Assembly (NCBI GenBank): GCA_942492955.1
Contig: OW818644.1
Coordinates: 2,436,855-2,500,854, forward strand
DNA length: 64,000 nucleotides
DNA from: an uncultured Methanomassiliicoccales archaeon
Lineage (GTDB): Archaea; Thermoplasmatota; Thermoplasmata; Methanomassiliicoccales; UBA472
Direction: 5' to 3'
Positions within the stretch are counted from its first letter, which is position 1. Each line of letters opens with the position of its first letter. Under the pieces are notes generated by a model that was given only the letters and a program-made list of their open reading frames with translations, did not search any database and was not told the DNA's origin. Shown one piece after another: positions 1 through 64,000 of the stretch. The position numbers and the translations under genes were made by a program.

Positions 1-1498
1 TGCGATCGTACAGCTTCTGGATGATGTCATGCCTGGTCGACTTGGTGCCGAGCCCGAGCTTTTCCATCTCCTGCAGAAGAGTACCTTGGGAGTAGCGGCG
101 CGGCGGTTGCGTCTCCTTGGTCTCGACGTCGAAACCCTTCGCCTCGACCTCGGTGCCAGGTGCCATTGCCGGCAGCAGGACCTCGGTGACACGCCAGTAG
201 GGATAGTATTTCCTCCATCCTTCGAACAGGATGCGGTATCCTTTGGCATCAAAGGGCTCCCCCTCGACCAGAATCGTCACGTCGATGCCCTCTGAACGGG
301 CCGACGGCGCCACGGTGGCGAAGAAACGACGGACGATGAGCTCGTAGATCTTCCACTTGTCACCCTTGATCTTGTCCGGGGACGCGGCCTCGGTCGGGTA
401 TATCGGAGGGTGGTCGGTGGTCTCTATCTTGCCCCTCGATGGACGGATGGACTCCTGCTTGAGGATCTCCTCCGCCTCGGACTTGAACGGCGACTCCCTG
501 AGCTTCTCAAGGATCGTCTTCAATGATAGCGAACGGGGATAGACGGTGTTGTCCGTCCTCGGATAGGAGATGTAACCGGATGTGTACAGGTCCTCGGCCA
601 GCTTCATCGCCATGGACGGCGAGATGCCCATCTTGTTGGCCTCGGCCATCATCATGGTGGTGTTGAAAGGCGCCGGAGGATACTCGTCCTTCTCCTTCTT
701 CTCGAACTTCTCCACCTTTCCGACCTTGGCGTCCTTAATCTTGGCCAGGGCGGCATTGGCCTCGGCCTCGACCAGGAACGGGTTCTTCTGATGGACACCA
801 CCGAAACCGGTCTCCTTGAAGAAATTGGCGGTGACGTTCCAGTATGGTTCAGGAACGAAGCTGGTGATCTCCCGGTGACGGTCGACGATCAGGGATAGGG
901 TCGGGCTCTGCACCCTTCCCACGGATAGGAAATTGGATCCGACCTGGCCCGAGTTTAGGGATATGAAACGGGTCAGCGCCGCTCCCCATGCCAGGTCTAT
1001 GTATTGTCTTGATTCGGCCGCCTTGGCCAACTTCTCGTCCGGGTCGGTGAGGTTGCCGAAGGCGTTCTCGATCTCGACCTTGGTGAAGGCGGAGAACTTG
1101 GACCTCTTGACCTTGGACATGTCGACGCCCAGCAAGTGGACAGTCTCAAGACCGATGAGCTCTCCCTCACGGTCATAGTCAGTGGCGATGATGATCTGGT
1201 CGGCCACCTTGCCCAGGTCAGTAAGGATGCCGATGATGTTCTTGGCCATGACCCGCTTCTCCGGGACGGCGTAGACCAAAGCCTTGGGGTCGACCGCGTT
1301 CCAGTCGTTGAACTCCGCGGGGTAATCGATCTCGATGATGTGACCTCTCAGACCGACGACCCAATATTCGTCCCCTTCCCTGTTGAACTCGAATACCTGG
1401 ACGCCGCCCATATTCTTCCTCTTGGTCGAAGCGTTGGAAAGAATATATGATATCCTGGCGGCAGCGTTCGACTTCTCAGAGATAACTAGTATCTTCAT
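1..1498 (-). CDS. topA: DNA topoisomerase I (type IA), N-terminal ~499 codons; the C-terminus lies beyond the window start
   Basis: I translated the minus strand from the ATG at 1498 myself: MKILVISEKSNAAARISYIL... It carries the TOPRIM acidic motif IIIATDYDREGELIG, SVGRVQSPTLS, and the active-site Tyr context GYISYPRTDN. It is absent from the ORF track because the frame runs off the window edge. Confidence 0.9.
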   Translation of the reverse strand, partial: MKILVISEKSNAAARISYILSNASTKRKNMGGVQVFEFNREGDEYWVVGLRGHIIEIDYPAEFNDWNAVDPKALVYAVPEKRVMAKNIIGILTDLGKVADQIIIATDYDREGELIGLETVHLLGVDMSKVKRSKFSAFTKVEIENAFGNLTDPDEKLAKAAESRQYIDLAWGAALTRFISLNSGQVGSNFLSVGRVQSPTLSLIVDRHREITSFVPEPYWNVTANFFKETGFGGVHQKNPFLVEAEANAALAKIKDAKVGKVEKFEKKEKDEYPPAPFNTTMMMAEANKMGISPSMAMKLAEDLYTSGYISYPRTDNTVYPRSLSLKTILEKLRESPFKSEAEEILKQESIRPSRGKIETTDHPPIYPTEAASPDKIKGDKWKIYELIVRRFFATVAPSARSEGIDVTILVEGEPFDAKGYRILFEGWRKYYPYWRVTEVLLPAMAPGTEVEAKGFDVETKETQPPRRYSQGTLLQEMEKLGLGTKSTRHDIIQKLYDR

Positions 1499-1520
1499 CC
1501 GAAACGCACAAACAAGGTAT

Positions 1521-1534
1521 CTCTTATAAGAAAG
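1521..1534 (-). promoter_or_regulatory. TATA-like box upstream of topA (CTTTCTTATAAGAG on the minus strand), centred ~29 nt from the ATG; suggests a leaderless or very short-leader mRNA
   Basis: An A/T-rich element sits in an otherwise GC-rich spacer, at the distance expected for an archaeal TATA box. No experimental support. Confidence 0.3.
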
Positions 1535-1644
1535 TATGGTAAGCTGGCTGCGGTTTTTCAGCAGTTTTCTCGTTGCTGGACAACAAATGCCAGCATCCTT
1601 TCTTGGTCATCCGGTTTGATGAACATCGACGACGAAAAGAGTCG

Positions 1645-2100
1645 TCAATGGGCATGCTGACCGTGGACGGCCTCGCTGTGCTTATGCCCCTCCAACGAGC
1701 CGGAGATCATCACCGGTTCCATGTGCAGCACGCCGCGGACGCTGCCTATCTCGTCCGATAGGTGCTTTATCTCCCGCACCGTTCCCGAGACGATCAGCAC
1801 CTCGAGGCACTGGTCCAGGTTGAGGTGGACATGGATGGACGAGGAGATGTTGGTGTGATGGCCATGCTGGATGTCCATCAGTTGCTCTTTTACGCCCCCC
1901 TTGTGATGCTCGTAAATCAAGGTAAGAGTGCCGAAGATCTTGGCCTCGTCATCCTTGACGATGTCCTTGACCAATTCCTCGCGGATGAGATCCCGGATGG
2001 CCTCGGAACGCGTCGTGTACCCTTTCCCCTCGATCAGCTTGTCGAACTTCTCCAGAAGCTCCGGTTCAAGGGACACCCCGATCCTTGTCACATTTTCCAT
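1645..2100 (-). CDS. nikR: Nickel-responsive transcriptional regulator NikR (ribbon-helix-helix plus C-terminal metal-binding domain)
   Basis: Taken from ORF 1645..2286, starting at the internal Met (MENVTRIGVSLEPELLEKFDKLIEGKGYTTRSEAIRDLIRE). This gives an RHH N-terminus, the HHKGGV..HGHH..HVHL His cluster of the NikR C-domain, and a His-rich tail EGHKHSEAVHGQHAH. The upstream 62 codons of the ORF look non-coding. Confidence 0.85.
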   Translation of the reverse strand: MENVTRIGVSLEPELLEKFDKLIEGKGYTTRSEAIRDLIREELVKDIVKDDEAKIFGTLTLIYEHHKGGVKEQLMDIQHGHHTNISSSIHVHLNLDQCLEVLIVSGTVREIKHLSDEIGSVRGVLHMEPVMISGSLEGHKHSEAVHGQHAH

Positions 2101-2191
2101 GTTACTCACTAATCGAATAGTGTTACCCGCAATAATCCTTTCGTGCGTTCTATGACAGACGTGAAATAGGCCCAGTTCCTTTCCACCGGCC

Positions 2192-2965
2192 GTGAACCGG
2201 ATCGACCTATTGCTGGGCACGTTGGACGAGGCGGTGCGTGACAAGATATCCACCAGGAGTACGGGCGTTCTCTTTTCTGGCGGCATCGACAGCAGCGTCG
2301 TGGCCGCCCTGGTGGCGCGTCATTCCGAACCGACCCTTTACACCGTCGGTGTGGAGGGAGCTCACGATCTCACCGTGGCAAAGAGCACCGCCGAGGGTCT
2401 GGGCCTGAATTGGGTCGGCGTGGTCGTCGGTGAAGACAAGATCAGGCAGGCCATAAAAGGCATGATACCGATCTTCGGGACATCACCGCTCACGATCTCG
2501 TTCGAGATGCCTCTCTATCTGATCCTAGGCGTGGCGGAAGAAGACCTGCTTCTCTGCGGCCAGGGTGCTGACGAGCTCTACGCCGGCTATTCCAGATACC
2601 GTTCTATGGACGAGGCGGCGATGAGGTCCGCGATGGCCCATGACGCCGAGGCGCTGATCGGGCACGGCATGGGGGTCGAGAGGAAGGCGGCGGACCTGTT
2701 CGGAAAGACGCTGATCCATCCGTTCCTCGATCCGGAAGTGGTCAGGGTGTCGCTCGACCTGCCCCTGGAAATGCTCATCCGCGGCGACGAGAACAAGGCC
2801 ATCCTGCGGGACGTCGGCAGGGCGCTTGGCCTCGGCCCGATCGCCGATCGGAGGAAAAAGGCGGCGCAGTACGGTTCAGGCATCATGAACGCGATGAAGG
2901 CCATGGCGAAACGCGAAGGTCTGACATTGAGCGAGATGGTGAACCGGCTCGCTGAAGAGCAATGA
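2192..2965 (+). CDS. PP-loop ATP pyrophosphatase of the asparagine-synthase C-terminal-domain family
   Basis: Contains the PP-loop SGGIDSS and, downstream, GQGADELYAGYSRY, typical of the AsnB C-domain family. GTG start. The stop overlaps the folC start. Confidence 0.7.
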   Translation: MNRIDLLLGTLDEAVRDKISTRSTGVLFSGGIDSSVVAALVARHSEPTLYTVGVEGAHDLTVAKSTAEGLGLNWVGVVVGEDKIRQAIKGMIPIFGTSPLTISFEMPLYLILGVAEEDLLLCGQGADELYAGYSRYRSMDEAAMRSAMAHDAEALIGHGMGVERKAADLFGKTLIHPFLDPEVVRVSLDLPLEMLIRGDENKAILRDVGRALGLGPIADRRKKAAQYGSGIMNAMKAMAKREGLTLSEMVNRLAEEQ

Positions 2966-4284
2966 TTATACCGTTCGTCGATGTAACCGGAAGCATGGAG
3001 TACCAAGAGACCTTGGACTGGCTCTTCGGCCTGGAGAACATGGGCATAAAGCTTGGTCTAGGCAGGGTAAGGGAGCTCCTATCCGATCTGGGGGATCCGC
3101 AGGACAGGTTCCGTTCAGTGCATGTTGCCGGGACCAACGGAAAAGGCTCGGTCAGCGCGATGACGGCGTCGATACTGCGGGCATCTGGCCTGCGTACCGG
3201 ACTGTACACGTCCCCGCACATGATGGACTTCAGGGAACGCATCACGATCGACGGTGTGATGATCTCCGAGGCGGAGGTCGTCGACCTGGCGCGCGAGGTC
3301 CGTGATGTGGGGGATCGTTCCGTCGATGCGGACAGCAGGCCGCTGACGTTCTTCGAGGTGACCACCGCGATGGCCTTCCTCTATTTCGCCAGAAATGGTG
3401 TGGAGATCGCGGTCATAGAGGTCGGGATGGGCGGCCGATTGGACGCGACGAACGTAATCGCCCCGGAGGTATGCGTGATCACCCGCATCAGCAAGGAGCA
3501 CGTCCAGTATCTGGGCGACACCATCTCCAAGATCGCCTTCGAGAAGGCCGGGATCATCAAGCCGGGTGTAGCGGTGATAACTGCCGAGGACGACCCCGTG
3601 ACGCTCAAGGTCCTGGATTCCGTCGCCAGGAACAAAGGGGTATACCTTTCAAGATCGGGGATCGATTTCCAATACCAAGTGATGGGAAGTGACCTTTCCG
3701 GCATCGCCGTCCATCTGTCATCGATCGGCCGGACGGTCCAGCTGCCGCTGCTCGGTGAATATCAGGCCTCGAACGCCGCCATGGCATGCGAGGCTGCGCT
3801 GGAGCTGAGGAAGAGAGGCTTGAGGATAACCGAGGAATCGATCGCCGAAGGGCTGTCGAAGGTTGTTTGGCCCGGTCGTCTCGAGGTTCTTCAGAGGAAC
3901 CCGCTGGTGATCTTCGACGTCAGCCATACTCCAGAAGGGGCAAGGGTGGCGGTCGAGGAGCTGTTGAAGATAAGGCAGGGACATACCACGGTCGTGCTCG
4001 GGGTGCTGAGCGACAAGGACCTGGAAGGCATCGTCAAGGAGTTCGCCAAGGTGTCCGACTCGGTCATAGCGACCATGCCGAAGACAAAAAGGGCCTTTCC
4101 CTCACTGCAGGTCGGGGAAATGATGAGGCGCTTCCGCACTGACGTCTTAGTCAATGATGACGTCGGAGAGTCGTTGAGGCTGGCCTTGACGAGATCGGGA
4201 AAAGGCGACACGGTGGTGGTGGGCGGCTCGTTGTATACGGTTGGCGAGGCCAAGCGGTGGTGGGGTTGTCGTGAAAAGGATTAG
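2962..4284 (+). CDS. folC: Folylpolyglutamate synthase / dihydrofolate synthase (Mur-ligase family)
   Basis: Contains the Mur-ligase P-loop HVAGTNGKGS, the TSPHM motif, and the FolC-like length of 440 aa. The ATGA start/stop overlap with the upstream gene (2962-2965) suggests translational coupling. The gene ends in TAG. Confidence 0.85.
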   Translation: MIIPFVDVTGSMEYQETLDWLFGLENMGIKLGLGRVRELLSDLGDPQDRFRSVHVAGTNGKGSVSAMTASILRASGLRTGLYTSPHMMDFRERITIDGVMISEAEVVDLAREVRDVGDRSVDADSRPLTFFEVTTAMAFLYFARNGVEIAVIEVGMGGRLDATNVIAPEVCVITRISKEHVQYLGDTISKIAFEKAGIIKPGVAVITAEDDPVTLKVLDSVARNKGVYLSRSGIDFQYQVMGSDLSGIAVHLSSIGRTVQLPLLGEYQASNAAMACEAALELRKRGLRITEESIAEGLSKVVWPGRLEVLQRNPLVIFDVSHTPEGARVAVEELLKIRQGHTTVVLGVLSDKDLEGIVKEFAKVSDSVIATMPKTKRAFPSLQVGEMMRRFRTDVLVNDDVGESLRLALTRSGKGDTVVVGGSLYTVGEAKRWWGCREKD

Positions 4285-4288
4285 GCCG

Positions 4289-4951
4289 ATGCTTTCGTCC
4301 ATGAGGGAACAGGTGAGGGACGAAGCCTACCCGGGAGCTATGGAGCACATCGATGTGGTGTGGGCCCGGGACCCATTCCACGTACTGATATCCACGGTGC
4401 TGTCCCAACGCACCAGGGACCGGAACACATACAATGCCTCGAAGGCTCTTTTCGCTCGATTCGATTCACCGGCGGAGATCGCCTCGGCAGAACTGGACGT
4501 GCTGATCGAATTGGTGAGGCCAGCCGGTTTCCCGCAGGCCAAGGCGAAGGCGATCAAGGAGATAGGCCGACGATTGCATGAGGATTTTGACGATAAGGTG
4601 CCATCAGACATAGATCTGTTGCTGACCCTCCCGATGGTGGGAAGGAAGACCGCCAACTGCGTCCTTTCCTACGGGTTCGGCATTCCGGCGATCTGCGTCG
4701 ACACGCACGTGCATAGAATATCCAACCGGATCGGGTTCGTCACCACCGATTCCCCCGATGAGACCGAGGCGGAGCTCAGCAAGATCGCCCCGAAGGAGCT
4801 GTGGTGCGACATCAATGCGGTCATGATCCGGTTCGGGCAGAGGATATGCCTTCCACGAGGTCCAAGATGCGAAAAATGCTCGGTCGCTTCAGAATGCGAC
4901 TATTTCCACGCCCTGCCTGAGGACGACCTGCGAAAGAAAAGAGATCGTTGA
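4289..4951 (+). CDS. nth: Endonuclease III (HhH-GPD DNA glycosylase/AP lyase with 4Fe-4S loop)
   Basis: Contains the HhH motif LPMVGRKTANCVL and the Fe-S loop C-x6-C-x2-C-x5-C (CLPRGPRCEKCSVASEC). The ORF-track start at 4241 is a TTG inside folC. The ATG at 4289, 5 nt after the folC stop, gives a typical Nth N-terminus. Confidence 0.85.
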   Translation: MLSSMREQVRDEAYPGAMEHIDVVWARDPFHVLISTVLSQRTRDRNTYNASKALFARFDSPAEIASAELDVLIELVRPAGFPQAKAKAIKEIGRRLHEDFDDKVPSDIDLLLTLPMVGRKTANCVLSYGFGIPAICVDTHVHRISNRIGFVTTDSPDETEAELSKIAPKELWCDINAVMIRFGQRICLPRGPRCEKCSVASECDYFHALPEDDLRKKRDR

Positions 4952-4956
4952 ACGGC

Positions 4957-5244
4957 TCACAGACCGAGGGTCTCGTCGATCTTCTTCGACATCTCTTTCT
5001 GGAGCTGGATCTCCGCTTCCCATTGGTCCATCGTCTCCAGGGTCTCCTTGAGCTGCCTTAGACAGTCGATGCACACCCACTTCTTGCCGATGAGCCTCAT
5101 GGGCTGCTTCTTGTAACCGACCGTGGCACAGAGGATACAGACGTGCATGTCCTTGGTGCAGTGCTCGACGTAAGCCTCCATCTTCTTCCCCTCGATGATG
5201 GATTCGAGCATGATCTCCCCGCGCGTCCTCTCCTCTTCTGGCAT
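4957..5244 (-). CDS. Small Cys4 zinc-ribbon-like protein with C-terminal coiled-coil; function unknown
   Basis: 95 aa with CILC...x18...CIDC, followed by a charged helical tail (LKETLETMDQWEAEIQLQKEMSKKIDE). No family recognised. Confidence 0.5.
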   Translation of the reverse strand: MPEEERTRGEIMLESIIEGKKMEAYVEHCTKDMHVCILCATVGYKKQPMRLIGKKWVCIDCLRQLKETLETMDQWEAEIQLQKEMSKKIDETLGL

Positions 5245-5492
5245 TACGCCTTTCGTATTAGCCTGGAAATATTAAAGCGTTGTTCAGAAACTCACGTTCT
5301 CAGAATTCATGCCAGTTCCCTTTTCGAGGTCGAAAGCAGAAAGAACTAGATCGACGACATTTCTTTGCATTTTTTCCTTGACCGGAGAACGATTTGGATC
5401 GACCGGTCTCGGCCTGTTCTGTGAAGTCATTGTTCTGCGAAATGAGGTGCGGTTTCCCTTTCCATCGTAACCTGACTCCCTTCGCCAGTAAC

Positions 5493-5502
5493 TAAATAAA
5501 TA
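5493..5502 (+). promoter_or_regulatory. TATA-like box (TAAATAAATA) ~28 nt upstream of the hypA ATG
   Basis: This is the only A/T-rich block close to the hypA start, and the spacing fits a leaderless archaeal transcript. Inference only. Confidence 0.3.
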
Positions 5503-5525
5503 GGACCTGCCCGTTTGCGTTTTCA

Positions 5526-5900
5526 ATGCACGAAGTATCGGTCATGTCCGGCATCATCGATGCGGTGATGGCGGAGCTGGCGAAGCACGACGTGGAAAAG
5601 GTCGAGGAGGTCAACCTCGTCGTGGGGGAGCTGACATATCTGGGAAAAGAGCAGCTCACTTTCGCCTACGAGATCATGACCAGGGACACCGTCCTGGAAG
5701 GTTCGACGCTGGTGTTCGAGGACGAGAAGACCGAGATCTCGTGCCCAACATGCGGGTTTGAAGGGCCGGCCGATTATTATGTAGATGAGGCGTTCCATAA
5801 CAATATCCCCAAGCTCTCATGCCCAAAGTGCGGTTCCGGGGTCAAGGTGACCAAGGGCAAGAGCTGCCGGATCTCAAATATCAAGGTGGTGGAGAGATAA
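5526..5900 (+). CDS. hypA: Hydrogenase nickel-incorporation protein HypA
   Basis: Has the MHE N-terminus (Ni site) and a zinc site CPTCG...CPKCG, with an archaeal-type insertion between the CxxC pairs. The stop overlaps the hypD start (TAATG at 5898-5902). Confidence 0.9.
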   Translation: MHEVSVMSGIIDAVMAELAKHDVEKVEEVNLVVGELTYLGKEQLTFAYEIMTRDTVLEGSTLVFEDEKTEISCPTCGFEGPADYYVDEAFHNNIPKLSCPKCGSGVKVTKGKSCRISNIKVVER

Positions 5901-6970
5901 TGTTCCGATTCAGGGAAGAGGCTACGGCCAACAAGATTATCGAGAATCTGAGCAAGTACGACCTGGACCTCCAGTTCATGCATGTCTGCGGCACGCACCA
6001 GGATACGCTGGTGAAGTTCGGCTTGGAGGAGATGTTGAAGAACGTCGGCGTGCGCATCCGGCAGGGGCCGGGATGCCCGGTCTGCGTCACCACCACAAAG
6101 GAGGTCGTCGAGGCCATCACACTGGCCAAGAACGGCGTTACCATCGCGGTATTCGGGGATATGCTCACCGTACCGACGCCGATCGGGTCCCTGGCGGACG
6201 CCAAGGCAGAGGGAGCGGACGTGCGCGTCGTCTATTCGGTGGAGGATGCCCTGCGCATCGCCCCCGAGGTGAAGCAGGTGGTGTTCATGGCCATCGGGTT
6301 CGAGACCACCAGTCCCACGACGGCGTCGGTCGTATTGAACGGCGTGCCAAAGAACCTCTCTTTCCTGAGCTGCCATAGGATACTGCCGCCAGCGCTGGAC
6401 GCGCTGTTCAAGATGGGAGAGGTCCGCATCGATGGGCTGATCCAGCCTGGACATGTGGCGACGATCATCGGTACGAAGCCGTTCGAGCGGTACGCCAGGG
6501 AGATGCACGTGCCACAGGTGGTCGCCGGGTTCGAGCCTCTGGATATCTTGGTCACCGTCTTCATGATGGTCACCCAGATCCGAGAGGGCCGGGCCGAGGT
6601 GGAGAACGAATATTCTCGCGTTGTCAGGCCGGAAGGCAACCCCATCGCCATCAAGATGCTGGAGGACGTGTTCGTCCCGGTGGACAGGAACTGGCGTGGC
6701 TTCCCGGTGCTTCCGAAGAGCGCTTATGAGCTCCGCCCTGAGTTCGATGAACAGAACGCCCGGATCGTGCATGAGAAGATACTCGCTGAGGCGCCGGTGG
6801 TCAAGGAGGAAATGGGCAACTGCCGCTGCGCCGAGATGCTTCGGGGGCTGATCGAATCGAAGGAGTGCCCCGCCTTCGGCAGGGCATGCAGTCCAAAGCA
6901 CCCGATGGGTCCGTGCATGGTCTCCCGGGAAGGGGGCTGCAATATCGCCTACCGCTATCGGCAGGACTGA
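5900..6970 (+). CDS. hypD: [NiFe]-hydrogenase maturation protein HypD
   Basis: Motifs seen: CGTHQD, GPGCPVCV, GFETTSP, QPGHVA, and a C-terminal Cys cluster. I used the internal Met (MFRFREEA) of ORF 5819..6970, which is coupled to the hypA stop. Confidence 0.9.
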   Translation: MFRFREEATANKIIENLSKYDLDLQFMHVCGTHQDTLVKFGLEEMLKNVGVRIRQGPGCPVCVTTTKEVVEAITLAKNGVTIAVFGDMLTVPTPIGSLADAKAEGADVRVVYSVEDALRIAPEVKQVVFMAIGFETTSPTTASVVLNGVPKNLSFLSCHRILPPALDALFKMGEVRIDGLIQPGHVATIIGTKPFERYAREMHVPQVVAGFEPLDILVTVFMMVTQIREGRAEVENEYSRVVRPEGNPIAIKMLEDVFVPVDRNWRGFPVLPKSAYELRPEFDEQNARIVHEKILAEAPVVKEEMGNCRCAEMLRGLIESKECPAFGRACSPKHPMGPCMVSREGGCNIAYRYRQD

Positions 6971-7162
6971 GCTTCGTCAACTGCGGTCGTCGATCGGGCA
7001 TGCCGGAGCCGGCCCCTTCTCATTCCAAAGACCCTGAACATAATTCTGGTGATCAAGACGGTCTTTTCAGATACCTGAGCTACTAAGGAATTGAATCAAA
7101 AAAGGTATATCATCCCTGCCGGATACGAGACCGCTTTTATATTTAAACGCGGAGGGGTGCGA

Positions 7163-8296
7163 ATGGAGAACGAATCAAAACCTGGCGAGGCTGCGTCGGC
7201 GAAACCGATGAACGGGGCGTCCGAAGCGGAACTGAACGGCAAGGGGAAGGCGAAGGTGATATGCGTCTCCATTCCTCAGGGAAGCAACCGGCCGGTGAAA
7301 TCGTCCAGTCAAATGCCTGGGGACTTCATTCCGACGGTCTACGCCTCGACCCTATCTTGGCTCAACTGCGGGGTCGACGACCTGGAGAAGGACGGGACGG
7401 CGGTGGCCACCATGTATGGTTTCAGCGAATCGCTGGTCCCGACGCTTCTGAAAGGTTACTATGCAGCTTATGAGGACCGCGAGGTCGAGCTGGGGATCAT
7501 GGTGCCTGCGGTCCGCGTCCGCGGACTGGAGCTCAAGATATTTCCACTTCTCATCTTGGTCAAGAAGAATCTCATCCTCACCATCCACGACAGCGATGTG
7601 CAGAGGCTGGTCCAGTTCTCCCGGTATGCGGACATCTACCTGAAAAAGCTTCCCGACGTCATGCCGGCGGAGGATAAGCTCACCATGACGTTGTTCCGTA
7701 TCCTGGACGAGAACAACACCCGTAACTTCGAACAGCTCCGGGAGATAGAGGAGCAGGCGGACGAGATGAGCCAGGTCCTGGTCGACCCGAGCTCGCCCCG
7801 CACTCAGGTGGGGAAGCAGATCTATGGCATGAAGCACTCGCTGATCACTTACCTGAACACCCTCTGGCGCACGCTGGATGTGGTGAACTCGTTGCGGTAT
7901 GGGGACGCCGACACCATCACCGACAATCAGAAGGTGCTGAGCAAGATCGGTCTGCTGGCAGAAGACCTGAACCGTCAGATCTCACTGTCGGAGCACATGT
8001 CTGAGGTCCTGGCCTCCGGGCTGGAGGTGCTCCAGTCACTGTACAACAACCAGTTGCAGATCCTGAACAACCGGATGTCGCTCACGATGACCTGGCTGAC
8101 GATCCTGGGCACCGCGGTCCTGGTCCCGAACACGTTGGCCACGATATTCGGATACGCCCTTGGAGTGGACGTGCAAACGCTGGTATGGACACTGGGCGTT
8201 ATCACCATATCGACGGTGAATTCTACGCTCCTGGCATACTGGTGGGTGAAGAAGAGGGTCAACTTACCAAAGAAAGCAGACGAGTACGTCGAGTGA
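7163..8296 (+). CDS. CorA-superfamily-like membrane protein, paralog 1 (2 C-terminal TMs; canonical GMN/GxN motif absent)
   Basis: The C-terminus YNNQLQILNNRMSLTMTWLTILGTAVLVPNTLATIFGYALGVD aligns to the CorA stalk/TM1 consensus (N..M..LT....I..P.T.I.G.YGMN), but FGYAL sits where YGMN is expected. GGAGG at 7151-7155 precedes the ATG at 7163; the ORF-track TTG at 7091 is less likely. Confidence 0.65.
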   Translation: MENESKPGEAASAKPMNGASEAELNGKGKAKVICVSIPQGSNRPVKSSSQMPGDFIPTVYASTLSWLNCGVDDLEKDGTAVATMYGFSESLVPTLLKGYYAAYEDREVELGIMVPAVRVRGLELKIFPLLILVKKNLILTIHDSDVQRLVQFSRYADIYLKKLPDVMPAEDKLTMTLFRILDENNTRNFEQLREIEEQADEMSQVLVDPSSPRTQVGKQIYGMKHSLITYLNTLWRTLDVVNSLRYGDADTITDNQKVLSKIGLLAEDLNRQISLSEHMSEVLASGLEVLQSLYNNQLQILNNRMSLTMTWLTILGTAVLVPNTLATIFGYALGVDVQTLVWTLGVITISTVNSTLLAYWWVKKRVNLPKKADEYVE

Positions 8297-8314
8297 AATC
8301 GGACAAATGGAGCT

Positions 8315-9442
8315 ATGCGAATGGATGTGAACGAGATTCGGGAGTCGGTCCCCATCGGGGACGTCTGCAGGGTCTATGGCGGTCGCGCGACCCCAGGCGT
8401 TTCCACCACCGTTCTGGTCAGCATAGAGCGGTCGGGCGACATTTCCAAGCATTATGATATGGTCATATCCAAGGCGATCGAGATGGCCACCTCCGGCATC
8501 TTTTCCTGGGTGGACCATACCGCATCGGACATCGAGGACGCCGCGGAGATCGCGATGAGCTTCGGCTTCTCCAAGGCGATCATGGACTCTTTAAGGACCG
8601 ACAAGCTCTCCGAGTATGTGGACCTGGAGACGGAGCTCGGCCTGAGGATACCGTCCGTCAGGGTGGAACGGCCCGAACCAGAGATCGAACCGACCTATTT
8701 CCTCGTCCGGGACAACCTTATCCTGACCATCCATGGGGTCGCCGCGTCCCATCTGATGCAGTTCTCGCGTTACGCAGATACATACCTTAGGAAGATGCAT
8801 ACACCGATCACCTTGTCCGAGCGGAGGACCATTTTCCTGATCCGGCTCCTGGACGAGAATTGTAACGATCACTTCGATCAGCTTCGTTTCATCGAGGACC
8901 ACGCCGATGCCGTCGGATACGAGCTCTCGCAGATGAGCGTTCGCGTCAAGGACGTGGGAAGCCGGATCTTCCAGGTCAAACACACCACGATAGTGTACCT
9001 GAGCACGCTCTGGCATCTGCTGGATGTAATGAACTCGCTACGCTTCGGGGACGCCGAGCTCATCGATGACAACCAGAAGATCCTGGGGAGGCTGAACCTG
9101 ATGAGCGAGAACGTGGCCCGGCAGGTGGAATTATCGGAGAACATGTCTGAAGTGCTGGTCTCCGGTATGGATGTGTTACAGGCTCTTTATAATAACCAGT
9201 TGCTCCTGATCAATAACCGCATGGTACTGGCCCTCACCTGGATGGTTGTTCTGGGAACAGCATTGCTGGTGCCTAACACGCTTGCTACCATTTTCAGCTA
9301 TGTGATCGGGTTGGATTTCAACCTCATGGTCTGGTCTTTATCGGTCATCGTTTTGGCCACCACGACAATGACGGCTATGGTCTACTGGTGGACAAAAAGC
9401 GGGTCCGTGGTGCCCCATTCGCCGGATGAATATCTGGCATAG
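8315..9442 (+). CDS. CorA-superfamily-like membrane protein, paralog 2 (GMN/GxN motif absent)
   Basis: By eye it is about half identical to paralog 1 over the C-terminal 250 aa (RYADTYLRK..LDEN..LYNNQLLLINNRMVLALTWMVVLGTALLVPNTLATIFSYVIGLD). It starts 18 nt downstream of paralog 1, and GGAG lies upstream of the ATG. Confidence 0.65.
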   Translation: MRMDVNEIRESVPIGDVCRVYGGRATPGVSTTVLVSIERSGDISKHYDMVISKAIEMATSGIFSWVDHTASDIEDAAEIAMSFGFSKAIMDSLRTDKLSEYVDLETELGLRIPSVRVERPEPEIEPTYFLVRDNLILTIHGVAASHLMQFSRYADTYLRKMHTPITLSERRTIFLIRLLDENCNDHFDQLRFIEDHADAVGYELSQMSVRVKDVGSRIFQVKHTTIVYLSTLWHLLDVMNSLRFGDAELIDDNQKILGRLNLMSENVARQVELSENMSEVLVSGMDVLQALYNNQLLLINNRMVLALTWMVVLGTALLVPNTLATIFSYVIGLDFNLMVWSLSVIVLATTTMTAMVYWWTKSGSVVPHSPDEYLA

Positions 9443-9519
9443 TGCATTCGAAAACCTATATTAACCGACGGTTGGAATGATTTTTATCGGGTCCGGTAGA
9501 CCCTTGGAGGTATTCAGAA

Positions 9520-9963
9520 ATGGCATCACAGAAACTCAAGGATCTCATGAACAAGGGCTTAGCGGCCGAGATCCAGGCATCGATCCAATACATGTGGCAG
9601 CACGTTCAGTGGATAGGCGTCGAGCACTACGCCGTCTCTGATGAGTTCAAGACCATCGCCATCCAGGAGATGCAGCATGCGGAGAAGATCGCCGAGCGTC
9701 TATGGTATCTGGAAGGAACCCCCACCACAAAGCCCGCCCCGATACAGGTCGGAGGGGAGATGTGGGAGATGGTCGACAACGATATCGTCGCGGAGGAATT
9801 CGCCATCAATCTCTACAAGGAGATCATGGAGGTAGCGGCGAAAGAGGGCGATCCGACGACCCGTTTCATCTTCGAGCAGATCCTGGAGCAGGAGGAGGAG
9901 CATCACGACTTCTTCACCTCCCTGAAGCAGGGCCAGCCCAAGAAAGCCTCCAAGACCAAGTAA
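9520..9963 (+). CDS. Bacterioferritin-like ferritin-superfamily protein
   Basis: Di-iron ExxH motifs QEMQHAE and EQEEEHH. The E-M-x-H context matches the bacterioferritin haem-ligand Met position. GGAGGT lies 8 nt upstream of the ATG. Confidence 0.75.
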   Translation: MASQKLKDLMNKGLAAEIQASIQYMWQHVQWIGVEHYAVSDEFKTIAIQEMQHAEKIAERLWYLEGTPTTKPAPIQVGGEMWEMVDNDIVAEEFAINLYKEIMEVAAKEGDPTTRFIFEQILEQEEEHHDFFTSLKQGQPKKASKTK

Positions 9964-10136
9964 AACCGTCAAGCATGATCGAGCTTGTCGGTGTTCCGGC
10001 GCTCGTTCTCCGATTTTTGTCCAATGATCTCTCGGGAATCATGAAATGATTGCGCGTCGACACGCAGTTGTCATTCTCAGGAAAAGATGAGGCGTAGAGG
10101 GTATTATACGCTACAACCAGCTTGGTTCCATCTACC

Positions 10137-10613
10137 ATGATCAGAACCGGAGACGAGCTAGCTGAACTGTTGAAGCGGGCGCTGCAGATCGAGGATGGTT
10201 ACGAATCGGTAGGCCAGTGGGAGGCGTACGTCAAGACCAAGGACCACGGGTTCCGCCGCATGATCTTCGAGATGCTGGCGGAATCAGCCAAGCATAAAGG
10301 GATGGTCACGGACCTGCTCAAGATGGTCGATGTGTCTACAGAACGGCAGATAACTCCATTGGCGCCGACCCGCTTCGACTTCACTGGCAAAGAGCACCTG
10401 GAGGTCATGGACGAACTGTATCAGACCGAGATGTTGATGCTCGACACGTATACGCTGATCAGAGAGTCGTTGAACGGGACCGATATGGAGACGCTGCTTC
10501 TTCCTGGCCAGAAGGAATCCTTCTTGAAAATGCTGACGGAGCTCATCTCCGATGAAGGCCGACATGCGTCCATGGTCTCGACCCACCGTGGTAAGGTCGA
10601 GAGGATAAGATAG
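10137..10613 (+). CDS. Ferritin-like / rubrerythrin-like four-helix-bundle protein (uncharacterised)
   Basis: Helical protein with ESAKH and DEGRH pairs resembling ExxH di-iron ligands. I used the ATG at 10137 rather than the TTG at 10122. Confidence 0.45.
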   Translation: MIRTGDELAELLKRALQIEDGYESVGQWEAYVKTKDHGFRRMIFEMLAESAKHKGMVTDLLKMVDVSTERQITPLAPTRFDFTGKEHLEVMDELYQTEMLMLDTYTLIRESLNGTDMETLLLPGQKESFLKMLTELISDEGRHASMVSTHRGKVERIR

Positions 10614-10693
10614 TCCCCAATGTCACGGCCATAACACCAGGCAAAAGTTAATCATCCCAGTTTCGATTCCGATTTGACCGGTGTTACGGTCAT

Positions 10694-11425
10694 ATGGGGG
10701 AATTATCGTTGTACGCCATTGAGGTAAAGGACCTCGTAAAAAGCTACGGTGGCATAACCGCCGTCAAAGGGATATCGTTCACTGTCAACGAGGGGGAGGT
10801 CTTCGGTCTGATCGGCCCGAACGGGGCCGGAAAGACAACCACTCTGAGGATCCTCGCCACTCTATTACAGATCACATCCGGTTCGATCAAGGTGTTCGGC
10901 CAAGATCTGGCCACCGAATCCGATGAAGTGAGAAAGATCATCAGCTACCTCCCGGAGGACGCTGGAGCATACAAGAACCTGAGCGGGCGGGATTATCTTG
11001 AGTTCATAGCCGCCTTCTTCGGAGAGAGCGCCGGGCAGAAGCACATGGTCGAGCGCGGACTGCAGATCGCCCGGCTGGACGAGAGGATCGATGATAAGGT
11101 GGAGACCTACAGCAAGGGAATGGCCCGTCGCCTTCTGGTCGCCAGGGCGCTCATGATCAGCCCAAAACTGGCCATATTGGACGAGCTGACATCGGGTCTT
11201 GACGTTCTTAACGCTCAAGAGGTCAGGCGAACGGTCAAGAACACGGTCAAGGAAGGTACGACCGTTCTGCTGTCATCGCACAACATGCTCGAGGTAGAGC
11301 TCATGTGCGACCGGATCGCTCTCATCAATGATGGCAAGATTATCGAGATGGGTTCCCCGACCGAGCTCAAGGACAAGTACAACGTTCCGAACGTCGAGGA
11401 AGTGTTCGTGAGGGCGGTACAATGA
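10694..11425 (+). CDS. ABC transporter ATP-binding protein (ABC-2/DrrA-like exporter type)
   Basis: Walker A GPNGAGKTT, signature YSKGMARRL, Walker B LAILDE, H-loop SSHNM. The stop overlaps the permease start (ATGA at 11422-11425). Confidence 0.9.
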   Translation: MGELSLYAIEVKDLVKSYGGITAVKGISFTVNEGEVFGLIGPNGAGKTTTLRILATLLQITSGSIKVFGQDLATESDEVRKIISYLPEDAGAYKNLSGRDYLEFIAAFFGESAGQKHMVERGLQIARLDERIDDKVETYSKGMARRLLVARALMISPKLAILDELTSGLDVLNAQEVRRTVKNTVKEGTTVLLSSHNMLEVELMCDRIALINDGKIIEMGSPTELKDKYNVPNVEEVFVRAVQ

Positions 11426-12729
11426 GCAGCATCGGCAACATCATCAAGAAAGAGGTCAAGGAGCTGCTGACGCCGGCCACGATCATTCCGATCATAATCA
11501 TGGCGATGGTATTCGCCTCATTGGGCGGTGTCATCGGGGGAGTGCAACAGGGATTGACCGAGAAGCCCGTCATCGGCGTCATCGATCAAGGCCAATCGGA
11601 CCTTTCCGGTGTGGCGTTCACCGCGCTGAACAGCACTTCGAAGATCATCTACTCATACAATGGTACGGACCAGGCGAAGATCCAGGAGGGCCTGAGCAAA
11701 GTGCAGTCCGATGGCGGCGCCGCGCTGATAGTATTCCCGGCCAATTTCAGTCAACGGATCTCGGCCAACCAATCGGCCATCGTTCAGGTGTATTGGATGA
11801 TGAGAGGCGCGGGCGCGCTGGAAGGAGTGCAGTCGTCGGTCGTTGGGCTATCCATCAACCAGATGAACTACAAGGTCTCGACATACTTGATCGAGAACAA
11901 GGTCCCGGTGAACTCGGCGGTCGTACTCGCCCCGACACATATGTCCGAGACGACCGTGTTCAAGGAGCGGGTGATGACCGGCATTTCGCCTGCCGAGATA
12001 TCAGGGGTCATGTCAAGTCAAGGGATTATCGTCCCGCTGATCATCGTCATGGTGGTCATCATGGCTGGAGGAATGGTCATCACCTCCATGGGAACCGAGA
12101 AGGAGAACAAGACCCTGGAGACGCTGCTGACGCTGCCGGTCAGCCGAACTTCGATCGTCGTCGGCAAGCTGGCTGGCGCGGCCATCGTCGGTCTGATCAT
12201 GGCGGTCATCTACATGATCGGCATGAGCTATTACATGGATTCACTGACCGCGTCGGCGGCGATAGACCTGGGCAAGTACGGGATCGGCCTGAACCTGCTG
12301 GACTACGTGCTGGTGGGGATCTCCCTGTTCCTGGCGTTGATCTCGGCGCTGGCCTTGTGCATGCTGCTGGGCATCTTCACCAAGAACTACAAGGCAGCCC
12401 AGTCGATGACGATGCCGATCACGTTCCTGGCATTGATTCCCATGTTCGTGCTGATCTTCTCCGACTTCGACACGCTGCCGTTCGTCGGCCAGGCATTGGT
12501 CTTCGCCATCCCGTTCTCGCACCCGATGATCGCGATGCGCTCGCTGATGTTCGGCAACAGCGGCATAGTGATCGCCGGCATAGTCTACGAAGCGATATTC
12601 GCGTCGGTGACCATGTTCATCGCGGTCAGCATGTTCAAGAAGGACATTGTGCTGACCGGCATGCCGAAGAGACCAGGCAAGAAGAGCGGATGGTCGTCAC
12701 TGATCAACTATCCCGGCAAGAAGAGGTGA
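11422..12729 (+). CDS. ABC-2 type transporter permease with a large extracytoplasmic loop after TM1
   Basis: 435 aa with an N-terminal TM, a ~150-aa loop and then 5-6 TMs. Translationally coupled to the ATPase. Confidence 0.8.
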   Translation: MSSIGNIIKKEVKELLTPATIIPIIIMAMVFASLGGVIGGVQQGLTEKPVIGVIDQGQSDLSGVAFTALNSTSKIIYSYNGTDQAKIQEGLSKVQSDGGAALIVFPANFSQRISANQSAIVQVYWMMRGAGALEGVQSSVVGLSINQMNYKVSTYLIENKVPVNSAVVLAPTHMSETTVFKERVMTGISPAEISGVMSSQGIIVPLIIVMVVIMAGGMVITSMGTEKENKTLETLLTLPVSRTSIVVGKLAGAAIVGLIMAVIYMIGMSYYMDSLTASAAIDLGKYGIGLNLLDYVLVGISLFLALISALALCMLLGIFTKNYKAAQSMTMPITFLALIPMFVLIFSDFDTLPFVGQALVFAIPFSHPMIAMRSLMFGNSGIVIAGIVYEAIFASVTMFIAVSMFKKDIVLTGMPKRPGKKSGWSSLINYPGKKR

Positions 12730-12778
12730 GAAAAACTTTCCGGGGCCTAGTGCCCCGAAGAAATATTTTTTTATGATT

Positions 12779-14203
12779 TTAGAAGTTCTTGACGGGCACC
12801 ATGTCCACATGGAGCTTCTTCCCGTTCACGTCCATCGAGCGCAGTCCGGCCAAAGCCTTGGATGCGGCGTCCTTGTGCACTTCGACCTCTGTATAGTCGT
12901 CGTGGATCTCGATGTTGCCGATGGACATCTCGTTCACCTTAAGCCTCCGGGCCAGGATGTCGACGATGTCGATCGAGCGGATATGGTCCTTCTCGCCGAG
13001 GGAGACGCGGAACTTCACCATGCCGAAGATGTCCGAGTAGGCCTCGAAATCGACCACGCGCCGGACCACGTCCTTCTGTCCCGATTCGGGGACTGGCTCC
13101 TCCAGCATCTCCACGACGCCGAACTCCTTGATCTTCTTCAGCAGGTACATCTCGCGGGCGGTGATGAACGTGATGGCCACGCCTTCCTTGCCGGCCCGGC
13201 CGGTCCTGCCGATGCGGTGAACGTACACTTCCGGGTCCTCGGGTATATCGAAGTTGATTACGTGGGTGACATCCTCGATGTCCAGTCCGCGGGCGGCAAC
13301 GTCCGTCGCCACCAATACCTGGATCTTGCCGGCCCTGAAGTCCGTGAGCACCTTCTCACGCCTCGATTGGGTCAGATCGCCGTGGATCGCCGCCACCGGA
13401 TAACCATAGGATTTCAGGACCCGTTCAATGGTGTTGACCATCATCTTGGTCTGGGCGAACACCATCGCCTTCGGTTGGTACTTATCGAGCACCCTGCAAA
13501 GCGCCCATATCTTGTTCTTCCTCTCGATGTTGAAGTAGATCTGCCTGGTGGAAGGTAGTACGAGCTTGTCCTCGCTGATGATGACCCTGATCGGGTCCCG
13601 CATGTGCTGTCCCGCGATCTTCCTCACCGATTCAGGGATGGTCGCTGAGAACAGCATCGACTGGCGCTCCTTCGGGAGCTTCGACAGGATATAGTCGATG
13701 TCCTCTATGAAACCCATGTCCAGCATACGGTCCGCTTCGTCCAGGACGAGGAATTGCACCTCGCTCAGGTCGATGGTCCGTCTCTGCATATGGTCCATCA
13801 GACGGCCCGGGGTGGCGACGACGATGTCCACGCCCCGTTCGAGGGCACGGAACTGCTCGTCCAATGAGCGCCCGCCATAGATTGGAAGCACGCTCACGCC
13901 CTTCATGAACTCTGCCAGGCGGCTGATCTCAGCGGCCACCTGTACCCCCAGCTCCCTGGTCGGGACCAAAATCAGGGCGGACGGCTTTCTGCCGCAGGTT
14001 AACTTCTGCAGGATCGAGATTCCGAACGCTGCTGTCTTTCCGGTGCCGGTCTGGGCCTGGGCCATGACGTCCCTTCCTTCCATGAGGAGGGGGATGGTCT
14101 CGACCTGCACTGGCGTCGGTTCTTCGAAGCCCATCTTCTCGATGGCCTTCATGATGAACGGTTCAAGGTTTAGTGATTCGAAAGTCGCGGTCATTAAATT
14201 CAC
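12779..14203 (-). CDS. DEAD-box ATP-dependent RNA helicase with DbpA-type C-terminal RNA-binding domain
   Basis: Q-motif region, AQTGTGKT, PTRELG, VLDEADRML, SAT, HRIGRTGRAG. The C-terminal ~75 aa resembles the DbpA RRM-like extension. Confidence 0.9.
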   Translation of the reverse strand: MNLMTATFESLNLEPFIMKAIEKMGFEEPTPVQVETIPLLMEGRDVMAQAQTGTGKTAAFGISILQKLTCGRKPSALILVPTRELGVQVAAEISRLAEFMKGVSVLPIYGGRSLDEQFRALERGVDIVVATPGRLMDHMQRRTIDLSEVQFLVLDEADRMLDMGFIEDIDYILSKLPKERQSMLFSATIPESVRKIAGQHMRDPIRVIISEDKLVLPSTRQIYFNIERKNKIWALCRVLDKYQPKAMVFAQTKMMVNTIERVLKSYGYPVAAIHGDLTQSRREKVLTDFRAGKIQVLVATDVAARGLDIEDVTHVINFDIPEDPEVYVHRIGRTGRAGKEGVAITFITAREMYLLKKIKEFGVVEMLEEPVPESGQKDVVRRVVDFEAYSDIFGMVKFRVSLGEKDHIRSIDIVDILARRLKVNEMSIGNIEIHDDYTEVEVHKDAASKALAGLRSMDVNGKKLHVDMVPVKNF

Positions 14204-14392
14204 GTTTTCTCTTTATTTGTTTGTCCGATATTGACTCTGCCTTATATGATTATGGTTACTGTCAAATCTCCCATTTGACCGAAATTGAAATCGTTCTGGA
14301 TTCATAATAATATTCCTGCGCATGGAATTGGAAACAAGAGAATGGAATAGAAAGAGCACCATAGATCAACGATCTCTTTTTCAAATACTGGA

Positions 14393-14695
14393 CTACGAGA
14401 TCACGATTTCGTAGTTCAGAACTTTGATCGCCTCTCCCTCCCATGAGCGGAGCAGTCTCAGCTGTAGAGCGGTCTTTCCCAACTTCAATGGGAGGAACTT
14501 GAACTCAATGGTCCCACCGCCTCCGATCGCCCTGCCCTTTCTCTGATATTTCTTATCGGTCAGTTCGATAAACGAGCTGTCGAATGACGCCTCCCACCGA
14601 TAGCCAGTGGTGGGATTTTCCTCCAAGGATATGGCGAATTCCTCTCCCATCCCCAAATTCCTCGTGAGTTCCATTAATGTCCCACCATCATCCAT
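14393..14695 (-). CDS. Chagasin-family (MEROPS I42) cysteine-peptidase inhibitor
   Basis: All three chagasin loops are recognisable: NPTTGYRW, GGGGT, and RSWEG (RPW-like). The ~100-aa size is typical. Confidence 0.75.
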   Translation of the reverse strand: MDDGGTLMELTRNLGMGEEFAISLEENPTTGYRWEASFDSSFIELTDKKYQRKGRAIGGGGTIEFKFLPLKLGKTALQLRLLRSWEGEAIKVLNYEIVIS

Positions 14696-14880
14696 GCCTT
14701 GGCGACATCAAATTCTTATCGGTGCTCAGAAGAATCATTACCATAGATGTTGAAAAGAACGCATCGAGCACCAACATATCTCCCGCTGTCTGAGATGGTC
14801 CTGGTGAGATGTGATCAAGGTTCGCGTTTAGTCCGTCGATCGACAGACGTCAGAAACCGGGGAAGGAAAATTAGTCGTGC

Positions 14881-15018
14881 TCAATTCAGTTCGATGTTGA
14901 GGAGCGTGCATTTCTGCTTGTGCGGGTCATAGGACTGGCACTTCTTGGTCCGGCAGATATCTCGCTTCTCCTGGCAATATACTGGTCTGAATCGTCCTTT
15001 CACTTGACTGTCTAACAT
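14881..15018 (-). CDS. Possible 45-aa Cys-rich basic peptide (MLDSQVKGRFRPVYCQEKRDICRTKKCQSYDPHKQKCTLLNIELN)
   Basis: I translated this myself; it is too short for the ORF track. It is the only plausible ORF in an otherwise empty ~500-bp gap. A TATAAT-like element lies ~45 nt upstream on the minus strand. No family recognised. Confidence 0.25.
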   Translation of the reverse strand: MLDSQVKGRFRPVYCQEKRDICRTKKCQSYDPHKQKCTLLNIELN

Positions 15019-15191
15019 TATGCCGGGGCTATGTGCCATGTCCCACCAACACACGCAATGGTATTATAGACATCGGTTCTAAGCCGACTTTGAGTCGACA
15101 CATATTGTGTGGTCTATCTGGGCAGCGTATCTTTACTCGAATATCTCAGCTCGGGTAAGATATTGGACTAGAGCCAGATATTCCGATGGTC

Positions 15192-16658
15192 TCAGTTCAA
15201 CCGTTTCTCGATCGCCTCGATGACAGTCTTGAGCACTTTTATCCGGGAGTAGTACTTGTCGTTGGATTCAACCACCGTCCAAGGCGCCTTCTTGGTCGAC
15301 GTCCTCATCAGCATCTCCTCCACGGCGAGCTCATACTGTTCCCATTTCTCCCGGTTGCGCCAGTCATCCTGAGTGATCTTCCATTTCTTGAGCTCGTCGT
15401 TCTCCCTTTCCTGGAAGCGCTGCATCTGGGTCTCCTTGTCGATCTGGAGCCATATCTTCACTATGACTGCCCCGGCATCGGTCAGCATCTCCTCCGTCTC
15501 GTTGATCTCGTAATATGCCCTTCTCCAATCCGCCGGCTGGGTGATGTTCTCCACTCGTTCCACTAGCACCCTTCCATACCAGGTCCTGTCGAAGATGGCT
15601 ATATGTCCCTCCTGCGGGAACTTCATGTAGAACCGCCAGAGATAGTGATGGTTGAGCTCGATATCGTTGGGCACGGAGATGGGCACGACCCTGTATCCAC
15701 GGGGATCTAGGTTGTCCGTCAGGCGGAGTATGCTGCCGCCCTTCCCCGCCGCATCCCAACCTTCCATTGCGATGATGAGCGGGATCTTCCCTTTGTAGCA
15801 ACGGCATTGAAGTTCACCCAGTCTTTCCTGGAGCTTGTTCAGGGTCGATTTGTACTCATCGGGATTGATCGATACCGATAGGTCCAGGTTCTTCAGCGTC
15901 GTTGCTCCGATCGGGTATCTGGCCTCATCCGGCATGGGGGCCCAATCGCTGTCGTCCTTCCTTTCCACGGCTGCCTTTATGATGTCGATGGTTGCAGTGA
16001 CGATCTGGACCAGAGCATGGTTGTCATCCTCTGCCTCGATTATCGTCCATGGCGCGTTGGGCGTATCTGTCTTCGACAGGATGTCCTCGATGGCCGGGAG
16101 GTATTTCTCATATTCCTTATGGTGGTCCAGTCCGTCCTTGGAGACGATGCAACGCTTTCCGTTTCCTTTCTCGAGGCGTTTCTTATGTTCCTTCTTGCTC
16201 ATGTGAAGGAAGAACTTGATGATGGTGCAATGGTCGGCTGTCAATTGCCTTTCGAAATCGTTGATCTCCTCCAACGCCCTCGGTGATGCCCTTTCTCCCT
16301 TCTTGCCTTCCACCCTTTCCTCCAGCGTCCTCGAGTACCAGGATCGGTCGAAGATGGCGAACCTACCCTTTTCCGGGGTCTTCACGAAAAATCGCCAAAT
16401 GAAAGGTCTCGCCTCCTCCTCTTCCGACGGATCACCGATAGAATAGAGGTCGAACCCGCGGGGATCCAGACATCTGATGTAGTCGTTGATGGCCTTGCTC
16501 ATGCAAGTGGTGTCCCATCCTTCGAAGACGACCACGATCGGCTTCTTCGCTTCTCGTGCCAGGCGCTGCATCTCCCCTAATCTCGGGGTCAAGTCCTCCA
16601 TCCGTCTGGAGAATTCCTTGTCATCCAGTTTCTTTGACAGGTCGACCTTGTCCAACAT
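15192..16658 (-). CDS. Two-domain polyphosphate kinase 2 (PPK2; polyphosphate:AMP phosphotransferase-like architecture)
   Basis: Two tandem PPK2 modules. The C-terminal module has an intact Walker A (MEGWDAAGKGGSI..LDPRGYRV). The N-terminal module is degenerate (FEGWDTTCMSKAI..LDPRGFDL). Both carry the FDRSWY/FDRTWY lid motif. Confidence 0.85.
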   Translation of the reverse strand: MLDKVDLSKKLDDKEFSRRMEDLTPRLGEMQRLAREAKKPIVVVFEGWDTTCMSKAINDYIRCLDPRGFDLYSIGDPSEEEEARPFIWRFFVKTPEKGRFAIFDRSWYSRTLEERVEGKKGERASPRALEEINDFERQLTADHCTIIKFFLHMSKKEHKKRLEKGNGKRCIVSKDGLDHHKEYEKYLPAIEDILSKTDTPNAPWTIIEAEDDNHALVQIVTATIDIIKAAVERKDDSDWAPMPDEARYPIGATTLKNLDLSVSINPDEYKSTLNKLQERLGELQCRCYKGKIPLIIAMEGWDAAGKGGSILRLTDNLDPRGYRVVPISVPNDIELNHHYLWRFYMKFPQEGHIAIFDRTWYGRVLVERVENITQPADWRRAYYEINETEEMLTDAGAVIVKIWLQIDKETQMQRFQERENDELKKWKITQDDWRNREKWEQYELAVEEMLMRTSTKKAPWTVVESNDKYYSRIKVLKTVIEAIEKRLN

Positions 16659-16852
16659 TATAGCACCGCCAGCAGGATATCATGGACCTTTTCAATCATA
16701 AATTCGACTGTTCCAGAATCATCAGGAATATCGTGATCAGCTTTCATCCGTCCCGACGATCGTTTTGGATACGATCCTTTGGTCTGGATGGTCTTGTGCG
16801 GCAATTCGCCGATTGCGAAAACCCTTAAACCTGTCCTGTGATATTCGCCAGC

Positions 16853-17815
16853 ATGGGAAACCTCAATGTCGCTATGATCGGGCCGATCGATTACGCCAAG
16901 GACCTGGCCAAGAAGGGGACTTCCACTGACATCACTCTCTATGACATGAAGAAGGACCAGGACACGGTCACCCTTATCGAGCCGACAAAGTACCCAGAAC
17001 GCATCAACTCCCTTTTCTACTCGGTCTCGATGGCCAATGTGGCGTTGTTCGTGGTCGATGAGATCAATGCCCAGCTGGGTGAGTGCATATTGATGCTGGA
17101 TTGCGCCGGGGTAGAGCAAGGGTTTTTCATCCTGCGCAATTACATCACTCCGGACAAGATAGCGCCTTTCATCAAGGGGACCAGGTTGGAGAAGTACCAG
17201 TACATCGAGAACAACCCGGTCGAAATAAGGGAGATGCTGATGGACATGGCGGCCAAGCTCCAGCCGGATATGTCGCAGACCAAGGTGGGCTCCATTCCCA
17301 TCGATCACCATTTCAACGTCAAGGGCGTCGGCACGGTCATCCTCGGCTACGTTGCCACTGGAGGCGTGAAGAAGCATGATACGCTGAAGGTCCTCCCGAC
17401 GGCAAAGTCCGCGCTGGTCAGATCGATCCAGAAGCACGACGACGATTTCGATATGGCCTACCGGGGAGACCGGGTGGGGCTCGCCCTGAAGGGAATCGAA
17501 GCGGACGAACTGGACCGAGGATACGTTCTGACCAATGACGAATCCATGAAGGTCGAGACGACCCTCAAGGTGCAAGCGGAGCTGATCAAGTACTGGCCGT
17601 CATCGATCAAGGAAGGCATGGTGCTGCACGTTTGCCACTGGATGCAGTTCGTTCCAGCCCGGGTGGTGGGCGTGGACAACGGGAATGATTGGAAGAGGCC
17701 GATCCTGACGTTGTCGTTGGATAAAGGTCTGATCCATCCTCCCGGTTCCAGGGCGGTCCTGACCCAGCTGGAAGGCGGGAAGCTTCGCATCGCTGGAACG
17801 GTGGCGCTGCCTTAG
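16853..17815 (+). CDS. EF-Tu/EF-1A/SelB-like protein with degenerate GTPase domain
   Basis: Domain II signature KGVGTVILGYVATGGVKKHDTLKVLP and GDRVGLALKG. The N-terminal domain has the G-domain length, but GxxxxGK(S/T) is replaced by GPIDYAKD, and neither DxxG nor NKxD is recognisable. Confidence 0.65.
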   Translation: MGNLNVAMIGPIDYAKDLAKKGTSTDITLYDMKKDQDTVTLIEPTKYPERINSLFYSVSMANVALFVVDEINAQLGECILMLDCAGVEQGFFILRNYITPDKIAPFIKGTRLEKYQYIENNPVEIREMLMDMAAKLQPDMSQTKVGSIPIDHHFNVKGVGTVILGYVATGGVKKHDTLKVLPTAKSALVRSIQKHDDDFDMAYRGDRVGLALKGIEADELDRGYVLTNDESMKVETTLKVQAELIKYWPSSIKEGMVLHVCHWMQFVPARVVGVDNGNDWKRPILTLSLDKGLIHPPGSRAVLTQLEGGKLRIAGTVALP

Positions 17816-17827
17816 AACGGGACGATA

Positions 17828-20800
17828 CTAGAACCCGAAGGTCCGGCCCGACGTCTCCATGAGATCGGATGACGACCCTTCGGGCATCTCGGCCCCATGA
17901 ATGCGATACTTTCCGCTCGGGACGCATATCTCGAAGCAGGCCCCTTTCCCGGGTTGACCTACTTCCTTGATCGTCATGCCGGTAATGCCCAGGATCTCCC
18001 TGGTGAGATTAAGGCCAAGACCGGTGTGCTTGCCATAGCCGCGGCGGAAGATCATCTCTTTCTCCTCATCGACGATGCCGATGCCATCGTCCTCGATGTA
18101 CAACTTCAGGTCACAGCCATCTTCCTGGCACCTTATGTTGATGTTCTTGACCTTCACTCCGTGCCGGACCGCGTTCTCCATCAGGTTGCTGAGCGCCTTG
18201 TCCAGCATCGTATCGGCGAAGAGCTCCAGGTCTCCGATCTCCATGTTGACCTTCGTGCCGTTCAGGTTCAGGTGCGGCATGTTGAACCGGAGGACCTTGC
18301 TCACGTTGATCCAGTTCGAACCCTTCGATCCAAGGGCCTCATATGAGCGGGTGTACTCCATCTGTTTCTGGATCACCATGGCCGCTTCCTTCGACCGAGT
18401 GAGGTATTTCTTGGTCCGGTCATCCGTTGCTATCGATGTCGCCAGTTCGATGTTGCCCATGAGCACCGTGAGCATGTTGAGGACGTCGTGGCGGGTGACC
18501 GCCCCGAGAAGGTTCAACTTGCGGTTCGACAGATGTATGCCCGACTCGATGTGTTTGCGCTCGGTGATGTCCTGCAGGGTGCCAATCAGCATCTTGGGTC
18601 GGCCGTATGTGTCCAGCACGGGCTTGGACCGATCATATAGCCAGATCTCCGAGCCATCTGCCTTCAGTGCCCGGAACTCGGCATCGATCTCGCGGTTCGT
18701 GCTGATCGATTCCTTCAAAATACCTTCAACGAGGGACCTCTCTTCCGGATGGACATGTTGGATGAACTTGGCAAAAGTGGCCTCGAAGGTCTGCGGCGAG
18801 TATCCCAGGATCTCGAAGACCTCGTCAGACATGTACAGTTTATCGGTGTGGAGGTCGTATTCCCAGTATCCGAAATGGGCGATACGCTGCGCGGCCAGCA
18901 GTCTCTCCCGGCTCTTCTTGATCTCTTCCTCGGCTTTCTTCCTGTCAGTGATGTCCTTGGTCATTGACACGAGGAGGGCCGGATCTCCCATCTTGTCCTT
19001 GACCGCCCATGAGGTCACTTCAGCGAAGTAGGGCTCACCGTTCATCTTCACCAGGGTGTACTCGAGCCGGTTCGCGTTGCCCGCGGCGATGAGCTCCTTG
19101 ATGTTCTCCATCATGGGTTCCCTCTCGTCCGGGGAAATGGCTTCGAGCATATTGTGACCGATGATCTCGTCCTTGCTCTGCAGGCCGGTCAATTCGAGCG
19201 CTCTCGGATTGCATTCGACGATCGTTCCATCCATGTCGATGAGATTGATCGCGTCCGGGGAGTAGTTGAGGATCGAGCGGAGCATTTCCTCCGAGTCCCG
19301 CAGCCTCTCCTCGGCCCGTCTTCTCTTGGTGACGTCACGGAAGCTCCAAACCCTGCCGACCACCTTTTCGCCAAGCTTCTGCGGTCTGGAATGCCGTTCG
19401 AAGATCCTTCCATCCAGAAGTTCGACGTCATCGTGGCTGATATGATTGTTCTGCGTTTTCAGGCGGTCGACCACGGCCATGAATCCCTCCGGGTCCCGCA
19501 CTTGCCTGGCCGCGATTCCCAGAATCTTCTGCTCGTTGCTTTTTTTGGCAATTTCGACGGGGATGCCCCACATCTCCAGGAACTGGTCGTTGTGAGCGGT
19601 CACCATTCCCTCGACATCTATCGCAAGGATGCCGTCGGCGGTCGATTCCAAGGTCGCTTTCAGCAACGAGTAGGAATGCTCCCTGTCGTTCCTCGCCTTG
19701 ATCCTCTCTGCGATGTCCCTGAACACGCCCACGTATCCGGTCACCCGGTCGTTCCTGTTCTTCAGGGCGATGACCGTCATCTCCATGTCGATCTCCGCGC
19801 CATCCTTGCGCGTCTGGATGACCTCGCCGCACATGCTCCCGATCGACTCCAACTGCTGGAATGCCAGGTCTGACGACTCGTTAGGGCGGTGGGTTCTCAA
19901 GAGTTCCCGCGCGCTCTTGCCCAGAACCTCCTCGGACCTCCACCCATACAGCCTTTCGGCGGCCGCATTCCAAGAATTGATGACGTGGTCGCTGTCGGTG
20001 GCGACGATCGCATCGTGGACATTCTCCATTAGATAAGCCTGATAATGCAATTGGGCCTCTTCGTGCTTCTTCTCCGTGATCTCCCGGATCTGCATGAAGA
20101 ACCCATCATTGGATGCGCCTGAACCGGCCAATGGGGTGACCATTCGCTCGACATAGATAAGGCCAGAACGGCATGATTGCGCGCCGTGAACACGTTTCAG
20201 CAACTCTAGGTCGATGGTCGAACTATGGATTATTGATTCGCCGCGCCTGATCCTCCGCTTCGCCTCGTCCGATAGCTCGAGGTCCCGGAAGATGTTCAGC
20301 CCCTTGATCTGGTTCGGGTCGGACACTCCCAATATATTGAGGGCGGCATCGTTGAGGTCGGTGAGCACTCCTTCCTTGTCGAATACCTCTATACCAACCG
20401 GCAGTTCGCCATATATGCGCTTGAACCGTTCCAGGCTGCGCTTGAGAGCGATCTCCTCCATGCGGCGCTCGGTCATGGCCTTGACCGCCATCATTAGCTC
20501 GGCCAAGCTGGTCTCGTTCTCATCGCCGCCCTTGATCACGAGGAAATTGGCCCCGCAGTTCAGCGCCTCCAATGCCACCTCCTGGTGGCAGCGCCCGGTG
20601 AAAAGAATGAATGGGACTCGGTCACCGCTATTCCTTAGTGTCTTGAGGAACTCGATGCCGTTCATCTCGTCCATCTGATAATCAGAGACGATGACGTCAT
20701 ATTGCTTGCGACTGATGAGCCTCAAACCCTCCTTGGCGGAGGTCGCGGTGTCGATCCTGAACGTCCCGGTCAGGTCAAGATAGTCTTTGGTCGCCTCGAG

Positions 20801-20839
20801 AATACCTACCTCGTCATCTACGACCAATATATCAAACAA
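17828..20839 (-). CDS. Hybrid sensor histidine kinase: N-terminal receiver (REC) + multiple PAS domains + HK core
   Basis: REC (ILVVDDE...VIVSDYQMDEMNG...LVIKG), several PAS/PAC-like segments, H-box LLGAVTRHDVLNML, N-box NLMENAVRHG, G-box GKHTGLGL. TTG start. Confidence 0.85.
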   Translation of the reverse strand: MFDILVVDDEVGILEATKDYLDLTGTFRIDTATSAKEGLRLISRKQYDVIVSDYQMDEMNGIEFLKTLRNSGDRVPFILFTGRCHQEVALEALNCGANFLVIKGGDENETSLAELMMAVKAMTERRMEEIALKRSLERFKRIYGELPVGIEVFDKEGVLTDLNDAALNILGVSDPNQIKGLNIFRDLELSDEAKRRIRRGESIIHSSTIDLELLKRVHGAQSCRSGLIYVERMVTPLAGSGASNDGFFMQIREITEKKHEEAQLHYQAYLMENVHDAIVATDSDHVINSWNAAAERLYGWRSEEVLGKSARELLRTHRPNESSDLAFQQLESIGSMCGEVIQTRKDGAEIDMEMTVIALKNRNDRVTGYVGVFRDIAERIKARNDREHSYSLLKATLESTADGILAIDVEGMVTAHNDQFLEMWGIPVEIAKKSNEQKILGIAARQVRDPEGFMAVVDRLKTQNNHISHDDVELLDGRIFERHSRPQKLGEKVVGRVWSFRDVTKRRRAEERLRDSEEMLRSILNYSPDAINLIDMDGTIVECNPRALELTGLQSKDEIIGHNMLEAISPDEREPMMENIKELIAAGNANRLEYTLVKMNGEPYFAEVTSWAVKDKMGDPALLVSMTKDITDRKKAEEEIKKSRERLLAAQRIAHFGYWEYDLHTDKLYMSDEVFEILGYSPQTFEATFAKFIQHVHPEERSLVEGILKESISTNREIDAEFRALKADGSEIWLYDRSKPVLDTYGRPKMLIGTLQDITERKHIESGIHLSNRKLNLLGAVTRHDVLNMLTVLMGNIELATSIATDDRTKKYLTRSKEAAMVIQKQMEYTRSYEALGSKGSNWINVSKVLRFNMPHLNLNGTKVNMEIGDLELFADTMLDKALSNLMENAVRHGVKVKNINIRCQEDGCDLKLYIEDDGIGIVDEEKEMIFRRGYGKHTGLGLNLTREILGITGMTIKEVGQPGKGACFEICVPSGKYRIHGAEMPEGSSSDLMETSGRTFGF

Positions 20840-21024
20840 ACGTTACACCCGGACCCGAAGGTAGACTCGAACCTTCGCATATTCCACCATTTTGATTCTA
20901 TTTTAATCGTACAGTTCAAATTGCATTTTCTGAGATTCACGGTGCGAAGCGCGGCCAGATTCCCCATGAAATAATATATTCATGAACAAAATAATGAAGC
21001 AAGTGCCGTGTCCAGCATTCTGGA

Positions 21025-22818
21025 TCACAGTTGCACTTTCTTTTTCTCGGTTCCCTGGACCTTCTTCAGCTTCCCGTTGTCCAATGCCCATTTGAAGAGC
21101 GGCATTTCGCTGGGCGCGACGGAGACCTTGTCTCCGGCCTTGAAGTTCCGCTTGGAGGTCCATTCGGTGAACGATGACAGCACCTTATAGAATCCCGCCT
21201 CCTCGACCACCACCTCCTGGAACGTCTTTGAGCCCTTCATCTCGGTGTATGTTCCGGGGAACACCTTGGCCTTGCCGTCCTTCATTTCGCATATCTTGTT
21301 GCACACGGCGTCCAAGAAGTAACGGTCGTGGGTCACCACGACCATAGTCCCGGTGTAATCGGCCAATGCCGATTCGACAGCGTTCTTTGACGGAATGTCC
21401 AGATAGTTGGTCGGCTCGTCTAGGACGAGCAGGTTCCGACGCTCCGCGATCAGGGATGCCAGGGCTACCTTGGCCCTCTCCCCTCCGGATAGTGTCCTTA
21501 TCGGCCGGTTGGCGTCGTATCCGGTGATCATCTGCCTGGCCAACAGGCTCCTGGCCTTGAGCTTCTCATCCGGACCGAGGTCCAGCAGCAGTTGCTGTTC
21601 CGCGCTGATGTCGGGGTTCAGGTGGTCATGGCCCTGAGCGAAGTAACCGATCTTGGCACCTGGCGCCACCCACAGTTCGCCTGAATGCTCGATCTCTCCC
21701 ATCACGGCCCGGATCAGCGTGGTCTTCCCGCACCCGTTGGGTCCGATGACGCCGATCTTGTCCCCCACCTCGACGTCCAGATCGAGCCCGTCGATGATCT
21801 TCCTGCCGCCCAGCTCGACGGTCACGTTCTTGGCCCGGATGGCCTCGCGCCCGCCCCGGCTGGCGCTCTCGATCCTCATTTTGATATCGCGTTCCTCGCG
21901 GGGAGGATCGACCTTGTCCATGCGGTCTATGCGCTTGAGCGTGACCTTGTGCGTGGCCTTGTACCAAAGCTTGGCGTGCTGCTGCTCGGCCATCTTCTCC
22001 AATCGGTCCTTCTCCGTGGAGTACTTCTCGGCCGCCATCTTCAACCGTTCATATTCCAGTTCCTTCTTTTCCACGAACTGGGTGTAATTGCCGGAGTATT
22101 GGTTGGTGACCCCTTCTTCGAGTTCGACGATCTGGTTCGCGACCCGGTCCATGAAATAACGGTCGTGGGACACGATCAGGAGCCCCGAACCGATGGTCAT
22201 GAGATACTCCTCGAGCCACTCGACGGTATCGATATCAAGGTGGCTGGTCGGCTCATCAAGGATGATCAGGTCAGCATCCTCGGCTTGCATCAGTATCTGG
22301 GCGATGCGGGCTTTGGTGCGCTCGCCTCCGCTCATCTCTGACATGAGGCCCTCGGTCATGTGCTCGAGACCGACCGTTACGAGCGCGTCCTTTGTCTTGG
22401 CCCCTGTCCCTTTCGAGCCGGTCTTGGCCATCTCCTCATGAAGGGAGTTGTATTCCTCCATGAGCGAATCCCAGTCCATGCCGCCGCTCTCCGGCCCGTC
22501 GACCATCATACTCTCCAGCTCGGCCATCCTCGCCTCCTGCTTGGTCGAGGTGGAGGTGCTGTTCAGGAGGTCCTCAACCTTGTCAGGGCCTCCTTCCTGA
22601 GCGAACTGCGACAGATAGCATATCTTCTTCGCTCGGATGGCGATCTCGCCGGTGTCCGGCTTGATCTCACCCATGAGGATCTTCAGAAGTGTGGTCTTGC
22701 CGGCACCGTTCCTTCCTACGAGCCCGACCCGGTCACCCTCGTTGATCTGCAAGGTGGCCGAACGCAGCACTTCCTTGGCGTTGAAGGCGCGTGAGATGGA
22801 ATCGGCCCGGATGATCAT
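21025..22818 (-). CDS. ABC-F family ATPase (two nucleotide-binding domains, no TM domain)
   Basis: Two Walker A motifs (GRNGAGKTT, GPNGCGKTT), two signatures (LSGGERAK, MSGGERTK) and an inter-domain charged linker. I used the internal Met (MIIRADSISRAF) of ORF 21025..22920. Confidence 0.85.
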   Translation of the reverse strand: MIIRADSISRAFNAKEVLRSATLQINEGDRVGLVGRNGAGKTTLLKILMGEIKPDTGEIAIRAKKICYLSQFAQEGGPDKVEDLLNSTSTSTKQEARMAELESMMVDGPESGGMDWDSLMEEYNSLHEEMAKTGSKGTGAKTKDALVTVGLEHMTEGLMSEMSGGERTKARIAQILMQAEDADLIILDEPTSHLDIDTVEWLEEYLMTIGSGLLIVSHDRYFMDRVANQIVELEEGVTNQYSGNYTQFVEKKELEYERLKMAAEKYSTEKDRLEKMAEQQHAKLWYKATHKVTLKRIDRMDKVDPPREERDIKMRIESASRGGREAIRAKNVTVELGGRKIIDGLDLDVEVGDKIGVIGPNGCGKTTLIRAVMGEIEHSGELWVAPGAKIGYFAQGHDHLNPDISAEQQLLLDLGPDEKLKARSLLARQMITGYDANRPIRTLSGGERAKVALASLIAERRNLLVLDEPTNYLDIPSKNAVESALADYTGTMVVVTHDRYFLDAVCNKICEMKDGKAKVFPGTYTEMKGSKTFQEVVVEEAGFYKVLSSFTEWTSKRNFKAGDKVSVAPSEMPLFKWALDNGKLKKVQGTEKKKVQL

Positions 22819-23104
22819 AACGCTGCCATTACGCAACCGTTTAAAAAGGTTTGTCTTTGTAGATTCAACTGGCAGGCGATACCGTGACCCATAATCAGGC
22901 AGTCCTGTCACTGTGAACATCCAAGTGTTCCCTGTTCCTCATCCTTTTCAGATTGTTTCGAACGATTCTACAAAATGTTCTGGATCGATTTGTCCAACGT
23001 CCTGGTTAATTATCGCGATGAAACGTGTCGGAGCCGATCAAAACTTGGTGTTCAATATTCGATTCGGGTGTAAAGCATAACTAACCAGGCGGGATACCTC
23101 CCCT

Positions 23105-24211
23105 ATGACGTCAAGAGCCGCCCTAAGGACCAGATTTGTAATCATTGGTGGGTATCTTGGGGCTGGAAAAACAACTCTGGCCACCGCGATTGGCCGGGAA
23201 TTGAAGGAAAAACACGACCTGTCAGTGGCCATCATAACAAATGACCAGGGCAACGTATTGGTTGACACCGAATTCGTCAGGAACGCAGGGTTCGACGTTA
23301 TGGATGTCATGGGAGGCTGTTTTTGCTCCAATTTCAACGATTTTGTCAAGAACGCCCGAAGCCTGGTACAAGTAGGGAAACCGGACATCATCATCGCGGA
23401 ACCGATCGGAACCTCGACGAACATCCTCGCTTCGGTCGTAGTACCAATGAGGACCATGTACCCTGAAGAATTCGAGGTGGCACCTCTTCTCGTGGTCCTC
23501 GACGGGACCAGAATAACGGAACTATTGGAAAAATCTCAGGGCTTCGGCTTGGGGTCGAGCAAGATAATTCCCGCGCATCAGCTTCATGAGGCGGAATACG
23601 TCCTGATCTCCAAGGCTGACAGAATGACCGAGGAACAGATCGATGAAGCCACCAGGAATGTGAAACTGGAAGTCCCCGAGGCCACAGTGATAGTGTTCTC
23701 TTCCAAATCCATGACCAATATGGACCAGATCATCGATGTCATTTTATCGGATAAATTGAGCGAGAAGGCGGCCGCTCCGACGGACAATCGCATGTTCGCG
23801 ATGGAGAAGGCCTCAATGGGCTGGTATAACGCCACCGCGCACCTGCATACATCTGCCCCGGTCGATCTCTATGTTTTCATCAAATCTCTCCTGACAAAGG
23901 TCTCGTCCAAATTCGGGAGCGAGGCCATCGCGCACGTCAAGGTCCTGGTCGAGTCGAGGGAAGCGGCGGTCAAGATGAGCCTGGTGATGGATTCCATTCA
24001 GACCGATGGGATAAGGGGTGGAAGATATCTCAAGAGCGATGGTAGATTGATCTTGAATGCCCGGGTCTCCGCTTCACCCAAAGATCTAAAGGACTTCTTC
24101 GAAGGCGTAGTGGCCTCAACCGCTTCGGAAATGGACGTCCAAATGGAGGGCTTCTCAGAGCTTTGCTTCTCACCGAAGCCGGAGACGCCGAGCCATCTCA
24201 TGAAAAGCTAG
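23105..24211 (+). CDS. G3E-family P-loop GTPase (CobW/HypB/UreG-like putative metallochaperone) with an uncharacterised ~190-aa C-terminal domain
   Basis: Walker A GGYLGAGKTT, IITNDQG, a Cys motif GGCFCSN where CobW has GCxCC, Walker B IIIAEPIGTS, and SKAD (NKxD-like). Confidence 0.6.
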   Translation: MTSRAALRTRFVIIGGYLGAGKTTLATAIGRELKEKHDLSVAIITNDQGNVLVDTEFVRNAGFDVMDVMGGCFCSNFNDFVKNARSLVQVGKPDIIIAEPIGTSTNILASVVVPMRTMYPEEFEVAPLLVVLDGTRITELLEKSQGFGLGSSKIIPAHQLHEAEYVLISKADRMTEEQIDEATRNVKLEVPEATVIVFSSKSMTNMDQIIDVILSDKLSEKAAAPTDNRMFAMEKASMGWYNATAHLHTSAPVDLYVFIKSLLTKVSSKFGSEAIAHVKVLVESREAAVKMSLVMDSIQTDGIRGGRYLKSDGRLILNARVSASPKDLKDFFEGVVASTASEMDVQMEGFSELCFSPKPETPSHLMKS

Positions 24212-24334
24212 ATCATCGTTTGTGGCGGGCGGGGAGCCAATCCCCCATATTCTTTCTTTTAGCGGTTCGATCCAGCTTCATTCTTGAATGACCGAAGAAC
24301 GGCTGACTGCCGGTCCACCAGCGATTCGAGGGCG

Positions 24335-24694
24335 TCACTTGAACAGTTCATCGTCCGTCCCTTGAACGGTCCTCTGTATCTCCAGGTCCTTCTCGGAGAG
24401 GCGCATCTCGGCCATGACCTGGTCATGCATGTCATCATGCATGCGTTGCTTTTCCAGTTCGGTGATGTTCGTGCCGAGGATCTCTTCGCCGTTCTTCATG
24501 AGAATGATACCAAGGCAGAGCATCACCATGCCCATGCTCATGCCTGCTGACTCCACCGCATACAGATCGATGGAATCCCCTGGATTGACCGTAAAGGCCA
24601 TCGCCAGAGAGGAGACCGTCACCGCTATCCCGGCGATGATGAGCACCAAGAAGATGATCCTGGTCCGGCTCTTAATGAGGTCAGAAAGTGGCAA
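24335..24694 (-). CDS. Small membrane protein (2 predicted TMs, acidic/His-rich C-terminal tail); unknown function
   Basis: Hydrophobic segments IIFLVLIIAGIAVTVSSLAMAF and MSMGMVMLCLGIILM, plus a tail MHDDMHDQVMAEM. Confidence 0.45.
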   Translation of the reverse strand: MPLSDLIKSRTRIIFLVLIIAGIAVTVSSLAMAFTVNPGDSIDLYAVESAGMSMGMVMLCLGIILMKNGEEILGTNITELEKQRMHDDMHDQVMAEMRLSEKDLEIQRTVQGTDDELFK

Positions 24695-24822
24695 GGCCGT
24701 ATGCTCCGATATTGAACGAAGTTTGTCTGCGGTTAATAAGGTACGCCCCCAGGTGTCATGGTTTGATAATCGTCCCTGCGCTGAAATGAAAGCAATTCCG
24801 AGGAAATGCAGGGGTGTCGATC

Positions 24823-26316
24823 CTAGAACTTGAGATTCTCTGTCAGATCCCTCTCGGTGAACACCGCTCCAGGGTTCATCAGGTCCTCCGGGTCGAATAG
24901 CTGCTTGATCTCACGGAAATAGGCGAACGCCCGCTTACCCCATTCTTCAGGAAGGTATTTCGATCGGTTCCTGCCCATACCATGCTCCCCGGTGATGGTG
25001 CCGTCGTTCTCTAGCACGGCATGGAAGCACTTGTCGGCCAGCCTCTTGGTGAGCTCTTCCCACCCTTCCTTCTTGATGTAGGGGCGGACATGCAGGTTGC
25101 CCTCGCCAACGTGGCCGTACATGATCGCCTGCGTTCCCTCATCCCGGAAGATCGAATCCAGGCGATCGATCAGCTCAGGCAACCGTTCCGGCGGCACGGC
25201 CAGGTCGTCGATGAAGGAAAGGAACTTCAGCTCCGGCCGTTCCAGTTCATGCTTGATGCGCAGCAGGTTGCTCTCCCTCACCGCCCAGATCTTATCGATG
25301 AGCCCCGGGTCCCGGAAGACCAGATTCTTGCTGCCAGTTCCTTTCAGCAGTGCCGACATCTTCGACTCGGCCCCACTCAGCGCCTCGTCGAACTCAAGCA
25401 TGATGACCGCCTTTGCTTCAGGGGGGACCGTCATCAGGGAGGACATGTTCTTGACCCCGAACGTGTCCATCATCTCGAACGCCGATGGTCCGAACGCTCT
25501 CGCGGACAGCGTTTTCCGGACCGCGTTGGGCAGCGAGTCAAAGAAAGCCAGGTAAAGCACTCTCTCCTTGTGGACCGGACTCAGTTTGAGGCTGACCTCG
25601 GTGAACACGGAGAGCGTTCCAACCGAACCCACCATAAGATGGGCCGCGACCTGGTTCACATCCTTCTTTTCAAGCAACGCCCCTAAGTTATATCCACTGC
25701 TGGATTTGAGGCTGGCGCGGCTCTCCATCAACAGCAGCATATCCTCGTCCTCACGGAAACGCGAGGTGATGTCCTCCAATGCCAGTCGTAGCTCCAGGGG
25801 CAGTTCCTTGGCGGTGTCCACCAAGCCAAAGACCGGGCTGACGAAGCGCAGCGAATCCAGGCAGTTGTCGACACTACCGTACTTGAGCGAACGGATACCG
25901 CTCGCCCTTGTCCCGACGTTCCCCCCGATAGTGCAGAACGCCCGGGAGCTGGGGTCGTACGGAATGAAGAACCCGTCCTCCCTGGCCTGTTTGTCCAGAT
26001 TGTTGAACACCATTCCTGGCTGGCAGGAATAGATGCTTCCTTCCTTCTTGATGAACCGGTCCAGCTCCCGGGTCAGGATGATCATGCCATCGCCTATCGC
26101 CGAACCAGATAGGTTGGAGCCAGCACCCCTCGGGGTTATCGCGGTCCCGGTCCTCACAGCGAATTCGACCGCCACCTCGACATCGTGCTCGTCCAATGGG
26201 ATGGCCACGATCTTCGGCCTCATGTAATAGTGGCTGAGGTCGCTGCTGTATCTCTCCAGTTGCCTCTCGTCCGATATTACTTTCCCTTTGATCGATAGGA
26301 CGTCGTTCGTTGTCAT
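24823..26316 (-). CDS. FAD-linked oxidase (GlcD / D-lactate dehydrogenase family)
   Basis: The FAD-binding PCMH-type N-domain is present (ITPRGAGSNLSGSAIG), and the C-terminal FAD-oxidase_C-like end is also present (GTITGEHGMGRNRSKYL). Confidence 0.8.
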   Translation of the reverse strand: MTTNDVLSIKGKVISDERQLERYSSDLSHYYMRPKIVAIPLDEHDVEVAVEFAVRTGTAITPRGAGSNLSGSAIGDGMIILTRELDRFIKKEGSIYSCQPGMVFNNLDKQAREDGFFIPYDPSSRAFCTIGGNVGTRASGIRSLKYGSVDNCLDSLRFVSPVFGLVDTAKELPLELRLALEDITSRFREDEDMLLLMESRASLKSSSGYNLGALLEKKDVNQVAAHLMVGSVGTLSVFTEVSLKLSPVHKERVLYLAFFDSLPNAVRKTLSARAFGPSAFEMMDTFGVKNMSSLMTVPPEAKAVIMLEFDEALSGAESKMSALLKGTGSKNLVFRDPGLIDKIWAVRESNLLRIKHELERPELKFLSFIDDLAVPPERLPELIDRLDSIFRDEGTQAIMYGHVGEGNLHVRPYIKKEGWEELTKRLADKCFHAVLENDGTITGEHGMGRNRSKYLPEEWGKRAFAYFREIKQLFDPEDLMNPGAVFTERDLTENLKF

Positions 26317-26318
26317 TC

Positions 26319-27680
26319 CTAAGCTCCGATATCTGACCGTTTCAGCGGGTCGGTCATCCGGATAATCGCGCTCACCGAATCTTGGTTGAAACCTTTAAAA
26401 CCGTGGTCCCTCTGGACTATCTCCAGATGACTTCCGACCGCCCCATACTCGACGAACCTGGTAGCCTGTTTCTCCGAGACATAGCTGGACGCTACCAGAC
26501 GTTCCATTCGGCCCTTCGGGGGCATCCATTGTTCCGCTTCTATGAAGGACTGCTTGAGGAAATCGAAGTTCGAGAAAGGTTTCATCGAGACGACCTCCCT
26601 GGCTCCCAGGTCCTCCCGCATTCCCTTGAAATCGGATCCGACCGCCAAATGATGCATTCCTGAGTCCAGGACGCTTTCGCCGTGCAGTCCGACCCACAGT
26701 CCCACTGTGCCCAGCCTGTCCAATGGTTCGAGCTCTTGGGCAACAAAGTCGGTGTGGCCCTCTTCCGCTCCCAGGTCCACATCGGCAAAGACCACCAGAC
26801 CGGAATCTGGCTGTTCCATGACCTGAGCTCCCCAGCCGGCTTGCGCACCGGCGAAGAAACGTTCGCGTTTCGTCAGCCCCATCTCTTCGAAGATGGCAAT
26901 GACCTTGCCGAAGTTCTCCCTCGAGCATCGGAACGTGTGATGGTCATGGTTCCCAAATCCAAGCCCAAGCAGTTCCTGGCGCCTGAACTGCAACATGCCG
27001 GCCCGGTTCCTCGATAGCCAATAAGCCCTTTCAGCACGGAAGAAAGCATCAGCCAGGCGCGCCGGGGCCAGGGTTTCCCGGAGGGCCTTTATCCTATCTC
27101 TGAGATCATCCATGCCATCGGCGTCGTCCTCGAAGGTCCTCTTCCTGGAGGAGAGGCTGTTCAGAGCGTCCGTATACTCCTTTAGGTCAATAGCCTGGTG
27201 CACATCGAATGATATGCTCCCATGCCTCTCGACAGCGCATAAAGAGTGATCGTCCTCACGGTTCAGCTCGACCGTTCTTAGCGGAGCGTTCACTTCCCCG
27301 AAGATCTTTTTTTCGCCCTGGTGGTTTGCGGCTAGGAACCGTTCCAGGTCGTCGACCTTCAATGAAATGTTGAAGTGCCTGTCGTCCCGCAGCATTATCG
27401 GGAAGAATGCCCCACCATGATGTTTGTATACCTCACCATCCAAGCCAATGGCCCGTTCCTTGACGTATCCGAGCCCCATGAGGTCCTGATTGGTCGCGGT
27501 GCCCTTCGGGATCTCCATGCTGTCCACCCAATCGATGAAACGGGTTGAGCTGGTGTTCTCTATCTCTCCCCGGACAAGATCGGCATAGCGATTCCCGTTC
27601 AGGAACGACCGGACCAATCCAGAAAGGAACGTCTCGGTCTCCGGATACAACTGCCAGTCCCAATCGTTCGTTGCGACCAT
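26319..27680 (-). CDS. Uncharacterised 453-aa soluble protein, His-rich; possibly a metal-dependent enzyme
   Basis: No family recognised with confidence. Repeated beta-alpha-beta-like modules carry His pairs (KHHGGAFFPI, GNHDHHTFRC, SGMHHLAVGS, GSHLEIV). Its stop lies 2 nt before the FAD oxidase start. Confidence 0.5.
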   Translation of the reverse strand: MVATNDWDWQLYPETETFLSGLVRSFLNGNRYADLVRGEIENTSSTRFIDWVDSMEIPKGTATNQDLMGLGYVKERAIGLDGEVYKHHGGAFFPIMLRDDRHFNISLKVDDLERFLAANHQGEKKIFGEVNAPLRTVELNREDDHSLCAVERHGSISFDVHQAIDLKEYTDALNSLSSRKRTFEDDADGMDDLRDRIKALRETLAPARLADAFFRAERAYWLSRNRAGMLQFRRQELLGLGFGNHDHHTFRCSRENFGKVIAIFEEMGLTKRERFFAGAQAGWGAQVMEQPDSGLVVFADVDLGAEEGHTDFVAQELEPLDRLGTVGLWVGLHGESVLDSGMHHLAVGSDFKGMREDLGAREVVSMKPFSNFDFLKQSFIEAEQWMPPKGRMERLVASSYVSEKQATRFVEYGAVGSHLEIVQRDHGFKGFNQDSVSAIIRMTDPLKRSDIGA

Positions 27681-27718
27681 AACAGAATTGAACTAGGGGC
27701 CCCGTTGGTAGATAATCG

Positions 27719-28561
27719 TTGGCATGGAACGGCGATCTCCCCCTGGTGAAAAATTCTATTAGGCCAGTTCGTCATCCTGGGGACAGGATGGAACGATCAG
27801 AACTGGTCTGCAATTTTCGATTGACGGGCGCGGAGAGCAGCTACTGCCTGATGAAGACCAGACGCATGGCCGACACCGAGAACGCAATACCGTCCCTGGT
27901 CTTCCACGGGGTGGATGAAAGCAGACCCATCCTATGCGGCCCAGAGCTGGCCGCGGCCTGCCCATTCCGCATGTCCATTTCAGATAGGAACTCGAAGAAG
28001 ACCATGGTCCCGTGCCCACACTGCGGGCACAGGCATCGTCCGGACTCGAACTCCAGGATGATCTGTGAGGCATGGGCATCGACCAAGGCTGCGCTGAAAC
28101 AGATGAGGGCCGATTTCCCCGGGCTGCGCAAATACTACCTCACCGGCACCAAGCAGCAGCCATATGCCGAGGAGACGTCCGATCTGGTACGGAGGGTCCT
28201 CTGGCCCAAGATCAAGTCGGCGGTGCTCCGGCGCGACAAGTACATATGCCAGGATTGCGGGGTCAATTTCGAGCGGGGCCGCATCAGGGTCTATGACCCG
28301 ACCCTCAGGCACGGCAGGGGCGGGACCCGCGTCGAATCACTCGAGGTGCACCATATCATCCCCCGCTCCAGAGGCGGTTCCGATCACCCTGGGAACCTTA
28401 AAACGCTCTGCCCCGCCTGTCACCGGCGTTACACCAACGAGCTCATCACCGATATCGCCCAGGAGGTCCGCCATGACAAACAGGTGAACGCCATCATCGC
28501 CGAATGCCGGGAGCGGGTCGGAAGCGATTGGCAGGATTCCAACTGGGAACCGCGGGACTGA
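27719..28561 (+). CDS. HNH endonuclease-domain protein with an upstream zinc ribbon
   Basis: HNH core CQDCG...LEVHHIIPRSRGGSDHPGNLKTLCPACH, with an upstream CPHCGHRH. The start is uncertain; in-frame Met codons lie at 27788, 27851 and 27866. Confidence 0.75.
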   Translation: MAWNGDLPLVKNSIRPVRHPGDRMERSELVCNFRLTGAESSYCLMKTRRMADTENAIPSLVFHGVDESRPILCGPELAAACPFRMSISDRNSKKTMVPCPHCGHRHRPDSNSRMICEAWASTKAALKQMRADFPGLRKYYLTGTKQQPYAEETSDLVRRVLWPKIKSAVLRRDKYICQDCGVNFERGRIRVYDPTLRHGRGGTRVESLEVHHIIPRSRGGSDHPGNLKTLCPACHRRYTNELITDIAQEVRHDKQVNAIIAECRERVGSDWQDSNWEPRD

Positions 28562-28669
28562 CCGTTAACGGCAAAAGACCCGCTCCGATTGGACAATTGG
28601 GGGAATTTCCGGGTCGATCCCGATTGAATCCACCGTCAGTTATTATAGCAGTAGCCCCTCAAATCCGAC

Positions 28670-30382
28670 GTGGACCTGACCTTCATCCTTACCTTGCCGG
28701 TATGGATCACCCTTACCGTAGCGATGACGCTGATGGCATTGGAATGGACCTCCAGGCCCCTTCCGATCAGGGCCCCGTTCATTTTCCTGATGATCACCAT
28801 CACCTTGTTCACGTTGGGGTATCTTGGTGAGATCCTTTCGCCCGACAAGGGCACCATGGCGGCGTGGAACCTGCTGGAGATGTCGGTGTTCATCGTCCTG
28901 CCCTCCCTGTTCCTGATCTTCGTTGTCTCCTATCTGGGACGAGAGGATATATTGGACCGCAAGAGGCTGTTCCTCCTGTTCCTGGTGCCGGCCGCCCTGC
29001 TGACGCTGCTTTGGACGAACGACAACATACATGGCTTCTACGCCAATCTCAGCAGCCAGGAATTCTTCGGCGCGATCAACGGTCTGACCTATTCCTACGG
29101 GATAGGGTTCTGGGTCCTGGTGGTGTTCTTCGTCTTCATCATGATCTCATCGGTGACGCTCGTGGCCCAAGGACTGTTCAGTCCCAGCCGCTACCACCGG
29201 ACGCAGGTGATCGTCGTTCTCGGTGCAGCGGCGTTCCCCATGCTGGCGCTGTTCATCGGAATAACATTCTCGGACGCGGTTCCGATGAGCTTCATGCTGG
29301 ATGCCGGATTTCTCGGTACGGTCCTGGTGCTGTTCTACGGGTCGTTCCGTTATGAACTGCTGGACATGACCCCGTTGGTCCTCGATTCGGTCATCAGGAC
29401 GATCGAGGACGGTACCCTGGTACTGGACACCAAGGGCCGGGTCATCTATTCCAATCCCGCCGTCGAGGACATGCTCGATCTGAAGAGCAAGGAGATTAGC
29501 GGCAAGATGCTCCCGGAGGTATCCCCGACCATCCATCAGCTGGTCAGGGACGGGGTGTCGAAGAAGGAGGTCACGTTCCCAGGGGCGTCAGCCGATAGGC
29601 TCGTTGACATCCACATAACCAAGATCGAAAATCATCAGGGGGTGGAGAACGGAACGCTCATCCTGCTCCAGGAGGTCACGGAGGAAAGGAAGAACCAGAG
29701 GGAGCTGAAGACCGCCAATTCGAAGCTCAACCTGCTGTCAAGCATCACCAGGCACGACATCCTGAACCAGCTCACCGTCATCCACGGATATGGCGAATTG
29801 ATCGCGATGAAACGAAAGGAAGACGAGGATCTGAGGATGATAATGGAACGGATAATGGCATCCGCCTCGGCCATCGAACGCGGGATCGAGTTCACCAAAG
29901 TGTATCAGAACCTCGGGGTCAAGGCGCCAGAATGGCAACGGCTGGGGGATGTCCTGGAAAAGGCCAAGGAGGCGATGACGTCGCGTTCCATCGAATACCA
30001 TTTCCAGACCTCGGGAATACTAGTCTTCTCGGACCTGATGCTTGAGAGGATGTTCTTCAACCTTATGGAGAACTCCCAGCGGCACGGCGGCAATGTGAGA
30101 AACATCTGGGTGGACGTCGAGGACCGCGGGAACATCAAGGTCCTCGTATACCGGGACGATGGAAAGGGAGTGGGCCAAGAGAACAAGCAGAAGATATTCG
30201 AGATGGGGTTCGGCAGCAATACCGGTCTCGGACTTTATGCGGCGCGTGAGATATTGGCGATCACCGGCTTGACCATCTCCGAGACGGGAGAGGAAGGGAA
30301 AGGTGTAAGGTTCGAGATCGAGGTTCCTAGGGGTAGCTGGAGATTCGAAAATGGTCTAGGCCAGGTCAGATATGCAACATGA
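28670..30382 (+). CDS. Membrane sensor histidine kinase: 7-TM N-terminal domain + PAS + HK core
   Basis: I count seven hydrophobic helices in the first ~230 aa, followed by a PAS-like segment. H-box LLSSITRHDILNQL, N-box NLMENSQRHG, G-box GSNTGLGL. GTG start. Confidence 0.85.
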   Translation: MDLTFILTLPVWITLTVAMTLMALEWTSRPLPIRAPFIFLMITITLFTLGYLGEILSPDKGTMAAWNLLEMSVFIVLPSLFLIFVVSYLGREDILDRKRLFLLFLVPAALLTLLWTNDNIHGFYANLSSQEFFGAINGLTYSYGIGFWVLVVFFVFIMISSVTLVAQGLFSPSRYHRTQVIVVLGAAAFPMLALFIGITFSDAVPMSFMLDAGFLGTVLVLFYGSFRYELLDMTPLVLDSVIRTIEDGTLVLDTKGRVIYSNPAVEDMLDLKSKEISGKMLPEVSPTIHQLVRDGVSKKEVTFPGASADRLVDIHITKIENHQGVENGTLILLQEVTEERKNQRELKTANSKLNLLSSITRHDILNQLTVIHGYGELIAMKRKEDEDLRMIMERIMASASAIERGIEFTKVYQNLGVKAPEWQRLGDVLEKAKEAMTSRSIEYHFQTSGILVFSDLMLERMFFNLMENSQRHGGNVRNIWVDVEDRGNIKVLVYRDDGKGVGQENKQKIFEMGFGSNTGLGLYAAREILAITGLTISETGEEGKGVRFEIEVPRGSWRFENGLGQVRYAT

Positions 30383-30467
30383 GGAAGGGCGCTTCATTTT
30401 CGGGCAATCCTAGATATCGACCCACGTCCATACTCATTGAAGGATGGAGACCGGAGCGGGCGGCATC

Positions 30468-31262
30468 ATGAGGGAAGATCTGAAAACCAGGATCAAGCTG
30501 TTTGCACAAGGATTAGGTATTCCATTCATCGGATTCGCCCCGGTCGACCGATGGGAACATCCACCATTCCGTCCCTGGATGCCTCCGGAATTTTATCCAC
30601 AGAACGTGATCCCGGGAACGAAGACGGTCATCGTGATCGGACTGCCGGTCATCCTTCCCATCATCGAGACCACGCCATCGATCTACTATCACGAGCTATA
30701 CAAGACCATCAACCTCTTGCTGGACCAGTATGCGTATAGGATCTCGCTTCTCCTGGATGAAGAAGGTCATTCGGCGGTCGGCATCACCCGGGACGGCTAT
30801 GCCAGCCTAGAGGTCCTGAAGGAGAGCCCGATAGCCGCCTTCTCGCATCGTCATGCCGCCTATTTTGCCGGTCTGGGGACATTCGGCGTCAACAACACTC
30901 TGCTCACCAAACGTTACGGACCCAGGGTGAGGTTCGTATCGATCCTTACAAGCGCCGAGATCGCGCCCGACCCGGTAATGGAAGAAAGACTCTGCATCCG
31001 TTGCATGAGATGTGTGGATCACTGTCCAGTCAAGGCGATCGAAGCAGGCGACTATCCAGAGCATGTAATTGACAAGGGACGCTGCACGAGCCATAATGCA
31101 AGCCTGAGCCGGCGCGGGATATCTCCGTGCGGGATATGCATCAAGGTCTGCCCAGTAGGGGAGGACAGGAAGTTGCACGGCCGGACCGACATGGACATTT
31201 ATCGGGGAACTGGTCCGCTTGAGGATTCCTGGAAGCACGTCCGTTCGTATGGGGCGAAGTGA
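30468..31262 (+). CDS. QueG-like (epoxyqueuosine-reductase-family) iron-sulfur oxidoreductase
   Basis: The core resembles QueG/RdhA-like proteins (HRHAAYFAGLGTFGVNNTLLTKRYGPRVRFVSILT). Two ferredoxin-type Cys clusters: CIRCMRCVDHCP and CGICIKVCP. Confidence 0.6.
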   Translation: MREDLKTRIKLFAQGLGIPFIGFAPVDRWEHPPFRPWMPPEFYPQNVIPGTKTVIVIGLPVILPIIETTPSIYYHELYKTINLLLDQYAYRISLLLDEEGHSAVGITRDGYASLEVLKESPIAAFSHRHAAYFAGLGTFGVNNTLLTKRYGPRVRFVSILTSAEIAPDPVMEERLCIRCMRCVDHCPVKAIEAGDYPEHVIDKGRCTSHNASLSRRGISPCGICIKVCPVGEDRKLHGRTDMDIYRGTGPLEDSWKHVRSYGAK

Positions 31263-31279
31263 ATAGCGATCGTGTTGGC

Positions 31280-31807
31280 TCAGACGATCCTTCTCTCATA
31301 TAGGAACAGGGGGAACCCCCGTTCCCCCACATCCGTCTCGCCGACCTTCAGGAAGCCCATCTTTTCATAGAACCGATGATTCCTCAACGACCATGAAGGC
31401 GTGTCCAGCTCCCAAACGACATTTCTGGGATACCGCAGGAACATCAGAGCCACCGCTTTTTGACCGATCCCCTTCCCTTGAGCACTGGGGTCGATGAAGA
31501 TGCGCACCATCCTGCATCGTCCGGACGATACAGCGACCGCCAGACCGCCAACGGTACTGCCGTTTTGTTCGATCTTGAAGAAATCGGTTCGTTCCATGAG
31601 GTCGATCTGTCCCTCGATGGTATCGTAACCAGATGGACCTCCCGATCCCTTTCGATGAAACATGAGCGATTCGGCATCGAAGGCTTCACGTTGGATGTTA
31701 GAGAGCGTTTCCGCGTCCTTCTCGGTAGCAACAGAGAGGGTGACGTCTTCTCGGATGAACATGGACGATTGCGCATTGAAGAACCGGTTTAAGAGCGTAT
31801 CCATCAT
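31280..31807 (-). CDS. GNAT-family N-acetyltransferase
   Basis: Acetyl-CoA pocket motif IFIDPSAQGKGIGQKAV (Q/RxxGxG/A). 175 aa. Confidence 0.8.
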   Translation of the reverse strand: MMDTLLNRFFNAQSSMFIREDVTLSVATEKDAETLSNIQREAFDAESLMFHRKGSGGPSGYDTIEGQIDLMERTDFFKIEQNGSTVGGLAVAVSSGRCRMVRIFIDPSAQGKGIGQKAVALMFLRYPRNVVWELDTPSWSLRNHRFYEKMGFLKVGETDVGERGFPLFLYERRIV

Positions 31808-31993
31808 TCCTGATGTTGATCAAGAAACGTTTGGATCCGGATGTCCCTCATCGACGGCAAACAGAGATATCGTTGTACATTTGTGATAGGAAGTGATCTT
31901 TTTCCATGCATTCGTGACAGGATAGGAAATTAGCAGCATCACATCGACGCTACTTAGCATAAGAATTATTAATGAGGAGAAATTAGGTGAGAA

Positions 31994-32055
31994 TGGCGCG
32001 GGGGTCCTCCAAAAAGGTCTTTCCCCAAGATCCCGTAATTTTAACCCCCGCGCTA
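31994..32055. other. GC-rich hairpin: perfect 10-bp stem GCGCGGGGGT (31996-32005) / ACCCCCGCGC (32044-32053) around a 38-nt loop, flanked by a C7 run
   Basis: Read directly from the sequence. It sits in a ~400-bp divergent intergenic region between two GNAT genes. It has no tRNA cloverleaf and no C/D boxes. Confidence 0.4.
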
Positions 32056-32216
32056 CCCCCCCTATTATTTTGGAGAGATATTATAGGTTATCGTTGAGTT
32101 CTGGCCCGGTCACATCGGTTAACTCCATTTGACCTGAGTGCTACATTTTCTGAAGTTTTATCAGATCTCCATCGAACATATTTAGCCGAAGCTACGTTCT
32201 CTTGGATGTCTGAGGT

Positions 32217-33065
32217 ATGGGAATGGAAGACATGATCGTCGGCAACATGACCAAGGAGGAGGTCGCGGTCAGCTTGGAATGGGCCAAGGCCGAGGGGTGG
32301 AACCCCGGCCTTCACGACGCAGAAGTCTTCTATGAGACCGACCGGAAAGGATTCTTTGCTGCTCGCTGGAACGGCGAGATGGTCGGCAGCATCTCTGTTG
32401 TTTCGTATCCCAACGGATTCAAGTTCGGCGGGCTCCTCATAGTGCGACCGGACTTCCGCAACAAGGGGATAGGGAAGCTTCTGATTTCGCATATGCTCCA
32501 GTATTCGGCCGACTCCAATCTGGGATGCGATGGGGTGCTCCAGATGGTTAAGAAGTACGAGTCGTATGGTTTCATACCCGTTCACGAGAACATCAGGTAT
32601 GTCGGCAGATGCGCTCCGTTCCGGTTGAACCGCCAGGAAATTGTCCCGATCTCATCGGTCCCCTTACCTCAGTTGATGGAATACGACGCCCGCATGTTCC
32701 CTTCTGAACGAGAAAGGTTCCTCAGGCTATGGACGTCTCAGCCCGATTCTTACGGTCTCGCCTTCTGTGCTGATGGTAAGGTCAAGGGATACGGGCTCAT
32801 CCGGCGATGCTATGCTGGACATAAGGTGGGGCCACTTTTTGCCGATGATGCGGTCATTGCCACCGATATCCTTTCCGCCCTATTGTCGAAATTCCCCGAT
32901 GAGGAGTTCATCCTCGATGTCCCGACGCCGAACCGTTCCGCCCTCGATCTGGCTCTGAGATTCGGGATGAAGGAGGTTTTCCGCACGCTGCGGATGTACA
33001 CCCGTGAAGCTCCAGACATCGAAATGGATCATGTGTTCGGAATAACGTCATTCGAATTGGGGTGA
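32217..33065 (+). CDS. Two-domain GNAT acetyltransferase (N-terminal GNAT + YitH-like C-terminal domain)
   Basis: GNAT motif VRPDFRNKGIGKLL. The 282-aa length, with a second alpha/beta domain, resembles YitH-type proteins. Confidence 0.7.
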   Translation: MGMEDMIVGNMTKEEVAVSLEWAKAEGWNPGLHDAEVFYETDRKGFFAARWNGEMVGSISVVSYPNGFKFGGLLIVRPDFRNKGIGKLLISHMLQYSADSNLGCDGVLQMVKKYESYGFIPVHENIRYVGRCAPFRLNRQEIVPISSVPLPQLMEYDARMFPSERERFLRLWTSQPDSYGLAFCADGKVKGYGLIRRCYAGHKVGPLFADDAVIATDILSALLSKFPDEEFILDVPTPNRSALDLALRFGMKEVFRTLRMYTREAPDIEMDHVFGITSFELG

Positions 33066-33070
33066 TCCAT

Positions 33071-34354
33071 ATGGAGTCTCATGGCGTACACAGCCGCATA
33101 TCTCGGGCCCCTCCGGAGGAGGCCGTGGACCTCGTGCTGTACCTAGGGCGGACCCTTTATCGTTTCGGCGCATCCTCGCAACGGATAATCGACTCGATGC
33201 AGGTCCTGAACCGTCACCTCGGGGGCATGGACCTGCGTATCCTGATCAATCCAGACGCGATCATGATCACGACGGTCTCGGGAGCCGAATACCGGACGAA
33301 GATCGATAAGGTCCCGTCCACCGGCACGATCGACCACACCATTGTCTCTGAGATCAGCTCGATGCTTCATACGCTCACCCCGGAAACGGACCACACGAAG
33401 ATAAGGGCGGAGCTGGACAGGATGAACCGGGATCGCGGCTCCCGGGGGATCGTTCCAATGATGATCGTCACCGCTGTCGCCATGGCCGCCTTCGGCCTGC
33501 TGAACGGTGGAGACCTATCGTCCATCCTGGTGGTGCTGCCGGCAACCGCGCTCTCCTACCTTGTCTTCAGGCTGCTGGGGAGGCAGGGCTGGAACTATTA
33601 TCTCAATGTTCTCGCCGCCACCATGGTGGGCGCAATATCCGCCTGCGCGCTGGCCCAGACCGGCGTCACCAACGCCACCGATGTGGCCCTCGTGGTGTCT
33701 GTTATATTCCTCATCCCTGGGGTGCAGCTGATCAACGGGGGCATCGAGATCGTGAGGAACCACAATCTGGTGGGTCTGTCCAGGCTTATCATGGTCAGCT
33801 TAACGCTGGCCATCATTGCGTTCGGCATCACGGCGGCCATAGCCATATTCCCCATCCCTTCGCAGGGCATTCTGGTCCCGGTCATATCCTGGCCTGGCAG
33901 CATCGGGTACGATGCTTTGCTGGGTGCGGTGGCGGCTTTCGGATTCGGCGCCCTCTTCCATACGCCTCGCTATCCGCTCCTCGCCTGCGCAGTCTGCGGT
34001 GCGGTCGGCCGCGCTTCGCGGTTAGTCCTGGTGGAGGGCGGTGCGGACATAGCCCTCGCCACGCTGGCCTCGGTCTCGCTCATAACGGTGATGGCGCTGG
34101 TATTCGCCCGCAGGTTCCGGGTCCCGGAGATTGTGATTGCCGTCTCAGCCGCCTTGACCATGATACCTGGATACTTCGGGATCAAGTTCATCGAAGGAGT
34201 GTTCGCCATGGAGCAGCACGGCGGTTCGGTCACCATCGCGGAACTGCTGGGAACGGTCCAGATGGGGCTCCAAACACTGTTCATCGCGGTGGCGATGGTC
34301 GCTGGTGTGATATTTCCCCTGATGATCCTCAGAAGCAAGCATCCTCGGTATTGA
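33071..34354 (+). CDS. Threonine/serine-exporter-family (ThrE; fused DUF1212 + DUF3815) membrane protein
   Basis: The N-terminal region LGRTLYRFGASSQRIIDSMQVLNRHLG is followed by ~10 TMs. A GTG at 33062 is an alternative start that overlaps the upstream stop. Confidence 0.65.
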   Translation: MESHGVHSRISRAPPEEAVDLVLYLGRTLYRFGASSQRIIDSMQVLNRHLGGMDLRILINPDAIMITTVSGAEYRTKIDKVPSTGTIDHTIVSEISSMLHTLTPETDHTKIRAELDRMNRDRGSRGIVPMMIVTAVAMAAFGLLNGGDLSSILVVLPATALSYLVFRLLGRQGWNYYLNVLAATMVGAISACALAQTGVTNATDVALVVSVIFLIPGVQLINGGIEIVRNHNLVGLSRLIMVSLTLAIIAFGITAAIAIFPIPSQGILVPVISWPGSIGYDALLGAVAAFGFGALFHTPRYPLLACAVCGAVGRASRLVLVEGGADIALATLASVSLITVMALVFARRFRVPEIVIAVSAALTMIPGYFGIKFIEGVFAMEQHGGSVTIAELLGTVQMGLQTLFIAVAMVAGVIFPLMILRSKHPRY

Positions 34355-34373
34355 TGGCTCCTTCTGGTTCGGG

Positions 34374-35354
34374 GTGATTTCTAAATCCACGGACTCCGTT
34401 TCACTTCTTGTGACCACGAACTCCCCCTGTTCATCACCACTCCGGAACCCATTCGCCCATACGTTCTCGATCTTGGCATACGACCCTAAGACCGGGGACA
34501 TCGGTGGAGCCGTGCAATCCCACTGGTTCTCGGTCGGCACCGTGGTCCTGTGGGGTGAGGCCGGAGTCGGCATCGTTGCCACCCAGTCGTTCACAAACCC
34601 GGCCTATGGGCCAAAAGGCTTGGCTCTCCTAAAGGAAGGAATTCTTCCAAGTGCGATCGTGGAGCGGATGACCCGCCATGACGAAGGAAGGGAGGTAAGG
34701 CAGCTCGCGGTCATGAACGCGAGAGGGGAAGCCGCCTCATACACTGGACGAAGATGCGTCCCTCATGCCGGAAACATTGTCGGAGACGGTCACTCCGTCC
34801 AAGCCAACATGATGCTGACGGACAAGGTGTTGCCATCGATGTCGCGGGCGTTCCTCTCGACGCAAGGCGATCTGGCCGATCGGATGATGGCCGCGCTTGA
34901 CGCCGCCCAATCGGCCGGAGGGGATTTCCGGGGCAAGCAGTCAGCCGCTCTGCTCGTTCTGTCCGGATCACCCACTGGAAGGGTATGGGAGGACAGAAAG
35001 GTGGACATCCGGGTGGACGACCGCAAGGAACCCCTAAAGGAACTGAGGCGGCTGCTCGGCATACACAAGGCCTACGAGCTCATGAACGAAGGGGACCGGG
35101 AACTGGAGGTAGGACAGATAGATGGTGCAATGTCACACTATTCGGCGGCCGAGGACCTGTTCCCGGAGAACGAGGAGATGATGTTCTGGCACGCGGCGAC
35201 TCTGGCCAGCATCGGTCGGTTCGAAGAGGCGGTCCCGCTGTTCCGCAAGGTGTTCGCCAAGAACCCGAACTGGAGGAAGTTCTCCCCAGACCTGGTGAGG
35301 CTCGGTCACCTGAAGATAAACGGGGAAGAACTGGAACGGCTCCTGAAGCTCTGA
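34374..35354 (+). CDS. DUF1028-family (Ntn-hydrolase fold) protein with a C-terminal helical/TPR-like extension
   Basis: TFSILAYDPKTGDIGGAVQSHWFSVG matches the family N-terminus (MTFSI...D...G.GVAV.S). Here it is preceded by 17-29 extra codons, depending on whether the GTG at 34410 or at 34374 is the start. Confidence 0.65.
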   Translation: MISKSTDSVSLLVTTNSPCSSPLRNPFAHTFSILAYDPKTGDIGGAVQSHWFSVGTVVLWGEAGVGIVATQSFTNPAYGPKGLALLKEGILPSAIVERMTRHDEGREVRQLAVMNARGEAASYTGRRCVPHAGNIVGDGHSVQANMMLTDKVLPSMSRAFLSTQGDLADRMMAALDAAQSAGGDFRGKQSAALLVLSGSPTGRVWEDRKVDIRVDDRKEPLKELRRLLGIHKAYELMNEGDRELEVGQIDGAMSHYSAAEDLFPENEEMMFWHAATLASIGRFEEAVPLFRKVFAKNPNWRKFSPDLVRLGHLKINGEELERLLKL

Positions 35355-35939
35355 ATGCTTGTCAAAACAACGACCTTCAAATATCGTTTGCTCCAAATAC
35401 CGGTCCAAGTGGTCGCCTTGAAGGGAATTGAGAGGAAGGTCGTTCTTTATATCGCCTGCAGTCTGGACGGTTACATTGCCGGACCTGACGGGGACATACG
35501 TTGGCTGTTCACAGATCAGGACTATGGTTATTCTGACTTCCTTAACCGGATCGACTCTGTAATAATGGGGAGGAAGACGTATGACCAGATCTTGGTCATG
35601 GGCGATTTCCCTTACGCCGGGAAGGACTGCTATGTCTTCTCCCGCTCGGCCATGGGTGGGGATGAGAACGTCGAGTTCGTTAACAGTCCCGTTAAGGAAT
35701 TCATCGAGGGATTGCGAGCCAATGATGGGAAGGACATATGGCTGGTCGGCGGGTCAGAGCTCATCCATGATTTTATGTTAGCATCTATCGTTGATGAGTT
35801 CATCATTTCCATACATCCCATGATCCTCGGTCAGGGCATTCCACTTTTCAGGACCGGGATACCGACATATGAGCTCCAGCTGGTGAACTCTGAATCTTTC
35901 TCCTCCGGGCTGGTCCAGATGAGTTACCTGAGAAAATAG
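35355..35939 (+). CDS. RibD C-terminal-domain / dihydrofolate-reductase-like reductase
   Basis: Motifs VVLYIACSLDGYIAGPDG, GRKTYD, WLVGGSELI. An ATG directly abuts the upstream stop. A TTG at 35418 would give the more typical short N-terminus. Confidence 0.7.
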   Translation: MLVKTTTFKYRLLQIPVQVVALKGIERKVVLYIACSLDGYIAGPDGDIRWLFTDQDYGYSDFLNRIDSVIMGRKTYDQILVMGDFPYAGKDCYVFSRSAMGGDENVEFVNSPVKEFIEGLRANDGKDIWLVGGSELIHDFMLASIVDEFIISIHPMILGQGIPLFRTGIPTYELQLVNSESFSSGLVQMSYLRK

Positions 35940-36020
35940 GGGGCTTAGTCGTATCTCTGCCAATCCGGAACGACCTTTTCGGACCGAAAGATGTTATTGC
36001 CAAAATGATGATGGTTCACC

Positions 36021-36713
36021 ATGCGTCTGATTACCCTTAACAAGAGCAAGCCAACCATGACATTGGATTTTTATGGTTGCCCCATGCACTGCAAATATTG
36101 CACTCATATGGTTCGAGAGAAGACGGATTATTCACTTGATCAAGTGAAGAGCATCTTGCTAGATTTCGATGTTAAGACGATAGTTTTCGGAGGCGCAGAG
36201 CCAGCCATTCAGAAGGGAGAACTGATGGAAATGATCAAGGTGGTGAAAAAAGCAGGTAAGGAAGTTGTCCTGAAGTCGACCGGTCATGATCCAGAGTTCA
36301 TCAAAGGGACGCTGCCTTTCGTTGATCGCTACATCCTGGAAGTAAAGGTTCCATTGGACGATCCCACAGGCTTGGCCGCTCTTACTGGTTTCAACGAGGA
36401 ACAAGCCCAAGCCCACCTCAATGGGATGAGGATCATTCTTGAAGCCATGAAAGAAAAGGAGGTCATGGCCACCATCAGGATCATCCCTGGCTACTACGAC
36501 GAGCCAAGGATAGGCCGCATCGGTAAGGATCTAGAAGGTGTTGTAGGAATGCTGCATATGACCCAGTTCCTATCGAGTCCTTATGATCTGCCTTTCGGAA
36601 GCGCTCTTGTCCCAGCACCTTCCGAGGACGAAATGATGGATCTCGGGAAGTGCATGAGACAGTACATCCCGAAAGTACGGGTCCAAGGAAATGGATTCGA
36701 TCACTGGCTCTAA
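36021..36713 (+). CDS. Radical SAM protein (activase-like, small)
   Basis: CxxxCxxC cluster motif GCPMHCKYCTH and the SAM-binding GGE-like motif FGGAEP. Confidence 0.7.
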   Translation: MRLITLNKSKPTMTLDFYGCPMHCKYCTHMVREKTDYSLDQVKSILLDFDVKTIVFGGAEPAIQKGELMEMIKVVKKAGKEVVLKSTGHDPEFIKGTLPFVDRYILEVKVPLDDPTGLAALTGFNEEQAQAHLNGMRIILEAMKEKEVMATIRIIPGYYDEPRIGRIGKDLEGVVGMLHMTQFLSSPYDLPFGSALVPAPSEDEMMDLGKCMRQYIPKVRVQGNGFDHWL

Positions 36714-37055
36714 TTCCATCAGGACAGCTTTCGAGGCGCCTCCCTGCAAAAGAGTTCTGTTCAGGCGTATCGGGGCGAAGGCGGTTCAATTCTATAGCAA
36801 ACAATGGTGAAAAGATACTCAATATTTTCACTAGTCAGTCAATTATTGAAATAAATATACATTGATAGATACGAACTTAATACTTATCCCAAAGAGGATA
36901 CGTTAATGCTCTTTGTACAATACTTTTATTAACGATACAATTTGTATGATATTTTGGGGTTATGAACACCCTGATAAATTGAAACGGGGGAAGCAAAATG
37001 AGAAAACCGAAAAAATGCAAGACAGGAACCGAAAAGAATGTGGGAGGCTAAGGAA

Positions 37056-37265
37056 ATGAACCAAGCCAGATATTCGCCGGAACTCAAGATGGCAGCTTCC
37101 GAATATGGATCAGACGTGGGTTATCTGGTCCGGGAGTTCGAGATCGAGGCGGAACGGAAAAGCGTGGAAAAGAAGAACGCATCCGTCAAGGCGAAGGAAG
37201 ATGCGGTAGGGTCAAAGAAACGCTTCATGGCAAGAATCTTTGAAAAACACCGCGCTCCAAGGTAA
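37056..37265 (+). CDS. Small Lys/Glu-rich hypothetical protein (69 aa)
   Basis: GGAGG lies 8 nt upstream of the ATG at 37056 (the ORF track starts at 37038). It is followed by a hairpin and a T-run. No family recognised. Confidence 0.4.
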   Translation: MNQARYSPELKMAASEYGSDVGYLVREFEIEAERKSVEKKNASVKAKEDAVGSKKRFMARIFEKHRAPR

Positions 37266-37300
37266 GCAGGCGCGGTTGCCTGCCTTTTAAATTTTCTTCT
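37266..37300 (+). terminator. Hairpin GCAGGC-gcggtt-GCCTGC followed by T-rich tract (CTTTTAAATTTTCTTCT)
   Basis: Read directly from the sequence. It lies immediately after the stop of the small ORF, and oligo-T tracts are the usual archaeal termination signal. Confidence 0.35.
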
Positions 37301-37622
37301 CGAATTCGATACAATATTCTATCCTGTCTCACTTGCCTGCCCGAGAGTGCATCATAGCCAGATGGCCATGGTGGACTATGCTGAAATGATACAAGGGCTG
37401 AAGTCCATCGCCCCTTCAACAATGTGCCTTCAAGCAAGTATTCGGAAGCGTTCTTGAGATTCTCCCGGGAAGATTTCATCAGTTATGCGGAGTCTACAAG
37501 TCGCAGTCTCCAGAACATCGATATCATGGCCTTATCACCTGCTCACTCCGTTTAAGGGCGCTCATTGGCAAGTATGGCAACCACTTCAGTCACCGGAACA
37601 ATCTGTAAATAAACCAGAAACG

Positions 37623-38888
37623 ATGGCCGAAGGTCGAAATCCCGATTCAGGAAGGAATGGCAGAGGCGATCCGGTGAAGAAGTTCATGTTCAAAGGCTAT
37701 GACCACCGAGTGTGGGTCTTGTTCACCTCCCGCCTGATCGACGGGATCGGGTTCAGCATCGTCGGGCCGTTCCTGGCATTATTCATGTATCAAGGCCTGG
37801 GCGTGCCGATGGTGGTGGTCGGACTGGTGCTGCTAATCTCCGGGATCGCAGGGGCGGTGGGCAGCCTGGTCGGAGGGCTCATGGCGGACCGTTATGGTCG
37901 GCTGGGGGTCATGACCTATTCGATGATGCTCAGATGCGTCACGTTCCTAATGCTTGCGGCGCTGGTGGCATACTGGCCAGACATAGTGGCGGTGGCCGTT
38001 GTCCTATCATTGAGCATGTTCTTCGGCGGAGTGTTCGACCCTGCCAACAACGCCATGGTGGCGGACGTCGTGGAACCGGCCAGGCGCCTTGAGGCCTACG
38101 GGCTGTTGCGAGTGGCGTGGAACCTTGGTTTCGCGTTCGGCCCGATGATCGGCGGTATACTGCTGGTGTTCTCCTACTCCGTCACGTTCCTGGTCTCGGC
38201 GCTGATATCCCTGGTTGCGGGGCTGATCGTCGCCTTCATGCTGACAGAATCGTATCATCCTGGACCGGCAAAAGAAAAGGTCACGTTGATCAAGGAGCTG
38301 CGCAACGTAAAGCTCCTGTTCTTGGCATTCTGCTTCATCTGCATCCCGATGTTCCTGATGTCCGGGCAGTTCGGGACAACGTATACGGTATTTGCCAACG
38401 AACGGGTCCATATCGACACGCTGACGATCGGTCTGGTCTTTGGGCTCAATGGGGTTATGGTGGTGGCGCTGCAGATGCCGTTGGCCAGGGCTCTTGAAAA
38501 GAGGGACAAATACCTGGCCATGACGGCAGGCACAGCACTGTACGCAGTGGGTTACTTCTTCGTCGCCGGGGTCTGGGACGGGATCACACTGGCGATGACG
38601 ATGGTCGTGATCACGATCGGGGAGATGATCGTTGTGCCGGTCTCAACCGATCTGACGGTCAGCATGTCCAGTGAGACCGAACGCGGCAAGTACCTGGGAA
38701 TATTCGGCCTGATCGGTTCGTTCGGCTGGTTCGGCTCTACTTTGGTCGGCGGTCTCCTGTACGACAACCTGACCAATGCCTGGCTATTCTGGGGCTCGAT
38801 ATCGGCGATGGGCATGGTGACGGTCATTGCCATGGTGGTCTTGTGGGCCAGGGTTAGGTCGGGAAAGAATGTGGATGTTAAGGTCTAG
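37623..38888 (+). CDS. MFS transporter
   Basis: About 12 TMs, the MFS loop motif GGLMADRYGR (GxxxDRxGRR-like), and an internal Met start (MAEGRN) in ORF 37485..38888. Confidence 0.8.
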   Translation: MAEGRNPDSGRNGRGDPVKKFMFKGYDHRVWVLFTSRLIDGIGFSIVGPFLALFMYQGLGVPMVVVGLVLLISGIAGAVGSLVGGLMADRYGRLGVMTYSMMLRCVTFLMLAALVAYWPDIVAVAVVLSLSMFFGGVFDPANNAMVADVVEPARRLEAYGLLRVAWNLGFAFGPMIGGILLVFSYSVTFLVSALISLVAGLIVAFMLTESYHPGPAKEKVTLIKELRNVKLLFLAFCFICIPMFLMSGQFGTTYTVFANERVHIDTLTIGLVFGLNGVMVVALQMPLARALEKRDKYLAMTAGTALYAVGYFFVAGVWDGITLAMTMVVITIGEMIVVPVSTDLTVSMSSETERGKYLGIFGLIGSFGWFGSTLVGGLLYDNLTNAWLFWGSISAMGMVTVIAMVVLWARVRSGKNVDVKV

Positions 38889-39241
38889 CTCTTGTAAGGA
38901 TCTATCCTCTGATTGTTGACATTGAACTCTGGCATACTAGAATACCCGTTTCTATGGAAGGGTTTGGCGGCTTAGCATCGTTGGCATTCTGATTTGTAAA
39001 TACAAATAATTGCAATTCCGAAGTCAAGGCCTAGCATTCTGAGCTTATTAGAATCTCGAAGATAGTATACCCAGCACTCTAGGATCATCAGAATATTAAG
39101 TTCCGTTCAATATAAGTGTATAATATAAATTAATATTAATAATAATATTTTATCTAGATAGTATTATTATGGTATTTGCACTTTTTAACTGAGGTTCCGA
39201 GCAATCTGAACCTTCGACGAATTAGAAACGTGGTGAGGAAG

Positions 39242-40345
39242 ATGTTCAATCGAAAAATGTACGTCCTGTTAGTGGTAACTATTGGAATGATTATGATGAC
39301 ACTATCCGTCATCCCTGATACAGTAAGGGCTGATTGGAGGCCGACGGCTTCTTTAGCAGGGGGTGTTTCGACTGCCTATCCTCAGGAAATTGCTACATTC
39401 TCGTATGTCCTGTCGATTGGTACGATAGATGGTGTAAGTTCCGCTGAGATCACATCTGTAGTCATTAAGATGGACTGGGAGTCATCCGGTACAAATGTAT
39501 GTGCATCTACTGTAGTAATGACCATCCCGGGAACTCATACATTCACCAGGAATGTCAATATCCCTTCATCTGTCACACTTGGGACTCACACGGTAACGGT
39601 CAAAATCACCGGACAGGCTAATGGTGATTGGTGGACGTCTGATCAAACCTGGACTGACAGTTTCAGCGTGGAAGAAAGAGCAGATCTAATATCAAGCATT
39701 GTTGCGAATCCAAGCACCGGGGCTGCTCCAGTTAGCATTTCTTTCGATGCAACTGTTTCAGGAGGTACGCCAGACTATACTTATAGTTGGAATTTTGGTG
39801 ATGGATCATCAAGCAGCGTAAAAAATCCGACCCATACCTATGCAATACCAGGAACATTCACAGTAACATTGACTGTCGTGGATGATTTATCAAGAACCGC
39901 CACCACGACGATTTCAATTCCGGTCACTGCACCGCTTCAGGTGATAGGATCAGCGGACTATAATACTGGAAATGCGCCCTTAACCATTCACTTCACAAGC
40001 AGTGTCTCCGGTGGAACTCCATCATACAGTTATTATTGGAATTTCGGAGACGGGACAAATAGTGTTGAGGCAAGTCCGTCCCACATATATTCGTCAGCTG
40101 GCACCTATCAAACAACGTTGACTGTTACGGACGCAAAAAGTGTCCAAAAGACCTATTCTACCTCTATCACGGTGAAGGTAAGTACAAATCCATTCGATAC
40201 TGGCACCGCAAGTGGAGGGGGTTTCCTAGGACTAGGTAATATGGCTGCTATCATCATGATTATCATCGCGATAGCAATAGTTGCTGCGGTAGTAATGGTA
40301 ATAATGATGCGGAAAAAGGGGAACAATCAACCGCCAGCACAATAA
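39242..40345 (+). CDS. Secreted, C-terminally anchored protein with two PKD domains
   Basis: Signal peptide MFNRKMYVLLVVTIGMIMMTLSVIPDTVRA. Two PKD repeats (~39690-40180), each with the WNFGDG core (YSWNFGDGSSSSVKNPTHTY / YYWNFGDGTNSVEASPSHIY). C-terminal TM plus MRKKG. The gene is visibly more AT-rich than its neighbours. Confidence 0.8.
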   Translation: MFNRKMYVLLVVTIGMIMMTLSVIPDTVRADWRPTASLAGGVSTAYPQEIATFSYVLSIGTIDGVSSAEITSVVIKMDWESSGTNVCASTVVMTIPGTHTFTRNVNIPSSVTLGTHTVTVKITGQANGDWWTSDQTWTDSFSVEERADLISSIVANPSTGAAPVSISFDATVSGGTPDYTYSWNFGDGSSSSVKNPTHTYAIPGTFTVTLTVVDDLSRTATTTISIPVTAPLQVIGSADYNTGNAPLTIHFTSSVSGGTPSYSYYWNFGDGTNSVEASPSHIYSSAGTYQTTLTVTDAKSVQKTYSTSITVKVSTNPFDTGTASGGGFLGLGNMAAIIMIIIAIAIVAAVVMVIMMRKKGNNQPPAQ

Positions 40346-40565
40346 CCAGTTCGATATCTCAAACCTTTTCTTACTCTTTTATTGAAATATTGTCTGATTC
40401 CTGCCATGTTCCTTGTTTGCAGGTTAACCATCTCAAAAAGAATGAGACTAACAAAATATGTCGGTGCTTGAAGCAACCTTGTCTATCATTGATATCATCC
40501 CTGATATCCATCAATCGATGGTTAAATAATAAATTCGGGGTTTTCCGGTCATAAAGGTGCTGTAC

Positions 40566-43500
40566 ATGTCATTGCGGAGGATTGCTCTAGGAACGGTCTT
40601 TGGAATGTTGTTCGTCGTCGCTTTCTTGATGATGACCGGAAATGCCTCAGCGGCGACCGCCCCTGTCACTATCGAAGGCAATCCGGGCATGTCTGACTAT
40701 GCAATCGCTCATTCGCTAACAGGCGATGGCAGTTTCGGGAATCCATACATCATCGATGGATTGGTCATTGACGCCCACGATGCCGACAATGGAATTGTCA
40801 TCAAGAACGTGGACGTTTACGTGATCGTTCGGAACTGCGTCATCAACAACACCCACAACTTCAACTTCAATATCGGATCCGGTGACGGGATATTCATCTC
40901 GTCCTCCAGTCACATCACTCTCAGCAACAACCATGTCAACGATACATACAACGGGATCACAATTTCCAGTTCACAGAGCATTGTAGTCTCCGGCAATACC
41001 GTTCACAATGTCACTATGGCAGGAATCAAGATCGCAGGCAGCTCGGATGTGCAGGTCACCGAGAACTTCTGCGCCGATTCACCCTCTGGCATAATTTCAA
41101 TCCAATCGACCCATGACAGCAAGTTCGACAACAACACCTGTCTTCGCGGCACCTACGGTTTCAACTTTGCTGGAAGCTACCAGAACATCCTGAGCGACAA
41201 CTACGCTTCAGACAATGTTTACGGGATCTATATCGAGGTCGGTTCATTCAGCAACAAGATCGACCTGAACAACTGCAGTTCGAATTCATATGCGGGCATA
41301 TTCGTCAAGGATGACAACAATCTCATCGCCGGCAACAAGGCATATTCTAACCTAGACAGCGGCATCCAGGTCAACGCCGCCGACAACTGCATCGTAAAGG
41401 ATAACATCTGTATCAGCAACCCCAATGGCATCTACGCGACAGGGGTTAACCATGTCACGCTGAACAACAACAACTGTTCAGGGAGCTCATCCTATGGGTT
41501 CTATGCGAACTACTGTCAGAACATCACCACCAACGACAATGTCATGTTCTTTAACTCCGTGGCGGGGATCTATCTCACTTCGTGCAAGGCCTCATACCTC
41601 TGGAACGACGTGATAGGCCAGGGCGGACAGACCGGTGTACGGATCAGCCTGTCCTCCTGGATCTATACCACTGCCCAAAGCTCATACAATGTTGCGAACG
41701 GGTTCAGCGTCGTCGACAGCGACAACTGCACGTTGGCCTCAGTGAACGCATCTCACAACGCGAACGGTGTCTCCTTTGAGAATTGCCACCTCTGCCGCGT
41801 TATCGACAGCAGCATCATGGCCAACACGGCGATTGGCATTCTGACCTTGAACTCGGACAACACCAGCATACTGAGGGTCCGCGCCTTCCTGAACTATGAA
41901 GGCTTGGATCTGTCCTATTCCGACCATGAGACCGTTTCTGACTGCCACCTCCTTGGCAATACGATCGGCATCTGGCTGATCGATGCCACCTGGGCCCAGA
42001 TAAACTACAACGAGATCAAGGACGGTGTCGGATCCGGTATGTTGTTGACCGGGCCTAGTGGATCGGACAACTGCATCATCATGGGGAACACAATATCCGG
42101 GTACCCGATGTATGGGATACAGATCCTATCATCGGAGCACACCACACTGGTATCGAACACGATAACGGAAAACAACGTCGGTGTTAGGCTAAACAGCGTC
42201 TCCAACATAAGCATAACCTCGAATTTGCTCTCCAGCAATACCAACGGATTGGTCCTCCAGTCTTCGAACGATTGTACGGTATCGTCCAATCTCTTCTCCG
42301 GCAATCTCGCCATAGGCATTTCCGCCCAGACGTGTTCAGACGGCATCCTGGTGGCGAATGTGTTCCACAATGGCCTCAAGGATATCGATTTGGTCTCATG
42401 CACCAATTTCCTCATTGATGGGAACCAGTGCGATGCCACTCAATGGGGGATCCGTTTACTGGACTGCGCCGGCATCACGATACGCAATGGCAACTGCACT
42501 GATTCCACCGGCAGCGGTGGGGCTTTCGGGATTTATGTCCAAGGAGGGGCCGGCAATATCATCCAGAACATGAACCTGACCGAATGTCTGATGGGATTGG
42601 TGCTTCAGAACACCGCATCCGACGTGGTCACCAACAACATATTCTACAGGAACATGGACACAGGCCTGACAATGTACAGCTGTACGAACGTCGTACTGCA
42701 TCACAACCTCTTCCTCTTCAACCATGGATCGACCAGCATTTATTCAGATGCATCGAACCAAGCCTACGATGACAATACGGGCATGAATCACTGGAACACC
42801 TCCGGTCCGGACGGCATCGGCAATTTCTGGTCGGACTGGTGCTATCCAGACCTCGACCGCGATGGGATCGTTGACGACCCATTGTCCATCCTCGGAGGCG
42901 GTGTTGATTACTTTCCGATCGCCGACACTGGCGCGCCTGAAGTGACCATAACCAGCCCGGGGAGCGACGGCATAGGGTTCAACACTGTCACAGTCATGTT
43001 CAGCTGGAGCGCGACGGACGATTGGTCCGGGATCCACCACTTCGAGCTCAGCATGGACAACGGTACTTGGAACAACATCGGTATCGGCAACTTCTATAGT
43101 TACGAAGACCTGATGGATGGAGAGCATTTCTTCAAGGTCAAGGCAGTGGACAAAGCAGGCAACGAGAACAACGCGAGCCGTTCGTTCTACGTCGATGTCT
43201 ACCCGCCCGTGGCTGAGATCACCTCTCCGGGAAACAACACGGTCATCAATGACGGCACCCCGACCATCGAGTGGACCGGCCAGGATGCCGGGACCGGGAT
43301 AGTCACATATATGGTCGGCTGGGACTCCGAGCCATACATAACGGTGGGGACCAATGGCTCGTTCACCTTCACCGCTCCCCTGGCGGATGGTTCCCATATC
43401 TTCTACCTGAGGGCATCGGACGGATCTGACCATATCCGAGTGTACTTCATCGAGTTCTATATCGATACCGCATTCCCCACACTGGACTCGATCTCCCCAT

Positions 43501-45188
43501 CAAACGGGACCTCAGTGGTCGTGAAGGATGTGCCCGTTACCTGGTACGCCTTCGATATGGCGAGCAGCCCCTCCGGTCTGGACCGGACGGAGGTCAGGCT
43601 CGACGCGGGAGTTTGGGTGAACAAGGGCCTGGGCTCCATGCACACGTTCCTCAATGTCACAGAAGGCTACCACACGATCTATCTCAAGACCTTCGACAAG
43701 GCTGGGAACTTAGTGGAGAAGAACGTGTCGATCATGGTCGACTATTTGGTGCCGATGGTCTCGATCACGTCGCCATCGAACCATTCGCTGTATTCGGTCA
43801 CCGGGGTGTCGATAACCTGGACCGGCTCAGACCAGGGGTCTGGAATCGACCACTATGAGGTAGGCATCGATAGTGCCCCAATGACCAGCGTTGGAACCGC
43901 TACCAGCTGGACGGCCAATTTCATGGGGGACGGCAGCCACTACATCAACGTGATGGCCGTCGACAGATCTGGAAAGGTCAGAATAGTCCACATCATCATC
44001 GTCATCGATACCCTCGCTCCGATGCTGAGCATATCCTCCCCGACCGAGGGAGGGTTCTATTCCGCACCCCAGGTCAACGTCACCTGGACAAGCATGGAAT
44101 TCGGAAGCGGGGTAGCTTCCTATGGCGTCAGGGTCGACGGCGGCATCTGGCAGTCGAGGGGGACCGCCACATATGCGCTGTTGCAGATGACCGAGGGCGC
44201 GCACACGGTCTACGTCAGAGTGACCGACCTGGCGGGCAACAGCAGGACCTCCGATGTGGGCTTCACGCTGGACCTCAACCCCCCCGTGATCCATTCCATG
44301 TCGCCATCCGATGGAGCGGTCGTGAACACCACGACCGTTGTCTTCGAATGGGATGTCAGCGATGCCATCGGAATCACATCGATAATGTACAGCATCGACT
44401 CCGAAACAGAACATGGCCTGATGGCGTCTACCACATCCCAGTCGGTGATCCTCTCGAACGGTGTCCATTCGTTCAAGTTGACCGTTCGTGACAGGGACGG
44501 CCGAGAGGCGGTCGGCTACGTCAACCTCACCGTTGACGCGGTGAAACCGACGATCGTAGCCCATACACCTGCCAACGCGAATGCCGGGGTCACCGACCTG
44601 ATCTCGTTCAGGTTCTCTGAGATCGTGAACGTGACCGGATTGTCCATCAAGGTGAACGGACAGGACGCTGGCTATGTCCTGAACGGTACGACCTATGAGG
44701 TCAGCAAGATCCTGGTGGCAGGAACAACCTATGCGGTGCAAGTGACCGGAGCGAAGGACCTCGTCGGAAATGTCATGGAAATGTACTCCTGGTCATTCAA
44801 CGTCATTTCGGGTGAACAACTGCCTGGACAAGTGGTGGTCAGCGGAACAACGGTCGATAAGAACGGTCTGTCGATCTCTGGAGCAGCCGTCGCGATCGGC
44901 GGCAAGACCACGACCACCAATGGACAAGGACAGTTCAGTTTGTATGTTGACCCAGGCCAGCATGAGCTGCGCATTACCGCCAATGGCATGAACGACCTGA
45001 TCCAGAGCGTCAACGTCACATCCAACCAGCAGTTGGGAGAGATCCTCATGACCGAGATCCCGGACAACACTGGCCAACCAGGAACAACCTCGTTCGGCGG
45101 AGACATGACCCTGTTGATGGTGATTGGCGTTCTGGCCGCCACCGTGGCGGTTGTCGCCGTGGTCGTCATGCGGAAGCGCAAGGGCTGA
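40566..45188 (+). CDS. Giant surface protein: signal peptide + parallel beta-helix (PbH1/NosD-like) repeats + ~7 Ig-like repeats + CarboxypepD_reg-like domain + C-terminal TM anchor
   Basis: Signal peptide MSLRRIALGTVFGMLFVVAFLMMTGNASA. There are dozens of ~22-aa N/G/I-rich beta-helix turns (e.g. NNHVNDTYNGITISSSQSIVVSGNTVHN). The NosD-like end is NFWSDW..DLDRDGIVDDP. Repeated ~95-aa units begin (I/V)TSP. The tail is GGDMTLLMVIGVLAATVAVVAVVVMRKRKG-stop. Confidence 0.8.
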   Translation: MSLRRIALGTVFGMLFVVAFLMMTGNASAATAPVTIEGNPGMSDYAIAHSLTGDGSFGNPYIIDGLVIDAHDADNGIVIKNVDVYVIVRNCVINNTHNFNFNIGSGDGIFISSSSHITLSNNHVNDTYNGITISSSQSIVVSGNTVHNVTMAGIKIAGSSDVQVTENFCADSPSGIISIQSTHDSKFDNNTCLRGTYGFNFAGSYQNILSDNYASDNVYGIYIEVGSFSNKIDLNNCSSNSYAGIFVKDDNNLIAGNKAYSNLDSGIQVNAADNCIVKDNICISNPNGIYATGVNHVTLNNNNCSGSSSYGFYANYCQNITTNDNVMFFNSVAGIYLTSCKASYLWNDVIGQGGQTGVRISLSSWIYTTAQSSYNVANGFSVVDSDNCTLASVNASHNANGVSFENCHLCRVIDSSIMANTAIGILTLNSDNTSILRVRAFLNYEGLDLSYSDHETVSDCHLLGNTIGIWLIDATWAQINYNEIKDGVGSGMLLTGPSGSDNCIIMGNTISGYPMYGIQILSSEHTTLVSNTITENNVGVRLNSVSNISITSNLLSSNTNGLVLQSSNDCTVSSNLFSGNLAIGISAQTCSDGILVANVFHNGLKDIDLVSCTNFLIDGNQCDATQWGIRLLDCAGITIRNGNCTDSTGSGGAFGIYVQGGAGNIIQNMNLTECLMGLVLQNTASDVVTNNIFYRNMDTGLTMYSCTNVVLHHNLFLFNHGSTSIYSDASNQAYDDNTGMNHWNTSGPDGIGNFWSDWCYPDLDRDGIVDDPLSILGGGVDYFPIADTGAPEVTITSPGSDGIGFNTVTVMFSWSATDDWSGIHHFELSMDNGTWNNIGIGNFYSYEDLMDGEHFFKVKAVDKAGNENNASRSFYVDVYPPVAEITSPGNNTVINDGTPTIEWTGQDAGTGIVTYMVGWDSEPYITVGTNGSFTFTAPLADGSHIFYLRASDGSDHIRVYFIEFYIDTAFPTLDSISPSNGTSVVVKDVPVTWYAFDMASSPSGLDRTEVRLDAGVWVNKGLGSMHTFLNVTEGYHTIYLKTFDKAGNLVEKNVSIMVDYLVPMVSITSPSNHSLYSVTGVSITWTGSDQGSGIDHYEVGIDSAPMTSVGTATSWTANFMGDGSHYINVMAVDRSGKVRIVHIIIVIDTLAPMLSISSPTEGGFYSAPQVNVTWTSMEFGSGVASYGVRVDGGIWQSRGTATYALLQMTEGAHTVYVRVTDLAGNSRTSDVGFTLDLNPPVIHSMSPSDGAVVNTTTVVFEWDVSDAIGITSIMYSIDSETEHGLMASTTSQSVILSNGVHSFKLTVRDRDGREAVGYVNLTVDAVKPTIVAHTPANANAGVTDLISFRFSEIVNVTGLSIKVNGQDAGYVLNGTTYEVSKILVAGTTYAVQVTGAKDLVGNVMEMYSWSFNVISGEQLPGQVVVSGTTVDKNGLSISGAAVAIGGKTTTTNGQGQFSLYVDPGQHELRITANGMNDLIQSVNVTSNQQLGEILMTEIPDNTGQPGTTSFGGDMTLLMVIGVLAATVAVVAVVVMRKRKG
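42931..44806 (+). repeat. Protein-level tandem array of ~7 divergent Ig-like (~95 aa) modules inside the beta-helix protein
   Basis: The recurrent pattern P..(I/S)(T/S)SP.......V.(I/V).W...D..SG(I/V)..Y.V..D........G......(L/F)..G.H...(V/L)...D.AGN was read from the translation. Confidence 0.6.
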
Positions 45189-45453
45189 GATCGCCCAATA
45201 AACCCCTTTTATCATTTATCAGACCAAACATACGCATCATCGGCTCTAAAGACAGGGTCAGTTACAGGATACCTTACTTAGGAATCGACATCAAGAAAAA
45301 GACAGTGGTCTCGGTCACTGAGCTCATAAAAGAGCGAATGGAAGAGAACGAGGGGCGGGCGTACAGATGACCCTTTTTATCGACCATAATCTAATATCCA
45401 GTATGCAAATCAGCTCAAAACCTATATATCCGCCAGAAAGGGTCTAGCCGTTT

Positions 45454-46257
45454 GTGACCGCAAGTTTCCGATGCGTCAAATGTGACAAGTCGTTCACGGC
45501 TGCCCGGGTCGTTGGAATAGTCCTCGGAGTCCCGGCTATCTTGCTCTTTGCGGTCTTCTTGATCAACATCTATGGCGATCTCACCGGCGAATTCTCCGGA
45601 TTGCTATTCAATTCATTTGAAGTAACCTTTTTCGTCTCATTTTTTGGGTTCATAATGCTGGCCGTCATGCGAGCGGCCATCAGGGCGAACATGGTCACCA
45701 AACATGGATCATCCTCGACGACAATGGTCTGCCCTGAATGTAAGAAGAAGGATGCCGATCTGGCCGAGTACAACGCTTACAACCACCGACTGGCCGCCGA
45801 TGCCAAGGCTGTGGAATGGGCTGCCAAGGTCGAAACCATCGAGAAGAGCGACCCATGGATGGGCAAACTGATCACCTCGTGGAGGGCGGCAAACCCGGGG
45901 AAGGTGCCAAATGAGGTCCTGGTCCAGGAACTCCAGTCGGCTAGGAACCTGGAAAAGGCGGGTAACTTCGAGGGGTCGGCCATCATCCTGGAAAAGTACC
46001 ACTTCTGGGAGGAGGCGGGGCGGGTAAGAAGGCTGGACGATGAGAAGGTCATCAAACACATCACGGTCGACATGAACCAGCTCATCGATCAGATAAGCAC
46101 GAGAGGTCTCGCCATCCCCTACAAGTGCCATTCCTGCGGCGCATCGATCACCATCGACGGTGCCTCAAAGAAAGAGGGGTTGAAGTTCTGCTCATATTGC
46201 GGAACGACGTACAATACCGAGGATATGACTAGAATTATCCAGCTTGCCTTGGTTTGA
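45454..46257 (+). CDS. Membrane-hairpin protein with split N-terminal CxxC pairs and a C-terminal zinc ribbon; unknown function
   Basis: CVKC, then two TMs, then CPEC, then a ~130-aa soluble helical region, then CHSC...x17...CSYC. GTG start. The 3' end overlaps the convergent wHTH gene by 23 bp. Confidence 0.55.
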   Translation: MTASFRCVKCDKSFTAARVVGIVLGVPAILLFAVFLINIYGDLTGEFSGLLFNSFEVTFFVSFFGFIMLAVMRAAIRANMVTKHGSSSTTMVCPECKKKDADLAEYNAYNHRLAADAKAVEWAAKVETIEKSDPWMGKLITSWRAANPGKVPNEVLVQELQSARNLEKAGNFEGSAIILEKYHFWEEAGRVRRLDDEKVIKHITVDMNQLIDQISTRGLAIPYKCHSCGASITIDGASKKEGLKFCSYCGTTYNTEDMTRIIQLALV

Positions 46258-46636
46258 TCTTTCTCTTCGCTTTCAGAGCCTTTTCCCTTCGGTGCAATAG
46301 GGCAATATCATTGAAGCGTTCGGCCTTGAGCGCTATGGACTTCTCGCATTCGACATTTGAGGTCCCGATCAGTTTTGCCCTCAGCATCCCCAGCGGGGTC
46401 AGGGAATAGGCCATGCAAGGTCCGCGCTTCGTCTCCACATAGCGCTTCTCAAAGATCACCAGGCCTGAATAGATAAGATTCTTCACTCCTCGGGAAACGC
46501 TCAAGATCGACAGATCCTCTGTCTTGCCGATGCCCTCGCGGCACACAGCAAAAGGCAGACGGCGGTCTTCCAGATGCGTGCGGTTTCGGTAAAGGTGGAT
46601 TAGGATGATGTCTTCGCTGGTCATATTGGACTTCAT
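46235..46636 (-). CDS. Winged-helix-type putative transcriptional regulator
   Basis: 133 aa. The HTH-like core ILSVSRGVKNLIYSGLVIFEKRYVETKRGPCMAYSLTPLG (recognition helix plus wing) is followed by a basic C-terminal tail. Confidence 0.5.
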   Translation of the reverse strand: MKSNMTSEDIILIHLYRNRTHLEDRRLPFAVCREGIGKTEDLSILSVSRGVKNLIYSGLVIFEKRYVETKRGPCMAYSLTPLGMLRAKLIGTSNVECEKSIALKAERFNDIALLHRREKALKAKRKIKPRQAG

Positions 46637-47086
46637 TATTGCTCCGTATGAATCATCAACGTCCTTTCATGGATGCGATTTCCAAAGACTGTTCGGACAG
46701 CCTAGGAACTAGGAACCGAGGTCTCCATCGGTCGTTCATTCAATATAATCCCTCCAGAAATCGCAAAAGAAACAGACGTTCCCTCGGACCGTTGAACGTT
46801 CTGGATCCAATTCACGCGAGGACCGATGTATCCGCTGATACCAATCTACGCGGAGCGGGCTATTAGTACTGTTGCATGGTCGTTTTTCCAATTCCATTCT
46901 GTTTCATTCGATGAATCTGGATCAGCCTGGCCTCCCAGTATATTCCCTATCGGGCACGTTCTGCCCCCTAACAAAGAAACTGATCATGGCGAGAATGGCG
47001 TTCGAGGGGAGGAAAACAACGGTCATCACTTGGGCCGGAATGATGACGGGCGCCTCATCTGATCGTTCAACGTTCCCGATCCCTGA

Positions 47087-47497
47087 TCAGATGTGGAACC
47101 ATGTCTTGGTCTGTTTTGATTGGACCATGAGAAGAACATAGGTGGTGACACCAAGCCAGAACATGCCGATCATCAAGTTCCTCACTTGGTTTGGGTCAGT
47201 GTTGTACAACACAAAAACAGCGACCAGGAAATTGACAAAGGAAATGATGACCAGGTAGAACCATACAGGCCGCCATCCCAGCATGCAGCCGATGCCGATC
47301 AACAAGTTGGCCACCGCTATGATCAGTGCCGTAAGTATGAATGGACCTTCATGGAACGTTTGACCTGTGAGGATGACAAGATCCCCAATGCCATAGTCCC
47401 CCAAGGCCGGAAACAAATAGATCAGCCCGGCAAGGATGGACAGTAACCCGATGATGGTGACCCGCATGGGCCTTCTCCTTTTAATGTCGAGCCTCAT
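47087..47497 (-). CDS. Small integral membrane protein (4 predicted TMs); unknown function
   Basis: The hydrophobicity pattern is the only evidence. Confidence 0.5.
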   Translation of the reverse strand: MRLDIKRRRPMRVTIIGLLSILAGLIYLFPALGDYGIGDLVILTGQTFHEGPFILTALIIAVANLLIGIGCMLGWRPVWFYLVIISFVNFLVAVFVLYNTDPNQVRNLMIGMFWLGVTTYVLLMVQSKQTKTWFHI

Positions 47498-47685
47498 TCA
47501 TTTTAACAGGTGGACCTCGGTTAGATTATCCTATTGTTCATACGTAACTTTCAGGAACGCGTCCGACCGGATTTGTTTGTCTTTTCTCGAAAGCACCGTT
47601 GAATCTTCGAAATAGTTCACTCGAAACCATAATATATCGAACAAATTGACAACGTCATCAGATCTACGGGAGAGAGGGGGGGCAA

Positions 47686-50268
47686 ATGAGGAAAGCGGTG
47701 CTGATAGTCGCAGTGCTAGTGATATGTTCGATCGGCCTAGTTCCTTCGGTGGGGGCTGAACAGACTGGCTACCATTGGACAGAACATTTCAATTATTCAA
47801 CTTTGCAGGAGATGACAAGTGCGGGATGGACCATCGGGATCCCGGCACAGACCTCCTTCAACACCAGTGCCATAATCCTAAGCGGGATCGGACAGGACAA
47901 TCCGATCGGTTACACCGGCATCCAGAACGGCATCTCCGATTGGAGGACGGAATCGAGAGGAAGGTGGATCGCCGGAGGTGGCGGGTCAATCGGTGTGTCC
48001 TTGGCAACGGAGCATCGAGCGTATGGCTGGTATATCGACGGATATTATGATACCTTCATCCTATACATCGCATCGGCCAAGGTCATGGAGATCCCGACAA
48101 CGCCGATCCTGCTGGACGAATGGCACGTCATGACCATGGTGAAGATCGGGAACAACCTCTCCCTCTACCACAACTCGCAGTACATCTCCAGCTACATCGA
48201 CAATGGAGCCATCGGCGAGGTCCGTTCGGTGAACAACGTCGCACCTTGGCAGGGAACGGCAGAATACGATTATCTCTCCCTGGATGCCGCTCCAACGATG
48301 AAGTGGCAGAAGACGTTTGGTGGTGCCGCTAGCGACACCGGTTACGGAATCGTGGCCACGCAGGATGGAGGGTTTGCGGCCCTGGGTGTGACCAAATCCT
48401 ACGGAAGCGGGCAGTATGACGCCTTCCTGGTTCGCGGTGACGCGGATGGGAACGAGGTCTGGAGCCGGACGTACGGCACGGCATCAGGCGAATGGTCCTA
48501 TTCGCTCTCCAAAACGTCCGATGGCGGGTTCTTGATCGGCGGGACCACGACCACCACCGGATTCCGGGCATGGATGGTCAAGGTGGCATCCGACGGGACC
48601 GAGGAATGGAACAAGGCCTACGGGGACACGACCCAGGTCGGGTTCTGCTCCATCCAGACCACCGATGGTGGCTACGCCATCACTGGTTATCTGGCGGTCA
48701 CCGGGAGATCCATGGACCTGTTTCTGATGAAGACGGACGCAGGCGGCAACCAGCAATGGATCAAGACCTATGGCGGTCTGGGCGACGACTGGGGCAAGTC
48801 GTTGATCCAGACGAGCGATGGAGGCTACGCCATCACCGGGTGGACGACCTCTTTTGGGGCGGGGAAAAGAGGCTACCTCATCAAGACCGATCAGGTCGGC
48901 GTCGAGCAATACAACACCACCATCGGGACATCGGGAAGTACTGTCTGTTATGCGGCGACCCAACTGCCTGACGGAGGTTTTGCCATATGCGGTCAGACCG
49001 ACTATATCGGGTACGGGCTGAGCGACATGCTGGCGGTAAGGACGGACGCCCTGGGCACCATCCTTTGGGAGCGCACCTACGGAGGTACGGGAGAGGACTA
49101 CGGTTCCATGGCATTCGCGTTGGACGACGGCTTCGTCTTCGGCGGGTCGACAGGGTCATTCAATTCGACGCAGAACAGGCTGTTCTTTGTGCGGACCGAC
49201 CTGAACGGTAACATGTCCCATGCCGGGGTCTACGGAGTGGACGTGTCAGCCTCCGGTTATATTGGGGCCAGATTGGCCGACGGCGGATTCCTGGGCGTCG
49301 GAAACACCAACACCTACAACTCGGGAATGGACGACCTCTATGTGCTCAGGATCGGCAGCTTTGGGGTAGCGCCATCGCCTTCAACGTCATCGTCGTCCTT
49401 TGCGCAAGAGGCGGTCCCTCCGGTCGCGGCGGTGGCAGTCGGAACGGGACTCGCATTCATTGGCGTGCTGGTCGCCGGCAGAGCTTCGGAAGCCGTGGCA
49501 ACCGCTTCGACCTCGTTGAACGGAGGTTGTGATCAGGGTCGCGGAAGAATGAGGTGGAGGCTCCGGCTGGACAAGGTCGTGGATTTTGTCACCGGATATT
49601 TCAAGAGCCGGGCCAGTTCTTACGTTTGGAAACAGGTTCGGAAGGTTGAACTGGAAGATGCCAACGCGGTGCAAAGGCGGTCCCTCTTCGCCGGGTTCTC
49701 GGTTCTGGAGATGGTCGTGATCTTCTTCACCTCGGCCTTCCTCGGTCTTGCCTTCATGATCACCAACAAGATCGATCTCGGCTCGCCAACGACCTGGATG
49801 CTATACATCATCGTTGCCGGTCTGGCGATCATCATGCACGATTTGATGCACCGATACATGGCCTGGCGCCATAACGTGATCACGGAATACAAGTTCTGGT
49901 TCCTGGGCACCATCGTGATGTTCGTAACCGCTGTTCTGTTCGGAGTGGTATACTCGTCCCCTTCCAGGTTGGCCATCAATGATTCTAAGAACATGACTGC
50001 CAAACAGGAGGCTATCGTCTACGGTTCTGGGCCGGCGATGAGCCTGATCGTCTTCGCTGTCTTCCTGGCTCTGATCCCTCTAGGGGGATATATCGCCACC
50101 ATCGGAACCTTGGGGGCCTCGATGAACCTTCTGACCGCTACCTACGCACTGATGCCCTTTCAACCAATGGACGGATGGAAGATCTACAGGTGGAAGAGAT
50201 GGCTCGGCGTTGTCATATTCCTCGCGGTGCTGGTATTGTACTTTGCATTGGTGATCTTCGTCATATGA
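47686..50268 (+). CDS. Secreted repeat protein fused to a site-2-protease (peptidase M50)-like polytopic membrane domain with HDxxH in place of HExxH
   Basis: The protein begins with signal peptide MRKAVLIVAVLVICSIGLVPSVGA. A ~180-aa globular domain follows (lectin/LamG-like; this is a guess). Next come ~7 tandem ~48-aa repeats (48301-49360) and a Ser/Pro linker. TM segments then carry IIMHDLMHRY (HDLMH = nt 49837-49851) and LMPFQPMDGWKIY (~50151-50185). These match the M50 HExxH and NxxPxxPxDG motifs. Confidence 0.65.
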   Translation: MRKAVLIVAVLVICSIGLVPSVGAEQTGYHWTEHFNYSTLQEMTSAGWTIGIPAQTSFNTSAIILSGIGQDNPIGYTGIQNGISDWRTESRGRWIAGGGGSIGVSLATEHRAYGWYIDGYYDTFILYIASAKVMEIPTTPILLDEWHVMTMVKIGNNLSLYHNSQYISSYIDNGAIGEVRSVNNVAPWQGTAEYDYLSLDAAPTMKWQKTFGGAASDTGYGIVATQDGGFAALGVTKSYGSGQYDAFLVRGDADGNEVWSRTYGTASGEWSYSLSKTSDGGFLIGGTTTTTGFRAWMVKVASDGTEEWNKAYGDTTQVGFCSIQTTDGGYAITGYLAVTGRSMDLFLMKTDAGGNQQWIKTYGGLGDDWGKSLIQTSDGGYAITGWTTSFGAGKRGYLIKTDQVGVEQYNTTIGTSGSTVCYAATQLPDGGFAICGQTDYIGYGLSDMLAVRTDALGTILWERTYGGTGEDYGSMAFALDDGFVFGGSTGSFNSTQNRLFFVRTDLNGNMSHAGVYGVDVSASGYIGARLADGGFLGVGNTNTYNSGMDDLYVLRIGSFGVAPSPSTSSSSFAQEAVPPVAAVAVGTGLAFIGVLVAGRASEAVATASTSLNGGCDQGRGRMRWRLRLDKVVDFVTGYFKSRASSYVWKQVRKVELEDANAVQRRSLFAGFSVLEMVVIFFTSAFLGLAFMITNKIDLGSPTTWMLYIIVAGLAIIMHDLMHRYMAWRHNVITEYKFWFLGTIVMFVTAVLFGVVYSSPSRLAINDSKNMTAKQEAIVYGSGPAMSLIVFAVFLALIPLGGYIATIGTLGASMNLLTATYALMPFQPMDGWKIYRWKRWLGVVIFLAVLVLYFALVIFVI
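48301..49360 (+). repeat. Protein-level tandem repeat (~7 x ~48 aa), propeller-blade-like: W.KTYGG...D.G.S..QTSDGGY.I.G.T.S.G.G..D..L.KTD..G
   Basis: Read from the translation (e.g. QQWIKTYGGLGDDWGKSLIQTSDGGYAITGWTTSFGAGKRGYLIKTDQVG). The copies are divergent at the DNA level. Confidence 0.65.
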
Positions 50269-50387
50269 ACTAGAAAACGACAGATTGGAATATTACTCCT
50301 ATCATTTTTGGAGGACGAATCCTTTCTCTTCATCCCGGAACTCGGTATCTGAAATGAAGGCTAGGACGTGTTCACTTTGGAGTATAC

Positions 50388-50720
50388 ATGACCCGGATGT
50401 GGATGGTCGATCCGAAGATGCTGTGCCGCCAACACTTGCTGGGCGAGCATGCCGAACTGCACATGATAGCATCGAACCTGAGGTTCGGGAGAAGCATCGA
50501 AGGATACATTCGGATAAATGCCATTGAACCTAAGAGCGTCAAGAAAAGGCATGACGAACTGGTGGCAGAGATGGTCTCCAGGGGAATGAAGCACAGGAGC
50601 CCGCTCGATTTCTCAACAGATCTCTACCATGAGGTGATGGTCGACCGATCGGAGTCGCTGAAGCTCCTCATTGGGCGTTGTCCCCGCTGCGCCGAGAGGT
50701 GTGATAGACTGCATAAATAG
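50388..50720 (+). CDS. Pyrimidine-dimer DNA glycosylase (T4 endonuclease V / DenV-like)
   Basis: The N-terminus MTRMWMVDPKMLCRQHLLGEHAELH aligns residue-for-residue with my recollection of T4 endoV ([25 protein letters not shown]). Conserved positions are Thr2, Q15-H16-L17, E20 and the catalytic E23. Confidence 0.7.
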   Translation: MTRMWMVDPKMLCRQHLLGEHAELHMIASNLRFGRSIEGYIRINAIEPKSVKKRHDELVAEMVSRGMKHRSPLDFSTDLYHEVMVDRSESLKLLIGRCPRCAERCDRLHK

Positions 50721-50837
50721 AGGAAACCTCGACGATGGCCATTATTCAATCGTCACGGGACATATTCCAGAATATGGCAATTTGGTTCTCAGGATTATAT
50801 ATCGAATTCCCCGATACTCTGCCGCAGTGAGCAGGAA

Positions 50838-53075
50838 ATGAGGCAGATAAAGACCCTGGTCGTTGACGATGAACCGCATCTGCTAGAACTTACCAAGATA
50901 TTCCTGGAAAGTCGCCATGAAATGGCTGTTGTCGTGGCCGGTTCAGGCCAAGAGGCTCTGGCCAAGATCGGTACGGAAGATATCGACGTGATCGTGTCTG
51001 ACTACCAGATGCCATCGATGGATGGTCTGCAATTGCTCAGGGTCCTCAAGGACCGGAAATCCAACATACCGTTCATTTTATTCACTGGAAAGGGAAGGGA
51101 GAGCGTGGCGGTAGATGCATTGAACCTGGGGGCCAGCTTCTACTTGCAGAAAGGCGGTGACCCTGATGCGCAATTCACCGAACTGGCCAATATGATAAGG
51201 AGATCGGACGAGTCCTACCGTTCCAAAAAGCAGCTCATGGACAGTGAGAACCGGTTCAGGAACCTGGTCCAGAACTCGTCAGATTTCATAACGATCATCG
51301 ACGAGAACGGCATAATCGTCTACAGTTCCTCCTCGATCGAAAGGATCCTTGGTTTCGGGGAGGATTATCTGGTGGGAAAAAGTGCTCTCGAGATCGTCCA
51401 TCCAGAGGATCATGGGGCGATCATCAGGGAATTGAGACTGGTCAAGGAGAATCGTCAGGACGGGGTGCCGACGGAGTTCCGGGTCAGGAAGATCGACGGG
51501 CAATACATTCCGGTGGAGGCAGTGGGCAGCAACATGTTCGACGTCTCCAATGTTGAAGGGATGGTGGTCACCATCCGCCCCATCATCGAACGGAAGAAGG
51601 CGGAGATGGCCCTTAGGGAGAGCGAGGAATTCTATCATACCCTATTCGACAAGAGCCCCCTTTCGATCGCCCTGAACGATGTCAACGGGCGGTTCGTCGA
51701 TGTCAATGAGAAGCATCTGGAGATAAGTGGAATCTCCAAAGAGGAGATCATCGGAAAGACGCCGATCGAGCTCGGATACGTCGACAACGAAAGTTCCACA
51801 ACCATGATGGAGAGGCTCCAGGCAAATGGCGGGGTTTTGGACCAGCACCCCACCCAGGTCAGGAGGCCGAATGGTCAGGAAATGAATCTCCTCGCTTCTA
51901 CCCGGTTCATAAACCTCAAGGGAGTGGCCCACGTGCTCTCGATGAGCGATGACGTGACCGACCTGATCATGACCAAGCGCGACCTGCAGGTCAAGAATGA
52001 GGAGCTGGATCGGGAACGGGCGCGGCTGCAGATGATCACTGACCTGACCCCAAGTGTCGTTTACCAAGTGCAGATATTCCCCGATTTCAAAATACAGTTC
52101 ACGTTCATTAGCAAAGGTGCTGAAAAGATCCTCCATGCCCCGGTGCAAAGATGGTATGACGATGTTGAACTGGTCAAGGAAAGGATATTAGTGGAAGATC
52201 TCGAGCCTGTCATGAGCTCGGTGTTCGATGCGATGGAGATCCGATCTCTGTGGGAAAAGGAATTCAGGATCCTCGATATGGATTCCACTATGAAATGGAT
52301 ACTGGCAACAGCATCGCCCTCGCCCGAACAAGAGGACGGTTCGGTGGTATGGACCGGTACATTCACAGATATCACCGAACGAAAGAAGAGCGAAGAAGTG
52401 CTGCGGCAGATGAACCGCCAATTGAACCTGATGACAAGCATCACCCGCCATGATTGCCTGAACAAGATCGGGGCGGCGCTGGGATACCTGGAACTCGTTT
52501 CCCGTCGAGTGTCCGACAAGGAAGTGGACGTCCTCCTGGCCAAGGCAGTCTCGTCGATCGGGGCGATACGCTCGGAGATCGAGCTCACCAGGGATCTGCA
52601 GGACCTCAGCGGGCAGGAGCCGATATGGCAGAATCTTGAGGACATCGTCCAGAGATCAAGGTCCATCCGCTCGGTCCAGATATCCAAGGGATGCCACAAC
52701 CTGGAGCTGTTCGCAAACCCGATGCTGGGCAAGGTGTTCCATAATCTGGTCGACAATTCCGTCCGCCATGGCGGCCATGTCAGCAATATACGGCTGGAGT
52801 GCGTTAAGGAGGAAAGGACGCTCACACTATTCTACAAAGATGATGGCGTCGGCATCCCGTTCGAGGACAAGGAAAAGATATTCTACCGTGGATATGGAAA
52901 GAACACTGGCCTGGGGCTTTTCCTCATCAAAGAGATACTGAACATGACCCACATAAACATAGTCGAGAACGGAATCCCGGGGGAAGGGGCGACATTCGAG
53001 ATCCAGGTGCCTCTGGGGGCTTTCCGGCAAAAGAGCTCAGATGTTGGTCCTTCGAACACTTTCCAATCGCACTGA
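50838..53075 (+). CDS. Hybrid sensor histidine kinase: N-terminal REC + ~3 PAS + HK core
   Basis: REC (TLVVDDE...VIVSDYQMPSMDG...FYLQKG), PAS segments, H-box LMTSITRHDCLNKI, N-box HNLVDNSVRHG, G-box GKNTGLGL. It has the same architecture as the 17828-20839 kinase. Confidence 0.85.
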   Translation: MRQIKTLVVDDEPHLLELTKIFLESRHEMAVVVAGSGQEALAKIGTEDIDVIVSDYQMPSMDGLQLLRVLKDRKSNIPFILFTGKGRESVAVDALNLGASFYLQKGGDPDAQFTELANMIRRSDESYRSKKQLMDSENRFRNLVQNSSDFITIIDENGIIVYSSSSIERILGFGEDYLVGKSALEIVHPEDHGAIIRELRLVKENRQDGVPTEFRVRKIDGQYIPVEAVGSNMFDVSNVEGMVVTIRPIIERKKAEMALRESEEFYHTLFDKSPLSIALNDVNGRFVDVNEKHLEISGISKEEIIGKTPIELGYVDNESSTTMMERLQANGGVLDQHPTQVRRPNGQEMNLLASTRFINLKGVAHVLSMSDDVTDLIMTKRDLQVKNEELDRERARLQMITDLTPSVVYQVQIFPDFKIQFTFISKGAEKILHAPVQRWYDDVELVKERILVEDLEPVMSSVFDAMEIRSLWEKEFRILDMDSTMKWILATASPSPEQEDGSVVWTGTFTDITERKKSEEVLRQMNRQLNLMTSITRHDCLNKIGAALGYLELVSRRVSDKEVDVLLAKAVSSIGAIRSEIELTRDLQDLSGQEPIWQNLEDIVQRSRSIRSVQISKGCHNLELFANPMLGKVFHNLVDNSVRHGGHVSNIRLECVKEERTLTLFYKDDGVGIPFEDKEKIFYRGYGKNTGLGLFLIKEILNMTHINIVENGIPGEGATFEIQVPLGAFRQKSSDVGPSNTFQSH

Positions 53076-53303
53076 ATCCAATGCCCGACAAACAGAAATC
53101 CGAACTGCTGGTAAGAAATGGTGGGTTTATATTTCTTTGGTCTTATTACATTTTCAACATCGCACTTCTGCAAATATTCAGATGATATCCATATGACCAA
53201 TCATCGTGGTCCTGCCGGTTCGCAAACCATTATATCCTGACCAACTTGTAATATTTTCAATTGGCCTCGCCGATTCAGGGGTTGGCTATTTGGGGGGAAG
53301 ATT

Positions 53304-56300
53304 ATGGCGGAAGATAAATTTGCGAACTTGAAGTGTACAATCCTTGTGATAATGCTGCTGATGAGCACCCTCGTCGTGGTCTCTGGCGCCGATGAGGTAT
53401 CGGCGGCCACGAGTGGGGATTACGACTTCCAGCTGATCAACGCGGACGCTGAGGTGGAGATCACCAAGTATCACGGACAGGGCGGAAACGTCGCGATACC
53501 CGGTATCATCGCTGGAAAGCCGGTCACCTCGATCGGGTCGAGCGCTATTTCAAACGATCCGAACATAATCTCCATCGTTCTGCCGACCGGTATCACGACC
53601 ATAGGTTCCTATGCGTTCTATAATTGTCCTGGCCTTCTTTCCGTGACCATCCCTTCCGGGGTGACCTCCATCGGCGTATACGCATTTGCCTCGTGCAGCG
53701 TCCTGACTTCCATAAACATTCCCTCCAGCGTCACAACGATCGGGCCGAGCGCTTTCTACTACTGTACCTCCCTGACCTCGATCGTGGTCCCAGCCAGTGT
53801 CACCACCATTGGTCTAGGTGCCTTCGCTTACTGCAGCGCCCTTCTCACGATCGACGTGGACCCGGCAAACCCGAGCTATGCCAGTGTAGGCGGGGTGCTT
53901 TACGATAAAGCATTGACGACGTTAATCCAGTATCCTGGTGGCAGGACCGCCCAGGCCGTCATCCCCGCCAGCGTCACCACCATCGGCAGCTACTCGTTCA
54001 CCTCGGCCGGCTCACTGTATTCCTTGACCATCCCCACCAGCGTCGTGACCATCGAGTCCAGCGCGTTTGCCAATTGCTACAACCTGATCTCAATAAACAT
54101 TCCCTCCAGCGTCACGACGATCGGGCAAAGCGCATTCGAGTCCTGTAGGTCGTTAGCCTACGTTACCATTCCCTCCAGCGTCACCAACATTGGATTCGAT
54201 GCATTCTCCTACTGCTCCGTGATGACCACGATCAATGTGGACCCGGCAAACCCGAACTATGCCAGCATCGACGGCATACTGTATGACAAGGCAATGACCG
54301 CCGTGATCCAATGCCCAGGCGGCTATGTGGGCACGGCCATCATTCCCGGTACGGTCACGATAATCAACGATAACGCTTTCTACGACTGCTCGTCCATGAC
54401 GGCCGTGAGCATTCCGGCCAGCGTCACCATGATCGGCGACAGCGCCTTCTATTCCTGCCAGGCACTGACGTCTTTGACGATCCCCGCCGGCGTTACCACG
54501 GTCGGCTACAACGCCTTCGCGTATTGCTCCGCATTGACCACGATGACGATCCCGTCCGGCGTTGTCTCCATCGAATCTTCCGCTTTCAGCTCCTGCCCGG
54601 CATTGACGACGATCGACGTCGACCCGGCCAATATGAACTATGCCAGCGTGGGTGGCATCCTTTACGATAAGGCGATAACCACCCTGATGCTGTGCCCAGC
54701 CGGAAAGACCGGCCCGGTCGTGATCCCAGGCACCGTTGTCTCCATCGGGAGCCACGCCTTCGATTCGTGCAAGAGCATTACCTCAGTGACCATCCCAGAT
54801 GGCACACAGACCATCGGTACCTATGCGTTCTCCTATTGCACGTCATTGACCTCAGTGACCATTCCCGCCGGCGTCCTGACCATCGCAAGCAATGCGTTCA
54901 GCTCATGCTCCGGACTGACCTCCGTGACCATCCCCGCCAGCGTCATCAGCGTGACCGCTTCTTCTTTCCAATCCTGTGCCGCCCTCACCACGATAGACGT
55001 GGACCCGGCCAATGTCAACTACGCCAGCGTCAATGGTCTGCTCTACAATAAGGCGGTCACCACGCTCATGCTCTGCCCTAATGGCAGGACCGGATCGGTG
55101 GTCGTACCCGACACAGTGACCACGATCAGCAACACCGGTTTCACCCGCTGCTCCCTGTTGACCTCGGTGACGCTCCCTGACACCGTCACCTCGATCGGAA
55201 GCTATGCCTTCTCCCAATGCGCGGGGCTCAAGTCCGTCAACATTCCTAACGGCGTGACTGCCATCCAAAACAACCTGTTCGCCTCCTGTGCCGCCCTGAC
55301 CTCGATCATCATACCCGACGGAACCACCACGATCGCGCCCAACGCGTTCTACCTATGCACCGCCTTGACATCCATATCCATACCGGCCACCGTGACCCAC
55401 GTCGGTCTCAATGCCTTCTATGGCTGTTCGGCCATGAAGACGATTAACGTCGATCCGGCCAGCATGAACTACACCAGCGTCGACGGGATGCTGTATGATA
55501 AGGCGGTCACGACCCTGATACAATGCCCAGGCGGCAGGTCCAGCCCGGTGGTCATCCCCGACACCGTGAGGACCATCGGCACCAACGCGTTCTACTATTG
55601 CACGTCCTTGACCTCGGTGACTCTTCCATCCAGTCTCACGAGCGTCGGCTCCAACGCGTTCTACCAATGTTCCGCCCTGACCTCCGTGACCGTCCCGGCC
55701 GGTGTGACAAAGATAGGCGCCTCCGCATTCTCATACTGCAATGGGCTCGCAGCGGTCGATCTGCCATCGACCCTGACGACGATCGGAGGCAGTGCCTTCC
55801 TCTCCTGCACCGCCCTGGATTCCATCTCCATCCCGGGAAGTGTCACTGCGATCGGGATGAGCGCATTCGCGTCCTGCACCGCCCTGACCGCCGTGACCAT
55901 ACCGGCGAGCGTTGTCTCCATCGGTCCAAGCGCCTTCTTCTCCTGCACCGCCATCTCGGCCATAGACGTCGACCCGGCCAATGCCAACTACGCCAGCGTC
56001 GACGGGGTGCTGTATGACAAGACCCTGACGACCGTCATCCAATGTCCGGACGGAAAGGCCGGCTCCGTGGTTCTTCCGGGAACGGTCACGACGATCGCCG
56101 ACATGGCGTTCTACTACTGCAGGTCCTTGACCTCCGTGACCATCCCCATTGGTGTGACGGTGGTGGGAAACAGCGCGTTCTATGGCGCCTCCATCACCTC
56201 CGCGACCATCCCCGCCAGCGTCACGGCCATCGCTCCCAGTGCGTTCGGTTCCTGCTATGAGCTGACCGCGTTGACGATATCCTCCGGCGTCACCGCCATC

Positions 56301-59300
56301 GGGTCTTCGGCGTTCACTTCATGCGACGGACTGACCTCCGTGAACATCCCCGCCAGCGTCACTTCCATCGGCGCCAGCGCGTTCTCTTCCTGTAATGGAC
56401 TGACCTCCGTGAACATCCCCGCCAGCGTTATATCCATGAGCAGCGGCGCATTCTATGCGTGCACCTCCCTCACCGCCATCAACGTCGATCCGGCCAATGC
56501 GTTCTATTCTTCAGTCAACGGGGTTCTTTATGACAAGGCTATCAGGACTCTGTTGCAGTGCCCGGGCGGAAAGGCCGGATCGTTGGCCATCCCGGGAACG
56601 GTGACGACCATTGCCGATGGCGGATTCTCCTATTGTTCCGCCATCACCTCCGTGACCATCCCTGAAGGGGTCGTTAACATCGGTTCGAACGCGTTCTACT
56701 CCTGTTCCGCGTTGACATCTGTGAACATCCCCGCCAGCGTCATCCTCATCGGGAGTTCGGCATTCACAGACTGCCCCTCCTTGAACGCCATCAATGTCGC
56801 CCCATCGAACGCCATGTTCGCCAGCGTTGACGGCATTCTTTATAACAAAGGGGTCACCAATCTGATGTTATGTCCGGGCGGAAAGGCTGGCTCCATTACC
56901 ATTCCCGCATCGGTCACCTCGATCGCCAACTATGCTTTCGAGTACTGTGAATCCATCACCTCCGTGACCATCCCGGCAGGGGCCATTTCGATCGGGACAT
57001 ACGCCTTCTACTCCTGTTCCGCGTTGACATCCGTGACCATCCCCGCCAGCGTCACGACCATCGGCAACTATGCATTCGGTTATTGTTCCGCCCTCACCAC
57101 CGCGGTCATTCCGGCCAACGCCAGAACATTGGGCAATAGCGTGTTCTACTACTGTTCCGCGTTGACATCCGTGACCATCCCCGCCAGCGTCACGACCATC
57201 GGCAACAATGTATTCGTCTACTGCACTTCGATGACCGCGATCAACGTCGATCCGGCCAACGCCAAATACTCCAGTCTGGACGGCGTCCTCTACGACAAGG
57301 CCAAGACCGCCGTCATCCAGTGCCCCGGCGGAAAGGCCGGGTCGCTGGTCCTCCCCGATACCGTCACCACCATCGGCACTAATGCTTTGAGATCCTGCAA
57401 CTACCTGACATCCATAAACATCCCCAACGGTGTAGCCTCCATCACAGCCAGCACCTTCTCCTACTGCCCGATCTTGAGTTCGATCAACGTCGATCCGGCC
57501 AACGCCAAATACTCCAGTCTGGACGGCGTCCTCTACGACAAGGCCAAGACCGCCGTCATCCAGTGCCCCGGCGGAAAGGCCGGGTCGCTGGTCCTCCCCG
57601 ATACCGTAACCACCATCGGCGCGAACGCCTTCTACAACTGCGTCTCCATTACCTCCGTGACCATCCCGGCAGGGGCCATTTCGATAGGGAACTACGCCTT
57701 CTACTCCTGCTCCGCGTTGACATCCATATCCATACCGGCCAGTGTCACCAGCATCGGCAGTTACGCGTTCTACAATTGTTACTCCTTGACCGCCGTGACC
57801 ATCCCCGATGGCGTCACATCCATCGCCAACAGTGTATTCTATTCCTGTTCCGCGTTGACATCCGTATCAATACCGGCCAGCGTCACGACCATCGGCAGCT
57901 ACGCGTTCTACAATTGCTACTCATTGAACGCCGTTACCATCCCCGCCAGCGTCACCAGCATCGGCAGCTACGCGTTCTACTCCTGTTCTGGCCTTACATC
58001 CATGACGATCCCGTCGGGCGTCGTTGCCATCGGCCTCAGCGCTTTCTATTATTGCCCCGGCCTGACCGCGATACACGTGGATCCAGCCAACACCAAATAT
58101 GCCAGCGTCGACGGGGTGCTCTACGACAAGGCGATCACGAACCTGATCCAATGTCCTGGCGGCAGGACCGGACAGGTCGTCATTCCCGATACCGTCACCA
58201 CCATCGGACCAAATTCTTTCTATTACTGCTATAGCCTGACCTCGGTGACCTTGCCTTCCAGCCTGAAGAACATAGGGGCAAACGCGTTCTACTACTGTTA
58301 CGCCCTTAACTCGGTGATCATCCCGGAAGGAACGCTCACCATCGGCACCTACGCGTTCGGCTCTTGTGAATTGCTCACCGAGGTCTCGATCCCGGCAAGC
58401 GTGGAGTCGATAGGCTCCTCGGCCTTCTACTCCTGCACCTCCCTCACCGCGATCAATGTCGATCCGGCTAACGTCCACTATGCCAGCGTCGACGGGGTGC
58501 TCTACGACAAGGCGATCACCACCCTGATCCTGTGCCCTTCCGGCAAGACCGGTCCATTCGCCGTTCCAGGAACGGTCACCTCCATCGGCACCTACGCGTT
58601 CTATTACTGTTCCGGCCTGACCTCGGTGACCCTGCCGGCGGGTCTTACCAGCATCGGCAGCTACGCGTTCTATTACTGTTCCGGCCTGACCGCGCTGAAT
58701 ATCCCGGCCAGTGTGACATCCATGGGCTCTTTGGCGATCTACTATTGTTCCGCCCTCACCGCGATCAATGTCGATCCGGCTAACGTCCACTATGCCAGCG
58801 TCGACGGGGTGCTCTACGACAAGGCGATCACCACCCTGATCCAGTGCCCTTCCGGCAAGACCGGTTCTCTCGTTATCCCAGGCACCGTCACCATCATCGG
58901 GAGCAATGCGGTGTCCAGCTGCCGGTTCCTTACCTCGGTGACCATCCCCGCCAGCGTCACGACGATCGGCAGCTACGCGTTCTACTCCTGTTCCGCGTTG
59001 GCATCGGTGACGATACCTGCCAATCTGACCTCCATCGGCAGCTACGCGTTCTCCTATTGTACGGCACTCACATCGATCAACGTCGATCCGGCGAACACCA
59101 ATTATGCCAGCGTGGACGGCATCCTGTACAACAAGGATATTACCACGCTGATCCAGTGCCCCAGCGGCAGGTCCGGTTCCGTGATCATCCCGGGAACGGT
59201 CACCACCGTCGGAGCGAACGCGTTCTCCTATTGTTACGCCCTCACCGCCGTGACGATACCGTCCAGCGTAACCAAGATAGACAACGAGGCGTTCTACTAT

Positions 59301-61970
59301 TGCACCGGCCTCACGTCCGTGACTATCCCCGCCAGCGTCACGACGATCGGCAGCTACGCTTTCTACGAGTGCACTGGGCTGACGAACGTCACCATCCCCG
59401 CCAGCGTCACTTCCATCGGCAGCTACGCGTTCGCGTACTGTAGCTCGTTGACCTCCGTGACCATACCGGCGAGCGTGACGATGTTGGGCTCAAACGCTTT
59501 CTACAATTGTCTGTCACTCGCCGCCATCAACGTCGACGCAGGGAACTCGGTCTATGCCAGTTCAGACGGTGCTCTCTACGACAAGGCGATGATGACCCTG
59601 ATAATGTGCCCCAGCGGCAGGTCCGGTCCGTTCACCATCCCCGCCAGCGTCACCTCGGTCAGCAGCAACGCGTTCTACTCGTGCAGGTTCCTGACCTCCG
59701 TGACGATCCCGTCCGGCGTCAGGTCCATCGGAACGTACGCGTTCTATGACTGCAATTCGTTGACCGAATTGGTCATACCATCAAGCGTCACGACGATCGG
59801 CAATAACGCGCTGTACTACAGCAGCGCCCTCAGATCGATCAGCGTCAACTCCAGCAACCCGAACTATGCAAGCGTGGACGGTATCCTGTATAACAAGGAT
59901 ATAACGACCCTGATCCAGTGCCCGAGCGGCAGGTCCGGTTCATTGGAGATCCCGGGATCGGTCACGAGCATCGGCAAATATGCTTTCTCTCTCTGCACGT
60001 CCTTGACATCGGTGGACATCCCATCCAACCTCACCTCCATCGCGAACTGGGCCTTCTATTACTGCTCGGCCATGACGGCGATCAACGTGGATCCCGCGAA
60101 CCCGGTCTATGCCAGCGTCGACGGGGTGTTGTACGATAAGTCGATGACGACCCTCATATTGTGCCCCAGTGGCCTGCCCGGCGCACTGGTCATCCCCGGC
60201 ACGGTCACCGCCATCGGACCGAACGCCTTCTATTACTGTACCGGCCTGACGTCGGTGACCATTCCCACCAGCGTCACCACCATCGGAAATGCCGCGTTCT
60301 ATTACTGTACTGGCCTGACATCCGTGACCATACCGGCAAGCGTCAGATCGATCGGGGAGAGCGCGTTCGATGATTGTTCCGCCCTCACGGCGATCAACAT
60401 TGACCCGGCCAACGCAAACTATTCGAGCGTCGACGGCGTGCTTTACAACAAGGCAATGACCACCTTGGTCCAGTGTCCAGGCGGAAAGACCGGAGCGATC
60501 ACCTTGCCCGCCACGGTGGCCTCCATCGGCAGCGGTGCGCTGTACAATTGTGCCGCCCTGACGGCAATAGATGTGGCCTCGGGAAATCCGAAGTATGCCA
60601 GCGTCGACGGCGTGCTCTACGACAAGACGCTGGCGACCCTGATCCAGTGCCCGAGCGGCAGGTCCGGTTCGGTGACCATACCGGCCAGCGTCACTTCCAT
60701 TACTGGCAATGCATTCTACGCATGTTCCGCGCTTACCGCGATCAACGTGGCTTCGGAGAACGCATTATACGCAAGCGTCGACGGGGTGCTCTACGACAAG
60801 GCGATGAAGAGCCTTATCCAGTGTCCGGGGGGAAAGGCTGGAGCGATCAGCGTTCAGGCCAGCATTACCTCTATCGGGTATTATGCATTCTACAACTGCG
60901 GAGCGTTGACGGCCATCAACGTCGATTCCGGTAACGCCAATTATGCCAGCGTCGACGGCGTGCTCTACGACAAGACGCTGGCGACCCTGATCCAATGCCC
61001 AGGCGGCAAGGCCGGCTCGGTGACCATACCGGCCAGCGTCACCTCCATTGAGGACTATGCTCTCTATCCGTGTTCCGCCCTCACGGCGATCAACGTCGAC
61101 CCGGCCAACGCCTACTATGCCAGCGTCGACGGCGTCCTGTACGACAAGGGCATCGCAACCCTCTTCCAGTGCCCGAGCGGCAGGACCGGCCCGCTGAACA
61201 TACCGAGCTCGGTCAAGGCCATCGGCTTGAACGCCTTCTATTCGTGCGTGTCGCTGGGCCGAATGCAGTTCTGGGGCGATGCACCGGCATGCGGCGACCA
61301 GTGGATCGGTGGCCACAGAGCTCCATTGACGATATACTACGTCAACGGCACGGAGGGATTCACCACTCCCATCTGGTTCGGGGTCCCGACCTTCGCCACC
61401 TACCTGGTCACCGGGAAGGTGGTCGACTCTGACGGAAAGGGATTGGCGAACATCACCGTGGCGCTGGAAAACGGGATCTCCGTCAAGACCGACGTCAGCG
61501 GCAACTTCACCATCCCGTCTCCCTTGGGAGACCACGCACTCACCGTCAGCGGTCCTGGGTTCGATTCCAAGCGCGTTGACATGAACGTGACCGATGCGGG
61601 ATTGGCGCTCGGGAACATTGCAGCGAACAAATCCGGTGGGGACCTGATCCTGATCATTGTCTTGATCATGGTGGCGGCAGTCGGCGTCGTGCTGGTGGCG
61701 TTCGTGGTGCTCAGGATGCGCAAGCGGAAGAACGCCGGGCCTCCGGCCACGTTCCCGCCGGTCGTACAAGACCAGGTCTCCCCGCAAGCGCCCGTCGAGG
61801 CAAAGGACGAAGGACCATCGCAAGGGACGACGGCTGGCGAGGTTCAAGATGCCGTTCCGGAACCGGCGGCGGTCACCGGGGAGGGTCAACCCCTGCCCCG
61901 TGCCTGTCCGGCATGCGGGTCTACTACCGCAGAAGGGTCATTCTGCGGCAATTGCGGTAAAAAATTGTAG
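53304..61970 (+). CDS. Giant (2,888 aa) BspA-type leucine-rich-repeat surface protein with CarboxypepD_reg-like domain, TM anchor and cytoplasmic Pro-rich tail ending in a zinc ribbon
   Basis: Signal peptide ...ILVIMLLMSTLVVVSGADEVSA. There are well over 80 ~23-aa units of the type IP.SVT.IG..AF..C..LTS(V/I). These are punctuated 22 times (manual count) by the unit I.VDPAN..YASVDGVLYDKA..TLIQCPGG. After the array come YLVTGKVVDSDGKGLANITV..., TM LILIIVLIMVAAVGVVLVAFVVL, RMRKRKN, a Pro/Glu-rich tail, and CPACGSTTAEGSFCGNCGKKL-stop. Confidence 0.85.
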   Translation: MAEDKFANLKCTILVIMLLMSTLVVVSGADEVSAATSGDYDFQLINADAEVEITKYHGQGGNVAIPGIIAGKPVTSIGSSAISNDPNIISIVLPTGITTIGSYAFYNCPGLLSVTIPSGVTSIGVYAFASCSVLTSINIPSSVTTIGPSAFYYCTSLTSIVVPASVTTIGLGAFAYCSALLTIDVDPANPSYASVGGVLYDKALTTLIQYPGGRTAQAVIPASVTTIGSYSFTSAGSLYSLTIPTSVVTIESSAFANCYNLISINIPSSVTTIGQSAFESCRSLAYVTIPSSVTNIGFDAFSYCSVMTTINVDPANPNYASIDGILYDKAMTAVIQCPGGYVGTAIIPGTVTIINDNAFYDCSSMTAVSIPASVTMIGDSAFYSCQALTSLTIPAGVTTVGYNAFAYCSALTTMTIPSGVVSIESSAFSSCPALTTIDVDPANMNYASVGGILYDKAITTLMLCPAGKTGPVVIPGTVVSIGSHAFDSCKSITSVTIPDGTQTIGTYAFSYCTSLTSVTIPAGVLTIASNAFSSCSGLTSVTIPASVISVTASSFQSCAALTTIDVDPANVNYASVNGLLYNKAVTTLMLCPNGRTGSVVVPDTVTTISNTGFTRCSLLTSVTLPDTVTSIGSYAFSQCAGLKSVNIPNGVTAIQNNLFASCAALTSIIIPDGTTTIAPNAFYLCTALTSISIPATVTHVGLNAFYGCSAMKTINVDPASMNYTSVDGMLYDKAVTTLIQCPGGRSSPVVIPDTVRTIGTNAFYYCTSLTSVTLPSSLTSVGSNAFYQCSALTSVTVPAGVTKIGASAFSYCNGLAAVDLPSTLTTIGGSAFLSCTALDSISIPGSVTAIGMSAFASCTALTAVTIPASVVSIGPSAFFSCTAISAIDVDPANANYASVDGVLYDKTLTTVIQCPDGKAGSVVLPGTVTTIADMAFYYCRSLTSVTIPIGVTVVGNSAFYGASITSATIPASVTAIAPSAFGSCYELTALTISSGVTAIGSSAFTSCDGLTSVNIPASVTSIGASAFSSCNGLTSVNIPASVISMSSGAFYACTSLTAINVDPANAFYSSVNGVLYDKAIRTLLQCPGGKAGSLAIPGTVTTIADGGFSYCSAITSVTIPEGVVNIGSNAFYSCSALTSVNIPASVILIGSSAFTDCPSLNAINVAPSNAMFASVDGILYNKGVTNLMLCPGGKAGSITIPASVTSIANYAFEYCESITSVTIPAGAISIGTYAFYSCSALTSVTIPASVTTIGNYAFGYCSALTTAVIPANARTLGNSVFYYCSALTSVTIPASVTTIGNNVFVYCTSMTAINVDPANAKYSSLDGVLYDKAKTAVIQCPGGKAGSLVLPDTVTTIGTNALRSCNYLTSINIPNGVASITASTFSYCPILSSINVDPANAKYSSLDGVLYDKAKTAVIQCPGGKAGSLVLPDTVTTIGANAFYNCVSITSVTIPAGAISIGNYAFYSCSALTSISIPASVTSIGSYAFYNCYSLTAVTIPDGVTSIANSVFYSCSALTSVSIPASVTTIGSYAFYNCYSLNAVTIPASVTSIGSYAFYSCSGLTSMTIPSGVVAIGLSAFYYCPGLTAIHVDPANTKYASVDGVLYDKAITNLIQCPGGRTGQVVIPDTVTTIGPNSFYYCYSLTSVTLPSSLKNIGANAFYYCYALNSVIIPEGTLTIGTYAFGSCELLTEVSIPASVESIGSSAFYSCTSLTAINVDPANVHYASVDGVLYDKAITTLILCPSGKTGPFAVPGTVTSIGTYAFYYCSGLTSVTLPAGLTSIGSYAFYYCSGLTALNIPASVTSMGSLAIYYCSALTAINVDPANVHYASVDGVLYDKAITTLIQCPSGKTGSLVIPGTVTIIGSNAVSSCRFLTSVTIPASVTTIGSYAFYSCSALASVTIPANLTSIGSYAFSYCTALTSINVDPANTNYASVDGILYNKDITTLIQCPSGRSGSVIIPGTVTTVGANAFSYCYALTAVTIPSSVTKIDNEAFYYCTGLTSVTIPASVTTIGSYAFYECTGLTNVTIPASVTSIGSYAFAYCSSLTSVTIPASVTMLGSNAFYNCLSLAAINVDAGNSVYASSDGALYDKAMMTLIMCPSGRSGPFTIPASVTSVSSNAFYSCRFLTSVTIPSGVRSIGTYAFYDCNSLTELVIPSSVTTIGNNALYYSSALRSISVNSSNPNYASVDGILYNKDITTLIQCPSGRSGSLEIPGSVTSIGKYAFSLCTSLTSVDIPSNLTSIANWAFYYCSAMTAINVDPANPVYASVDGVLYDKSMTTLILCPSGLPGALVIPGTVTAIGPNAFYYCTGLTSVTIPTSVTTIGNAAFYYCTGLTSVTIPASVRSIGESAFDDCSALTAINIDPANANYSSVDGVLYNKAMTTLVQCPGGKTGAITLPATVASIGSGALYNCAALTAIDVASGNPKYASVDGVLYDKTLATLIQCPSGRSGSVTIPASVTSITGNAFYACSALTAINVASENALYASVDGVLYDKAMKSLIQCPGGKAGAISVQASITSIGYYAFYNCGALTAINVDSGNANYASVDGVLYDKTLATLIQCPGGKAGSVTIPASVTSIEDYALYPCSALTAINVDPANAYYASVDGVLYDKGIATLFQCPSGRTGPLNIPSSVKAIGLNAFYSCVSLGRMQFWGDAPACGDQWIGGHRAPLTIYYVNGTEGFTTPIWFGVPTFATYLVTGKVVDSDGKGLANITVALENGISVKTDVSGNFTIPSPLGDHALTVSGPGFDSKRVDMNVTDAGLALGNIAANKSGGDLILIIVLIMVAAVGVVLVAFVVLRMRKRKNAGPPATFPPVVQDQVSPQAPVEAKDEGPSQGTTAGEVQDAVPEPAAVTGEGQPLPRACPACGSTTAEGSFCGNCGKKL
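57238..57364 (+). repeat. Exact 127-bp intragenic direct repeat, copy 1 (140 bp with one mismatch)
   Basis: Base-by-base comparison shows it is identical to 57481-57607, an offset of 243 bp or 81 codons. It encodes INVDPANAKYSSLDGVLYDKAKTAVIQCPGGKAGSLVLPDTV. Confidence 0.95.
57481..57607 (+). repeat. Exact 127-bp intragenic direct repeat, copy 2
   Basis: Identical to 57238-57364. Confidence 0.95.
58441..58530 (+). repeat. Exact 90-bp intragenic direct repeat, copy 1 (113 bp with one mismatch)
   Basis: Identical to 58753-58842, an offset of 312 bp or 104 codons. It encodes LTAINVDPANVHYASVDGVLYDKAITTLI. Confidence 0.95.
58753..58842 (+). repeat. Exact 90-bp intragenic direct repeat, copy 2
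   Basis: Identical to 58441-58530. Confidence 0.95.
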
Positions 61971-62324
61971 TGAGCTTCGGTGACGTGTCGTCCCATTCAA
62001 GCTCATCCAGTGTGACCGAGATCTCGATTAGAACATGTGTCAGGCCAATAATGGTCCTTGGGTGCTGTCCACAATTCAGGCCTGACAGATGAATCAACCT
62101 AGGAGCAAATCTATATAATTTTGTGGTCGAGAAGTTTGACTATCATTCGAAATTGTCATGGCGACAGCGTACTTGATGACACCATAGGGAGAAAGTAGCC
62201 TGAAAATGACGATGGCCAGGTAGGATTTTCACAAGGCCGTTTTCTTTTTGCCGCTCGTTATTACCGATAGCGTGTCGGAGTAATTGCATATAAGGAAGGG
62301 TCCTATATACATCTGGGAAGAAAA

Positions 62325-62786
62325 ATGGGTCTTTATCAACGCATCCTTGTTCCAACCGATGGAAGCGAATTCACAAAGGCGGCAACCATGCATGGCTTGG
62401 CGTTGGCCAAGATGGCCGGAGGGGAGATCACGGCCATGTTCGTGATCGATGATGATGTATACATGTCCAAGACCTGGGGGTCGATGCTGCCAACCGCAAT
62501 CCCCGATCTGACCCATGCCCTTGAGGAAGAGGGGAAGAAGGCAGTGGAGTTCGTCAGGTCCGAAGGGGAGAAGATGGGCGTCAAGGTGGAGACGAAGCTG
62601 GAATGGGGATCTCCGGCAAGCAAGATCATCCAGGAATCCGTGAAGTTCGACCTTATCGTAATGGGCTCGTTGGGGCGTTCAGGCGTTTCCAAGTTCCTCC
62701 TCGGAAGCGTGGCCGAGAAGGTGGTCAGGTTCGCTGGATGTCCGGTCCTGGTGGTAAAGAGCCGCGCGTTGCAGGAAAAACCCTGA
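62325..62786 (+). CDS. Universal stress protein (UspA family)
   Basis: ILVPTDGSE N-terminus, the ATP-binding motif GSLGRSGVSKFLLGSVAEKV, and the C-terminal CPVLVVK. Confidence 0.85.
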   Translation: MGLYQRILVPTDGSEFTKAATMHGLALAKMAGGEITAMFVIDDDVYMSKTWGSMLPTAIPDLTHALEEEGKKAVEFVRSEGEKMGVKVETKLEWGSPASKIIQESVKFDLIVMGSLGRSGVSKFLLGSVAEKVVRFAGCPVLVVKSRALQEKP

Positions 62787-62888
62787 GCCTGCCCGGTCCC
62801 TTCAACGACTCAAAGAACCGTCAATTTAACAAAGGAACAAGACATAAATAAGGTTGAACCGAATAGATGTTGAGGTGACAACACGCGC

Positions 62889-63575
62889 TTGTCCTTGAGG
62901 TCTGTTCCGTCGGTGGTGATGGCCGCATTCCTGATCTTCGCAGCCGTTCCTATAGCGGCCGATGCCGCCACGTTCAACACTGTCTATTTCGGCGGTATCA
63001 GGACCATCGATCCCGATTCATATTTCCTGGTCAAAGGAGTGAAGACTCTGGAGGACGCAGGCCTCAGCTGCAATTTGACCGTGCTCTTCGGGCCGAGCGT
63101 GGATCTGCTGGTCATGGACAAGACCAACTTCGAGAGCTACAAGCAAGGAACCTCATTCACATATCTGGGACTGAGCCGCCTTAATGTTGATACCGCTTTT
63201 ATCGCCAGCACCACCGGGGAGCTGCTGACCGGGACCGAGTACTATGTCGTCATCGACAACACCGCCAAGCCTTCGGGAGGAGCGTCCCCGCCCAGCGAGA
63301 ACGGCAGGACCCAGGTCGTCTACGAGTTCGGTGCCGGTAACGTCCAGGTGATCGATCCCGGGTTTGGCATCATCATGATCATCCTCGTGGTGATCGCGAT
63401 AGCCGCCGTGGTCGTTGTGGTATTGGTATTGTTCCTGGTCATGAGGAAAAAGGGTAAACCGCAACAGGTCGCCCCCTATCAGACGTATTATGGGGTCAAG
63501 ATCTGTCCCAGATGCGGGACTCAGGCATCATCGGAGCATCAGTTCTGTCCCAATTGCGGGAGCCGCCTGCAGTGA
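62889..63575 (+). CDS. Secreted/anchored protein: signal peptide + ~150-aa ectodomain + TM + cytoplasmic tail ending in a zinc ribbon
   Basis: Signal-like MSLRSVPSVVMAAFLIFAAVPIAADA (TTG start), TM FGIIMIILVVIAIAAVVVVVLVLFLV, MRKKGK, and CPRCGTQASSEHQFCPNCGSRLQ-stop. Confidence 0.6.
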   Translation: MSLRSVPSVVMAAFLIFAAVPIAADAATFNTVYFGGIRTIDPDSYFLVKGVKTLEDAGLSCNLTVLFGPSVDLLVMDKTNFESYKQGTSFTYLGLSRLNVDTAFIASTTGELLTGTEYYVVIDNTAKPSGGASPPSENGRTQVVYEFGAGNVQVIDPGFGIIMIILVVIAIAAVVVVVLVLFLVMRKKGKPQQVAPYQTYYGVKICPRCGTQASSEHQFCPNCGSRLQ

Positions 63576-63749
63576 GTCGATGGCGATCATCGGATCGTAA
63601 GATCTATTGAATTATTCCGGAGGCAATAGAAGTCTTACGATATCCTGCCCCAAAGTCGTTGCTTCGATGCTTTTCGCTTGAGTACGCTCCCATCCAATCT
63701 TAACGGGATGAAATCTGCATAGATTTCCCGCCACCCTTCCATTTCGATC

Positions 63750-63992
63750 TCAACCCAGGATGAACCCTACTATCGCGCCGATGATGAAACCGATGCTCAA
63801 CGGAAGCACACCGATCAAGAGGACACCCAAATGCCATGCCGATGAACCGTACTGTTGCACCAGCTGGGAAAGTATTGAGATATCAAAAGAGTAGAACCCA
63901 AAATATATGGCCACTGCCAGTATGACAATGATGATCAATGCTATCTTAAGAAATTTGACGGCTACAAAGCCCACAATCAAACCGAGGACCAA
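63750..63992 (-). CDS. Small membrane protein (3 predicted TMs); the N-terminus may extend past the window end
   Basis: Hydrophobicity is the only evidence. The Met at 63992 lies 8 nt from the window edge. Confidence 0.4.
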   Translation of the reverse strand: MVLGLIVGFVAVKFLKIALIIIVILAVAIYFGFYSFDISILSQLVQQYGSSAWHLGVLLIGVLPLSIGFIIGAIVGFILG

Positions 63993-64000
63993 GGGAATGG

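Follow-up and report, generated by a model that had tools for sequence, protein, structure and literature searches.

The window, as the whole 64,000-nucleotide stretch from an uncultured Methanomassiliicoccales archaeon is called here, contains two adjacent, co-oriented genes for CorA-like membrane proteins, P1 (copy a) and P2 (copy b), with hypA and hypD upstream and a ferritin-domain gene downstream (Table 1). The two proteins share 44% identity across 349 residues (E 2e-106), in keeping with a preliminary description of this DNA that called them about half identical. The open frame of P1 begins upstream at TTG 7091; its start is placed at ATG 7163 because orthologs are 377 aa long and GGAGGGG lies ahead of this codon.

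Table 1. Features of the P1/P2 locus and its surroundings (window coordinates)
Feature	Position	Strand	Description
nikR	1645-2100	-	Pfam/NCBIfam; 5 kb from the pair, unrelated genes between
hypA	5526-5900	+	Pfam/NCBIfam; context
hypD	~5900-6970	+	Pfam/NCBIfam; context
P1 promoter/operator block	7099-7159	+	AAAAAAGGTATATCA; imperfect palindrome GTAT-N14-ATAC; TATA-like TTTTATATTTAAA (7135-7147); GGAGGGG
P1 (copy a)	7163-8296	+	377 aa; CorA-fold protein of the "PNT" branch, which lacks GxN; putative channel subunit
P1 S292-L298 (SLYNNQL)	8036-8056	+	7-residue stalk-helix insertion, not in canonical CorAs; 7-column template gap in hhalign
P1 TM1 pore helix N302-A332	8066-8158	+	hhalign register; columns 125/125 at most positions
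P1 N323 codon	8129-8131	+	invariant Asn of "PNT", at the TmCorA T305 position
P1 G330-Y331-A332	8150-8158	+	replaces G-M-N; alignments and translation
P1-P2 spacer	8297-8314	+	18 nt; GGAG 4 nt ahead of the P2 ATG
P2 (copy b)	8315-9442	+	375 aa; tandem paralog of P1, faster-evolving
P2 N321 codon	9275-9277	+	counterpart of P1 N323; alignment, column counts, translation
P2 S328-Y329-V330	9296-9304	+	replaces G-M-N; P1 alignment, column counts, translation
Ferritin-domain gene	9520-9963	+	Pfam Ferritin, 96.7 bits; own TATA-like element 9455-9464
163-aa conserved ORF	10122 (or 10137)-10613	+	invariant Glu/His; possibly a ferritin-like helical bundle

P1 spans the Pfam CorA profile (PF01544) end to end, with 83.5 bits against a cut-off of 27 and coverage of profile positions 4-292 of 292. 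P2 has no Pfam match at E ≤ 0.1 in the scan of the window; most of its orthologs carry a precomputed PF01544 match, and at the sequence level P2 is plainly homologous to P1 despite the absent hit. The assignment of both genes as CorA-type paralogs is upheld, through the profile for P1 and through the identity to P1 for P2. Against the NCBIfam equivalog model for CorA (TIGR00383), P1 scores 44.5 and P2 30.2 bits, both below the cut-off of 200.75. Database names of relatives, wherever seen, are either CorA/magnesium transporter or "hypothetical protein". The single-chain AlphaFold (AF2) model of P1 (pLDDT 80.5) consists of an alpha/beta N-domain, a 77-residue helix forming stalk and TM1 (256-332), a four-residue loop (333-336) and the TM2 helix (337-365); Foldseek matches it to Thermotoga maritima and Methanocaldococcus jannaschii CorA structures (TmCorA, MjCorA) with probability 1.00 and TM-scores of 0.6-0.73. 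In the sequence, a basic KKR follows TM2. P1 resembles these proteins (PDB 4i0u, 3jcf, 4ev6) in fold, in the order stalk-TM1-loop-TM2, and in the M291/L294 gate, the T295/T299 ladder, the mouth Gly and the basic C-terminus. It differs from them in overall sequence (15-19% identity), and its branch has G-F/Y/S-V/A/L for GMN, no MPEL, a loop of about four residues, an invariant Asn in place of T305 and a 7-residue YNNQL stalk insertion. The TmCorA pore-lining positions that are kept suggest a pentameric assembly with TM1 lining the central pore.

The 2-TM-GxN family (CorA/ZntB/Mrs2/Alr) is defined by Gly-x-Asn at the end of TM1, where x is Met, Val or Ile; MPEL is a second loop motif, typical of CorA proper and already gone in distant GxN members. 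In P1 and P2, the canonical Y-G-M-N aligns with F329-G330-Y331-A332 (FGYA) and F327-S328-Y329-V330 (FSYV), respectively, so that the Gly of the former GMN is now Ser in P2. A phmmer alignment of P1 with MjCorA (4ev6) runs through TM1 without gaps, as does an hhalign comparison of 142 relatives with 15 GMN-bearing CorAs (probability 99.9%, E 5.5e-35), and direct translation of both genes verifies the residues at this position. One BLAST alignment to the metagenomic homolog P0215 had a one-residue gap; the profile alignment is ungapped there. Since pairwise, profile-profile and regex checks agree, a hidden, mis-registered GxN can be ruled out, and the loss of the signature that the preliminary description had noticed is genuine. 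Asn at the second position after the Gly (G+2) occurs in 0 of 238 members of the branch, here called PNT.

The replacement is itself conserved among orthologs: the P1 lineage retains the Gly, followed by F/Y/S and then by a variable hydrophobic residue. Residue 332, the former Asn, is V/L/A/M/I in 125 a-type and 17 b-type sequences, and at P1-numbered position 330 the 17 b copies carry Ser (seven), Gly (five) or Ala (five). MPEL is absent; the loop reads L-G-V-D and leads directly into TM2. Its only conserved feature is the acidic residue at position 336 (D/E in 100/125 a-type and 17/17 b-type sequences).

TM1 is the most conserved segment, with residues 302-330 nearly invariant across these 142 sequences. 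In the register of P1 with TmCorA, M309 corresponds to M291, L312 to L294, T313 to T295, T317 to T299, L320 to M302, N323 to T305, G330 to G312 and A332 to N314. The pore-lining positions of TmCorA (equivalents of M291, L294, T295, T299 and M302) are thus all kept in the PNT branch apart from the mouth and the change of T305 to Asn. This Asn, seven residues before the Gly (G-7), is present in 238 of 238 PNT-type sequences; GxN-type CorAs have Thr or Ser there in 131 of 137 cases. Among the pore-facing residues of TmCorA, only T305 is polar; the T305L mutant is inhibited in transport, and the T305S mutant no longer transports Co2+ (Nordin et al. 2013, PMC3629940). From homology mapping and helical periodicity, N323 is predicted to face the pore, where it may line the conduit and substitute for the lost loop Asn. 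The selectivity filter of the PNT branch therefore appears to have been rebuilt, with GxN lost and an invariant Asn placed deeper in the pore. Further down the same helix, in the stalk, the SLYNNQL insertion lies one heptad ahead of N302-N303; within it, N296, Q297 and L298 never vary, and conservation reaches at least 90% at Y294 and N295.

Other CorA-superfamily proteins also depart from GMN, namely ZntB (GVN/GIN) and plant MGT (AMN/AIN), but the described variants found all keep the Asn, whereas the PNT branch loses it (238/238). Literature searches returned no paper on Asn-less CorAs, and only the plant AMN/AIN variants turned up for GMN-less homologs. Departure from GMN in these variants has been proposed to accompany altered ion preference or mechanism (PMC5670123; PMC9276622; PMC6345045). 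The PNT branch is a strongly conserved natural clade that keeps the whole CorA machine minus GxN, the motif by which the group is named and recognised, and its putatively compensating Asn occupies a pore position where mutagenesis tunes ion preference. It offers a natural experiment on CorA ion selection and dehydration, and on whether GxN is truly indispensable.

By its sequences, the branch is large and archaea-wide, not the oddity of one genome: members occur in Thermoplasmatota, Methanoperedens, Methanoregulaceae, Micrarchaeota, Bathyarchaeota and Nitrososphaerota. This branch with its invariant, putatively compensating TM1 Asn is the main point, which the preliminary description missed. 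P1 is the conserved copy, found in all related lineages (2067 homologs). Across 104 loci, three kinds of neighbourhood recur. ThrRS/ACT-domain flanks, a housekeeping setting that also has a wHTH neighbour, account for 49 loci and argininosuccinate lyase (ASL)/PD40 flanks for 16, and neither type contains metal genes. The hyp/ferritin context of the window accounts for 27 (P1 identities 59-98%), apparently all Methanomassiliicoccales-type, as those named are. Of the 25 hyp/ferritin-type loci with enough sequence, 23 have a ferritin gene directly 3' of their one or two CorA-like genes. No partner gene is consistently adjacent across lineages in the 104 loci.

P2 is confined to one sublineage, with about 26 close orthologs. 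In the 12 two-copy loci it always lies immediately 3' of P1, at a gap of 18-90 nt. The dN/dS values (0.03-0.07 for a copies and 0.07-0.12 for b copies) indicate strong purifying selection on both genes and rule out a pseudogene or decaying copy. With corrected distances, the b copies are monophyletic in 57 of 60 bootstraps and form the sister group of the a copies of two-copy genomes with only 35/60 support; a first neighbour-joining tree, built from uncorrected BLOSUM distances, had put the b copies outside every sequence of the a type. The duplication probably arose inside the hyp/ferritin lineage. The view of P2 as a very recent duplicate was revised, as the b clade includes members just 40-43% identical to P2.

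The hypA-hypD genes form an upstream transcription unit of their own, and the 192-nt spacer before P1 has its own promoter elements: the block listed in Table 1 is conserved in the window and in loci L001-L004 and L019, while DNA further upstream has diverged, and its TATA element recurs in loci L005 and L006. P1 and P2 are probably co-transcribed, because the spacer between them leaves no space for a promoter. The nikR and hypA promoters have GTAAC-N16-GTAAC in common, a motif absent from the P1-P2 promoter; beyond the window, exact copies of it are confined to the closest relatives, plus one isolated match in L091. An operator shared by the P1 and hypA spacers, a search proposed earlier, did not emerge: an 8-mer scan of the hypA, nikR and P1 spacers gave chance matches only. 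Pfam and NCBIfam bear out the earlier identification of nikR, hypA, hypD and the ferritin gene at 9520. The "second ferritin-like gene" named at 10137 is a conserved ORF, but the ferritin label is unproven: it has no Pfam match, its matches to EncB-type proteins are sub-threshold (E 0.005 with NCBIfam, 0.16-0.21 against PDB), and its single-sequence AF2 model is unusable (pLDDT 44.6). None of the large membrane ORFs scanned in the window is an MgtE, a canonical CorA or an importer of Ni/Co, and an Rfam scan of the window gave no match.

The sequence evidence makes it probable, if with some reserve, that P1 and P2 work as subunits of pentameric cation channels of the CorA superfamily with a rebuilt outer filter. 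The loop GxN has lost its Asn ring, MPEL is absent and the TM1-TM2 loop is down to about four residues; a new Asn ring (N323 in P1, N321 in P2) would form where T. maritima CorA has Thr305, some two helical turns deeper than the mouth. The G330 carbonyl ring is retained, as are the ladder of Thr residues and the hydrophobic Met/Leu gate, the long stalk helix, the cytoplasmic regulatory domain and a basic C-terminus. CorA proper transports Mg2+, Co2+ and Ni2+ and is gated by cytoplasmic Mg2+. Because ring, ladder, gate, stalk and cytoplasmic domain are retained, gating is expected to be CorA-like, with a cytoplasmic divalent-cation sensor that would close the hydrophobic gate. The channels presumably conduct divalent cations, and both the acidic residue 336 and the KKR after TM2 would suit a cation channel. 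The default expectation is Mg2+-class uptake, since the gene is single-copy and sits in a housekeeping block in most lineages; this argument weakens if the same genomes also encode canonical CorA or MgtE. In the Methanomassiliicoccales-type lineage, the gene sits beside a ferritin gene and has been duplicated, P2 being probably co-transcribed with P1. P2 might either join P1 in heteropentamers, turning the Gly ring into Ser/Ala, or form a second channel with shifted properties.

GxN is regarded as the family's signature and selectivity filter (PMC6972854; PMC9276622), and proteins that lack it may therefore be unable to conduct Mg2+ at all; the ferritin gene conserved alongside in one lineage also hints at a different metal. 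The rebuilt filter could select Fe2+ (or Ni2+/Co2+) and, in Methanomassiliicoccales, feed ferritin and indirectly hydrogenase maturation. The CorA family does carry Mg2+, Co2+, Ni2+ and Zn2+ with overlapping specificity (PMC6972854), and the T305 position of TmCorA tunes Co2+ versus Mg2+ preference (PMC3629940). The 27 loci with hypA-hypD upstream and ferritin directly downstream point the same way, and so does the persistence of the ferritin gene (23/25 loci) while the b copy, the ABC genes and the 163-aa ORF come and go. Yet the 49 ThrRS/ACT/wHTH and 16 ASL/PD40 loci, devoid of metal genes, have identical pore residues; the pair and the ferritin gene each have their own promoter elements; and GTAAC-N16-GTAAC is not at the pair's promoter. 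Adjacency alone does not show coupling either, because the whole block from hyp to the DEAD helicase is syntenic in that lineage. A transition-metal channel is therefore unlikely, and the Ni/Co/Fe assignment that the preliminary description drew from the neighbourhood is weak, since the context is lineage-specific (27/104 loci, with nikR 5 kb off) and the pair's own promoter is without the nikR/hypA motif. A broader version, rated a shade lower, would make the PNT branch a distinct channel family in the CorA fold, with a filter of TM1 Asn ring plus Gly carbonyl ring and a substrate other than Mg2+ (e.g. Fe2+, another transition metal or a differently hydrated cation); the Methanomassiliicoccales P1/P2 would then assemble in fixed stoichiometry into a heteropentamer that tunes selectivity through a mixed Gly/Ser ring and feeds ferritin. 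Because the source names seen label these genes only putatively, as CorA/magnesium transporter or hypothetical protein, metal-homeostasis reconstructions for these uncultured archaea (Thermoplasmatota, Methanomassiliicoccales, Methanoperedens and others) may be wrong.

The earlier account had left the choice between an altered-selectivity channel and a repurposed sensor; the channel half fits, and the sensor half does not. A non-conducting, membrane-anchored metal sensor or regulator in the CorA fold, its pore function lost along with GMN, would explain why a motif held essential for the family is gone and why P2 falls below CorA model thresholds. It is nevertheless highly improbable: TM1 is the best-conserved segment, the polar and gate positions of the pore are invariant or nearly so in more than 140 sequences and the loop is variable, the opposite of a dead pore; dN/dS is 0.03-0.12; and there is neither an output domain nor a consistently adjacent partner gene. 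The conservation of TM1 and the strong purifying selection argue for working channel subunits.

Within the favoured channel reading, a role for P2 as an obligate modulatory subunit, working only in heteropentamers with P1 much as Lpe10 does with Mrs2 in yeast, adds to that explanation rather than displacing it. Yeast Mrs2/Lpe10 and Alr1/Alr2 are, like P1/P2, cases of two CorA-family paralogs per organism. The yeast pairs are eukaryotic proteins encoded by unlinked genes, and both members keep GMN; P1 and P2, unlike them, are tandem and probably co-transcribed, their interaction being putative. One member of a yeast pair is described as modulating the channel of the other (Sponder et al. 2010, cited in PMC9276622), and members of the CorA family are reported to assemble into homo- or hetero-pentamers (PMC6972854). 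The invariable position of P2 directly 3' of P1 supports a modulatory role, as do its faster evolution, the replacement of the Gly ring by S/A in most of its orthologs and the gate changes of the b group (M309 to L/F, L312 to M), in which the polar ladder keeps its N, T and G. P2 nonetheless retains the complete CorA architecture and could form homopentamers. Obligate modulation is thus a serious but tentative possibility, somewhat short of even; a P1/P2 heteropentamer as such is plausible in view of probable co-transcription and the long retention of the pair, and the tandem arrangement makes this a tractable case for heteromeric CorA channels.

Two metagenomic CorA homologs that retain GxN share features with the branch. 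P0215 shares cytoplasmic-domain motifs with PNT proteins (29% identity, E 7e-43) but keeps YGMN; its loop is longer, and the residue corresponding to T305 is Gly. P0323 is the only sequence in which the TM1 Asn and GMN occur together (..VVPNVVGGFFGMNVPG..), and it looks intermediate.

P1 and P2, the tandem CorA-like paralogs, belong to the CorA/MIT superfamily by both profile and fold. The Pfam CorA profile (PF01544), proposed as a check of family membership, is covered whole by P1 at 83.5 bits. P2 falls under the reporting threshold of the Pfam scan and scores just 30 bits against TIGR00383, and both proteins lie far under the threshold of this CorA equivalog. The two share 44% identity across 349 residues (E 2e-106); their genes are 18 nt apart, with GGAG 4 nt 5' of the P2 start codon. 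AlphaFold, given 142 relatives, predicts P1 confidently (pLDDT 80.5) and with the CorA layout of alpha/beta N-terminal domain, joint stalk and TM1 helix, loop and TM2. Foldseek matches this model to the T. maritima and M. jannaschii CorAs (TmCorA and MjCorA) at probability 1.00 (TM-scores 0.6-0.73). The window belongs to a Methanomassiliicoccales archaeon, and its nearest public contigs come from soil and peat MAGs (90-98% protein identity).

Coordinates of the paralogs, their structural segments, a neighbouring ORF and promoter elements
Feature	Position	Strand	Description
P1	7163-8296	+	377 aa
P2	8315-9442	+	375 aa
P1 stalk+TM1 helix	residues 256-332		77 residues, continuous; AlphaFold model
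P1 TM1-TM2 loop	residues 333-336		four residues; AlphaFold model
P1 TM2	residues 337-365		AlphaFold model
7-residue stalk insertion	P1 S292-L298		SLYNNQL; profile-profile alignment
163-aa ORF	10122-10613	+	conserved; no Pfam family; sub-threshold similarity to encapsulin cargo EncB
P1-P2 promoter block	7099-7159		about 60 bp; kept in six related genomes, flanking DNA diverged
GTAAC-N16-GTAAC site 1	2101-2126	-	abuts nikR start codon
GTAAC-N16-GTAAC site 2	5467-5492	+	34 nt upstream of hypA

The feature that names the '2-TM-GxN' family is absent from both proteins. The preliminary description had reported GMN missing from the pair, and this reading holds in two alignments that agree and leave TM1 ungapped. 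Phmmer places ...TIFG of P1 on ...GIYG of MjCorA (4ev6/4cy4); profile-profile comparison of the 142-sequence family with 15 GMN-bearing CorAs (probability 99.9%, E 5.5e-35) pairs P1 M309, L312, T313, T317, L320, N323, G330 and A332 with TmCorA M291, L294, T295, T299, M302, T305, G312 and N314, respectively. Because TM1 aligns without gaps to GMN CorAs, the Y-G-M-N site reads F-G-Y-A in P1 and F-S-Y-V in P2. MPEL is also absent from both. The stalk insertion sets N295-N296 one heptad before N302-N303 of P1.

Loss of GxN is a feature of a clade and no chance event. It defines a PNT branch, CorA-fold proteins with an invariant TM1 Asn (P1 N323) and without the Asn of the loop. A search of a 5.8-billion-protein collection with P1 finds 2,067 homologs (E<=1e-3), and just 187 representatives of the 50%-clustered library meet the same threshold; the branch is compact and well apart from mainstream CorA. 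Motifs were counted in all full-length sequences collected: 238 end TM1 in PNT[LIVM][AGS]T..(G/S/A) and 137 carry canonical GxN. The GxN Asn, at Gly+2, is found in none of the 238, and the ortholog survey thus bears out the motif replacement first described for the pair. The PNT type is still seen at 22-29% identity, in Thermoplasmatota, Methanoperedens, Methanoregulaceae, Micrarchaeota, Parvarchaeota, Bathyarchaeota, Nitrososphaerota and marine Tara samples, and all source names inspected read 'CorA family divalent cation transporter', 'magnesium transporter' or 'hypothetical protein'.

The most conserved element of canonical CorA is the loop motif. In the PNT branch, conservation has moved from this motif into TM1. 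Residues 302-330 are near-invariant in both paralog groups, R304, M305, W311, G316, T317, L320, V321, P322, N323, T324, A326 and T327 are identical in all 142 aligned sequences, and position 332, aligned to the GMN Asn, is variably hydrophobic (V50, L29, A22, M14, I6). The invariant Asn occupies the site of TmCorA Thr305, which is Thr/Ser in 131 of 137 GxN-type and Asn in 238 of 238 PNT-type sequences; within the collected sample, TM1 Asn and loop GxN are near-perfectly anti-correlated. In TmCorA, T305L inhibits transport and T305S abolishes Co2+ transport (Nordin et al., PMC3629940). The polar Asn ring would have left the loop for a position some two helical turns further in, and the ring of Gly carbonyls would be retained; homology and helical periodicity suggest that N323 points toward the pore axis. 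Loop position 336 is D/E in 100/125 a-type and 17/17 b-type sequences (orthologs of P1 and P2), and KKR follows TM2, both of which would suit a cation channel.

Two metagenome proteins may bridge the types. P0323, the sole sequence of the sample with both TM1 Asn and GMN (..VVPNVVGGFFGMNVPG..), looks like an intermediate. P0215 (locus L023, 6001-7032), which has only one close relative, carries the cytoplasmic motifs of the PNT branch on a canonical YGMN TM domain. The two may mark evolutionary intermediates or reflect a domain chimera. The natural variants found described, ZntB-like proteins with GVN and GIN and plant MGTs with AMN and AIN (PMC9276622, PMC6345045), all retain the Asn, whereas the PNT branch loses precisely this residue. 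Searches of open-access full-text literature returned no report of Asn-less CorA homologs.

Two tandem copies occur at 12 loci. Close P2 orthologs are few (about 26) and are followed directly by P1 orthologs in the ranked matches. In neighbour-joining trees with 60 bootstraps, second copies form one clade (57/60), placed with moderate support (35/60) as sister to the first copies that accompany them, a monophyly and placement that indicate a single duplication within the lineage. The rate of evolution is about twofold higher in copy b than in copy a, yet purifying selection acts on both (dN/dS from unsaturated comparisons: 0.07-0.12 for b, 0.03-0.07 for a). The polar ladder of copy b still has its N, T and G, the Gly-ring position is occupied by S/A/G, and the gate has changed (M309 to L/F and L312 to M). 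The CorA family forms homo- or hetero-pentamers (PMC6972854), and co-assembly of P1 and P2 is plausible because their genes are probably co-transcribed and have long been retained together. At five related MAG loci (L003, L007, L011, L017, L019), hypD, CorA-like, nth or DEAD genes are frameshifted and their tblastn matches split between frames, which most likely reflects errors of long-read assembly and not pseudogenes.

Gene contexts were surveyed at 104 loci. The most common (49/104) is ThrRS(-), CorA-like, ACT-domain gene and wHTH(-), behind a QueD-QueC-QueE block; then come hypA-hypD, one or two CorA-like copies, ferritin (with or without the 163-aa ORF and ABC genes) and DEAD helicase (27/104), argininosuccinate lyase, CorA-like and PD40 gene (16/104, Methanoperedens type), and other contexts (12/104). 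In non-methanogen Thermoplasmatota the CorA-like gene precedes a small co-oriented ACT-domain gene and a divergent wHTH/MarR-type gene, and the ACT-domain pairing is very consistent (L008-L010, L016, L020-L022, L024, L025 and about 40 metagenome loci).

P1 and P2 are more likely than not to be functional subunits of gated cation channels whose outer filter has been rebuilt. For the family, divalent uptake of the Mg2+ class should be the default prediction, because in most lineages the gene is present once, under strong constraint and among housekeeping genes. A non-conducting sensor, in line with the earlier suggestion of repurposed proteins, is very improbable, since the pore helix is their most conserved part. 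In Methanomassiliicoccales, a ferritin-linked role with transition metals is rather unlikely. The neighbours from which a metal link had been drawn (nikR, hypA, hypD and a ferritin-domain gene) are all real, and ferritin is directly next in 23 of the 25 hyp/ferritin loci sequenced far enough; 13 of these 23 carry a single CorA-like copy (59-65% identity). As ferritin also follows single copies, the adjacency is older than the duplication; it is by itself no proof of coupling, because the entire hyp-to-DEAD block is syntenic in this lineage. Of that metal link, the Fe part survives as a lineage-specific hint and the Ni part is weak; nikR lies 5 kb off, beyond a QueC-like gene, folC and nth. The label of a second 'ferritin-like' gene, given to the 163-aa ORF, is unproven (EncB-type E 0.005-0.2, structure model unusable). 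This ORF has an invariant Glu/His set (E24, E28, E34, Y36, E54, H58, E94, E98, E103, E145, H148) and varies in presence among syntenic loci.

A search of the spacers for shared operator-like sequences had also been proposed. One repeat is common to nikR and hypA, and is missing, even at one mismatch, from the P1-P2 promoter. This direct repeat, GTAAC-N16-GTAAC, has a 21-bp register; the 64 kb contains only two exact copies, and each runs in the direction of its gene. Beyond the window, exact promoter copies occur only in the closest relatives (both sites at L001, the nikR site at L003), with one other isolated match (L091). Among aligned hypA promoters, the half nearer TATA (AGTAAC) is invariant and the other, distal half drifts. 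The repeat is a candidate NikR operator that would join nikR autoregulation and hypA. The P1-P2 promoter block contains TATA-like TTTTATATTTAAA and AAAAAAGGTATATCA, with GGAGGGG before the ATG; an imperfect palindrome, GTAT-N14-ATAC, sits between the TATA-like elements, and the block may be an operator. The ferritin gene has a TATA-like element of its own, and hairpin-capable GGGTCCGGTAGACCC (9489-9503) lies between it and GGAGGT/ATG.

Elsewhere in the window, hypD directly follows hypA (5526-6970), and hypB, hypC, hypE and hypF are all missing from the vicinity. Read as its longest ORF, hypD begins at 5819 and shares 82 nt with hypA; its true start is likely about 5900. Far from these genes lies one for a CobW/HypB/UreG-family GTPase (23105-24211). 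Two very large ORFs (40557-45188 (+), 1543 aa; 53304-61970 (+), 2888 aa) carry hydrophobic segments at their N-termini and probably encode secreted or surface proteins. GC skew is strongly negative across 54-60 kb.
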